DNA of 62,139 nt, filler included, from Sphacelaria rigidula (taxonomy: Eukaryota): NCBI GenBank assembly GCA_964200075.2. It is 10 parts of 10 records of this genome, joined end to end, with 100 filler letters (N's around TTAATTAATTAA, not from the genome) between each part and the next. Parts side by side here need not be neighbours in the genome. Positions count along the whole stretch, not along the records: positions 18,673 to 24,796 come from CAXNAA020022081.1; positions 24,897 to 31,020 come from CAXNAA020022082.1; 8 more parts are not named here. The stretch is one strand, 5' to 3'. The position numbers and the translations under genes are program-made. Positions 1-62,139 of the stretch are shown here, one piece after another. Below the pieces are notes generated by a model that saw only the letters and a program-made list of their open reading frames with translations, was not told the origin of the DNA and made no database searches. How positions within the stretch are numbered: the stretch's first letter is position 1; every line of letters begins with the position of its first letter.

Positions 1-92
1 TTGTCGAGATGCGAGGTCAACGGTCTGATGACTGTGGCATGCATGATCATGAGTACACCCCCCCCCTCCGCCCTATCAACAAATGAGTACGC
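1..92 (+). mobile_element. 3' tips of poly(C)-ended retroelement (subfamily A at 1-66, subfamily B tip at ~77-92)
   Basis: GATGCGAGGTCAACGGTCTGATGACTGTGGCATGCATGATCATGAGTACACCCCC, then CAACAAATGAGTACGCCC; both match many other copies in the window. Confidence 0.8.
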
Positions 93-559
93 CCTCCCCC
101 CCTTCCCCCTATCGTAGGATGACTCATCTTATCTCACGGTTTCACACCAGGGCAAGGGCCTAACACCGTCACGCTCACCCCCGAGAACAGCATAATCATG
201 TCCATAGGGCATGCAGTGCAGTCAGGCGTGGTGCGTGCAGCAGTGCCGGGATTTTGTGCACACCGAACTAATTCCATGTAACAAAAGAGCTGCCTGTGCT
301 GATTTTCGGGGGCACCTGTCTTCCGAATCGAAAATGGAAGCTCGCAACACACTGTGAGAAACAAGCCGTGCAAATCCCGAGAACAAAGAGAGGGAAAGGC
401 ATGCATGAAACCGGCAAAACCCATGCCAAAACGACCCTGCTTGGCCCAGTTTAGAGGGAGCTTCACACTACAGTACTGGGTACGGTACTCGTGTCATGGC
501 GCTACCATGAGCCCGACGACAGTGCAATGACACCCTAGCACCCCTGCCCGTCAGTGAGG

Positions 560-3500
560 AATATTAAAAGAGTAATACACGCTTGTCCAAATCTTTCGCC
601 AAGGAAAATCTGGAAGCGAGAAAGACATCAACACATCGAGCATTGGTCCAATACCCGCATGTTGTGGGCTGCTTTTTACAGTGGGTGTTCCCTGCATAAA
701 AACACACAAGTGAGATGCAATTCGTAACACAAATCGGGCAGAACCGACCGGGGAACCGCTTCAGCAAGCGCATCACATAAACGTGTGGAGCGGGAGACGC
801 GAGTAGATACGCGACCCTGCTGCGATCTTGAAAACACAACGAAATTCACCCCCCATTGTTATCAGCAGTCGTACTCGTGACGTGGCCCCGTCTGTGTTTT
901 CGTCAACTCATTTCCCTTTTGCCCGACCATTCCCACGCTCGCTGTTGGTATTTCCCTCGCCTCTGTCGCTGGCATCACGATCGGATGGGCCTGACCAATT
1001 AATGAGCAGTTTCGCCCAGAGAATAGAGGGAGAGGGGAGACGCAGGGGCTCCTCCATTAGGACTTATTTAAGGTATATATCACTCACTTGGTTTTGACCG
1101 CCCATTAGGTTTCCTGCCATGTTGTAGTAGTGCGTCTAGGTCATTCGTAGATCTCTTCTATACCACGCCCAGAGAGTGCAAATCTACGCGGGCACCTCGA
1201 CCAACAATGGTTCTTCAAAAGCCAGGTGTGCATCCACATGCACATACCCACGAGGTTTTGAGAATGCCTAGAGCGGGGGTTGGTCATTTCCAATCCAGAG
1301 ACCCCCCTGGTTGTTAACCAAAATGGGCACGAAACTAGCCACGTGGATCTCTTGGGTGCTGTTGGCGCGTAGCTTCGGTCTAGCACATCGCGGCAACGGC
1401 GTCGTCCGGGCTCTACACTACGACTTCTCACCAAAAACGCCCATGAGCTCTAAGCCAGACATACACTAAAGCTCCGGGCTATTGCGTTGGCTTTGGGGCA
1501 ATGGGATATTCCCAAAGTACACGTTGAGAGCAGTGAGCAGACGATCCGCCGTGTTGGCAAACAACAGGCTTCTACGAATGTTTTGTAGATTATGACATGT
1601 CTCATGTGCGCAGAGTATTTTTTCCGCTTTCCGGTCAGAGCCAGTGTGCCCATGTTCTTTCTCTCTTATTTCCCCTCCATGTATCGATCTTGAGCATCAA
1701 GGCTAAACGACGGCGCGGAGAGGAGGACATGCGGGTAACAAATACAAATGGAACTTCTCGAAAAGTAAAACACAGTAGTACTGGGCCCTTGATGAAGTCC
1801 ATTTCCCCCTCGATTTTCCTGCGCAGTCGACTAATCGTTGGTACAATCGAAACCTCCCGCTATATGGTGCAATTTCGTGAACTCCGAGGCGCACCACATA
1901 GCGATCAAAATCGCTTGACACAATCCCGTTCAGCTACAGTTTTTCCAAGTTGTTGCCGTACTATATCGTATACTCACCCACCGTACGACAGTGGGATCCC
2001 ACTTTACAACCAAATACTCACTCGCATCGCCTCCTCCTTCAGAGTGGTCGCTACCTCCGACGCTGTTATCCTCGCCGCCAGATGAACGGTCGCCGTCGTC
2101 GTCGTCGTCGTCGTCGTCTTTTACATCGCCATCTTCCTTGGTGCCTAGTACCCCGCCGGCTGACAACAGTAACTGCTTCTCCTTCCACTCCACCAGGCGC
2201 GGTACCAGGAACTGCTCCATGTTGTCCGTTCCTTTCCAGCTGTTTCGCCGTCAACGTGAGGTAATATAGATGCGGCATGTCTTTATGGGGGGAACAATGG
2301 CGGCCGGAGTGCGGGGGAGGTGGGATTGTTCGCCCAATGCAGCAGCTTCGAGATCATTCCTCTGGATACCGGACACGTAACTCTCTCAGTCCCAAAATCT
2401 TCGTTGAACACGCGACCATGCTCATGTTGAGCATGTCTCAGCCGCTACATTATTGATCGCGCGTCCTCGAGATTGAAAGGGTTTGTCGCTACCTTATTTA
2501 CGGGCGACATATTTCCGCGGGGTTCTATGTTGGGACTCGAACATGAAGTGGGACCACCGGGCCACCCACTTCATCTCTATTTATATATGGCGCTACACTT
2601 GTGTCCCGAATTTTTTAGTGCCTTTTGCGGGACCCGTCCGTATTGTAGGATACCATTATTATACTAAGAGCTATCATCGATGCCAAATCTGTCCTTTTCA
2701 GTTTCAGCGAGATAAAGTTGAACCGGGGAAAGCTGTCGACTACAGAAAGCAATGGTCAGTGGGTGTTTGGTTAAAATGTCATAAGATCCGGTGAGATTAT
2801 CATAACGTGGAGTGAAAGTATCACAATCTTTGTGTAGTCCGAAACTGTTTAAATGCCACAAACCCTGCGACATCGAAGGGCGCTCTTTGTATGAACATCG
2901 CAGTGGGTGTATGTGTTCTACTCGTACCGCCCACAGCGTCCCAGAGGTTCCAGAGAAGAATCGTGTAATGTAGTTTCCCGAGCTGGCAGCTCAACTAGCC
3001 TCGTGGTTCTGCATTATGCATACCTTACCTGAATCGTGCTACGTTTTCGCTGTCAAGACTGACTTACTTTACCCTTTCTGCAAGCTCGGCGGGAGCCTCG
3101 TCCCAATCTCTTGGGGGTGGCGGATCCAGCATCTGTATGTACGCCGCCTGTCGACATGACAAATTGGGCAACCCCGACATTGCAAAACAAACCAAGATTG
3201 GTGACACAGAAGAACACATACTCATATGCCATGGTTCTGTTGGTACAGTCCAGCAAGGCTAACCGCTGTGCGTGCTCCATTCCCCGACTTGTCAGTCGCA
3301 CGGCTGACCGCAATCCAACATGTCAACTACAGGGCTAAGCTTCCTCGATGGGAAAAATAAGGTCTGAGACACACGTTCGCGCGGGTGAAGACTTGGTTTT
3401 ACGCGTATGATCAGCCGTTGTATGGCAGTGTCCATTTCTGGAATGGAGGGACGAGCTGCAAGTTCGACACGAGATACTGAGCGACTCGCGCGGATTTTCG

Positions 3501-3690
3501 ACAGGTCCAACAAACATGCAATCGGTAAAGTTGCGTAAAATGTAATGATTGCGACGTGTCAAATTATCAACGAAATGGTCAGCTTTGCCGAGTACATGAA
3601 TGCATATCATCAGATGCTGCCGGCAGGGGGGAAAAGGGGCCGACCCTCCCGTTATTGAACATACACCCCTTGCCCCCTTCAAGGGTTGGC
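560..3690 (-). pseudogene. Highly decayed multi-exon coding remnant of unknown family (possibly transposon-derived)
   Basis: Protein-like minus-strand stretches broken by stops, e.g. MLDPPPPRDWDEAPAELAERV followed by GTAAGT, an acidic D-run ORF at 1930-2220, and EIHVASFVPILVNNQGGLWIG. No family recognised. Confidence 0.3.
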
Positions 3691-3805
3691 GTCGGTTTGG
3701 AACGACGCTGTATAATACGTGACCTACTGCGTAAGAAAGGCATCCAGGTTATCGTGTTTTTTGCTCGCTTGGGACATATTTCCTGTGTCCATGATGGTGG
3801 TCCGG

Positions 3806-3945
3806 TTAGGTCATATTGTGCGGGGTGAGAGAGCATATGAGGGGATGACCCTACTTCTTAACCTCTAAGTAGTGAGACACCCATGAGGCAGTGGATTAGC
3901 CGTGGCTGTTTCTGGAGGTGGTGATGCCAGAAAATGAAGCAACCA
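3806..3945 (+). repeat. Interspersed repeat family C (SINE/LINE-like 3' end with (CAT)n tail); other copies at 31431-31545, 36687-36863, 49593-49681, 52186-52215
   Basis: Shared TCATATTGTGCGG...GAGACACCCATGAGGCAGTG...CCGTGGCTGTCTCTGGAAGTG; the longest copy ends GGCTGTCATCATCAT. Confidence 0.8.
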
Positions 3946-4002
3946 TGGGAGCTGTGATCCATATACAAAATAATCAGCACGCGTCAGGTCGAACAATCTT
4001 AT

Positions 4003-4173
4003 CAGGGTGCAGATCACCCCTCATGCGACTCGCCGATGACATCATGGCACTTCGGGCGTGGTGATTTCGAGCCTTGTCCGGCGAAAACCCGGCGTGCGTC
4101 GTCTCGACTTTGTAGGGATGTGACGTCAACGGACTTATGACTACGGCATGCAAGATCACGAGCAAATCCCCCC
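4003..4173 (+). mobile_element. Poly(C)-ended retroelement, subfamily A; other copies or tips at 5091-5141(+), 24234-24270(+), 24585-24627(+), 31178-31222(+), 35769-35841(-), 36988-37035(-), 41829-42000(-), 43287-43388(+), 49460-49586(+), 56017-56133(+)
   Basis: Consensus CGAGCCTGGTCCGGCGARAACCCGGCGTGCTCCGTCCCGGCTT.GTAGGGATGCG.GGTCAATGGTCT.ATGACTA.GGCATGCA.GATCATGAGTACACCCCC; common 3' end, variable 5' truncation. Confidence 0.85.
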
Positions 4174-5140
4174 TTGCCCGCGCTTCGTGTGAGTGAGTTG
4201 AGTTTCAAGGGAGAACTTGAGCACGTTCACCCATATTTCGACGACGCAGCTTCAAATTTGTGTCATCCCCACCCCAATGCCCTGCCATTGGAGGGAAGCA
4301 TGGACGAGTTCTAGGCGGGTGCGTGGGGCGCTAGTCCGCACTTCCAAGATCTGCCCTGATTTTTCTCCCGCAGCCTAAACCATGACCCTAACCCTACCCG
4401 CAGAAGTGAGGGTGATTCTCAGATGCGGATGTTGGGGGTAGTCGCCTCATCACGGAGCTCTTGCTCCGCTTTCGCTGCTGCTGAGCGTCCTTGTGCACAC
4501 ATGAGGTTGCACTGTGCGTCCATGTACACCAACGTATGATAAAGGAGCGGTCGAATTCCATCCGCTTTTAGGGTGAACACGTCTACGTTTCCGGCATGTT
4601 CTTCGTAGGTGACAACACACATCGAACTGACAGAAACGTTTCCGTAATTACGGTGGCCATTACCTTCTGGCGATAGCAGACTCAGGACTGCTTTTTATCC
4701 GTAATTCTACGTTTTTTTTGCCGTGTTCGTTCACACCGGCCGTTTATGCCCGACATCATTGAAGCTCGTATGGTATCGACTATCGCACACTGATGTTTTG
4801 ACTACCGCTTTCCTCTCAACGAGTCAAGAAACACGTAATGTCGAGATGATCACTTCGAGAACCAAAACTATTCAGTTACCACTACGGTGGTCGCTACAAC
4901 CAATGAGTGTAAGCTGTCAAAATATCATCCAATTGAGATCAACCACCCAAATATTACAGTAGTGGGCGCCTGCATTAGATATTGCTCAGAAGGGTTGTTT
5001 CTCCCGACTACTCTTCGGTAGAACTCGAAAGTGCTAGCGTCAGTAGATTTTGGTGAAATAAACAGATCGTCTCCTCCCCCAGTGCCCAGAGGTCTTGGTC
5101 TTATGACTATGGCATGCATGATCATAAGTACCCCACCCCC

Positions 5141-5545
5141 CCGGTGCCCAACTTAGTGTTCGTTGGTTTTAGCGGGCGATACAAGTAGATATCTTGTTTA
5201 TCAGGACGGTGTCATTGACCGTGAAACACAGTTTTTCAACTCTAGTGTAATGAGTAGGTAGAATTAAAGAGAACACACCTTTACATTTCTTCACAAACAC
5301 GATCGGGACAGGCTCGATCAACCGAGAATACCGAAGAGTCAGAATCTGGTGTGAATCGTGTCAGGACCCCCGATGATTGGTCAGCCCGTGAGTAACTCAG
5401 TATTGAGTACAGATGATTTTTTCCCTGAAAGGTGGAGCGGATACAAGTACCTTCAGATCCCCGATGTGATGAGCAGCGGCAAGCGAAAGAGCCTAAGAAA
5501 ATCGCCGATTACAAAGAAATTACAAAACTACTAGTTCGGGCGCGC
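5141..5545 (+). repeat. Interspersed non-coding repeat, diverged copy at ~25550-25997
   Basis: Colinear shared blocks GGTCAGCCCGTGAG, TATTGAGT.CAGA, GTGGAGCGGAT and GAAAATCGCCGA.TAC in both contigs. Confidence 0.7.
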
Positions 5546-5999
5546 ACTTGTCTCCACATAGACAAATAAGATGTGTCGGATAAGAGCAAATCTCTCGCGA
5601 AAAAAATGTCGTTCTGGCGTCGTCTGAAGCGTTTGATCGAAAAAAAAACGTTTTCGGGCATTAATTTGGTTCGAAAATGCTAAAACATCGTTCAAGAAAT
5701 GTTTGACAAATAGAACATGGCGCGTATGCGCCAGCCACATGGTCCATGGTTTGACAACGGCAAGCTAGTCTATAACTCCGACAGGGAACAGCTGGGCTAG
5801 CTCTAGTTGTATCAGTGTCCAACATTCTAAAACTTCAGCATACAGCTGCACATCAAGCGAAACTCCCTCGTTTGCCAACTCAAAGAGTCGATATGTCGTG
5901 AACGGGGGCGGACTATCAGAACTACTGGCGAAAATATTTTCAAGCAGTACATTTTGCACAGTGTTCCAGAGTTTCGGTGGAACTGATTCTAAACTTACA

Positions 6000-6124
6000 C
6001 TGGTGATGAAAATGCGAGCCCAGAAGAATTCTCGACGAGCAATGCTACGGTAGGGGTGTACTTTTTTCGCGCAATTATGTCTAGTTCAGAGGCTCCTAAC
6101 GATTCTAGATGCACAAAAATATGG
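6000..6124 (-). repeat. Fragment of the repeat also found at ~37720-38350
   Basis: AATGCTACGGTAGGGGTGTACTTT...CCTAACGATTCTAGATGCAC is the reverse complement of ~37890-37975. Confidence 0.75.
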
Positions 6125-6224
6125 NNNNNNNNNNNNNNNNNNNNNNNNNNNNNNNNNNNNNNNNNNNNTTAATTAATTAANNNNNNNNNNNNNNNNNNNN
6201 NNNNNNNNNNNNNNNNNNNNNNNN
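6125..6224. other. Artificial contig-joining spacer N44-TTAATTAATTAA-N44 (first of nine; others at 12349, 18573, 24797, 31021, 37245, 43469, 49693, 55917)
   Basis: Identical 100-nt spacer recurs every 6224 nt. TTAATTAATTAA gives stop codons in all six frames. Intervening contigs are 6124 bp (last 6123 bp), consistent with length-sorted unplaced contigs. Confidence 0.98.
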
Positions 6225-6539
6225 GAGCCTCGAGATGAACAACAGTGAAAACACCCGTCGACAATCAAACAAACGTTGTCATGCTCCGTCGCCCGCAGCT
6301 AACCAGGGATGGGCGGCATGTGAAACCACGGACGCACTTCCTACTCCTCCTCAAAATTGCGCATCAGCAGTGTCGTGTGGTACTCCTGAGGGCTTTTCGT
6401 CATTCAACGGCTAGGGTCTTCAAACCTCATTTCATTGATGAACCTCATTTTATAGAATCCCCTGTTTTTTGCTGATGACACAATTTTGGGTGATCACCGT
6501 GAACCAGCCTGTGGCGCATGCTCACGTCACGTCAAACGT

Positions 6540-8069
6540 ACCATACTCACCACATAAATGATGGTCGATTGTTCAAACAACGCACTTTCATTTCGACTTC
6601 AAGCTGGTTCACCGGCGAAACTTCACGCCGTTTTAAGGACTTGGACCCGAATTTTTGCGCAAGTGTTATTCGGGTCATTACGCAACTTTTCAAGGTCGAG
6701 GTTTTTCTGCTTCTTAAAAATTGTTTCACCGCTTTTCGGTGGTCCCAGGTTTCCCGGGTCACCTCTCATCAAGTCGGACCCCCGCGTGAAACGGTAAAAA
6801 CGAAACTAATCGAAAGACCTCGTTTATCCAGAGCTGCGCAATTACCCATAGAGCACTTGTGCAAAATTTCAGGGTCTAGCTCTTTGAAACGGCGTGAAGT
6901 TTCGCGCGTCTCTGCGATAAACCTTGCTGTTCCACGGTGAAACCGGAAACTACTAGATGTTAGTATTCAAACAGCGTTTTTCGGGCCTTCTTTCAATGGA
7001 ACATGAAAATTAAATCGTTAGTTTATTGACTTTGGCCCCGAAACTTGGGGGGCTCTTCCTTGGATTTTGCGGCGACAGGGCGGTTGCGAGAAAAGTGAAA
7101 AAAAAAATCGTATTGCCGGTTTCCCGGGGGCCCAGAATGAACGACTTCGAACAACCGAATTGGATCCCGTCGGACCCCCGAAAGATGGTGAAAAATACAA
7201 GTGGGAACACCTCGTTGATGTGAACTTGCGTAACAACTGATAGCATATTTGCGCCAAGTTTCGGGGTCTAACTCTTGTTGATTGCGTGAAGGTTTGCGAG
7301 TTTGTGCGAGGATTGTGAGCTTGAAACGTGCAAACTCCCAACTACTTGGTTTTAGTAAGAAAGCGTATTTTCTCAAGGAGTTTCACGTCAAGGGGAGAAA
7401 AAGTGTTTAGATTTCCGAGTTTCTCCACCAAACTTTGTACATGTTCCTTGGACTATACGAAGATGCATGGTGTTTTCCTTTTTTCTTTTGAGGCATTGCG
7501 TACCGCCTGCCGGGGGTCTCTGTGCTGGGACCCCCGGAAGCCGGTAGGGAACGGATAAACTTTGAAATATTGACGAGAACACAATTTTTCCCTTTCAATC
7601 ATCAATACCTACCAGACTGCCAAGTTTGAGGATGTGAGCTTTTCTACAACACATCAGGGAAGTCGTCACGAGGCTCCCCGAGTCTTTCGTACGTATTATC
7701 AGTGGAAAATAGACGACGCCATAACTCCGCATCACCAAATCATTACAGTTTCGGGCATATAATTTGACCCCGTTGGAGCCGTTTTCAGATATGTTTCTCC
7801 CATTAGATTCCCGAGGTGATTTGAGGCATGTGGAGATTCGATGGAAATTAGGCTTGGAATTCGTGTTTTCAATTTCTGAACAATTCAAAGGCGCTGATTG
7901 GTCGAGTCCATAGCGCCACCGCTATAGCCTTGAACAAAAATCCAGCCATGTCACCTTCTTCGTCTGTTCATTGCGGTCAGTATGATACCGTGTATGCGAT
8001 GATTGGGTGCGTATTGCAGAAGGCATTTGCTAATGACAGAATTTTGGGTCTTTTGCGTGAACCAGCCTG
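6540..8069. mobile_element. Non-coding arm of a large non-autonomous DNA transposon ending ...GTGAACCAGCCTG
   Basis: About 1.3 kb colinear diverged homology with 59656-60971 that ends at the same motif. A further terminus (GATGACACAATTTTGGG...GTGAACCAGCCTG) lies at ~6470-6510. Confidence 0.75.
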
Positions 8070-8074
8070 TACAA

Positions 8075-9583
8075 ATAAATGACAAAAAAAACAAGATTCA
8101 TACACCTACTTCAAGATCGCTCGCTTTCTACCTTTGACCCGAAAACCATTTTTCTTCTAAAAAACGCGTCAGCCTCAATCACATTGAGCCTCCACGGCGA
8201 CTCACTGCAGCACAATAAATGGGGAAAACCGGGAACAACAGCGACAACTGTCTCGGACAACTCACACGACGGAGACAGAATGCGAGATCCTACTTCTAGA
8301 CTTTAGTGAGGATAAGAACACAAGAACATCGGAGGAGAAAGTCGAACAAAAATACGCAGAAACACGAAAGTAGATACATGGAACGAAAGTCACCAAAACG
8401 AAAGACAAAAGCTCACGGTCCAGAAGCTGCCGAGAACACCATCATCCTATATATACTACGATATCAGTGCACGACGTCGTCGACTGCTGTTGTAGGCTCG
8501 GGCACCGAGGCGGTTTGCACTCCCAAACTTCTACCGTACTCGTTGTTCCTGTCCGTGTTCAGGATCTATTCTGGAGCCACACACCATACCTCTTATCCGC
8601 CAGCCCTACCGACATGCGCTACGGTGGCGCGGCGGCAGTAATTCATCACAAGACATGGAACATGCTATAAGCGCCTGTACAACAGCACGACAGTCCTCTC
8701 TTCTTCACCACACCATCCCAACAAAAAAAGCTACGACGCACGGCAGGAAAAAAGGTATACCCTCTACAACACAGCCCCATCACCACGATACGGTATACAC
8801 TCTAAAGCACGATTTCAACATGAAGATACACCCGATACTAGACACTTTGAAGAACAAGGACATTTCGTACACATTCAATTCTTACCGTAGGATAATCTAC
8901 ACCAACATCGAAAGCGATCTGACGTAATCATGTGAGAAAAGCTCGTTGCGCGGAAAGCCAGCGTGGAGCAGTTGCCAAAACCACTCCAATTCTCGTAGGT
9001 GCCTGAGTCTCGTCGGAGCGAAGGTCAACTCCGGGAACACAGAAGCAACGCGATTTTTTCGAAGATCGACACTCGTCCTTCAAACATGTCCCATTTCCGC
9101 CGTTCATGGAATACACGAAAAACAAGATATCAGATTTTCAAGGGGAAAAACAAACAGTAATCGTACCCCACCGCCGATCCCACGGCCCAGAGCAGTTGGA
9201 CTACATACCCACTCAAACCAAGCATCCTCTGCTCACAAGAGGAATCCGTTTCCACAACGAGGTCCCGATGTAGTTCCACATCAATTTTGGAACCGGGGCG
9301 GTTCTAGCAGGCCAACTGGCGCCGGCGCAGCCACAGCCAGTATGAACCAACTCAGCCCATCAGCCAAGGATTGAGAGCGACAACGAGATCAATTTTGGCG
9401 GCGGCGATTAGCCGCCGTCTCCGCTGCCTTCTTGCGGATGAGCGTGGACAAACCCACGATTTTGGCGGTTACGTCGGTTGTGACCTGCATTCGTGGTGGA
9501 AAGCCAATTGTCGGCGGGAACGTGAGCGGATACGTTAGGGCGAGGGCTGCCGAGGGACGTCAAGTGTCAGTCAAGGCGTGACA
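8075..9583 (-). mobile_element. Possible LTR / 5' region of an LTR retrotransposon
   Basis: On the minus strand it starts with TGTCACG at 9583, a common LTR terminus, and cuts off a coding-like segment. No clear CA end, PBS or pol motifs were found. Confidence 0.3.
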
Positions 9584-10764
9584 TCATCATCAACACGATA
9601 GCATCCGGCGAGGTCAAGTGTGTCGAAGTGTCTGAGCTTGGGCCGGGGAGGATGGGTGGGGAGGGAGGTGGGCAAAGGCTTCTCGAGTTGAGGTGTGATT
9701 TTTCGATAAGTTCTGTCAGGACTAGGATGCACAGTTGTTGACTACGTCCCAAAATACAGTGATCTCCTCTGTCATATCCAGAGTAACGGGAACTTTACTC
9801 ATAAAAACAAACAGGCAAAATAACAGAACAAGCCCAGCCACACGCGACATGCCAAATGGGGTTGCTGGTTCCAACCACTTCCACTAACCGGTCGCGACGC
9901 GCTTCCGTCACTGCCGTCAGTGTCATCCCCTCCGTCGCTCGCTGCACCGCCCCGACCTCCCCCGCTGTTACTCATCGCGGAAACCCGAAGCACTTCCACC
10001 ACCGCCAATCCCATCTCCGAAGTCTCTCTCAAACCACCGCCGCTGTCGCTGCCCCCGCCACCGACCGTGGACGACTCATTTACATCTTTGCGGCGACCAA
10101 CACGGTCGCGATTATTTCCCCTGTTGTTCACATCCACGCGCCTTCCTTGTTTATGAGTCGCCGCCGCCGCCGGTGCTACCCCGCCGGCACTGCTGCTACC
10201 TTCACGGTTACAGCTTGAGGCACCATTTGCTCCAGAGGAGTCATCATGATGATCATGCCGTCGTTTTTGTTTGTTGGATACAACCCCTAACACGGATGCA
10301 TTGTTGTTGTCGTTGCTACTGCTGGTGTTGTTGGAAGCGGCAGTAGTATTGTGCCCACGCGGAGGGGACAAGCGGACATAGCTCTTTTGCTTCCTGATGG
10401 TGAGTAGTTCGGTGTCGCGCGGGCTACAGGTGCTGGCTGTACTTGCGGTATCGTCGTCTTCAGCCAAGTCTCGGCGAGATTGTTTTCTGGCCCGGAGAGA
10501 CGACGATGATGGCAACACGGACGCTGCTCCTGGTGTTGGCGCTGTTGCTCTATGTGATATCGTTGGTGCCGGCCGCCGCGGGGACGGGGTCGTGCTTTCC
10601 GCGGAAAGAAGGCGGCACGCGCGTGCGTGACTGTACACCGCTGCACTGAACACCTGCACGTTTTGGTTTGGGAGAGAGCAAGCAACAAGCGGCGACATGT
10701 TCACGTGCTTCGAAATGTTGCCGACTACCACTCGCGTTGCAGCAGGCGCACATGGGCCACACAC
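9584..10764 (-). CDS. Fragment of a host gene: long low-complexity S/N/G-rich exon (9799-10764 ORF) plus a downstream LRR-like segment; possibly decayed
   Basis: 321-codon stop-free frame with low-complexity composition. At 9584-9645 one frame reads KLRHFDTLDLAGCYRVDDD, like the LxxLDLxGCxxVxD cysteine-containing LRR. Confidence 0.45.
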
Positions 10765-11035
10765 GCGTGTCGACTTGTGGGGGCTGCCGATTTCTCCTAC
10801 ACTGTTTGAGAGTGCAGCGTACGCTTTGGTCTCTGCCAGATATACGTGCTTTGTTTATTCTACGAGAGTCACACTCAGCACTGCCTGTACCTTCTGAACT
10901 GTCGGGGCAGCTTCGCCAGCCAGAAAGTGCTCAAGAGCCAGCGAATCTTCCCGGATCTTGAGTGAAACCTGCGTCCCCGGCATCATGGTGCCATGGGAAG
11001 TTGAGATCGCGGAGCGTCGTCGGGATGCAAGGTTG

Positions 11036-11294
11036 GACGGTTAGGACAAATCATCACGGGCTCGAATCACCAAATCCACGCTTTCTTCGGCCTGATTGCC
11101 CGAAAGGGAGACAAAAAGTTGACCGCTGGTCCAAGGAGTATCCACGCAACTTTTGCGCCATTCCACGTGTCTGGGTTGAGTGTACCTGGGCTGCAACGCT
11201 GGAAACAAAGCCAAGGGATTGATTCGTACGATTCGAATCAATTACACTAAAACCAAGCAATTTCCAGACGAATCATTGATTGGTCCGACCCTTG
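11036..11294 (+). mobile_element. hAT-type MITE
   Basis: Imperfect TIRs GACGGTTAGGACAAAT / ATTGGTCCGACCCTTG with a perfect 8-bp TSD CAAGGTTG (11028-11035, 11295-11302). Homologous to 40918-41180; another truncated start at ~12284-12348. Confidence 0.88.
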
Positions 11295-11402
11295 CAAGGT
11301 TGATGCAGCGTGGATGAAGGAGAAATCAGGTATTACGTATTGCACCGCGAGTTACCGAGTTTCATAAAAAATAGAGGCCATGATATGTGGTAATGTATGC
11401 CC

Positions 11403-11760
11403 GTCACCCCACTGGCTCAGATGGTAACCTCGGAACCATCTAACGGTAGAGTCATGGGTTCAAATCTCGGAGCGATCTAGGATTATTTCTCACACCATGC
11501 CCAACAGTGGAGAGCGATCATGTGGGTACACAAATTCGATGAAACGGTCGACGAGGGAAAGGAAGTGCTGAACCTCTCTCGCGATAAAAAACAAAGGCAA
11601 GCACCGTACAAGGACAGCGGTCAACAGAAGCAAATGAAAAAGAAAAACCTCCTTGTTAGCCTTTCCTCTTGTGTGACCCCGGCTGGTGCGCCCACATATG
11701 CCGAAAGGTGAAGGTGTAGAACAACGTCCAGAATAGATGGGACGGCGATACTCACACAAA
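11403..11760 (+). mobile_element. tRNA-derived SINE (family 1)
   Basis: A box TGGCTCAGATGG (11413) and B box GGTTCAAATCT (11457), then a body colinear with 46952-47300. Confidence 0.85.
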
Positions 11761-13158
11761 AATGACACTATAAATCATCAATCTATTCGTGAACTCCAAC
11801 CGCCAAGCCGCCGAATGCTTGCACACCTAGGGCAAGTCAAGGTTTGCACAATGCGCTCCGCACCAATCAGCCGTGAGCAAACATGAACATTTTATTAATT
11901 CCTGTTCCACTCATGAATCGGCACAGCGTGCATCCGATTCGTGCCGCACGAATCACAAAATACGAAAATGTGCCGGCGCGCACGATTCATGTATGTATAC
12001 GGTGAAATGTATGGATATGATTCGTGTCGCTCATAACGATACGCGGGCTGCGCTACGAATGCCACTAACCCTCTCACCGCCGACGGTAGGTCAGTTGATT
12101 TCAGTCTGACGTTCATTTTGAGATGAACATGATGCCCATTCCACTGTGGGCTTTTCCAAAATCGAGCTCCACTTTTTTTTTGTTCAATATATATATATCG
12201 GCTTCCCCCCCTTGTTGTATACCCCTTTTTAAGCTTTTTTCTTTATACTGTACAATGTACAATAGGCCCCATGGCACAACTATTCACGGTTAGGACAAAT
12301 AATGATTCGTCAGGAAATTACTTGGTTTTAGTATAATAAGTTGACTCGNNNNNNNNNNNNNNNNNNNNNNNNNNNNNNNNNNNNNNNNNNNNTTAATTAA
12401 TTAANNNNNNNNNNNNNNNNNNNNNNNNNNNNNNNNNNNNNNNNNNNNAGTTGCGAGATGGGATGAGCCACATTGGGGTTACGTGCTGAGGGTTTGTTGA
12501 AAATCACATGCAGCAGCACATAGCCTATGAAGGAAGAAACTCGCAGTTGAGAGGAATATGGCTGTATCGAGAACCCAACTATGAAAAAATAGCACTGCAT
12601 GTGCAGCACTTGGTGACGCTGCGACTGCCCCACCCACAAACAAGTGCACCGGAGACGGTCCATCAACGGGTGACATGGCGTGTGTTCATCATATATGTCG
12701 ATGTGGTAGTTTCAGGCCTGTGTGCTGGTTCGGGACAGGTGTTTTGGGCTTGCCATCGTTTTTGCGAAACGACATATGTTCCTCCAGACGCCGTTGGCGG
12801 CTGGTTTCGAAACCGGGTCAGCCACATAACCATAGGATATTTTTCTTAAACCTGCATCACCACGCGCTCGTCCGGCGATGGTCGCGCATACCAAGTTGTC
12901 GACGTATGTCCCATGTTGAAGTAATCAAGTAAATGAGAAGAGGGTAACAGCATAACGAACCTTAGAACGCGCAGAAATGTCGTTAGTGCATGGTAGCGTG
13001 CTGTGTATGTGCCCTGCTTCGTCGTTGTCGGGTAGTCATGCTGTCGACATCACACTATTGGAGAGGGGATTTCATTCACACAGCATTGCACGGGTGTGAC
13101 TTATCTAGATGTACACATCACCTGGGCAGCTGTAATGAAGCTCAAGTCATGATCGCAA

Positions 13159-16100
13159 TCACCGATGGTTCAGAAGCACCCGCTGAACTGCGCCCTCGTC
13201 GATCATGCCCTCAAGATCCGCTAAGGCTATCTCTCCTGACGTACCCCCGCTCCATTTTACCTTGTATGAGTACCGGCGAGATTTTGCGTCGAACTGTTGC
13301 CCCACAATCTCCCCCGCGAAATCTTTGGCCCCTTGCCAAGCTGGCCTCGCACGGCGTTGGCCCTCTATGTACACTGTCGGTGCGCGTACTTTCCTCTGTA
13401 GCAACGTTCCCTCGGGGTATATACCGCGCGCGAGGATGAAGGCCTGTGAAGGATTCAAGGGCATCAATACGGCATTGCTGCGGGTATTCTTGATCGCTGA
13501 CGTCTTCATCTTCCATATCGAAGGATTTTTCGTGCTCTGCTTCATTTATGCAGACATGGGCATCCCCAGGGCGGCGATGGTCGCGAGGGGGACGGCTCGC
13601 TGGTTATCGTTGCTCACGGTATCAGACGACACGTGGAACCGTGGCTCTCGTCTGTAACTCGCTATTGGATGTATACCGTGAATCCAAACCATGATGTCCC
13701 CAGGAGTGAACATACCGTCGGACGAGAACGCCCCCTCCCATGGGCATGGCAATCTTCGCGCGATCACAACAGGTACAAGGTCCCGGCCTCCGTTTTCGCT
13801 AGGATTAACGCGCATGAGCGCGGTAGAACCGTAAGCCAGGTGACACTGCATGCGTCGGAAAGTGTCTTCCAGTTCCAGCTCCCGTGTACTGACTGGCTCA
13901 TCCCGGTCTGTGCGCCGCGCCCATTCCACTGGTGCCGGAATCACTCCTTGCCGGATCAGTGGACGCATGTGCCCCTGGCCAGTGCGGCATCTGTGGCACC
14001 TTCTCCGAGAACAGGGAAGCAGTCAAGGTGGGTCGAGTGGTCCTCAGAGTCAGTAGGAGTCCTCCTGCTGTTTGTCTGTTGATAGCAAGTGGCGAGAGAC
14101 AGTTGCTATTCACGGATAGCAGCCCATGTGCTCTTTGTGCGGCGCCCGGTTGTGGTTGCTCTTCGCCTAATCTCATTTATTTATTAGTCGACACAATGTC
14201 CTACCTACTATTCATCACGTCATCTCAGGCAGAAACGTTTTGTAGCACATCGCCTACGCTTCTGTGGCTAGAGTCTCACCCGCAAGATAGCTGGTATGCT
14301 GCCACCATTCCCGGGGTGGACATTGCGGCGATCCGAGATTGCGACATGCAATCGGTCACGTGGATAGCCCGACGTGGCGATTGTGCAGATGGGCGTGTTG
14401 CCGCTACATCCGTTTCTCGGACGAACATCATCTTCCATCCGAGGAGTGTATTCTTCTGTTTTGTCAGCGCGAATGTTGTCGTTTCGTCGTTGGGGTCGTT
14501 CGCGCCCTGAGTTGCACATACACACGAGCAGACAACACGGAGTGTATGATTGGGATCAGTGCAATTTCATATAATGATGACACTGTCAATCAAATGGCGA
14601 GGCTTTGGGTCGTGCACGGCCTCTCACATCACCAATGCACGTGATACGCACGCGAGCGCTACCCCGCTGCGGACTCGTACTTCATGTGCAGAAATGCACG
14701 GCATTGTACCCTTTGCAGCAGGCGATGTGACAATGACACTCACCTTTCTGGTATTTGCCATCAGCAGCTGCCCATCACCTATCTTCCCGGAGAAGTCCTG
14801 CGCTGTAGTCTTGTCGACTTGTCGAAGCTCGAAGTCTAGCTCAGGCGCAAGTTTCTCGAAGAGATCGAAGGAGCTCAGGGTCCGCATTCGCCCTGTAAGG
14901 ACCTGATTCCTGGCGAATGTCTTCACCACGCCGCCTTCGCTGTCCGACACGCTCTTGCTGTGGCAGGCGGCAAAGTAGTGTGCGTCGATGTGGACACGGC
15001 TGCTCGGTTGGTCGATGACGTACACTTTACAGTCACCGATGTACCCGAATGACGTCGCACACTTGTACTGCTTCCCGCAATTGTCCTTCACAACAGTCAC
15101 ACGCGTCATGGGTGTGGCTCCGACTCTCTCAAGCATGGATGGTATTTCTGTCTGTAGTAGTCGGGTGAAGGTGTGTTGCACCCAGGCATTGTCTTGCGAT
15201 TCGTCGTCGCTCAGCACAACAAACGAGTATACCCATACCTTACCGTTGAGCTTGAAAAAAACTGGGACCGGAAACAGCGTTGTGGAATCGCGATTCCAGT
15301 GTTGGGATTGAACCTCATCCTGCTCGTCATGTGTATAGCGCTCTTGGAAGTCTGCCACCATCATCACGTGTCCATCTTCGAGAGTCGCGATCAACTCATT
15401 GATGGCCACACGCTGGAGCTGTTTTTGTCGTCGATGAGGGAATAGGCGTTCTGCAGTGGACCTCATATCCTTGAACAATTCAGTCACAGAACCACTCGTC
15501 CACACCACCGCCTGATTCGACTAAAGCAAGTTTACAGACAAATGGTATGTGGTAGAGACGATCGTGAGATGGGTTCCAGTACGTTCGTCTCGTAGGCCGG
15601 CGTCTGCAGGAAATGTGTACCTCACTTTATCATCGTTCACAGTAACCGCCACTAAGGAAGGGGTTGCAGCTACGCTTCTTCCGTGTTAATTTTCGCGCTA
15701 ATTCATGTCGATATTCACGTATGATGTCGTCATTCCCGGTTTCGAAGACTGGCCTCAGGGGGGTAAGCTGGGCGAGCGGAAACGTATTGAATGGCTACAG
15801 GCTTGGATGTCGTTGATAAATGCGGTGTATGTGGTGATTTTGTGTCGGACTATGCACTGCGTTTGTTTTCCTTATTCTCAGTGGTGAAACTCGCGAGATA
15901 CTACGCGAGTGGGAATACGTATATTTGGTGACACCAACATGCATTATCGACAGAGTCTGGATGCGATGAACGTTGATCTACATAGTGAATTTGTTCATGC
16001 GGGCAATTCTCGACAGATACCAAGGAAACGAATGTTGCTTGAACTATTGGGGGTGGTGACGATCGTTTCCCTCGACGGGTGGCCGTCTCGAGCATTGGCG

Positions 16101-18531
16101 CGTGTGGCAAGATTTGGAGTGGTCGCTTTTGAAGGTCTGCGATTGATCCATCCCAACGGCTGCGTACCAGCGGTTCACACATTGTGATGACACCATCGTA
16201 TGTGGAATCCTACTACGAAAGGGGGGTGGGGGTTGATGGCATGACAGAACAGTCTCATGTTTGTGACTGACGACCTGCAACACTCGCGGTGCGCTTGTAT
16301 TCGACTTAAAGCGGTGTATATGGATGTGTGCATGTGCGTTGATCAGAAATGATGAGGTCAATAATCTAAAAACCGTTGCTGCTGTTGAGCACGGTTCGAC
16401 TTTTGTTTTTGTGAAGCAGGAAGACGCCCAAGAACCCCCCTCCCCCCCTTCTCTATCGTAAGATGACTCTTTCCATCTGGATCACATTGACGTAAAACAC
16501 ACCTTTCGAGATTGTGTTTACGTCCCCGTTCCTTGAGGCTCTCATGACTCATCGCCGTCGTTGTCATCGTTGGCTCGGGGACGTCTGCCCTGCCGTTGCG
16601 GTCGCCGAATCTCGTGCCCCTTCTCATGCACAGGGACGAACGCCTCCAATTTCATTTCTGATCTTCGAACGATGTCCGGTATACTCTCCACATCTTCCGC
16701 AGACTGTCGATGACGAGAGCAGTCGAAGAAGCGCCGTTGACGTTTGTCGCATTCTCCGCATGATCCCATTATACATGCGTTCAGGTGTGCTGTGACCTCC
16801 CTCCCTCCCGTGGTCTTGTACAGCTTCACCTTCTCACAGAGGAGCTTGTCGCAGAGCTCTCCCATGCTGTGGACGTCTTTAACGCTCATGGTTGGCAGAA
16901 AACTCTACATCCGCCGTTGGCGTAAAGGTCACACCGGCATGTGCATGGCGACCCAGCAGTCTCGCTGCAGTGAAGTCGTGGCCACATTCGCGCGAGCGAT
17001 CACATGATCAGCTTACCCTTGTAGCAATGTGGGCACAGGCAGCATCTCGCAGTCTGTTTGACTACATTGAATGGCATCAACTCCGCGAAGGTAGATCTTG
17101 ATATGTGACCAGTCTCTACTTTTCCCTCCCGGAACTATGTGGTCATCGCGGAGGCGGCAGCGCGGGACAGTAACAGATGTTTTACATGAGGTCCACGGTG
17201 GGAGGGTTGGTCTAACACGGTATGACACTCCTTCCACGCGGGTTAGCATGTGATGGACTCGCATGTCGGGTGTCACATGCTGCTGCATCAACTCTGTTAC
17301 ACTTTGTTACGTAAACTCGTCCATGCGTTGTGGACATAGGGCGTCCTATCCTCGTTCACTAGTGGAGTGTCGACACTAAGCTGCATTCTCATACGCTCCG
17401 GAGCGAACAACGACGTCATATTTGATATCGGGCGGTGACGTCGAATGTTACAAGTATGCTGCACTGTATATGTTCTACGTGATCAATATGTCGAGCTTAC
17501 CGCCTTTTGTAGGGAATTGTTAACTTTCTCGTGTAGGTCCGTCTCGGAGCCCAGCAGAAACCGCACACCCAACGTAGGGCATCTGTCGGGTTGGAGGCAT
17601 TGGAGGCACCGGTCTACAGGGGGTCGGCGATGCCGTCCTGCACTGAAGTCGTGTTTCGTCTTCGTGTCACAGGGAGATGGTTGCGTGTTATCGTCGATGA
17701 CGTCGGCTATCATCGCTGTTGCCTTGGGAGTCTGGATGTCGAAGCAGTCACAACGTCTGCGCCGTTTCCCCGTCCTGTCGCGAATGAAGGGGGTCTTTTG
17801 AGAAGGTCTATATACGATTGACAGTGAGAGGAACAATGTCATTGGCATGATACCGAAATACAGCCGATTTATCTATTGACGAACGCGTACATGTCATGGG
17901 TGGCTGTCGCTTGCTATTGTGGTGTCGACCCCTTTCCACACACTCGCCACTGTTTCCGTACGCGATATCGGATGGCGCTAGTGTATATATTTCGTACTTG
18001 CACTTACAATTCAGCGGCGTCTCCGGCAGTCAGTGCTCGTTTTCTTCTGGTTAAACAATCTCCCATAAAAGGTTTCTGTAGTGACCCGATTGCTTGGGTG
18101 AGGGCTTCGTGTGATACTCCACTCGCCGATATTGCTGCGCCGAGTACTCGACGAGCACGTGACCCTGCCTTCGAGGCTACAATGGCGGGAGTAGATAGCC
18201 ATTGGTTCATCTCCTTGATGACCTCGACGATCGCCACCATATCTTCATTTGATGGCCCATCGGCATGGACTACACCCTTCTTGCGAAATTGTTTAAAGTA
18301 TCTGTGGTCGATGAGCATCTTGATAACCCTATCTCGGATGGCATCATCCTCCTCTGATTCGCCATCCTCACTCCTTTCACGTAGGGTCGTTACGGCGTTG
18401 TCGATAGGTTCGAAGATTTTTCGCTGTATAGCATCGGATCTAGAATGTCTCCGTGTTGGTGCGGCTGATGACGCAGGCTTTATACTGCATATATCTCTCA
18501 TCCTACGATAGGGGGGGGTATTTTGGGCCAT
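13159..18531 (-). mobile_element. Decayed intron-containing Sola2-like DDD transposase gene
   Basis: Exons approx. 18531-18004, 17800-17520, 17130-16503, 15511-14744, 14506-14280, 13999-13159; the last four join in phase via GT-AG. Motifs: ISRSTFAELMPFNV..CLC, LLC..CIMGSCGEC, ADFQERY..QDEVQSQHW..TLFP, SDD..QD, DNCGKQYK, YFAACHSKSVSDSEGGVVK, SCGCHRC. In-frame stops (13546, 16542, ~16520) and a frameshift near 16905. The Sola2 assignment is from recalled motif patterns. Confidence 0.8.
14744..15511 (-). pseudogene. Catalytic-core exon of the Sola2-like transposase
   Basis: Stop-free exon with acceptor AATCAG at 15512 and donor GTGAGT at 14743; contains the three acidic motifs (ADFQE, DNCGKQYK, SVSDSEGG). 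Confidence 0.85.
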
Positions 18532-20785
18532 TTGTTGCTCGAAATTTCGAGTCAGATCGTCGTTGAAAGCAGNNNNNNNNNNNNNNNNNNNNNNNNNNNN
18601 NNNNNNNNNNNNNNNNTTAATTAATTAANNNNNNNNNNNNNNNNNNNNNNNNNNNNNNNNNNNNNNNNNNNNCAAATGAGCATCGATCCGTATTGGGCAC
18701 ACTCTGGATGATGTTATTCTACGCGGTACCTATCTTGGTATCGCCTGTAGAGGTAATCACTTCAGGAGGCACGGTCTTGCAAGCACTGTCAGTGCTTTAC
18801 TCGCAAGTCATATCATGTACATGTATCATTTCACATTTTTCACTGCTTTTGCCGAGTTTTCTCTACCGGCAAGGCATTTTTTCCCATGCCTTCTTTTGCA
18901 GTGCACTGAAAAGGCTCAGTGGTACCTTACCGTTCAGGTTTGGGCGTCATCTGATACCTGTGGCGCGTGTTCCAGCCACCGAAAGCCGCTCAACCTGGCC
19001 CTTTTTGCGGGGTGTCGATCCCGAACCACAAAAGCCTCTTCAAGATCGTGGAAAGCTTGACAAAATCTATTTTCGAAGTGCGTCACCCCCGGGAGGCCCG
19101 TACCAACCTTCCGGAGGTGAACCCTGTATATAGTATTTCTTCGTTATAAACTATTCATGATAAAACTAATACATTAATACTCAGTAACAACAACTGGCAC
19201 GGTTGTCTGCAACATAGGAGTTACGTGCCGATTCGTACATTCCGCTGTTCGTTTCGCTCGAAAAAGCTGAGCTTTCCTGTTTTTGATCATGCCCGTCGCG
19301 CGCAACTAATTATTCAATGGACTCGAAGCGATCTGAGAATACGAATGCCGTGGACGTATCTGATACGGCCTCGTAGCGACCAATTCGATTCGACCGCATG
19401 TTTTCGAGTCGAATTGTTTTCGATAAGACGCGGCCTGATTGAAATCTGATGCCACGGCATCGATTTGTTTCATACTGCTCCACAAGTCAGTCATTCGCTC
19501 GAAGAGAGAGGTAGCAGGTACTTGTGATGTCGACGTAATATGTCTTCCTCTTTACGTCCCCTCATATAATGCGTTGCCGTGTCACCACTTTGTTTGTTGA
19601 TGCCACATAACATGTGCAGTGATGCCGAGTTGGCGGCTCGCCGGGTTCACAATAACGCGGACCGCCGGGTGTAGTGGTAGTAGTATATCTGCTACATCAC
19701 TTCGAGGTGTCGTGGGTATGTCCTACATCATGTTCAGAACGCTCTCCATGCAATTGGCAATTGGGGTTTGGTGTTCGGCACTTCCGCATCAAGCATCCCA
19801 CCATAACTAAGTCACAGTTCTTCATTTCTGCGTTTTACTCATTCGACTGACCAACTGTCGACCGACCCGCTGTCGTCGATAGATGAAAACTGCAGAACAA
19901 CTAGATACCAACGAAGTTTGTGGTACCCGTGCTGCTGTAGACCGCAAACTTTAATCGTACAGTCTAATTATATAAAGTGTTTCTTTGTTACAAAATCCAC
20001 ATAATAAAACTTATATGAAAATACTAGGTAATGACAAGCGGTACACCACCTCCAGATGAACTGGGCAACAGGTGCTCTCGTAACCATTTCCAGTTTAATT
20101 CCAGTTACAATAAAGATATACAGTATAAACTTGAATAGTTCCCAGCCCATTTAATGCATGTGTTCGCTGGACTTCCCGCAGGAGTTGACATCCAACACAC
20201 ATTGGGAACGGGGCGCTAGAAGGGGATCTCCCACCTTCTTTGTGTCAACACAATACAGCACACTCCTATATGCTGTACTCGCTTGCATAGAATGCCACAG
20301 TTACTGACAGGTCGGTGGTTATACCACTGTAAGGTCATCGAGGAGTAACCTGATTACCGAAATCAATCTATTATCCCACTTTCTTCCTTTCCACGTACTT
20401 GACATCGTTGCTTTCAACACCCGTTCGTCACTCATTCGCTAATAGTACAACTATGGTTCCTCCCGTACTTTCCTCGCTAAACTTCCCGCAACCACCCCTT
20501 TGCCCTTCTCCCGCTTCGTTCAACATCGGCAGGTGCTTCGTGTGCACTATCCATGAGTCTGTATCCCAAGAGACGAAACCAGTCCCGAAGGGCACCAGGA
20601 AATAGGTCCCTTCCTCTGCCTTGCATGTGGCGTGGACATCGGGGTCAGCACTCCGTACCACCGAGCTCCTGTCGGATTTCCAACTGCACTTGTTGCAGGA
20701 GAAAGAGGCGTTTACCTCGAGAAAAGACAACTCCACACCTCGGAAAGTACCACGAGTCAATACTTATTCCCCCTCCTCCCGGAGG

Positions 20786-20975
20786 AGGACGGGGATAAGA
20801 TATGTAAGAGGTTCTTGTGTAATGTATGGAAGAAACGTAATGAGCTACGGAAGGAACGTAATGAGTGCCCAAATGTTAGAGGTGCCTGTCTTGAGAGTAA
20901 GAAGGGTGCTTCGTCTCGAAGGGGGTGCGTGGTCAATAGTCAAACGACTAGGGCAGGGAACAGATGGGTACGCCC
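20786..20975 (+). mobile_element. Poly(C)-ended non-LTR retroelement, subfamily B (3' end of an ORF2-like frame); other copies at 24273-24375(-), 24376-24573(+), 24632-24760(+), ~26515-26537(-), 31227-31420(+), 33087-33158(+), 33590-33765(+), 37055-37162(-), 37188-37244(-), 42080-42159(-), 43398-43468(+)
   Basis: Pooled copies translate as SFDALDSREKTMAILGDRWWPQTAKQDGDKICKRFLCNVWKKRNERPNVGGVSIRSRNGAPSRKGCVVNGQTTKASNK-stop. The TGA is followed directly by GTACG and poly(C). Common 3' end, variable 5' truncation. Confidence 0.85.
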
Positions 20976-23900
20976 TTCCCCCCCGACAGTCTTGACTCTC
21001 CTTTTGAGGCGTATCACTTCGGAAGTGCTATGTAGAATAAACGCCGGCTGTTGCTCCCCGAAACCTGTGTAGTCAAAAACCGATATTACATGCATATTCT
21101 GAACCGAAGCTCTCAGCCACCGCGGGTCGATCTTAATGCACCCTCAGCCGCGTGCAAGGATCGCGTGCTGCTTCCTGGCACCTCCAAATCACAGTTATTT
21201 CAAAAGGAAAAAAAAAACGAACACCATTCGGTCAATTAGTGACTGCTGAATACTGTCTATCCGGACTCTACACGTGGTACCCCCATCATAGTTTTTTGTT
21301 GTTTGACTCACTTGCGTCAAAGCATTCGTATCATGTCCTGTCAGGAAGGATTCACCGATGTACAGCACTCTTGAGGCTCCGCTCCCCGGCGGCCGAACAT
21401 TCACACAATCCGGTGGATTCCGTGGTTTTGACTGCTAGCAGTACACAACTTGACGAACTGCACAGTTTCCAATCCTGGCAATCGTAGTAGACAATCGACA
21501 GACAAGCTCAGGAATTCCTGTGGTTTCCATTTTCTGAGATCGTGAGAAAGGGAGCTAGCAAAACGCGAGGGAAAATAATCGGCGGAAGTCGACTGACTGG
21601 GGGACTGCTGACCCACCGCTCGATCCTTGATACCTTATACACTTGATGCAAGGTGCAGAGTGAGGGAGACATGACTTGATATCTTGAAACAACGTACTCG
21701 CCCTGCCAACTTAGAGGTCCTATCTTGGTGTGCCGTACGCTTTTATATGCATGACTCGCTTGTGATTTGTTCTCCCCTCTCCGCCGCAAGTTTTGGCAGC
21801 GTTGTAGTGCATCACACACACGCGCGCGCGCGCGCATCTGTCAGCACGTGATCGCATCACTTGGACGGCTGATACACGCGTGTGCTTCACCAGTACCATC
21901 ACGCCGCGCATGATGTACTTCCTGTGTCCCCTCTCTGTGGCGTGTGATGCGCTCACCATTCTGTACTCGTTCATCGCACGCGGTGCAGCTGTTATGGCGT
22001 AAGCAACGAACTCTGCCGCATTTTTTCTCGTTTCGGGCAATTTCATTGTATGTACGTTTGGTGCCAGAACATTATTGTCATTTGTGAGCGTATACATTAT
22101 CTCACTCGAGATTAGAGTACTGCTGTCGAGAACGGTAATATGTTTTGATTCGTTATTCGATTGCACATCTCGTCAAGTACAACGTGGGATCGCGCGCGGT
22201 TTCTTTTGTTGTGCGGGCCACGACCTACTTGCTACTGCATGACTCTAGCCTGCCGACGGCGATGTCGGCTAACGGGCAAAAAAAGCGAATAGTATGTTTC
22301 TGTTTTGATGACATGCACCGTTCCAGGGGTAGCCACTGAAATCCTCGACCGGCAGTGTGACGTAGACTAGCTCTCGGCAGGTGCCTGTTGACGGGCACCA
22401 CTAGAATGCTCCGCTTTCTCAAGAAACATGCTCAATATTTTCCCCGCCTGGTCCGGAGGCAAACGCAAGCAATTTCGCAATAATGGGTAATGGCAGAGGA
22501 ACCAAGAATAAGGGCATTCGGTTGTGGTCGCTGTGACACTGTTTGGGCTACCGACCACCCCCATGGTTTTTGCGCGGCATTCCCGGCTGAAGCCATGCGG
22601 CAAAGGCCTCTTCGGTTTTTCCCTGGGGACACGAATTAGATCTTAGCCCGACACATGTTTTTTCTTCTGCTTTGCTTTATTTTATTCTTTATTCTAAGCG
22701 TATTCTCTTATATTGACCCCTTCCTTTCTTCAGTTCCTTTCTCCTCGAGGTTTTGCCAACTGCGAGTGTTCCCGTGTATTCACTTCGGGCGCACTGCGCA
22801 CCTTGGGAACTTCTATCTCGTGGCCACGACTCGAATCGTTGCAGAACAGTTTACCTCTGCCGATCAATCAATCAATCGAGTCAAGTCGTATATTTATGAG
22901 CGGTGACGACAAACTAGCGATTTGGTGCTCATTCTCACACAAGGCACAGTACGCCATATCTGATCAACAATTCGATCATACGGGTACCCTAGAAAATACG
23001 AAGTTCGACTTCCTCCCCTCAGCACGGCCCAAGCATCTGTCGATCGGACATGGAACGGGCGGCACCAGCTGCATCTGTGTTGAACATCTACTATTTTTCA
23101 TGAGCACTAAATTGTTCTGCTGCGTGTGCTTCCAACTCTTCGGCAGGATATTCGGGAGCGCGAATTCTATGACCGGATGGTGAGACATCTTATGACAAGG
23201 ATCATGTTCCACGAAACCAGGGAGATTTTCACCTCCAGTATTTTCTGCCGACATACCACCCGACCCTGGGGTCACAAAAAAGGCCCGGTGAGAATTGAAC
23301 ACACATGCACCTTGGAAGTGAAAACGAACCGGTTTGGTGTGTCAGGTTATACCATGAGAAAATCCAGCAAAGTAAAGGATGACAAATATATATATATATA
23401 TAGTGGCAGCGTATAGCACGTGCATGACAGATGTCGAGGGGAGAGGGCAGTAACGACGTATTTGGGATATTTTGCCATGCCCAACGTTCACAAAATTCGA
23501 AGAAAAATAACGATTTCCGTACGCCACCGAAGGCTAGAGGTACAGGTCGTTCGCCACGCATACTTGGTGAGGCAATACTATCGAGCAGGCAAAACGATGA
23601 TTTCTAAATGATTTCTAAATGGATGACAACACACACACACAGGCTAAACGATGATTTCAAGTTACCAGAAAATTTTGTTGCTGTATTTTCGACCGGAGTG
23701 GTATTAATTAGCTGCAAATCCTTGAAAGACCACCGAGATTATCCTGGAGTAAACTCAAGTATTACTTCGGAGCCTTGATTCTTATGTCTATCGGTGCTGT
23801 CTGCCTGGCCTCGTGTCGGCGTGCATCTAGTACGGGGTGGTGCTCAGGGAGGATTAATGTTTTCTGCTGGGTCGACTATTGATTCCACCTTCCGAATCAA

Positions 23901-25999
23901 AGGTCAGCGGTAATTTTGCGGTCGATGTCTGATCGGCAACCTATCCTTTCGTAGGCAGACTGGATGTGTGGGGGGGTTATCCTCGCTCTGGATGGGCACG
24001 TCTGCATTATAGCGCCGCCTGTGCAATGAGAATCTACCAAAGGCTTCTGGTTCCCGGTCAGCAGACAGGCCTTCTCTACGGTGTACAACAAAGGTAGTAG
24101 AAGAGGCAGCAGCAGCATCAGTAGTAGTCGCCTTCGCAGCTGTAGTAGTTGTCTTTGCTGCTGTTTCTGTTACTTTTGCAGTTGTTTTTGCGGTTTCTAC
24201 TGCTGTTGCTTTTCGCCCCCCCCCCCTCCCCCTACTATAGCATGCAAGATCACGAGTACATCCCCCACCCCAACTCCTAATAGAGACACCTTCAACATTT
24301 CGGTGATCATTACGTATCTTCCATACATTACACAAAAGCGTTCTATATATCTTATCCACGTCCTGTTTCGCCGTCAGATGGTGGCCACAGACGGCGAAAC
24401 AGGACGGCGATAAGATATGTAAAACGTTTTTGTGTAATGTATGGAAGATACGTAATGATCACCGAAATGTTGGAAGTGCCTCTATTTGGAGTAGAAACGG
24501 TGCTACATCTTGAAAAGGATGTGTGGTCAACGATCAAGCGACTAAGCTAAGCAACAAATGAGAACGCCCCCCCTACTCCCATTAGTCTTACAGCTACGGC
24601 ATACATGATCATGAGTACACCCCCCACCCTCACGGAAGAAAAGTAATGAGCGCCAGAATGTTGAAGTTGTCTCTATGAGGAGTAGGAACGGTGCTCCGTC
24701 TCGAAAGGGATTCATGGTCAATGGTCAGACGACTAAGGCAAGCAACAAATGAATACGCCCGCCCCCCCCCCCCCCCCCGCCGCCCCCCCCCCCGAANNNN
24801 NNNNNNNNNNNNNNNNNNNNNNNNNNNNNNNNNNNNNNNNTTAATTAATTAANNNNNNNNNNNNNNNNNNNNNNNNNNNNNNNNNNNNNNNNNNNNCCCC
24901 CAGAACTTTTTTGAACATTTTCACCCCTTCATTTTTTTTTCTTTTCTCCCCCCCCCCCCCCCCCCCCCCCTCCCCTCTCCCTCCCTCATCCTCAGCGCAC
25001 ATCCGTGGTCCTGAGCGATCAACCCGCCTCTCTTCCCTCGTTACTAGCCTTGTACTCTGTTTTCAAGCATTGGACCATGACCATCATCACTATAGTAGTC
25101 TCCAGCTGATTTAGGGGTTTCTTTGCGTTTTTTTCTCCGTCGGCGATCTCCAATAGTTCTCTCGCGCGCAGCCGCTCATCCCAGTGAACGCTTGTTCTCA
25201 AAGTGTTGGGGTCGGGAGACACGGGGAATCCGGTCCACATTCCGAAACAAAAAATAATATTTTCGCTTCATATTAAGCGACTTACGGGCTGAATTGACAG
25301 GGAGTGCTACTGACCATTTTTGGTCCAAACACGTTTATTTTTGGCCCTAGCGCAATGAATGGGCGGAAATAGAAAATAACCGTCTGTAAAATTATTCACG
25401 AGAGCGATCAGGATTGGTTCACCCCCCCCCTGTGCTATGCAGAGCTTGGTCGGGCAATTATCGGAGTCGGATACTTCTCTGAATTTTCTCGTACAGTCCT
25501 TAGCACTCGAAAGTCCTAGCATCAATAGATATGGGGGAAAGAAGCAGGTCGTGCCCAGGGCACAATCCTCTGTTGCTGTTGTCACGTTGATATGAAGTAA
25601 GTACCTCGTTTATTTTGGGGTGTGATCGACCGTAACTGGTAAAAAAAACACAGTTTTTCGGCTCTACCGCAATGAATAGATGGAAATTGAACAAAACACA
25701 CATGTACATTTGTTCACAGAATGATAGGATTGCTTAAGTCGAGAAAAAATGCCCCAAGGGTCAAAACCTGGGACTGGGTTGTCGCAGCCCCCCCCGCCAA
25801 ACCGGTCAGCCCGTGAGCCCTTCGATATTGAGTGCAGAGATGATTTTGTTTCGGAACGTGGAGCGGATGCCTAGTATCTCTCGATCCCCAAACTTTGGGA
25901 TCAAACGTTCCCTGGGATGAGCGGTGCACACAAAAATACTATCGAAAATCGCCGACTACGAATAAGGTACAAAAATCCCCTGATTCAGCTGGGAACTAG

Positions 26000-26169
26000 G
26001 GTACCGCAACCCATCAACTTTCCTCAAGTTTTATTTTGCCCAACCCTCCTTTTCATGTATTTCGGACGATGAAATCCAGGAGAACGGCTATCTCGTTGTC
26101 GGGAGTCGAACCCACCAAAATCGCTTAACGGGTAGGTTCGTCTTGGATTACCAGTCTGACCATCGGGGC
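26000..26169 (-). mobile_element. tRNA-derived SINE head (family 2) or tRNA pseudogene
   Basis: Minus strand GCCCCGATGGTCAGACTGGTAA...GGTGGGTTCGACTCCC has A and B boxes but no canonical cloverleaf. Confidence 0.6.
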
Positions 26170-27316
26170 ATGTCTACGTCATCTGGTGTGCAGTTTTGTT
26201 GTACCGTTCGCCATTCCATGTAACAGTTTGTGTACAGCGCTGTGGTCGACCGAGGCTCGACTTCCCTCGATACACATGGCAGGTGTGATCTGCTTCTTTC
26301 CGCTCAACATACCTTTGGGATACTTTTGTCAGTGCTTGTCGGCGCAAGAAAGTTTTCTTCAGCGCAGGTAGCATATGCCATACGTTCTACGTCACCCGTA
26401 CGCACCACAGTATACCACCTGCCGCCTCCCCTCGTTATTAACACTCTTGGATAATACCATTTGGGGGGGGGGTGCTCATGAACCTCTTGGGGGGAAGGGA
26501 GAGAGGGAGGAAGGGGAGGCGTACTCATTTGTTGCGGGCGGGTGGGGTGGGGGGGGCAGGGTTGGCATCATAGTAGTGCTTGCACTGCTTAGAAATATGC
26601 TTGACATAAGTGCAAACAGAAACACGTATGATAGCTTGAACATGACATCATGAAATCATCTTGAACTCGGCTCATCCTTTTCTTTGCAATGTGTACAGGG
26701 TGTTAAATACATCCCCTTGTAGGCAACTATTACGCAACAACGCATGTTTTTTAGCAATAAATATTTTCACCTTTGTTTTCACCCTTCACGGGAGGAGGGA
26801 GAGGGGGGCAGGGGGTATTGCGGAAGCAATAATGTATACATGCACAGAAAATGACGTACAATCTACGAAAATTCACATTGCCATAAGGTGGATGTATACA
26901 TGAACGAGCCCGTTCAAACGGACGGGAAGCAGTCGGGCGATGTAATGGGCCAAAAAACGGTCAGTCTCAAAAAGATCTAAATAGCTTGCAGTCCGGTGGT
27001 CCGATGATACTGAACCACGTGTCACATGGTAAACTACGCCTTACATGTGGTGTAATAAAAACCTTAGATTGCGGTGTACATCACCCCTCCGTGAGAACGT
27101 TTTTTTGGGATCTCAAAACTCATCACCCGGGAATACTTTTGGGGGGAGGGGTTAGAAGGTGACATAACATGTGCCCTAGTACAGCCTGTCCCCACCCCTC
27201 CCATCCGAAAAGAAGAACGAAGAAAATAGCATCCAGTCGTGTAATAACTAGCTGGATACAATGTTACTTTTTCTTCCGTCAACGTTTGTCGGATCGGCGG
27301 CGGAATTGAAAAATAG

Positions 27317-27438
27317 GTCGGAGTTGGCGGCATTGCATTCGGGGACGGGATACACGATCCTGATGCAGTCTGTGACCTGTTGGACCACGCCTTCGACAGA
27401 GCTGGCATCAACTGGGTCGACACGTCTGAGACGTACCC
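27317..27438 (+). CDS. Aldo/keto reductase (Tas-like), internal exon a
   Basis: AG|...|GTGAGT; translates VGVGGIAFGDGIHDPDAVCDLLDHAFDRAGINWVDTSETYP, matching the AKR GINFIDTAExYP motif (catalytic Asp and Tyr). Confidence 0.9.
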
Positions 27439-27871
27439 GTGAGTTAGCAGAATTTGTGAACATTGCCATGGAGCTTGATACTCTAGCTATTGTTCCATGG
27501 CATGCGTTCGTGTTCGTTTCAACAAGAGATATGCGTTTGTTTTGATACTAGTCCATGCAACTTTTTTTTTTTTTTCAGGCGTCCAGCGAGTAGAGGTCGA
27601 CGCGAAAAGGGCAACATTTTCGCCTGAATAATGACTATAAGACCCAGATGACCCACTCTGGTGGTCGAATGGTTCAATTGTCGATCGGCGAGTCAGGATT
27701 CCCGCAGCTCGTAGATTTTCATCGAATCGTGTTCGATGTTGGGAAAAAAAATGCAGCATTACATTTTGTTCTGACTACGTGTTCTTGTCTGTGTCGAAGA
27801 AAAGAAGGCAAAATGTCATTCCTCCCGCTCACCCATTCACCACCCCTACTATCCCTCCGACACTGAAACAG

Positions 27872-27968
27872 TCATCCTCTAGTCGAGGAGAACAAGTTTA
27901 AGGGCGACGAAGGCATCGGACAATGGTTGCCGACAAGAGATAGGTCCAAGGTCATCGTGTCCACCAAG
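27872..27968 (+). CDS. Aldo/keto reductase, internal exon b
   Basis: In phase with exon a; HPLVEENKFKGDEGIGQWLPTRDRSKVIVSTK contains the catalytic Lys in an ATK-like motif. Confidence 0.9.
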
Positions 27969-28159
27969 GTGGGGAGCAGGAGGAAGGGGATGGTCAGAGG
28001 GCGTAGGGGGGGGGGGGGGGGCAAGCATGGGAAATTTTCGTTGGGTTGGTTTTCTCACCCAGAAGGGGCCCCCAAAAAACAGCCCGGGGTNNNNNNNNNN
28101 GAGAAAGAGGGAAGGGAAGAGGGGGGGAAAAAAAAAGAGGGGCGCGGAGGCGGGGGGCG

Positions 28160-28219
<60 letters not shown>

Positions 28220-29165
28220 CTAGCATGTGAAATGTTCGATTGGTTGGTTATCTCACTCAGATGGGTCCGCCAAAAATCCAGCCGTGGTCATCAGATAGAT
28301 ACAGGGGAAGGGTTATGATGTACTTGAACAGGTGGTTCATTTTTTACTGTGACATTGATTGAACCCCCCAAAACGAGTCCAGCTATGACCACCAGATGTT
28401 TGTGAGGGGAACGAGGAAGGCGTACGGATGAAGTAAAATTGACATTACCCAGGTAATGTGTGACGATGTCGTATTGCCAGTAAGGTTCACCTACAGGTAT
28501 TGTTATTTTCCACACGGTTTTACCTGATATATATGTATATATATACAGGTCATGCTACTATGGACGAGCGTAGTTGATTGGTTTGTGTGTACCGTATGAC
28601 TCGTGAGCGTACACCATTCATTGACGACACGCCGCGTCAAGGGGACGGAGGGAGCGTGTCCCATGAAACACACGGTTGATTCTTGTCTTTCCTAAGATGC
28701 TTACATATTCTCTTATCGCATATACCCTCCGTACTGGTACTCGGAATCCGACACCTTTTGGTAGATAGGTATTGGCCAAGATAAACCGTCGTCCGTGACC
28801 CGCCTTTCTCTTTGTAGTCATTTTTGAAAAGTAAAAATCGGTGGCCCAATCGTGTGCGTGCGTGCGTGCGTGCGTGTGTGTGTGTGTGTTTCCAGCTTCC
28901 AACCTCGATCATTAGGACGCTACTCACGCGAATCGCTTCCGTGGTCTCCGCTGTGATACAGTGTTGTACCCCCTGTCGTGTGTAAACATTGCACACTCCG
29001 GACAAAATGAAGTTGATCGTTGCAATAGAAGAGATTGTACCGCGTAGAGCACAGGCCTATTGCAACTATTGACCGCATATTGTCATTATCCAGGGTGTGT
29101 ACATTGACCTGATCACGGGTGAGAGTGAGGGGGAAATAGGTGGGCATGGCCTGTGTGCCGACCCC

Positions 29166-29940
29166 CTATTTGATGTGTTCTCCTTTTTTTTCAACACCAG
29201 TCCGGGAGGATTCATCCCCGAATACTGTACACGTGGTCGTGGCAGGTTCACCTAGGTGTACTGGAGTCCTTCGTCTCGACCACTGGATGATGATATCGTG
29301 AAGCAGGTCCGCCCTTGCGGCACCCGCGATCGCGAAGAACGATCGACAGTGCCATTTTTTCCCAGAAGTCATTAGTGGTTGACCGAGCTGGTGGAACTTG
29401 AACGGGTTAAGGCAGAAGATTGAGGTCTCGAATCTCGCGAGTTGCGTTTGCTGGATTTCCGTCGTCCAAAGTGTGAGGGCGTGAGTAGCGGAGGAGATTA
29501 TTGAAGATAAGCCGATGCGATACGGAGGGTGATGATCCAATCCGCGACACTGAAATGTGTGAGGCACTTTTTTCCTTTCCTTGAAGGAAGAAGGGATCCT
29601 CACCCGATACTTACCTCACAAGCGGGGGTTCGTATGCCGATTACCCGGGGGCTCGGCTAGACCGCTTCGCGGCAGTCACGTGGGGTGGGCGCCTCGAGCG
29701 TTCGCAAGCTTTGCTCAAGGCAGTGTGGGGGTCCGATCCTCTGAAACCCCCTGTCAACTTGGTGCAGTGCACGCGTTGCTGTACTCTTATGAGCGTCGGC
29801 CCTAGGCATGTACCAGGGGAGCAGAGATATTGAAATTGATCTCCTGAGACTGGGGGACTCGTCCCGAGGAAAGGGAGGGGTCAGCCGTAGGAAGGGAGGA
29901 CAACAAGGGTGTGCAGTGAGTCATCTATGCATATCGGCTT
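29166..29940 (-). mobile_element. Degenerate tyrosine-recombinase element remnant (DIRS/Ngaro-like) in the AKR intron
   Basis: ORF 29166-29603 has FKFHQLGQPLMT and HCRSFFAIAGAARADLLHDIIIQWSR, resembling the YR LF..G.PLT and HSFRIG.A....I...GRW motifs. Confidence 0.4.
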
Positions 29941-30096
29941 GTCTCGTCAACGATGCAGTGTGACTTTGCTTCATCGGTGAACAAGATTAACGATACCCCG
30001 ACGGAACAAAAAGCTTGCTCCCGAGGATGATTGTCGAATTCATGGGGCACCGAATAGTAAGTGTTCTGATGCGTGTATCAGGATGGGCGTGCTTTG

Positions 30097-30182
30097 ACAC
30101 ACACACGCACACACACACACACACATGTATGTATGTATGTATGTATGTATGTATGTATGTATGTATGTATGTATGTATGTAT
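30097..30182 (+). repeat. Compound microsatellite (CA)n-(TATG)n
   Basis: Directly visible. Other simple repeats: (GTC)n ~2092-2117, (GTT)n ~30536-30575, poly-G ~28161-28219, (GCGT)n(GT)n ~28852-28889. Confidence 0.95.
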
Positions 30183-30338
30183 ACATATATACCGGCAGTA
30201 CCTGGCTCTGTGCTGTACTCGTATTCCTTGTCTAATATTTTTGTCGGCGTTTTTATCAAATAGATGTTATTACAAAGTAATTACCAGTTTTTTTTCTTGT
30301 TTTGTGCGTGTGTGTGGTGGTGACACCCTACCAAACAG

Positions 30339-30493
30339 GTGGCGAGTCACGCCGTGCAAAACTACTGGTTGAGGAAGGACGCCCCGCACACCATGATCAA
30401 CCGCGACCAGATACTGGAGAGTGTTGAAGGCAGCCTCAAGAGGATGAACACGGACTACATTGATATCTTGCACCTCGGAGATTGGCCTGAGCG
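30339..30493 (+). CDS. Aldo/keto reductase, internal exon c
   Basis: CAG|...|GTAAGT, in phase with exon b; VASHAVQNYWLRKDAPHTMINRDQILESVEGSLKRMNTDYIDILHLGDWPER matches SLxRLxTDYIDLYQxHWPxR. Confidence 0.92.
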
Positions 30494-30535
30494 GTAAGTG
30501 GGCGTGTGATTTCTATTGCTGAACCTACTTAACTT

Positions 30536-30573
<38 letters not shown>

Positions 30574-32484
30574 ATTGTTATTTTAATTGTTGTTGTGTGC
30601 TGTACACCCAGTGTCGTGCGTTCTGTTCATCCTTTTACTGTTTTTTCAAGGGAGAATGGGGACGGGGGAGAGAGAAGAGCTATCGCACACAGCATAATTT
30701 CACAAGAGACAGCAGCCTACATGGGGCGCACTTGTGACGGTGACGATCTGTCCCAGGGATGCATGCTCCACTTCGGATGCTGTCACCCCCCTCCCCTCAA
30801 GAACGCATTGTCAATGACTTCAACAGCTGTAAGGCATGCTAACTAACCATAAACGCGCATTGACCCTTGCTTATTGAGCTCTTCCTGCGCCTCATGTCGG
30901 TTTCAGGCGCATACGGAGTAAGGCGCTACCAACCCCACCCCGCCGCCGCCGCCTCGTCTGAGTTTACACCTCCCCCCCTCCCCCCCTTTTTTTTTTTTTT
31001 TTTTCTTTTTTCTCCCCTTTNNNNNNNNNNNNNNNNNNNNNNNNNNNNNNNNNNNNNNNNNNNNTTAATTAATTAANNNNNNNNNNNNNNNNNNNNNNNN
31101 NNNNNNNNNNNNNNNNNNNNTGGTCACACAAACAAAGAAAGCAAAAAAAGAGTACCCCCCCCCCCCCCCCCCCCATAATGGTCTTGATGACTATGGTATG
31201 CATGATCATGAGTACACCCCCCCGCCATGGGGCACAGACGGCGAAATAGGACGGGGATAAGATATGTAAAATATTTTGTGTAATGTATGGAAGAAACGTA
31301 ATGAGCGCCGGAATGTTAAAGTGGCTCTATTGGGAGTAGGAACGGTGGTCCGTCTCGAAAGGGGTGCGTGGTCACTGGTCAAAAGACGAAGGCGAGCAAG
31401 AAATGAGTACGCCCCCCCCCCATGCTGTTGGTCGAGCTAGATCATATTGTGCGGCGTGGGAGAATCTCAATTCCGCGAGGATAATCATACTACGTAGTCT
31501 TGGAATGGTTAGACACCCATGAGGCAGTGTGTCAACCCATGGCTGGATCCCTGGGGGGTTGGTTAAAGTGCGACAATCAATCAATATCAGTATTCTCAGT
31601 ATTCTCACAATTCCCATTATTCCCATGATTCCCATTACTCACCCTCATCCTCATTATTATCACTACTAAATCATTATCAATATTATTCATATTATAAGAA
31701 TAACTCACAGTAACCCTAACCCCCACCCTAACGAAGGCATACCAAGAACCCTCGGGCAGGGGGGGTGCAACATGTCCCCTAGGCAAAGTGTGCGTTGCGA
31801 GACCTCTAGACACCGATTTAGACGAAAACGCGATCTGCGCACGCTATAATAGAAGCACAGCCCCCAATAAAAATCCGGATTTCGATGTCCTCACTAAAAC
31901 CAAGTCGGAAAGTTCCATGCCTACCAAGCTGTAAAATATGCTGTTCCCATCTGCCTGCACCTATCTGCATACATAATATACTTCTGCACGAAAAACGAGA
32001 TATGAAAGCCAGATCTCGGAAGCTCTCGTCCCTCGGAATAATTCTCTCGACCAGATGAGACCTAACCCACCACCTGATTCATGTCCAACGGTATAATCGC
32101 CGCAGTTTTTCTGACCTTTTCTTTTCCCCTCTCCAGTAGATTTTCAATAGAAGGGGGAAAAAATCCAAGGGTCTACATGTGACACTAGCTACGTACACGT
32201 TTCACGTCAAAAGTCGTCAAAAGTGAAGTCAGGGCTCCCCATGTGGTCCCCGTCCCTCACCGTAATACCTACCAGCCTGTCATGAAACGTGATACGACGT
32301 GACACGTAACGAGTGTAACGTGTAGACCCTTGAAAAAAAAGGGCACCCCGCCGAGCGTTTTCTCCATTGACACGGCAGAGCACGTTGCCTACAAGTAGAT
32401 CTTGCTTTTTTACGGTAAATATAATAGTATTTATTTATTACGGCCAAGAATTGATTGCTCCAACCGCTGCCTTGTGCCGCGCAG

Positions 32485-32603
32485 GAGAAGCAAACGCATT
32501 GGGAGAAGGAAGTGGCGAGGCTCCGCTTTGTGGTATCGCAGCGCGCGAAGAGCAGAGACAAGCACGAGCAACAGGCAATGAACCAGAAGGACAAGGGAGA
32601 AAC
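32485..32603 (+). CDS. Coiled-coil protein of unknown identity, internal exon a
   Basis: GCAG|...|GTGAGT; EKQTHWEKEVARLRFVVSQRAKSRDKHEQQAMNQKDKGE, phase 2. Confidence 0.75.
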
Positions 32604-34651
32604 GTGAGTTCTGTACTTGTATACCGCCGTCTGTCGGCACGAATCCTTTGAAAAAATGATTACTAATGCGCACCCTGCACAACTAGGCTCGTTCGTATTA
32701 TGCTAGCACGGTTTTTGAAGAATTCATTTATCTTGAAAATAGTGCTGGGTCGCTATTTTGTAAAACCGTGGTATTATAGCATAATAAGTAGAAAGCCTAT
32801 GCACAACACGATAGACAGCATTGGCAACTGTGTACTGTTGTGTACAGTATGCAATGTGTTCGCCTCTTGCAATAAACATTGGCAAGTGCGTACTGTATAC
32901 AGTATACAATATATTCGCCTCTTGCAATAGACGAGAGATTCGATACTCTAGGCAGTACATTCTCCCCCCCAAAAGTAATCTTTCGTTGTTGTCCCGAGGT
33001 GTGAAATAATGCTATGTGATGGTCATATCGGAACATTTTGAACTACATTTTCGAAGTAAGGGTGTATCCCCCCCCTACCCCCCTCCTGCTCCGTCTCGAA
33101 AGGGATGCGTGGTCAATGGTCAAACGACTAAGGCAAGCAACAAATGAGTACGCCCCCCACCCCCCTCCCTCCTCGCCATATTTTTTTCACGAAAAGTGTC
33201 AAAAATCGAGTGGACAGCAAAGATAATGAGAGGAAACATGAGGTCAGTACAGTGGAGAACATTAAGTATACTTCCTCCTGCGTACTCGAGTTTTTGCTCA
33301 TCACATTAGCCCTTGCTCAAAAATCAAGCACCCGTGGTCGCAAAGCCGTGGTATAAATACAGAAAGGAAGGAGAAACAACATGCGCACGAAAATGGTGTT
33401 TTTTATTATTTCGGCACTGGGCCAATCATGTGTACATTGTGGTCATGAGTGTGTCTGGGTTCATTGTATTAGGGTCGTATATGGGTGCCGAAAACGAGAT
33501 CATGGTGATACTGAAAGCAATTATCTGTGGTTGCGCCTTTGGGTACCGGACGAGAGCCTTGGCCCGAGCTAACCCCCCTTCCCCGAAATGCGAAACAGGA
33601 CGGGCATAAGATATGTAAAAGGTTTCTGTGTAGTGTATGGAAGAAATGTATTGAGCACCTAAATGTTGGAGATGTCTCTATTAGGAGTAGGAACAGTGCT
33701 CCGTCTCGAAATGGATGCGTGGTCAATGGTCAGACGACTAAGGCAAGCAACAGATGGGTACTCCCACCCCCCACCCCCCCCCTCCTTATCGATTGTTAGT
33801 ATTTTCTTTGGGCGATAGTCTTGCAGTATCCCCTGATTTGTGTGTTTGTACCTGGTGTACTGTCCGCAATCCTTGGGCTTGATCACTTCTGCAGTCTCTT
33901 TCTTCTCCGTTCTCTCTTTCTTCTCCGTTCTCTCTTTCCCCCCATCTCTCCATACGTGTGTTATTTCCTCCCGGTGTATGCAAGCTGGTGAGGGATCTCG
34001 CTTGAAGCACCGCCGGAGGAAGACAAAAAATATGCGATTTGGTTTCATTTCCCTTGACAAGTCAGGTCCGCCCGGGTGCTCGAGAATCCGTCGTGCAGAA
34101 ACCACGCCAAATATGTTTTCAAAAACGAATATGGAAAGAACGACGAGGCCTGTAGCCTCTACCAGACGATCTCTCACGAGCCAGACAGCAAGGGGCCATC
34201 AATCCAGGAATCCCTGTCTCCTGGCACTGCTCCAAATCATGCATGCGATTATACTGAAACCAACGGCTTGGTATCATTTGGCTACAGGCCAAGAAGCAAT
34301 TCAGCATTGTAAAAAGCCTCGATCATCATCAGCGCACGCACATGAGAATGGAGACACATGGACACAGTACTGAACACAAATAACAACATGCAAACAACGC
34401 TCCGGCGGAAGGTGATTGGGCGTACGGCCGGACTAATCAAATTATGCGCGATTCCGGGTAATAAGTTGTCCCGCGGTGTCTGATATACAAGGCACTACTC
34501 CGTTGGGTGGGGTACGGTACGGGGGGAAAAGAAACATACGATCCGAAGCCCAACGCGGTAGGTACATACAGGCGACGCAACAAACATGTGTTAACCGTGA
34601 GGTTGAAGACATCGACGCCGGTGAGAACCTGGAGAAGTTTTTGTTCCTCAA

Positions 34652-34843
34652 GGGCGTGTCTTAGCCCATTATTTCTCGATAGAACATGTGCGGTGGACAA
34701 GGAAAACTCCAATCTGATGGGTCGTGATTTCAACCATCGTCGAAAATTTTGAAGATGGTTGAAATCACAAGCTATCAGATCGGAGTTTTTAGTTTTCCAC
34801 TGCACTTCTCCGATAAAAAAATGATGTGTGCTAAGACACGGCC
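34652..34843. mobile_element. Palindromic (fold-back) MITE, PIF/Harbinger-like
   Basis: TIRs GGGCGTGTCTTAGC / GCTAAGACACGGCC; internal arms GTGATTTCAACCATC / GATGGTTGAAATCAC; flanks CAA / TAA resemble a 3-bp TAA TSD. Confidence 0.75.
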
Positions 34844-35333
34844 TAAGTCTACCCAATCAAACTCAATCGAGCGGTGAAGACTGAAGGTGTTGTGTAGTGA
34901 CCCTCTCCGGGGCGTAGAGGCCCACAGAGTCAGCTAAAAAGTAACTGTTGGACGTCATCGGAGCGTGATGCATCAGAGTTGCCAGATCCACTGGTGGATG
35001 GTATGAATATTTCCTGACGGAGCTACAGGTATTGTTCACGATGAACAGGAGTAGTCCTGTCCTGTCCTGTCTTAATCAAGGTGTCATTACCCTGTGGATA
35101 ACGACATGTATACATATCGATATATAACCCTGGGTCTAGCCCGGTCCCAACCACTATCAAGTATCGGAGTTATGCATGACTCGTTTTTTACTGGATTTTC
35201 CATCCAAATCGTGCTTCATAATCAACATTATAGTACATGTAATTTTTATTCAACATACGTCGTATATATTTTTTTTGGTATTCACGACAATAAATACGTT
35301 TCGTTATTATTGTTTTTCTCTCCGAATGGGCAG

Positions 35334-35472
35334 GCTGGTGGGCAAGATGGTCGAGGCTAAGAACGAGCTGAAGCACATGGACAGCATGCGCAAAAAGAGC
35401 GGGGAAAAGCTGGTGGCTTTCAAAAAGAAACTGGAGCACGAGAGGGTCACCTTGGAGAGGACTAAAGAAGAG
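35334..35472 (+). CDS. Coiled-coil protein, internal exon b
   Basis: Polypyrimidine tract then CAG|...|GTAC, in phase with exon a; (T)LVGKMVEAKNELKHMDSMRKKSGEKLVAFKKKLEHERVTLERTKEE. Confidence 0.78.
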
Positions 35473-36059
35473 GTACTACGATACGGTGTATCATGACTTG
35501 TGCAATTTTTCAGAAGCACGATAAAGTTCCAGGCTTCTTTCCCAAGGGGTGGTATTCAACGTATGTGTATTGCGCTGAGTGACACCCGTTACTACTCATC
35601 ATCAGTGCTCAAAATGAAGGCTGTGCTTCCTCGAAATAATGGTTCCGGTGGAGGCTCATTTCTCATGCTCTGGTTGTTGGTTGTTGGTTCTGGGACCACA
35701 GATGTGGTGTGGAGCACACGTGATCGCTCTCGTCAAGTGCTCTCTCTCTCTCTCTTGCGGGGGGATAAGGTGTATTCATGACCTTGCATGCCGTAGTCAT
35801 GTAAACATTGACGTCGCATCCCTTCGAGGCCGGGACGGAGCTCTCGGGGGGGAGGGGGGGAGGGGGCGGGGGTGAATGGCATCAGCTGCTTCAAGCAAAA
35901 TCTGTCTGATCATGTTGGAAACCTGTCGTGGATGCTGTGTGCAGGGATGTGGGGTTGGTGGAGGAAACCTCCGGGAACTTGAGTATCGTACTATTTTAGC
36001 CGCAATGGTTGTAATCGTGTTTTCATCATTGCGGTTAGATGACGGCACGCAACTTGAAA

Positions 36060-36480
36060 TCAAGGTTGTATTCTGAATATTACGGATATGTTCGGTAGGG
36101 AATGATGATTCTCTACAGGACTTTCAGAACTGAAGGGTACCGGTGTGGAAGCATTACAAAACTTACAGAACCGGTCGGGTGCAGGCATGGGAGAATCGGT
36201 ACTCGACGGTCCTGTAAGATCTGTACGAAATTCTTACTCTTATCCTCGTACCTGTGTAGACATGGCCGCTTGCGAGAAAAGTCTTCTGTACAACCTCGAT
36301 ACCGTACCCGATAGGGTCTCCAAGTTCTGTAAGCCTCCCATACGGGTACCCGACAGTTCTGTAAGACTATGACATGTTTACCCTCACCCCGGGTAAGAAT
36401 ACGAAATAGAATACCCGGTTGCGGGTGAGGGTTTTTCTGTAGAACAGGTTCCGATCGGCACAATATGTTTATTCGTGTAT
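36060..36480. mobile_element. Degenerate MITE with CGGGTAC / CAGAACT subrepeats; related copy at ~47860-48165
   Basis: Repeated ACAGAAC, GTCGGGTA and TACCCG motifs in both orientations in both regions. Confidence 0.55.
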
Positions 36481-37719
36481 ACTGAATTAATTACAGGTCC
36501 TTGTAATCCGTTCATTCGCTGGTGGATTTCGAACTGTCAAACACCCCCCCTCCCCCCTCCTTCCTATCAGTTCGGAATCGACTGGTAATGACGCTGTTGA
36601 ACACGCCACTCACGGCGTATGCTAGGCAACCACGTTACCGATTTTTTCTCCGTGCTTACATTTTCTTTGCGGTAGACATGATGGTAGTCGAGCTAGATCA
36701 TATTGTGCGGGGTGGGAAAACCTCAACTCCGCACAGTGGAGATGATCGTATTACGTAGTGTTGAAATGGTGAGACACTCATGAGGCAGTGTATAAGCCGT
36801 GGCTGTCTCTGGAAGTGCTGATACCACGAAATAAAGCAACACATTGTTGGCTGTCATCATCATGATTACCGCAAAGAAAAACGCAAGCGTGCGAAAAAAA
36901 TCGGGAACCTGGTCGCCTAGCTTACGCAGTAAGTGGCATGTTTTTATAGCGTCGTTGCCAACCGACGCCAACCCCATCGGGGGTCCGCCCCTACGAAGCC
37001 GGGACGGAGCACGCCGGGTTCTCGCCGGACCAGGCGGCGGGGGGGGAGGGATGACGTACCCATTTGTTGCTTGCCTTGGTCGTTTGACCATTGACCAAGC
37101 ATCCCTTTCGAGACGAAGCACCGTTTCTACTCCTAATAGAGACACCTCCAGCATTCCGGCGCTGGGGTAAGGGGGGAGGAGGGGGGGCGCGTACTCATTT
37201 GTCGCTTGCCTTCGTCGTTTGACCATTGATCACGCACCCCTTTCNNNNNNNNNNNNNNNNNNNNNNNNNNNNNNNNNNNNNNNNNNNNTTAATTAATTAA
37301 NNNNNNNNNNNNNNNNNNNNNNNNNNNNNNNNNNNNNNNNNNNNTGTATAGGAAGTGATGTAACGTAGGTGAAGAGAGGGACGGCGGGGTGAGTGGGGGC
37401 GGGGGGGGGGGGGGGGGGGGGGGGAGAGAGGTCGTTTTGGACCAAATTGTTGAAGCAAGAAGCCGTATTTGAACGTTTCTGTGGGCCTTCAAGAGTCGCA
37501 CTGGGGCCGTTTCCGATCGTTGCCGAAGGCCGTAACGCGTTCTCATAAGTAATCATCTTCAAGTCAATATTCAGCGATATTTGGGTCGGTAGCCTGACGA
37601 ACACTTCATCTTACAACAGTGCGCACGTATAGCAGCGTGTCGTTGTGCATCACTGCCATGAACCTCACGGCTCGGCGATAAGACTCAGAATACTCCGCTC
37701 TCATCTTTTCTTCCCCAGT

Positions 37720-38350
37720 GTGATGCTGCGGTAGGGGTGCACAAAAATACCCGAGGTAAAAACTCTTAGAAGCCCTTCATCTCATCCAAAACACGACTTA
37801 TGAAATATGTGAGAGTATGCCAAGTTTACTCTTCCAATGTGCCATTATATGGGGATATCCCGAATGACTTCACAAAAGGGGATGCCCTGAACCATATTCT
37901 AGTGCATCTAGAAATCGTTAGGGCCCCTGAACCAGCCAAAATTTTGCGCAGAAAGTGCACCCCTACCGTAGCATTACTCCCTAGTGAAAGACGCACATCA
38001 AGCCCGCGAATCATCATATGAGAAAGATATATATCTTGGAAGAAGACGCGCTCTTAGTGCCCTTTCCGCGACGTCTCTCGCCCGAGAATCGACCTATCGC
38101 TAAAGCGTAATTCTGCCACCCCGGGGGCGACTTGTTCTATAACTCCAGAGAAGACTCAGGCACGCTTCCGTGTTTCTCAGTGAACGAAGTTTCAAGCTCG
38201 AAGAAGCGGATCGACAGTTTTTCCGGGATCATCACCATGACACGCCGAATGTGCCAAAACGTACAAAAACACGGACTTTTTTTTGTCCCCCAACTTCGAC
38301 CGTTCGTCCCAAAAAGATTATGAAGTCGAGCTGCGGTAGGGGTGCAGTTT
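37720..38350. repeat. Non-coding repeat with inverted GCTGCGGTAGGGGTGCA motifs (probable DNA transposon arm)
   Basis: Motif at ~37725 (+), ~37955 (-) and ~38330 (+); homologous to 6000-6124. Confidence 0.6.
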
Positions 38351-39130
38351 TTTTTACCAACACTCGTCTGGTCTGGTGTTCTTTGTTTCACATTGTAGAA
38401 GCAAAGCTATTGACATGTTTGACATGTTGTGATGTTCGCCTTCGAGAGGATTGCTCCACGTTCAGACGTAACTTCGTCCCGACACTACTGCAGTGCAAGT
38501 GCGCGAGAGTCTGTAACCAACTCTCCAGTAGGCCAGCCCAGAACATATTTGTGCATCCCTAACGTAGTAGCACGATTCTGTGGCGGCCGAGAATTCCAAG
38601 ACTGTCTCCTAAAGGGTATACGGGCTGAAATTCGGGTACTTACAAGAGTATAAAAGAGCTGTTGTATCGGCAAATACCTTTCCGGACTACACCGCAGCGT
38701 TCGCAACGGGGTTCGACTCAGGGTGTCGAACACTACCAGGATATACTACACACATTTCGGCATGGTTTATAATAGTATGCCAACCAAAAATACCCCGCTT
38801 TCGGGTATATATGCACGACACGACACAATCTTGGAAAATCCAACTATAGGAAAAAACGAAGATATGCTCCGGAAACCGACCCTCCGGGAAGAGCGGAGGG
38901 AGTCGTCCTACTTGGTCAGCATTCGCCTGGCCTTCCTCTCGGGCGAAAAACTACGCGGAAGGGTCGAGAACGGCACCTTTTCCGAGAGGTGTCATTCAGA
39001 CCATTTAAGAAACGCTTGAGGCAAAGAAAAAAACAGCATGCATCCTAATGCCGAGATAGCCCTCCCACAAGAAGTGCACCGGAGACCGTCCGACAAACCG
39101 GCTGTGACCCCACTATTGGGCTCGTTTGCA

Positions 39131-39635
39131 TCAATTTTCGCCCACATGAGAGGCGTGTAGCAGTCCGAAATTAGCTGCGACGCCCAAATGAGTCGCGTCG
39201 TGCAGCACGAAACCAGCTATAACGGCATTTATGATCATCGCCTCCGTGCACTTTTTTGGCCGGTTTGGTACCAAGACCCGCAGACTCAGCCTAGCCCCGT
39301 TGTCAAGGACCCAGAGCGGTTGTATTTTCCCCCTTTTGTACCACAACCACCTAGGTTTACAGTACCCCTCGAACACAAGTCGCAGCCCTAGAAGCTGGGT
39401 GGGTGCAAGAAGATAACCCAAGGTCTGTGGCCACCGTCACCCAAAAAACGTCAAGGTGGTACAGGTCCATCATTGTGGTGACCAAAATAGCAATCAACGA
39501 AATTGAAGCAACACCCAACGAAGGCAGAGCCACTACTGTACGTAGCTGCGTACCGCTTTCCAAGTCCGGAAATCTAGCTATATAATGGCGGGCAAGCATG
39601 AAGGAAAGCTGTTTGCTGTTCACACTATTTTTCAT
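39131..39635 (-). pseudogene. Possible degenerate tyrosine-recombinase fragment
   Basis: LRLVFEGYCK...KIQPL and HLGVAANFGLLHASHVG loosely resemble the DIRS YR L.L.G..R...P and A..L.F.GLLR.SE motifs. Confidence 0.3.
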
Positions 39636-40000
39636 CGTTACACCTCAGCAGGAGACGCAATTTTTTCCTAGGGCACCACTCAACACCTGGTGGACTGCGC
39701 CTTTCGTTTGAGGCGGTTGCCTGGAAAAAAACAAATCCAGATTCACCCTTGACGTACATACCGACCGTCATTATTTATCACCTGTATCGGGTGGTCGTTG
39801 ACTCAATGTGAAACGAGGAGACTAAAAATGGAGAATGAAACAATGCACCACTTGAGGCGAACGGCGTTCGGTGCGGCGTCAAGGGCATTCATCATCAGAT
39901 CAAAAATGCATCCATTGCCAACCACCATGATCATCTAGCGCGCGGCCGTTGGTTGACGAACGTGAACGAAATATCAACAATGCAACATGGCGCAACGGAC

Positions 40001-40222
40001 CTGCTGTGGCGGGAACGTTCGGTAGGGCGTTAAGGGCATCCTCATCTCGAACTGCTCGTCCAGAACGCTCTGCCATGCTTGTCGGCTCGTCTCGCCCCTG
40101 CCCCGGTATTCTAGAAACGTCAGCAGCACTTGCAGGCGCATGTCCCTGAGGGAAGCGTCTCGTCGGGCTTCCGCTCGCCTCTCGCGCTCTTCTCGTTCCC
40201 GGCCCGCCACCAGCTCCTCGAC
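40001..40222 (-). CDS. Internal exon of a putative stramenopile bZIP-type transcription factor (post-zipper domain)
   Basis: CAG|...|GTCCGT, 222 nt, phase 0; VEELVAGREREERERRAEARRDASLRDMRLQVLLTFLEYRGRGETSRQAWQSVLDEQFEMRMPLTPYRTFPPQQ. The FLxYR..W..L..F..PxTPYRxF pattern is recalled from diatom bZIP proteins; the basic region is not in this contig. Confidence 0.7.
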
Positions 40223-40917
40223 CTGGCTCGGCCGTGTCAGGATTTATGCAGAGAAACACAGACACACAGACATACACACAGAGAGAACGTGTCTTGTGTG
40301 ATAGAGTAAAATCATACATGAAAGCACGTACCACGAGGAAGTGACGTATGTATAGTACCCGTGCGAGAAACGGTGAATTTATCTGGTGTGTATGATTATA
40401 ACAGGCGAAGTGTGCGTTGGCGGTGCTCGAATGGCTTCACGGGGGTGGATTTGAGCAGAAACGCCTCCTGAGCAAGCTGGACGTGCGCGCGGGAGTGTGA
40501 GCCTCTCGAAGATCCGAATACGATGATTTTACAGGAAAAACAAGTGTTTTGAAGCGTCAGCACGGGGCCCCGGTTTGGGATATACTCTACCGAATGAATC
40601 TGACAAAATCAGATGGCTGTGTCGACGTTGCATTTTTTTCAATCACCCATCTCACGGTCGCGGCATATGTGAGGTGGGGTGTACCAGAAGGCAACCGGAG
40701 AAATGCCAACAGTACAGCACAGCTGCCTCGTGTGGGCTGCGTTTGTTGCTCTTGTGCAGTGTGTATACGTAACACCGTATCATATTCGTGAGTGGTGGTG
40801 GTGGTGGGCGTAAGCTTGGAGGACACGACTCAGGAAGGGTGTATTTATGACTGACTGCTCGGTGTCTGTGACGGCATTCGGTGCGGACTCGTCTGCATGC
40901 CCCAAGAGACAATGAAG

Positions 40918-41180
40918 CAAGGGTCGGACGAATAAATGATTCGTCGGGATATTACTCAATTTTAGTGTGATTGATTCGTACGGTACGAACAAATGCTAAC
41001 GCTTTGTTTTCAGCGTTGCAACCCAGGTACGCGCACGCAGCCCACGCACGTGGAATGGCGCAAAAGTTGCGTGGAGACCTGTTTGACCAGCGGTCGACTT
41101 TTTTTCTCCCTTTCGATCAATGAGGCCTGAGAAATCGTGGATTTGCTGACTCGAATCGGCGATGATTCGTCCGAACCGTG
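40918..41180 (-). mobile_element. hAT-type MITE
   Basis: TIRs CAAGGGTCGGACGAAT / ATTCGTCCGAACCGTG with a perfect 8-bp TSD CAATGAAG (40910-40917, 41181-41188); reverse-complement homologue of 11036-11294. Confidence 0.9.
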
Positions 41181-43568
41181 CAATGAAGTGATCAACCATG
41201 CCTGTACCACTTACACGTCGCAACGGGGCGCACGCTTTTGATGATCCCGCATTCGCATCGGGGGACGGCACAGGATAGTGAAGGGAAAACAACGGAAACA
41301 TCAATTACACTTGCATAAAAAACATCAGTTCGACATCGTCAACCGCAAGCCCAGAGGTCTCCTGCCCCAAAAGGGTGAGGTGGACATTTTCTTCTCCTGG
41401 GACGGCAATATCCTGCTGGTTGTGGCTCATGTACGAATGATCATGACGCAAAGTAAAGGCACGGCGAAGATACTTTTTACGCAGGCCTTCTTGATCCTAC
41501 ACAAACAATCATTCCGAACTCCCCGAGAAGTATGTGCGTTCATCAGCGTCCAACTGAAAATTTGAGCGCTGTTTGAGTTCGGTTCCCATCGGTTGTGTCC
41601 GTGATGCTACGTCAAGAGGTTGTTCAATCCGTCATCATGACGACAGTGCACACACTTACGACAACAAGAAGCTGCACTTCCAACTGGCAAGAAAAAAATA
41701 ACCAAAAGCAAAGACATCATCATGCCGTCCGTTATCCGTCACTACTTGTGTAGCGATGGTCTGAAGAAGACAAACATTTTTTTCGTACTTTTTTCGCGTC
41801 AAAGAAACAGGTCAAGGCAGGGGGGGGGGGGTGCTCATGATCTTGCATGCCATAAGTATGTGACCATTCACCTCGCATCTCTACAAAGCCAGGGCGGAGC
41901 ACGCCGGGTTTTCGCCGGACCGGGCTCGCAATCAATCACCAAGAGCGAAGCGCCGTGGTGTGTTTGCCGAGTCGCATGGAGGGTGAGCTGCATCCTGCTA
42001 CAGTAAGAATGTTCGCCCCGAAGTTTACTTACTATCTTGCACTTGTGCATCCTAGGCAGGGGATGCGGGAGGGGGGGAAACTCACTTGCTACTTGCCTCA
42101 GTAACGTGACCGTTGACCACGCATCCCTCTCAAGACGGAGCACCGTTTCTGCTCCTAATGAAGTGGGGAAGGGCTGTGTGTGTGTGTAGGGGGGGGGGGG
42201 GGGGGGTTCTGCCAGCTTGGAATGACTGCAATACTCAAGAGAGACGATTCCAGCGCACCGCTTTGTCACGCAATTCCTTGCACGCAGTCATGGCTTCGTG
42301 CCGAAGGAGGAATGGTTCCCCCTTTGGGAACTAAAGTGCTGACTTTGTTTCGAGAATCTTCTTGACTCGGCATAATTTTGACTTGAAAAGAGTGGCTGAA
42401 AATGATTTCGATTGAAAGAGATTCACAAAACAAAAGTCAGCACTTACTGGGGATCTAGTTCCCAACGGGTTCACACAAACCTCCAATTCTCGCGAGCTGT
42501 TCCATGTTGTTTACTCTTGTTCTCTCGCAAGCTCGAAGTATCTCTGAACTTGGTCGAAAGCCAAACTATACATACCGAGTGCACGAAAGCCCGGTAAATT
42601 TGCGCCGAAATCATCTCATAAGAGACAAGTAAGCCAAGCACCCCGACAGCGGCCGAAAACCCGCCCACACATGTTGAACCCCCCGCAATCTGATGAGGAT
42701 CCGTCACGTCAAAATGGGCATCGTCTCGGAAAGTCTTTCTTCCCCTTCTTCCTCTTCTTCGAGGCGTATAATACATGACATGTCCACACACGGAGAGGAG
42801 GGGGTACATGTGCTTCATATGGATGACATTGAACCTTCGCCTTGACAAGGAGGACGGACGAGATCGGGGATGTGTAGGAAAATACGGAGATCTACGTCAA
42901 TCCGACCCATGTCGCAAGAAAGAGGCTGTTGCGCTGAGAGGTGCCCAGAGGAGAGCCGCCACCACTCGCAAATGGTCAGCGGCAACATCCTGCGAGGAAT
43001 CCAAGATGAAAAAAGTCCGGAGACTGCTCCACTTCACCACTGACTATCCACTTCACTATTGACTGTTACAGGGATGAGCGGGACAGGCAGGCGTCGCACG
43101 GAATATGAGATACCCCTGTCTCCGCCCATCGGTTACTGATGCTTTTCGTGTTCTTGCAACTTCTAGCGATGTCCCCTAGCTTCGCTTCCTCTTCAAATTT
43201 CAGCTTCGCCTTCGGGTTTCTCATATTTTGCCCACTTCGCTTGTCTTACTTCCTCCTTCATCTCCTTCCCCCCTCCACCCCCACCTCGAGCCTGGTCCGG
43301 CGAAAACCCGGCATGCTCCGTCTCCACTCCGTGAGGATGCGACGTCAGTGGTTCTAGGACTACGGCATGCAAGATCATGAGTACGCCCTGCCCCCCCTCG
43401 TTTGATGCACTAGACAGTAGGGAGAAAACGATGGCTATACTAGGGGATAGATGGTGGCCAGAGACGGCNNNNNNNNNNNNNNNNNNNNNNNNNNNNNNNN
43501 NNNNNNNNNNNNTTAATTAATTAANNNNNNNNNNNNNNNNNNNNNNNNNNNNNNNNNNNNNNNNNNNN

Positions 43569-46500
43569 CCAATTCGTTTCCGGTGATGAGATATTGCTCT
43601 GCCAGGTTAAATCCGTTTCTGGGCTGGCCCAGCTCGTAGTACACCTCTACCGCCCGGATGTGAACAGTGAACACGACTGGGTCTCCATTTATTAGGAGTC
43701 ATAGAAGGCGTCCAGCGATGTTGGTGATATTGAGACGCGAGCTCGATGTATGTTTATCCCTTCGATGGCGAGAGGAGGTATTCTGTTGAATCGGCATCAA
43801 TTTCGCTTGAAAGAAATATGCACGATCCAGATGGACTACCCTTGCCGTCGAGAGGGTTACCGGGGATCTACTGTCTGTACGTTACTGTTCTCAGTTGCTC
43901 CACCCCGCTCGACAATGACCAAGCAACACTCAAAACGACTGCACTCCCCACACTACCTTCAGAATCATCCCTGGGAGACTTTGTATTGCGATGCGTCAGC
44001 GTGTTTTCCGTAGCATCGCGACCGCCGACGACATTACCAGAATGCGCCATCATTTAGGTCCTGTCAGCCTCTCCTGACGACCGAAACCCTGCTAACAGTG
44101 CAGTGCAGGCAGTAACGGATAACAGTCGATGTTGAACACAGATGTGGGGGCTGTAATCAAGCGAAGACCAACAACTCGAGGTGTACTACCTGAAATTCCT
44201 GCACCTTTGTACTCTTACTGCACCACGCTGTACAGTCAGTGCACTCTACTGTGTGCTGTGGCGCACTCTGCTCTTGGCCGAAGCTTCCATCTTCCGAGCA
44301 GAATAGGGAGTATTAGGTGATGACCCATGGTATCCAAACAAGAACAACGGTAATGGAATTGACACAGTTGCACCACGGACCAGGACGATAAGCAGGAGGA
44401 TGATTTTCCGGTTCCTTGCACAGTAGTACAAGCCCACACCAGCAGATGCTAATGCTCGAAGAATCACGCCACTACTTGTACATGCCTAGCCTCCTTAGGT
44501 ATTGGTGTATGCTATACCTAGCCCCATTTCCTCATGACCCACCGTTCAACCCGTGCAGAAATCAGCGGTGTAGGCGCGGCTCAGAGTAACCCCCACCCTG
44601 TCATGTGCTGTGATGCAGGTGTGAGACGACGAGTAAGAGTATGTTGTTCAGACCCGCGGTCGATGAACCTGTGACAACGAAGGTCTGCCGCGCACTCTTG
44701 TGTTTTTTCTTGTTTGCACATGAGTACGTCCATGCGACGACCAAATTCAAAGACTGCTTGCCAAGACAAATTCTATATGGGGTAGGCGATTAATACGATA
44801 CGCGGATCACGACCCAACTCGTCTGTGTCGATGAGATGTTTCTCAGAGAGCTTTCGTCCGCATCTAGGCCGGCCCAGCTCGTACTATATTTTTTCCGTCG
44901 CTTGAGTCGGATGAGTCGAAGTAATGACGAAATCAATAATATGCAGTACCTCATACTACTGCTGTACTGTAATAGACAAAGGGTACGACACTCTACGAGT
45001 TGCTAGACATATTGGCAACAAAGTATACGTTAGCGTAAATCGGCGCAATCGGAGTTGATTTGAGACTTGAGACAAGGGAAGACGGCCCCTGAGAGAACAG
45101 GACAACTGGTCGTACTTCGCGGGCAAATGAAAAATTTCTCCGCAAGTGTGCGAGCAGACAAGTACCAACAACAAACCGACGGGTATTACGTTCTAGCTGC
45201 TAGAATGCCATATTCTTTGCAACGAACTGTGACGACAGCCAGAAGGAGAGCTGGTGGATCACTGGTGTTGAGGGACTCCCCAGTCTCACCGACCCAACGT
45301 CGTAATTTCGTCACAAAACCCAGAAACCAGATGCTTCGCCATTCACTTCACCGCAACGCTTGAGCGTGGTCACATATATCTTCAGGATATTATGCTCCGA
45401 GGCTACTCGCAAACGTCTTCTTCGTGTACCAGAGACCAGGCAGTCTCGCGACATCTCGCTCGCGGAGCACACGTATCTGAAACTATACAGCAAGCGATTC
45501 GTCAGCTGTCACCGTCCAAGTACGCAAGGATCCTCGTTGTGTGCAACCTAATTGGGATGCTCTTTCCTGTGGATTTCGGAACCGGTGCATCGTTCCACGA
45601 CCATCAATGTATCCCAGTTATAGTGTCATTATCTTTCGCACGTGCTTCGCTCAGTCATGGTTACATATTGCAATGCTACTGCGTTGGTCCGGACGCACAC
45701 ACTGCACATGGAGGCCTAATTTTGACCTGTAGTTTCCGCCAACTTGGCTACTGCTGGTGTTTGTTCATCTTTTAAGCAGCTCGAACGCTTGTGAGAACGT
45801 TCGGTCGGAGTACAGCTGGAACCAAAGTGTGTCTAGGTACAGGGTAGTCGGTGCTGTTGTTGCCTCTCATAGGACGGAAGGACGGACAACCGCGGGGCAA
45901 AGAACGTCGACGAGCTATCACAGGTCAGGTTTAAAAATACAGACAGGCTGATCAGGGTATATGTATCGTACAGTTGGTATGCCTCTTAATGGGGTTGGTT
46001 GAAGCTGGCAATGTGTTGCGACGATCTGTTGTCTTGGCAACATCGTAACATGGACCGGTGCTGGTTTCTCAAAAGCAACATCAACTTCAGCAACTGCATC
46101 CCTCGTCCCTCGTGTTCGTTATCGCTACTCACCAGGCAGAGACAAGGCGTTGGCGGCTGGCTGCTGCTGAGGGAACGCAACAAGTATGGCTTCGCTCTTT
46201 CGCATACCACCTCCCATGGATGAGATAACTCGTGCTCGATGTGGTGAGTAAACGCATGACACTTGTAGGGCGCATGCAAGCGAGTGCGGTCGGGTGATTT
46301 CGTGATATATAACGGTATTTCATTTTACCGTGGAGCTCTATAAGCACAGTTGTCCCATGCCCAAGACAGATTCAACAGAATCGCCCAACGTGTTCAATCG
46401 GAGGATTGATAAAGCTCAGCGTTGATGAGATGAAGTTCAGTTTCATTTCGTGCTCACAGGCACTGCTCTGTCGGTGCTGTCTCAGCTCGTGGAATGCAGT

Positions 46501-46800
46501 TGGATACTTGGCCAGCGGGATTGTTTTCTAGGTTCCATCCATGCCTTGGCCTCGTGCGCGTAAGACCTGGGGGGATATGGGCAATGACCCCAGAGACAGC
46601 GTGTTTGTCGTCATTTATCGCAGGAGAGTTCACCGGCGTTGGGCTACGAATGTCCATAGTTGATATTACTTGATGTGCGTCTGTACACGAGGATCGAAAT
46701 TTTGGTAGGGCTGACAGTCCCGTGTGCTCCTCGCGTTCGCAGAACGCGTTTTCGGTTAAATCGGCGCCACTGGGGTCTACCGAGGCCGCACTTTGCTTAC
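43569..46800 (-). pseudogene. Decayed coding region(s) of unknown family with an internally duplicated peptide
   Basis: Minus-strand peptides VYYELGQPRNGFNLAEQYLITGNEL (~43570-43650) and I*YELGRPRCGRKLSEKHLIDTDEL (~44815-44890) align; many stops. Confidence 0.4.
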
Positions 46801-46951
46801 TCGTAGGGAATGCATGTACCGCCCTTGCCCGAGGGTTCTCGGTATGTGCCTTGTGTTAGGATTAGGATCAGAGGGAGCGATACGTGTGAAATTGTGTCAA
46901 CTATGGATAGTTGTAGCCCAACGCCAGTAAACTAGCCTCATTTATCGAGAC

Positions 46952-47366
46952 GGTCGCCCCGGTGGCTCAGTTGGTAACCTTGAAACCTTCTGACGATTGG
47001 GTCGTGGGTTCAATTCTCGGAGCGATCTTGGATTTTTTCCCACACCATGCCCAACAGTGGAGAGCGACTATGTCGTGGATACACAATATTCGACTGAACG
47101 GTCGACGAGGGAAAGGGATTGCTGGACCCCTCTCGCGATAAAAAATAATGGCAAGCACCGCAGAAGGAGGGTGAGGCACCAAAAACCAAAACAAAAAACT
47201 GTGTTGACCTTCCTCCTGTGTGACCCCGGCTCGTGCGCCCACACATTCCCAAGGGTGTAGACCAGCGCTCAGAATAGATGGGACGACAACACACACAGCG
47301 CGGTACACATGTAGGGCACCGTGGTACACTGCTGGCGGTAGAACGGGGCAACAACTTGAACTTTGA
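46952..47366 (+). mobile_element. tRNA-derived SINE (family 1), longest copy
   Basis: A box TGGCTCAGTTGG (46963) and B box GGTTCAATTCT (47007); body colinear with 11403-11760. The 3' motif CAACAACTTGAACTTTG is repeated at ~47349 and ~47418. Partial body also at ~61200-61280. Confidence 0.88.
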
Positions 47367-50300
47367 GAAACAAGCACTGGAACTACCCCCTCTGCTTTGC
47401 GTTATAGTGTAACAGGGCAACAACTTGAACTTTGCTTCACTGGAGAGCTAGGCATCTTCCAGATTCTCGTAGGTGGGGCACATCCCTAAACGATTGCGCC
47501 CATTTACTCTAGAAAATCACAGTGAATAACTTCTCCTAATTCAAATATTCGCCGTGTGGAGAGGACGGTCACAGTGTTTCGGGGGTTCCACAACTTCCTT
47601 TTTTTAGCTATTTTCACGATTGAGGTTTGCCCCTGTTCGCCGGGCGGCTAACTAGCTGACCCGGTTCAACGGAGAGAGATCACTCTCAACCCTGAGCCGT
47701 CTGAGTGTGCTCCATGCTACATCCACGAGCCTAGATTCTGCAGATCTTATCAAGCACGAGCAAAGCTCTCACGGTGGCCACCCTTTCGCGGGACCATAGG
47801 GTTCTCCTATGGCTTCCGGCAGTTTTTTATTTAGATACTCGCGAGATTTGGCGGTCACCGACCGGGTATAAGCTTCATTGCAGAACATGCAGACCTGTCG
47901 GGTATTGGTATCGAAGTCTCACAGAACTTACGGAATATGTCTGGTGCGGTGCGGAGGTCGTATAGAAACCCTTACCCGCAACCGGGTATTTCTACAAGAG
48001 CATACTCGTACCCCGGGCAAAAAGGTAAATATTTCGCACAGATCTCACAGAACTGTCGGGTACCGGTCTGAGATGCTCACGAGAGTCACAGCTCAGTCGG
48101 GTACGGGTAATACCCGGGCAAATACCCCGGGTATACATAAAATCGTACCCGGCACAATCTTGAAATCAACAGCTGGCCATCACCTCGTCTTGCAGGAAAT
48201 TAGCAGGAGCCAGTGCTCGCAAGGCCACAAGCATATAGGAAAAAATGAACACGTGAAATGGCCGGTAAAATCTCAGCAGTAGGAAGGCAAGCAGCTCATC
48301 GTTGCGAGATAGGTGCTATTTTGGGCTCGACCCCGAGACAACATCAACTTTAGCAGTCGACCGTACAGGTCTGTAATGAGCAAACTTGCAAGTCGGCATG
48401 CTGCAGTCGTGTACACTGGTTTGGAGTAATTTTCAGCAGGAATTTGCTCCGTGCCAGAAGCACACGTGAACTGCCGTGGCTCCTGAAATGCTGCACAGCA
48501 TGTCGTCAAATCAGGAGTGGCGTCAGCAGGTGGGCAAGGGCGAGCAATGAGGGCTACTGCACGAGGGCTGGGGATTTCTGTTCTCATCGCATGCTTCCCG
48601 TGCACGTCATGTCTAACAGCTTTTATGTATGTGTTGTTTTTTCGCTTCGTCTCAGCACCCATCAAACAATACTCACTGTCACTAAAAGTAACAAAGCACG
48701 GTGAGCATGTCTTGCCTTCGTCGGTTAGGTCCAAAGCTCGTAACGTCTGGGTAGCGTCTGGGTAGCCAGGCACATTTCGCAAACATGCTCAGTCGCTGGT
48801 GATGAAACAAAGCGTCCCGCCAAAGCTGGTGTAGGTCAACACCGCCTCTTGGTTGCGGAGCATTCGATTTTCGCGACGTTAACTTTGCACCTGCGTTTCA
48901 TATGTGTGCTCATTCACCCCGATCAAACACACATTCAACCGTACCAAGTTGCCTCACTCGCGAAAACGGAGTAGGGGGGAAGTCACGTCACAAACCTCGA
49001 GTTTTTGGCGCCTTCATGCTGATCCGAAGAAGAAATATGCTACGGCGCATTTCTAACATCCCCAGCTACAAGACGGTACCATTATTTTTCCACGCCCTGG
49101 ACAATAACTTTTATTGTAAAAAAATGTACTGCGTACAGTATGGAATATATTGTCTATTGCAATAGGCGCAATAGTCGATACTGTACACACTACACTTTGT
49201 TTACTGTGTTTTCCATTTCCAGGGGGTGTATTTTTCACCTTCGGTAAGAGATTTGGCACATGTATCAGGACAGGCACCACAGGCGCTCTTGTCACCCTCT
49301 CTTTTTGGCGTCCAAGTTTTTTTTGGCGTATTGGCCAAAAACCATGAAGGCAGTGTGAAAGGTCTCTGCAAGAGATCAGCTGCAGGAGAGATATCCAACG
49401 TGCCTGAACAACTGTTGAAAAGTCTCGCAGGTCAGAGTCTCCCCCCGTTTCCCCGTTTGCGCGTGGTTATCGATTGCGAGCCTGGTCCGGCGAAATCCCG
49501 GCGTGCTCCGTCCCGGCTTTGTAGGGATGCGCGGTCAATGGTCTGATGACTACGGCATACAAGATCATGAGTACATTCCCCCCCCCCTCTGCTTAGACAC
49601 CCATGAGGCAGTGTAAAAACCGTGGCTGTCTCTGGAAGTGGCGATACCACAGGATAGAGCAACTCGTTGTTGGCTGTCATCCATATGCAAGANNNNNNNN
49701 NNNNNNNNNNNNNNNNNNNNNNNNNNNNNNNNNNNNTTAATTAATTAANNNNNNNNNNNNNNNNNNNNNNNNNNNNNNNNNNNNNNNNNNNNCCCCCCCC
49801 TATCGTAGGATGACTCTATGGCCAACACTATTCTTTTTGTATCATGGCGCTTCTACAACCGAGACTATTGTGTCGTATCATATCATCTGCGCTAGTCACA
49901 CCTTCGGGTCGGTACCACGATGCAAAACGATGTTCGTAACAGCGGCTGAGAGATTCGATCCTTCATATGAAATAAGAAAAACACAGTGCAATCTAGCTTT
50001 CATCACTGTGCCAGATTGTTTTAGCAAGGACATAACTTGAACTTCAAGATGTAACAGCTCAGGTGGTGTTTATACTTCATAACGTACAGTCAACATGAAT
50101 ATCCATGTAGTCTGTACATATTATTGCATAACTGCGGGTCATTGAACCGGCCGCGCTGACTATATCGCTGACTTCATGCATGAGACGCCGACGAATCTGG
50201 CGATGTGGTCAGCCAACCTCCCTTTTTGTCATGACATACTACAAACCAAGGGAAGGAAAAGTAATGAAGAGTTCATACTGATGACATCGTGCTACCTGCT

Positions 50301-52389
50301 TGGATTGATTTCACGGCTTACTGGATACCGTGTGGATAACGCTTGATTTGGAGCTTGCTGTGCCCTGTCAAAAATCGGAGATATCCTACACCATGCTGTT
50401 TGAATCAAACGTTTGACTTCTGTACTGTCTATTGCTGTTGAATTGTATGACAGCAGGCCGTCTGCTGTGTGCATCCTATCACAAAACATGAATTTGCTCA
50501 ACACTTGCACAGTGCACAAATGAGGCTGATACCCATCTTCCTGTAACCTGATGCGGCGTACTGTTGTCATTTGAATGCTACCAGTTAACCCTCACCATTA
50601 TCCTACATCAATCGTGCCTTACTGTTCGGCGAGATATTATCTGATGTTACTCAATACCGATGGGCTTGACTGTTGAGCCAAATTGAAGCACGTCCCGTAC
50701 ATTTCACTATATAAATGCGGAGTATTTTGAGATTTTTCGCGACATGAAAATTTGTGTGTTGCAGTGGACACCTGATGATGAGTGACTGTACTGTGTTGTA
50801 CTGTACTGTACTAATGCTGGATTTCGCATTGCACGAATGCTTGCGTACTTCCGTCAGTCGTCCGGCATTTGCTTGCTCCCGACGTGATTATTCGTTGTTT
50901 AACTGCACTGCTTCAAGTTTAAGCTCTAGGCGTTGCCGCTGGACGGAGTAACATCGGACTCGTACACTGACGCCGCTGTCGCCATATGCTTTGGTTTTTG
51001 CATAGTGATGCTTGGGGTGCATGTTGTATGACAGCGGTGCCATATGTATATGCATTCAACAGAATAGCAGGTATTTAAAGTGCAATCCCCCGCCCCAAGT
51101 ACTATCATCGTCGCTGCTGCTATTCAACCTTGTTTTTGCCTTGACACGTTGTAACTGAGAAGCGAACCGCCAAACAGATAATGAGTGAAGCGCACGAAGG
51201 CGTATACAGGGAAACATGATGTTACATGTAGCTGGGGGGGTATTACCTGCAACCACGTAAAAGACCATGTTATGCTATGCTTGCTTGCACGCGGTGGCAG
51301 GTCAAATATTTCGCAAACAGCAATGAAACCGTTGAAGCGGTGTGATCTCCCTTACGCCTTGAAATAAAAACTTGCCCCCACGGGTGAGTGCACAGGATCG
51401 AGATGTGAAAGCCGATCGTGCGAGGAGTTGTGATATAAGACAGCTTGATGCTTGCTTTATACACCACATCACGGTTGACGCCAAGATGAAATGATTCTCT
51501 ACACCGCTTTGCTGTATTCTTGGATGCGATAACTGCTGTACGCCCGAGTTCTGCTGTGTAACGCAGCTGCTCAGTTTTACTGTAGGCTCTGATTTCGCCG
51601 TGTGATGACACAAAGCCATGCTTGCTTCATAGCCGTGACAGGTCAAATCTTGTCGTGTAGACCTGATTGAGTAGAGTCACGGTGGATACTAGGATTGCAC
51701 GACTCTCCACATTGCTTTGCTAAATTATTGCATGCAACAGCTGCTGTGTGCTGTCTGCTGTGATTGCAGCTAAAGGGAGAAACACAACAAGATTTTGCAG
51801 TTTGATACAGCTGAAATGGAACCACGCTATCTTGCTCCACATATACTCAAACTCGACAAGACCCGCTGGATGAAAAAAATTGCTTGTGTCTCCGAACATT
51901 GGGTTGGATGTCACCTTCGGTTTTACAACATGCTACCGTTTTATTTATTGTGATGCTTTTACAATATGGCTGTACAGGATGACGGTACTGACCGTTTACG
52001 GCCTGCACCATCTCCTCGATGAAATTGTTGACTTTGTACTCAGTCTAATAGTGCATGAGTAGTGGGCTTTCACTGTGGGAACAAAACTGTTCCGAATCAC
52101 CATCGAATATAAAATAATATCGGACTATGCATGCGGAAGAACCTCTGCCGTGTACTGTTTATTCGAATCTATATAGTGTGGGGAAACATGAGGCAGTGAT
52201 AGCCGTGTCGCCTGAGTGAAACTACTGAACGCGATATCAACCAGCAGATGGGAGTTAACGAACTGCCTGCGGAAGAAATACACAGGGGCTATCGAGATGT
52301 TGTCGGCTACAATTAGTAGCGAGTACATAGAGCATAATATATATATATATATATATACTTTTAGGAACGCGAACCACTTGCTCGAGTAT

Positions 52390-53192
52390 CTCATGCATGA
52401 CCACGTATGCAACGGTGAAATAATGTCATTTTACTCTATGCTTCGCAAATTCACGAAACTGCTTGTGTGACCGTAGTACCATACTGGCTGTGCATACATG
52501 CTACAAGGCACGATACCATGTGAGCCGATTCGTCGTGAACGGAAATTGCGAAGCTTGAATCAACATGAGGTATTCACCCTACCCCGGTCAGGCGGGGAGC
52601 AGATCATTGATGCGCTAAATGTGTGTTATTGTCATGGAAATTGAATGTCACTTCAACGTGGTTCCCCCTGATCGATAGTTTTGGCCTTGGTGGATAGCTC
52701 CAAAGGGTATGGGCGAGTCATATATGCTTGAGAACTTCGGGGCTATGTGATATCTACTCCGATTTTGAAGAAATCAGACCCAATCATGTGCGTTGACTTT
52801 ACTTCACGACTTTCAATACATGGGTGATTGTTTCCGTGTACACCTAATAACCGCACCTCGTACATGACCGTGTATGCAACTGATAGAGAATGACATTGTT
52901 ACGCTGCCGTCCGCTAATGCACGAAAATATGTTCGTCTAACCGTAATGTCATGCTGTCTGCATACATGCTACCAGGCACGATACTATGTAAACCGATTAG
53001 CCGTGAACGGAAATGGCGAGGCTTGAATGAACGAAACATGGAGTATTTACCCTACCCCCTGGTCAGGGAGGGCGAACCAGTAATGCTCGAAATGCTTGAT
53101 ATGTCATGGAAAATGGATGTAACCTTTACGTGGTTCCCTTGTCTGATCGTTTGTGCCCTTGGTAGATATCTTCAAAAAAGTGTGTGCGAGCT
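52390..53192 (+). repeat. Diverged near-tandem duplication (~330 bp alignable, period ~468 bp)
   Basis: TGCATACATGCTAC.AGGCACGATAC at 52491 and 52959, with CGTGAACGGAAAT, ACCCTACCCC, TGTCATGGAAA and ACGTGGTTCCC shared in order. Confidence 0.85.
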
Positions 53193-53348
53193 ATGCATGC
53201 GTAAAACAAACGGAGAGGTATGTGAAGTTGTATGAACCACATATATATAATATATATATATGCTTGCACCATACAGCGAACAAGCAGGATTTGATTGCAT
53301 ACAGGAAAATGGGCGAGGACAAAGGCTCAAGATGTCAAGACCATGATT

Positions 53349-53830
53349 GTTCGAACAGGTTGGCAGGGGAGTCAGGATTTCCCATGTGTTTTCGAACGGT
53401 TGACAGGGGGCCAGGAGTTTCCCATACGTGTTCGAACAGGTTGACCGGGGAGCCAGGATTTCCCATGTGTTTTCGAACAGGTTGACAGGGGCCAGGCGTT
53501 TCCCATGCGTGTGTGAACAGGTTGACAGGGGAGCCAGGATTCCCCATGTGTTTTCGAACAGCTTGCCACGGATCCAGGATTTCCCATGTGTTTTTGAACA
53601 GGTTGACAGCGGGCCAGGCGTTTCCCATGCGCGTTCAAACAGGTTGACAGGTGGCCAGGAGTTTCCCACGTGCATGCGAACAGGTTGACAGGAATCAGGA
53701 TTTCTCATGTGTTTTCGGACAGGTCGGCAGGCATCCAGGAATTCCCATGCTGTCCGAACAGGTTGACAGGTGGCCAGGATTTTCCCCTGTGTTGTTCGAA
53801 CAGGTTGACATGGAGCCAGCATTCCCTTGG
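53349..53830 (+). repeat. Minisatellite: 12 units of ~40-41 bp, consensus TTCGAACAGGTTGACAGGGG(A)GCCAGGA(G)TTTCCCATGTGT
   Basis: Directly visible head-to-tail units with no unique spacers; the first units alternate between two variants. Confidence 0.95.
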
Positions 53831-54973
53831 GAGCCCATGAATTTATACCTAGCTGTCCCCGACACGTGATACCCTGTCCAAATGCACACGCGTGAACCTG
53901 TTTCGTCCGGTTATATTGCTGCTCCCTTCGTTCTCCTTCCCCTTTATGCTTTTGTTCGCTATCGTTATACTGGTGAAGCGCGAATGACATTTTAGCCGAA
54001 GCGAGTAGGAACGATGCACAGCAGCTGTGGGTACAAGTTGAAGTTTGGCACCACAGCAAGAGTAGCCACCGCTCACCAGTAACAGTATTACTGGGCACCG
54101 GAGCAGGGGGGGGAAGCTATGCATCAAAACAGTGGTGAAGGTTGTTGGAAACGTGGGGTAATATAGCAAATAAGTTGCAACGGCAGGGAGCAGGTATTTT
54201 GAGGTCCGCTAAACCTAGTAACAGTAAGATACCTTAGATGAAAATTCTAGGGTCAGCGGCATTTCCTATGATTTTTCGCACAAAGGATGGGTTAATAAAG
54301 GTATGGGTCCGGGTGGTCCATGGATTACCGTAGGCATTTATTCCGGCAGCGAGTTTCTTCAGGAAAAACAAGAACACGTCATCTTTCGAAGGGCGATTGA
54401 GATTGAGGCCTTCGCCGTAGGCGCCGTGAATCCGGTGTGTGTCTAACAGTCCCCCGAAACTCGGACCTGTTGACACCGACCACCTCACCAACTAAGGAGA
54501 TTTAGCAACTTTGAAACTCTTCCGTGCTGTCAAGCCAAGCGCGCTGGGTGACGACTCGACAGTAAGGTTGCGGAGCGAACTGGCAGCCTCGAATGAAGTG
54601 TGGAAAAGCTTTGGAGTGGCGTGACAGGACGATGCAACGCTACAGTGGCTGCTGTATCCCATGAAAGACGGCGGTCAACAAGATCAAGGACTTCTCCGGC
54701 ATTGATAAGATCGTTTCTTCACGGTGTTTACATTCCCTACGTGGTCTAACCCGGCAGAGCGGTCTTCAAGACAGCGGACCCCCCCCGGGCGGGATAAAAT
54801 CGTTCCTGCGCGGTGTTGAAGTGCCCTACGCGGTCTAACCCAGCAGAACGGTTATCAAGATCGACGGCTACACCAAGACGCCGAATTCGGGAAGAGGGAC
54901 ATGGTAACGCGGCGATCCATCGTGTGAACCACGTTCAGTCCCAGGGCTTTTCAATCCTAGGACTGAGGGGGGG

Positions 54974-55368
54974 TGTTACGGATCGCGGCGTGGCGGGGTG
55001 AATGGAGATAGTACGATGATGGGCCGTCGGTTTCAAAACGACGCTACGCCCGGAGGGCTGATTGCGGGAACTGGCTAGTACCGTGATCAGGGGTGAAGGC
55101 GGTGTAATCCGTCAAAAAACGGCATACATAAACATGCCTCTTTACATCTGGTTGGATTCGGTTCTTTACAAGAATCGATCCAGCTGGCACCCTGGGGTTC
55201 ACTCTCTTTTGAGTGCTGAGGTAAATCCCACCAAGTAGAAAAAAAAATCGAATCGACCTGAAGCGGTGATCAAGGTATCGTGACGTTCGTCGTGTATCGT
55301 TCTGCATAGGACTTTCCCACGTGTTGTGAGCTTGCTCTTGTTTCAGGCATAACGGTGAGACTGTAACA
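54974..55368 (+). mobile_element. 3' LTR (395 bp) of an LTR retrotransposon
   Basis: Purine tract GAGGGGGGG (54965-54973) directly before TGTTAC; ends GTAACA, a terminal inverted repeat. Confidence 0.75.
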
Positions 55369-55617
55369 AGGTTGATTCAGGCAACGAGCAGATAGATGTA
55401 AGAAGATCGGCATGATAGTAAGATCGAACTTTGTGCACAAATGGAATGGTGAAATGTGTAACCCTATAGTAAAAGTAAGTCATATCATGCATGAGCTAGC
55501 GAGACATCGTAACTTGCATGTTTGAAATGCTATTGTTGTTCGCTCTAGTACTCGACTTGTACAGTAGAGACATGCATGTGGACGACCACTTTGGCCAACA
55601 CTATTCTTTTTGTATCA

Positions 55618-55667
55618 CTCAACCATCAGAAGGTTACGAAGTTACCAACTGAGCCACCGGGGCGACC
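55618..55667 (-). mobile_element. Truncated head of tRNA-derived SINE family 1
   Basis: Reverse complement GGTCGCCCCGGTGGCTCAGTTGGTAACTTCGTAACCTTCTGATGGTT matches 46952 onward. Confidence 0.8.
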
Positions 55668-55812
55668 GGCTCAGTTTGTAGATGAGATGAGAGGGCACAC
55701 GTGGACAGATAGCACCCTGTGGAGGGGGTCTACAGGGTTTACGTACCCTGCGCGGTGTTTCTGGCGGGAATTTTACTGTACAGTGTTTTCCAGCGTAGCA
55801 CAGGACGCTCCT

Positions 55813-55912
55813 CAGGGTTTCTCTACAGTGGTCACGAATAGTTTGTATCACAGGGTTCCTCTCCACAGGGTTTCTCTACAGTGGTCACGAATATTGTGCA
55901 TCACAGGGTTCC
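55813..55912 (+). repeat. Tandem repeat, ~53-bp unit x2, cut by the contig end
   Basis: CAGGGTTTCTCTACAGTGGTCACGAATA...ATCACAGGGTTCC occurs twice. Confidence 0.85.
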
Positions 55913-56376
55913 GTCGNNNNNNNNNNNNNNNNNNNNNNNNNNNNNNNNNNNNNNNNNNNNTTAATTAATTAANNNNNNNNNNNNNNNNNNNNNNNNNNNN
56001 NNNNNNNNNNNNNNNNCTTGGTGATTGAGTGCGAGCCTGGTCCGGCGAGAACCCGGCGTGCTCCGTCCCGGCTTCGTAGGGATGCGAGGTCAATGATCTT
56101 ATGACTATGGCATGCATGATCATGAGTACACCCTCATCCCCGTGTCTCCCCCCCTCCCCTTTCCCTTTCCCCTTCCCCCCTCCCACCGCGCGCGCTGGCC
56201 CCCGTTCATGACGTAGACCAACCCTACGTGGGCTTGCCCAATCTGCACACTCGTGAACGAAGGCTCTGTGGATACGTGCTGTGCCTGTGCAAATAGCATT
56301 GGAAAATACACCCGTCGAGGAGCTTGTGGCCTTGCATGACGCGTAACCGGTAGACACAGACTGAGGTTCCCTTTAG

Positions 56377-56763
56377 GGTGAACTGGTTGGAGGATGGCGG
56401 ACATAAATACGGTGTGTGTGCGCGTGTGTGTGCGTGTGCGTGTGTTAATGTGTGTGGCGGGGTAGAGACGGGCAGGCGGTGCGGAAATCATGGAAAGCCT
56501 GCTTCGCGGACTTAACAGGCTGAGTGAGAGTCTGGGGCGACAGGACTTTTTGAAGTTGGTTTTCGGAGGCAGGCATGGGATGATGTGCTCACGGTGTGTG
56601 TGTCGCGTGTTGGATTTCCACCCCTTGGTTGTTTGGCTTGGCAATGGGTTGGACAGTCCGACCGGCTTTTTCTTCTGCTGCTTCTTGTGCGCATGTTTGT
56701 TTTTATGCGGGGTGCTGACAGCCACAGCACGAGGGTGCTGGAAGAAATTTCGCGCAAGCTTTG
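56377..56763 (+). CDS. Three tentative short exons (56377-56411, 56476-56554, 56722-56763) of an unknown protein
   Basis: GT-AG junctions join in phase to give VNWLEDGGHKYGGAEIMESLLRGLNRLSESLGRQDFLNHSTRVLEEISRKLW; no homology recognised. Confidence 0.4.
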
Positions 56764-59655
56764 GTAAGAGCGTGTTCGTCGCATGACGCAAGCTTGGATC
56801 ATCATCTTGCCATTCTGCCCCGACTCCCCAACGGTGTTGGTATCGTGCGTGTGTCGTTGGGTTGGCGTTTTGCGATATACAGCACCGTTATGGCACCCGA
56901 CTGCCACGTAAAACTCGGCTCGTTTTGGGGAATGCCATGAACACAATGCCTAAACCGATATTCGCCATGATATGCGCAGAGTAGGTAAATCGATACTCGA
57001 GATGTCGATGTACAACCCAACTAGCAGGCTCTTCGTTTTTCTGACTGGAGTGCCTGGTTTTTCAAGGTGATGCAGAGATAATGACCCTATCGGGTTAGCG
57101 TCTTTCATCGTGGACCTAGGACCGGCCTCCCCGGTGACGCCTTCTCTTTCACACGTGCACATTCCGGCGAACGGCGGCATGAACACATTTACTTCGGTCG
57201 AAGCGCGAGAAGTTTTGGTTTGGATGTGCGTTAGAACCGTTCAACCATGCTTTCTCTCGTGTGTATCTTTCCATTTGTTTTCCGTCTCGCGGAACTCAGT
57301 AACTGTATGTTTCGGATATTTGGTTCTCCGATGACGTGTTGATTGTGCGCATTGTGAAGAAAAGCACGGCCAGCTCGGGAGGGGGGGGGGGAGAAGGATA
57401 AGGAGTGTCATCGAAAACATTGCACCCTTGGAAACATTGAACGGTGTTGATTCTGCCCGTGTTGTTTGATGAGGCAGTTGGGTGGCATAAATTATGGCGA
57501 TTTATGCATGGGAGTGGCATTGAGAGAGGAAGAAAAGCTGCCGTCATGTATGTTTAGGTTGCGTTCGGTGCATGTAGATTAGCAGATGTGTTGATACATA
57601 TGATAACACGTGAATACTTTTTCGTTCTTTGTAACAAGGCGGCTTCTGCTGTTTCGGCGAGCTGTTCTTGACTGTAGTACCACCGAGTTTGCACCCCTGA
57701 GGGAGGGGGGAAGCTGTTCCACTGCGAGGGCTGAAGCAAAATAAATTCAGCTGGTGACGGAGGGGTGTGGTAAAGTGCTGCACTGCAGTTTTGCCATCGC
57801 CATTCTCACGTCTGGCCTGTGTGTTTGCTTTTGCTGTCGCGCGTATGGTCTCTGACGGTCCCATGCCTTTCGGGGCGATCCTAACTTCGTGCGTGTTCCA
57901 CGGCGACAGTTGTTCCCACTGCTGATATCCAGCGGTCGTTCATGATGCCGAGCACGGAAGTGGATCAGAGTGTGCAGAGGTGTTGTGAGATAAGGGCGGG
58001 GTATGAGTATCTTCAGGTACCCTAAACTATCCAGTATTTTCGGTAGCCAATGTCCATGAGGTACCTCGGAACACTCGGTATTCTCGCAGTATTGTCGGCA
58101 ATCGATACCCATCGTACCTCTGGTACTCGATAATGCGAATACCCCGAGCCCAGGGTATCTATCTGGATTCCGCTAGTCCCCCCCCTCCCTCCGCACCTTC
58201 GAGAGTGTGTGGCTTGAAGTTCTTGCCGAACACCATTTCATCACGTAAGTGTTTAGCTGCATTTTTCAGTGCATGTAGCGAGATACCGCCGAGGTTTCCA
58301 AGAGATCTTGTCACTGTGCTTCCGGTTCAGTATTTCTCCAGAGTGCTCTGTCTAGCCTAGTTAGCTAGATCAGGTGCAATTGGCCGTATGAGTTTCTCGT
58401 TTTCAACAACGAAACTCGTGCGTACGCGTAAACTGCTGTGAACTTTACAGCCTACGTACAACAGTATGTAAGCTGATTGCCATTACTTCAAAGCTCTTGC
58501 GTGTACATGGTACATGGGCGTACCGTGCTGTGAAGCTTGGCGCAGGTTTGCTCATCTCACAAAACTGAAGGGTTTTTACAGTGTTCTGTAGGCGCTTTTG
58601 TGGCTAGTAGAGAGGGACGGTATTCGGTCAATCAGAATACTCGGGGGGTTCTGATTGGCCGCTCAGGTCGCTGCGAGTATGTTGGCCCTGTCTGTAGTGG
58701 TGCTAATCCGCGACAAAGTGAATTCTCTCCTGGACTACGTATAGTCATGGTCCACCGGGAAATGAACAAGTTGGCCGTAGATTTAAATATATACATATGT
58801 GTGTGTTTGAACACCCAGGGTGCGAGTGATCCTACGGTGAGGGTGGCGGGGTGTGTTCTGGACCACTTCTTGCGCAAGGAGTCTCTCTGAAGTGTCGTTA
58901 CTAGAAAATGTCAAATGGACGCTCTTGGTGTTAGCAGCACAATGTACGCGTTGGCACCGCCGAGAATTTCCAGCCACATGCCAGGGCGTAACAAGTGCGC
59001 TCATCGAGTTTTGTAAGTATTTCACGAACTCCCTTCGTTCGTGCAATCTACCATAGGATGAGGATCATGCGTTTATCCACGTCGAAAACATACCCACGCA
59101 TGTTCGTCTGGATATTTTCCCTCCGCTATGATTTCATGAGTTCCTCATGAAAGAACACGGGATTTTACAAATTGGGGATGTATATTTTCTTGGGGATGAA
59201 AACCCGGAGAATTCAAATCTTCGTATCCACACCAAATCTTCGAAGTATGCTTCCATTTCTTCACTTGCTGGTAGTTATTGACAACTACTACACTCCATCA
59301 AAATTTGGATTTCGATCATCGAAATGTCGGGGTCCTGGAACAATGTTTTCGTGAGACTGAGAGTTCAAGATCTTGAAGATCCAGTTGAGAGCGACCAGTG
59401 TATTCCAGCGGCGGTCACGGGGACCTTTCAAATTGTTCCACGACACTTTGGGTTGTAGCATGATAGAGGTGACTCAAACTCGACTTCCGGTATCCCGCTT
59501 TGTTTTGTTATATTTTTTCAATTGAAAGTGATGCCGATTCATCAGATGATGAGACGGGTCGACTGCCAGGTCAGGTCCTCCTATGAATCGCGATCGTTTT
59601 CACTTGAAGAAATAGCACACAAGCCAGTTTTTTCGGGGAAACTTCGATCCAGTCA

Positions 59656-60971
59656 GACCCCCGTCAAACGGTAAAAACGAAACAGAACAAAGAACCTCGT
59701 CCATACAAAGTTATGGAATGAACCACAGCACAGTTGTGCGAAATTTCAGGGCCTAGCTCCTTAGAACGGCGTGAAATTGTTCGCGTTTTGTGCGATAAAC
59801 CTTGCCGGGCCGCGGTGAAACGGCAAACTACTAGATTTTAGGATGAAAATGACTTTTTCGGACCTTCGTTGACGTCAACATGAAAATTCTAGCACCAGTG
59901 GATTGAGTTTGGCCACGAAACTTTGTGGGGTTCTTCCTGGAGTTTGGCGGCGACAGAACGTTCGCGTAATAAATGGAAAAAATGCCGTAGTGCCGGTTTT
60001 CCGGGGTCCCAGAATGGACGACTTCGAAAAAACGACTGGGATCCCGACCTCCCGAAAAACGGTAAAAAATTCAAGAATTAGAAAAACCTCGTTGATCGAA
60101 CTTTGCGTAATGATTCAAAGCACATTTGTGCAAAGTTTCAGGATCTGAATCGTCATAAATGCTTCCAGATTTGCGCGTTTGTGCGAGGATGTGAACTTGA
60201 AACGTGTAAACTCCTAACTACTTGGTTTGAGTATAAAACATATTTTAGGGTGCATTTTACGTCAAGGCAAGAAAAACTGTATTAGATTTTCGAGCTTCTC
60301 CACCAAACTTCGTACATGTGTTTCTTGGACCACCCCGGGACGCATCGTGTTATTTTGTTATATTTTGAGTCATTCCGTATCGCCTTCCGGGGGTCTTTGT
60401 ACTGCGACCCCCGGAAGCCGGTAGAGAACGGAGAAACTATGAACCCTTGCCAAGGACACATTTTTTTCATTTGGAGCACCAATACCTACGGAACTGCCAA
60501 GTTTGAGGATGATCTGAGCTTTTCTACAACAGATATAAGGGAAATCATCACGAGGCTTTCTGAGTCTTTTCTGCGTATCATGTGGAAATTAGACAACGCC
60601 AAACTCCACATCAACGAAACATTACGATTTCGGGTATAATTCGACGCCGTTGGGACCGTTTTCTAATCCGTTTCTCCCGTTATTCTTGAGGTAATGACGA
60701 CCACTACAATTTAAAGCATGTGGAGATTCGATAAAAATTGGGCTTGGAATTCGTATTTTCAATTTCGGAACAGTTTGAAAGGCGCTGATTGGTTGAGACA
60801 CACTTTTGTCCACAGCGCTACCGCTATAGCCTTGAGAAGAAATCCGGCTATGTCACCCTCTTCGTCTGTTCATTGCGGTCAGTATGAAATCATGTGCGCG
60901 ACTATTGGGTGCGTATTGCAGAAGGCATTTGCTCATGACAGAATTTGGGCTTTTTCCCGTGAACTAGCCTG
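59656..60971. mobile_element. Second copy of the large non-coding DNA transposon arm
   Basis: Colinear with 6777-8069, ending GTGAACTAGCCTG. Confidence 0.75.
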
Positions 60972-62139
60972 TATGCAGTTCGCCACTTCATGAACTCAGC
61001 CGCTTGTACCTGCGGCAAACATGTAGGCGGGATATCACCCCACGCGCTATAGTATATCGCTAAATCACATTTTTGTAAAGCTGTCCGTGTTGCAGCTACA
61101 GCGTGCGTGTGCCCCAGGTGGCGCACGCAGGAGTAAAAGGCCGCCTCCGCCGCGGTAATGGCTGCCTGTATCTTGGGCGAAGCTAAATGGTAACACAGCC
61201 GCGGCTGGTGCGCCCACATGTACCAAAAGGTGGAGACGGGCGTCCGGAACAGATGGGACGGCAACACGCACAACACACCGTATGCATTACACTTCCAACA
61301 TCGTGTTCGTACTGACTGTATACATCTTTTGTCCACAGTTGGGTACATTTCCATGTATTTTGCAGGGTCTGGTACCATCTCGACTTATAATGTGACGGAG
61401 GATCTGGTATGTTTCCACCTGTACATGTATGTAATAATGATGCTACTCGGTGATATCGAGAAAAAATCCACAACATCTGGGCGAACTGTAGGTGAGGCGC
61501 AATCGCCGAAATATTCACCTGCAAACTCTGCTCCAGTGCACTGTAAGTTGACATCGCTAGAAGTACACCACCATAACCACCTTGCCAACTGCCAGACTGT
61601 CGGACTGCCAGGACGTAGGATTCGCTAGCATTGCTCCTGTCTGTACGGGGATGTTGCCCCCTCGTCAGGTACGTTTTGGAGCATGATACTATATGAAGAT
61701 CACCCTTCCTTGTACATGGGCACCAAACGCTGCGGGTACTCACTCAAGACTTCGATTTGGAGAATCATGCTGGGTAGGCAGCGGTTACTGCTGTGTCCAG
61801 GTGCCCCTTGGAGCAGGATGCGTTTGGTGTACGTTCGACGAAGTCATCCCCAAAAAATCGAAATCGATGAGGGTTTTAGAGTGGAAAAATCTAGCAAAAA
61901 AACTATCGAAATAATCCGATCGCAATAATCAGTACGCAAGAATCCCGACGCAAAAACGGAGTCGCAAAAAGCTCTTGATCGAATTTTACTCGCAGCAAAA
62001 AACAACTTCACTTTGTGAAATTGAAATATTTCGAGACAAGTAGGCCCCAAGATAAAAAAAATCGAGTTTTGAGGGGGGGGGGGGGGGGGGGGAAGGGGGG
62101 GGGAAAGCAGCCTGAGTGTCCCTTGGTTGGTGCCCGGGG

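Follow-up and report, generated by a model that had tools for sequence, protein, structure and literature searches.

Two poly(C)-ended repeat families in the window

The stretch of Sphacelaria rigidula DNA that was analysed (GenBank assembly GCA_964200075.2; 62,139 nucleotides, hereafter the window) is made up of ten pieces of 6124 bases each, with N spacers between them. BLAST searches of the window with the interval 24234-24796, the longest family A copy and a LINE from an outside contig (L003) as queries, together with reading of the sequence, gave 29 copies of poly(C)-ended repeats, namely, 13 copies of family B and 16 of family A. Three further short tail-like bits are uncertain. The family B copies are:

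77-95, plus strand: very short B copy (last ~19 nt), stacked on the tail of the A copy at 1-57
20780-20974, plus strand: B copy in which 21 nt are duplicated internally; its C-rich tail extends to 20984
24270-24373, minus strand: inverted B arm (L003 sense 4978-5081), a hairpin-like 5' inversion with 24376-24566
24376-24566, plus strand: B copy (L003 sense 4962-5159); C7 tail at 24567-24573
24634-24757, plus strand: B copy followed by a C-rich run at 24758-24796, where the piece ends
26516-26535, minus strand: very short B copy with C-rich flanks on both sides
31230-31411, plus strand: B copy stacked on the A tail at 31177-31216; C10 tail at 31412-31421
33087-33158, plus strand: last 72 nt of B, intronic, with the candidate duplication ACCCCCCTCC on both sides; 33087-33165 is a 79-nt BLAST match to L003 at 97.5% identity
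33590-33762, plus strand: B copy in the same intron as 33087-33158; C-rich tail to 33786
37052-37163, minus strand: B copy stacked on the tail of the B copy at 37190-37244
37190-37244, minus strand: B copy truncated by the piece end
42080-42159, minus strand: B copy with C18 and (CA)n upstream
43400-43468, plus strand: B copy stacked on the A tail at 43286-43385 and truncated by the piece end; it extends furthest into the frame (codons 1284-1306 of protein P0002)

The family A copies are:

1-57, plus strand: A tail truncated by the piece start; C9 tail
3683-4164, plus strand: longest A copy (~490 bp), with the candidate duplication CCCCTTGCCC on both sides
5095-5132, plus strand: A tail fragment
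24234-24258, plus strand: A tail fragment, then a C-rich run to 24269; first of five stacked pieces
24574-24620, plus strand: A tail fragment directly 3' of the C-run of a B tail
31177-31216, plus strand: A tail fragment stacked on a third tail variant (31121-31154 and C20)
31421-31545, plus strand: internal part of A that begins directly after a B tail
35762-35849, minus strand: A tail copy
36587-37035, mixed strands: scrambled A cluster of three pieces (36587-36858, plus; 36884-36974, minus; 36989-37035, minus)
41832-42039, minus strand: A copy stacked on B at 42080-42159; C12 tail
43286-43385, plus strand: A copy
49461-49574, plus strand: A copy; C10 tail
49595-49690, plus strand: internal part of A stacked on the tail of 49461-49574 and truncated by the piece end
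56017-56130, plus strand: A copy truncated by the piece start

The A and B copies have a terminal sequence in common, ...ATGAGTAC(A/G), which is followed by a C-run, and they are variously truncated at their 5' ends. With at most one mismatch, ATGAGTACRCCCC was found 11 times in the window, while 100 shuffles gave a mean of 0.10 matches and a maximum of 2. In L003 sense the B copies have ten different 5' starts (4913, 4962, 4969, 4980, ~4981, 5029, 5044, 5070, 5087, and 5138) and all of them reach ~5159-5165 of L003. Therefore, the copies have a fixed 3' end and begin at varying positions. This is what a preliminary description of this DNA had claimed, and its count of more than 20 copies on seven of the ten contigs is now 29 copies on seven of the ten pieces (1, 4, 5, 6, 7, 8, and 10).

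The interval 24234-24796 contains, in this order, an A tail, the inverted B arm, a direct B copy, an A tail, and a B copy with a long terminal C-run. The five pieces had been recognized before. That there are five stands, but the inversion of the second piece had been overlooked: it lies on the minus strand, and 24273-24492 is 88.7% self-complementary. A 5' inversion is a typical by-product of target-primed reverse transcription and we therefore count the one at 24270-24566 in favour of this mode of insertion.

The LINE behind family B and the non-coding family A

Family B derives from a genuine LINE, of which it is the 3' end. In two outside contigs, L001 and L003, a frame for an endonuclease and a reverse transcriptase (RT) runs directly into the B sequence. 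The endonuclease and RT frame is 1360-1382 codons long overall and in L003 it is open across 1382 codons. It ends in ...KASNK-TGA, which is followed by GTACG and then by C9 in L001 or C13 in L003. The RT domain was detected by Pfam as RVT_1 in proteins P0001 (E 3.4e-31), P0002 (9.8e-31), and P0003 (1.7e-32) and in the L003 frame (6.7e-32). In P0002, P0003, and the L003 frame, Exo_endo_phos and Exo_endo_phos_2 lie at residues ~170-415 and the RT at ~740-1010, and in the single 1382-residue frame of L003 the endonuclease and the RT are the only families matched in Pfam. Thus an APE endonuclease is N-terminal to the RT, upstream of B in L001 and L003 and also in P0002 and P0003. The best solved relatives are L1 ORF2p and R2. 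P0002, P0003, and the Ectocarpus model P0004 have a common C-terminus, ...ASNK. Comparison of L003 with itself revealed no terminal repeats (LTR or TIR) but just a short tandem repeat in the 5' flank, and the 1067 nt upstream of the frame have no match in the window. The reading of these repeats as a non-LTR element, with B as the end of a frame whose stop lies 5 nt before the C-run, is borne out by these results. The proposed extension in the 5' direction led to the RT frame ahead of B in both L001 and L003, terminal repeats are absent from L003, and the peptide ...LGDRWWPQ...KASNK-stop is the C-terminus of the full-length proteins.

Within the window itself no RT was found when 215 stop-to-stop frames of at least 85 residues were compared with Pfam, which gave only sub-threshold chance matches to RecR_ZnF and Mucin, and tblastn of P0002 against the window matched the last ~80 codons only. 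When L001 and L003 were compared, a single pair, the last 75 columns were 97% identical as against 80% overall, the highest value among 28 windows. The last ~75 nt probably both code for the C-terminus and serve as a recognition site for the enzyme. Single folds of the tail RNA were no better than those of shuffles (z -0.03, +0.88, -0.99, and -1.15), and the fold of the tail alignment was weak at -2.9 kcal/mol, with the MAFFT alignment wrong at the first stem. Elsewhere, a metagenome search gave at least one locus with the LINE, collection G001 gave one LINE contig only, with motif matches no higher than the control level, and a viral contig collection gave 0 matches to the element. The strings CTGATGA and GAAA, together with the inverted arm, had suggested a Penelope-like element, which was rejected: the endonuclease is APE-type and not GIY-YIG, and Rfam gave no match to a hammerhead ribozyme.

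Family A is ~490 bp long and non-coding, and only its last ~70 nt are common with B, the two consensus tails being identical in 38 of 48 columns. No tRNA was found in its head, and Rfam gave nothing at the gathering threshold across the window and nothing at E ≤1 in 3640-4200. Of the features expected of a SINE, family A has a 3' end shared with a LINE but no pol III-type RNA head was found. Since it is non-coding and has only the last ~70 nt in common with B, family A appears to be a passenger that depends on the LINE, in keeping with its first description as a partner that shares the tail only.

C-runs at the junctions and the insertion of new copies

A C-run of at least four lies within 20 nt upstream of 21 of the 22 scorable 5' junctions, as against 5.8% of 20,000 random positions (binomial p 2e-25). 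The seven copies excluded from this count are three that are truncated by piece ends, the three scrambled A pieces within 36587-37035, and the hairpin's direct arm, which was scored together with the inverted arm as one junction. At 11 of the 22 junctions the tail of another copy is directly upstream and at 11 there is a C-rich flank without an element upstream. On the 3' side, a C-rich run comes directly after the motif in all 16 aligned tails. Among the 50 C-runs of seven or more in the window, 22 have an A or B end no more than 25 nt away and 28 have no recognized neighbouring copy. The longest C/G run here is C59. Target duplications were not distinguishable from the C-rich background: the longest match between 5' and 3' flanks averaged 7.1 nt in 8 copies and 6.6 nt in 56 mismatched pairs (p 0.26), and a match of 10 nt was found in two of the 8. 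A paralogous pair that was compared as an empty site (32890-32961 and 49193-49123) differed only by C7 versus T5, a difference unrelated to the elements. The earlier claim that a C-run often precedes the truncation point is upheld by the junction count, and for the further claim of a preference for C-runs with stacking into tails the flank statistics are supportive, short of proof.

The explanation that we favour, and hold to be very probable, is that B copies are 5'-truncated 3' ends of a LINE of the RTE-X kind, that A is its passenger, and that both insert by priming between C-tail and G-run and thereby stack. In this mechanism, which we infer from sequence, the endonuclease would nick the bottom strand in or at a G-run, and the G-run of the nicked target would pair with the C-tail of the RNA and prime reverse transcription. 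Reverse transcription would often end early, leaving a 5'-truncated copy. Because the C-tail is primed by a G-run, a new copy would come to lie between C-rich flanks, and because each copy leaves a fresh C-run, later copies would insert into older tails and build head-to-tail stacks such as 24234-24796. Family A would be copied by the enzyme of the LINE. This would be the poly(A) logic of L1 and Alu with C replacing A.

The stacks could instead be chimeric arrays formed in single events, if the RT, having reached the 5' end of one RNA, carried on at the C-tail of a second RNA of type A or B. The R2 and L1 enzymes are known to jump between templates end to end, and that the enzyme here does switch templates is shown by the scrambled A pieces of 36587-37035 and by the 24270-24566 hairpin. 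The 11 element-on-tail junctions would be accounted for in this way, and the types of junction were met repeatedly in many contigs; one from an A tail to an internal part of A (31223>31506) was present in 14-15 contigs in each of three runs. However, the stacked pieces have diverged unequally from L003 (82.8% identity at 24376-24573 versus 89.1% at 24634-24770), which fits different ages, although different source subfamilies are also possible, and jumping leaves unexplained the 11 junctions that have a C-rich flank and no element upstream. We therefore regard single events as possible but rather less probable than successive insertion into older tails.

If, on the other hand, the elements were tailless and ended at ...GTAC(A/G), they would insert only into a long pre-existing (C)n, and the split or duplicated target would be both C-runs. 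C-runs on either side of copies are expected from this, as are long runs without an A or B copy (for example, C23 at 24948, C24 at 37401 on the minus strand, and C20 at 62073 on the minus strand), and Ectocarpus RTEX-2 is annotated as '(C)n termini/TSD' (PMC12477816). We consider it improbable because RTEX-1 is annotated as '(C)n 3'' (PMC12477816), because the C-rich run directly follows the motif in every aligned tail, and because in the B copy at 33087-33158 GTACG is set apart from the candidate duplication ACCCCCCTCC by C6, as expected of a separate tail.

The favoured model of C-tail priming leaves unexplained a motif of 13-16 nt that is found after some C-runs. It was found at 110, 16454, 18498 (minus strand), and 49801, and L001 has it too, with 3 nt inserted; with at most two mismatches TATCGTAGGATGA gave 6 matches as against 1.18 expected, none of 100 shuffles reached 6, and a B-type tail is upstream in three cases. 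The true 3' end may then lie past the C-run, as ...GTACG-(C)n-TATCGTAGGATGA(CTC), with the last 13-16 nt mostly lost by priming inside the C-run, or the motif may be a specific target or mark where a different mobile element ends. Such a reading is doubtful because the motif is absent from L003, from most tails in the window, and from the loose-end consensus behind 33158, because the sequences beyond it diverge immediately, and because the sites at 16454 and 18498 lie 2 kb from each other in opposite orientation, like the ends of a DNA transposon.

That the C-runs are artefacts of sequencing or assembly (homopolymer errors or poly-G read ends) on an ordinary repeat is hardly credible. Two pieces do start or end with a C-run (24762-24796 and 49793-49800). 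But the runs are internal, with unique DNA on either side, and contigs from three studies and two outside assemblies have them too; moreover, (C)n was curated independently in Ectocarpus (PMC12477816). In favour of the C-tail model, hundreds of contigs in four sequencing runs have C-run loose ends on either side of the 72-nt tail. The loose ends before 33087 numbered 313, 263, 297, and 54 contigs in runs X1, X3, X4, and X6, respectively, with a C-run as the consensus (agreement 0.43-0.47). Across 33142-33619, contigs from an independent study (X4, record 20) show 2 differences, and hence the C-runs are no assembly artefact. A 2997-nt contig of X6 joins 32603 to 35334 across a GT-AG intron; our guess is that X6 is RNA. 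In X1 the depth was ~3.2 million in the tail bin and ~30 in unique bins, a ratio that is not a copy number.

Returning to the C-tail priming that we favour, we suggest tentatively that the last ~75 nt may have a triple role, as the code for the conserved C-terminal peptide ...GCVVNGQ.TKASNK, as the recognition tag copied by A, and as the carrier of the C-tail primed by a G-run, and that long C/G runs in brown-algal genomes may be made and used chiefly by the LINE. If this is true, it would be a case of homopolymer-primed retrotransposition with a tail that does not come from polyadenylation, and the motif of 13-16 nt after the C-run could mark a second, sequence-specific step. Since the elements explain 22 of the 50 C-runs of seven or more, occupy introns, and have C-runs at piece ends, knowing the family should help the annotation and assembly of brown-algal genomes.

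Relation to known elements

L1 and Alu have a poly(A) tail, use a T-rich nick site, and insert into older A-tails. The elements described here are like them in that a homopolymer tail would pair at the nick, the candidate duplications start with the tail base, a passenger uses the tail, and copies pile up in old tails. They differ in that the tail base is C and not A and, therefore, the tail cannot derive from polyadenylation. A LINE that ends in poly(C) would make tail-to-target pairing in target-primed reverse transcription independent of poly(A), and it raises the question how the RNA gains its C-tail. They also differ in that the specific last ~70 nt seem to be required, as in LINEs of the stringent type, whereas L1 requires mainly poly(A). 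Microsatellite-specific LINEs of the R1 and Tx1 types, such as Waldo, Mino, Kibi, and Koshi, were reportedly described by Kojima and Fujiwara. In these, as here, the repeat of the 3' tail is the target repeat, but these LINEs are of other clades and insert into di- to tetranucleotide repeats and not into a homopolymer. The RTE clade is said, after Malik and Eickbush in 1998, to have a very short 3' UTR and to be the source of many SINEs, and RTE tails are generally short and A/T-rich. The elements here likewise have a single endonuclease-RT frame, hardly any 3' UTR, and a SINE-like partner with a common 3' end, but RTE tails are A/T-rich or (CAA)n whereas those here are (C)n. The (CAA)n repeats are the tails of Ectocarpus RTE (PMC12477816).

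The closest known elements are two Ectocarpus LINE/RTE-X entries of 5.5-5.9 kb, RTEX-1_Ec32 and RTEX-2_Ec32, which are annotated as 'single EN-RT ORF; (C)n 3'' or '(C)n termini/TSD' with a 'C-rich' TSD (Genome Biol 2025, PMC12477816, Supplementary Material 3). The preliminary description had taken this behaviour to be undescribed, and that claim does not hold, because the library entry records (C)n 3' ends, C-rich TSDs, a short partner, and tandems. In the main text of that paper 'C-rich' and 'homopolymer' have 0 matches, the poly(C) habit being given in the supplementary table only (PMC12477816). A literature search on poly-C tails, the RTEX clade, and brown-algal RTE-X, with most subscription journals outside its coverage, gave no other description. 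In print, RTEX figures among the Repbase clades, alongside RTE. The RTE-X label that we use for the Sphacelaria element is taken, by analogy, from the Ectocarpus relatives, for which RTEX-4_NV and RTEX-1_BF were the best blastp matches (PMC12477816).

The Sphacelaria frame is like that of RTEX-1/2_Ec32 since it too codes for an endonuclease and an RT and ends 5 nt before the C-run. P0004 from Ectocarpus is 66% identical to the L001 frame over 461 residues, with the same C-terminus, and P0003 and P0004 share 92% identity over 475 residues. From its matching anatomy P0004 would be RTEX-1 or RTEX-2. The difference is that the protein identity to the Ectocarpus-type copies is ~66-73%, the RTEX-1/2 consensus being compared by description only. 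Among the non-autonomous elements, RTEX-N1_Ec32 is a 607-bp partner whose last 60 bp are 83% like the LINE, which has a C-rich TSD and 'can be present in tandem', and RTEX-N2_Ec32 is a LINE-dependent element of 188 bp in Ectocarpus (PMC12477816). Family A, likened to these by description, is also short and non-coding, has a head of no known kind and a LINE-like tail (38 of 48), and is often stacked, but is ~490 bp as against 607 or 188 bp. Hence the poly(C) habit is not new, as the curated RTEX-1/2 and RTEX-N1 entries show, and the Sphacelaria element is a poly(C) LINE with a passenger of a kind already recorded in Ectocarpus.

The LINE reading frame that ends in family B

An abundant repeat with a fixed 3' end followed by a C-run had been claimed in the preliminary description, and BLAST together with reading of the sequence located 29 copies (13 in family B, 16 in family A) spread over seven of the ten pieces. 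The ten 6124-base pieces come from unrelated contigs and have a GC content of about 45-53%. The end motif ATGAGTACRCCCC (at most one mismatch) occurs 11 times in the window as against 0.10 expected. When mapped on L003, a 5259-nt contaminant contig found by scanning prokaryote genome contigs, the B copies have ten different 5' starts (4913 to 5138) and a common end at about 5159-5165. Such a pattern marks copies that are truncated at the 5' side and anchored at a fixed 3' end. Two B copies sit in a 2730-nt GT-AG intron between 32603 and 35334, and in a 2997-nt contig, from a run that may be RNA, 32603 is followed directly by 35334. The flanking 32485-32603 and 35334-35472 are two exons of a coiled-coil-like gene, joined in that contig.

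Reverse transcriptase (RT) is absent from the window, where a Pfam scan of all 215 open frames of at least 85 aa gave no real match. A 28-nt pattern taken from the 5' portion of B picked out a single locus, L001, among metagenome contigs. On its minus strand a single long frame with RVT_1 (E 3.4e-31) continues straight into B and ends in ...ILGDRWWPQTAKQDGDKICRRFLCNVWKKRN...KASNK, followed by TGA, GTACG and C9. Among longer proteins, P0002 (1360 aa, 80% identical) and P0003 (1328 aa, 73% identical) proved to be relatives of full length, and both have an apurinic-type endonuclease (EN) followed by RT and the C-terminus ...KASNK. L003 carries an intact open frame of 1382 aa with EN and RT domains, 88% identical to P0002, which has the same ending as its relatives and then GTACG and C13; the window copy at 33087-33165 is 97.5% identical to the L003 tail. 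Because the RT frames of L001 and L003 run into B and stop 5 nt before the C-run, B represents the last part of a LINE reading frame with a 5-nt 3' UTR, as had been proposed.

The last 75 aligned columns of L001 and L003 are 97% identical as against 80% overall, which ranks first among 28 windows and is reached by only 0.4% of sliding windows in this one sequence pair. Relatives that are about 40% identical (P0005-P0014) keep a ...CVVNG...AMA-like peptide near the C-terminus, and this stretch overlaps the conserved 3' tail of the DNA. The data on this one pair fit a tail that may be both coding and cis-acting; thermodynamic folding of the tail did not support a strong structure. Upstream of the frame, at about 4735-4795 of L003 (LINE sense), a diverged sequence resembles, by eye, the 3' tail in antisense orientation; it may be an old insertion lying inverted or may belong to the 5' UTR.

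Other features were also seen in the window. A 298-aa open frame at 14627-15520 (minus strand) has protein-like composition and no Pfam match, and is possibly a mobile-element protein. There is a tandem array at 53341-53823 (41-bp period, 11.7 copies, 75% matches), a dispersed 1.3-kb repeat at 6745-8071 and 59624-60973 (77% identity), and two further repeat pairs, 11403-11756 with 46953-47297 and 11033-11295 with 41183-40917.

Family A and the stacked copies

Family A had been described as a partner with a homologous tail, and this holds: the consensus tails of A and B are identical at 38 of 48 columns, and GTGCTCCGTC, farther upstream, is also common to both. The longest A copy (3683-4164, about 490 bp) has no Pfam-bearing frame; it also contains no tRNA and matches nothing in Rfam up to E 1, and so has no classical SINE head. 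A is a non-autonomous element dependent on the LINE.

The stack at 24234-24796 comprises, in order:

Piece 1: A tail
Piece 2: B arm, inverted
Piece 3: B copy, direct
Piece 4: A tail
Piece 5: B copy and the long C-run that closes the contig piece

The five pieces reported earlier are thus borne out, but the inversion of the second relative to the third, evident from 88.7% self-complementarity at 24273-24492, had been overlooked. A tail variant (...AAAGCAAAAAAAGAGTAC and C20) lies at 31121-31174, at the start of piece 6 of the window, with an A copy stacked onto it. A third short repeat (...AACCAACC.A.CGAA.ATTTC.CATGCT.G) at 28022-28085 and 28220-28270, both on the minus strand, terminates in C16 and C59, has no sequence relationship to A or B, and may be another C-tailed passenger.

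C-runs at the insertion sites

A C-run of at least 4 lies within 20 nt upstream of 21 of the 22 scorable 5' junctions; for random positions the figure is 5.8% (p 2e-25). At 11 of these junctions the copy sits against another copy's tail, and at the remaining 11 the flanks are C-rich but contain no element that could be recognised. In hundreds of contigs from four runs in three studies, the 72-nt tail is likewise flanked by C-runs on both sides. The observation is confirmed: the LINE and its passenger are real, abundant and C-tailed, with an apparent liking for C-runs.

With L1 as the model, if the bottom strand were nicked in a G-run, the duplication would begin with C's and the exposed G-run could pair with the C-tail of the RNA. 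Two candidate duplications, ACCCCCCTCC at 33087 and CCCCTTGCCC at 3683, start with C's; taken together, flank matches (mean 7.1 vs 6.6 nt, p 0.26) are indistinguishable from the C-rich background. The earlier interpretation is supported, with priming proposed by analogy with L1.

Among the 50 C-runs of at least 7, an A or B end lies no more than 25 nt from 22; the other 28 have none that close. In two copies of another repeat (32964-32970 and 49123-49193, minus strand) one has C7 where the other has T5, and therefore C-runs also arise or decay through point changes. The motif TATCGTAGGATGA, often extended by CTC (13-16 nt), directly follows a C-run at every occurrence:

110-122: motif after C-run
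16454-16466: motif after C-run
18498-18510, minus strand: motif after C-run
49801-49813: motif after C-run
L001 about 84-99, minus strand: motif with 3-nt insertion

The sequence right after it is unrelated between sites, and the sites at 16454 and 18498 form an inverted pair 2031 nt apart with 21-nt arms (81%). The motif may belong to a longer 3' end of the element or serve as a preferred target; it may also represent tiny copies of a G-tailed element on the opposite strand, or the ends of a DNA transposon with C-run termini.

Relation to the RTEX elements of Ectocarpus

Among named proteins, the best relative of the element comes from Ectocarpus; public runs containing piece 6 carry the label 'algae metagenome', and the source is probably a brown alga or something closely related. 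The Ectocarpus protein model P0004 shares 66% identity with the L001 frame over 461 aa, ends in ...TTASNK, and is 92% identical to P0003. Literature searches, which reached few subscription journals and neither Repbase nor Dfam, turned up C-tailed LINEs only in a curated TE library of Ectocarpus (Genome Biol 2025, PMC12477816). Among its entries in Supplementary Material 3, RTEX-1_Ec32 (5867 bp) is given as 'single EN-RT ORF; (C)n 3'' with TSD 'C-rich', and RTEX-2_Ec32 as '(C)n termini/TSD'. RTEX-N1_Ec32 (607 bp) is non-autonomous, '5' head unknown', with TSD 'C-rich' and '60 bp 3' end 83% RTEX-1/RTEX-2', and 'can be present in tandem', while RTEX-N2_Ec32 (188 bp) has a similar 3' tail. RTEX-N1 is the most abundant single family according to the main text, which leaves the C-tail undiscussed (PMC12477816). 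The library's RTE entries, (CAA)n and 4.0-4.6 kb, and CRE entries, (CA)n with RT-EN order, differ from the LINE described here, whereas its anatomy is like that of the RTEX entries (PMC12477816); this likeness is by description and through P0004, and the clade label is borrowed from that library. The C-tail behaviour is already recorded for these Ectocarpus relatives, and therefore the LINE described here belongs to a known kind; the proposed priming mechanism itself has been little discussed.
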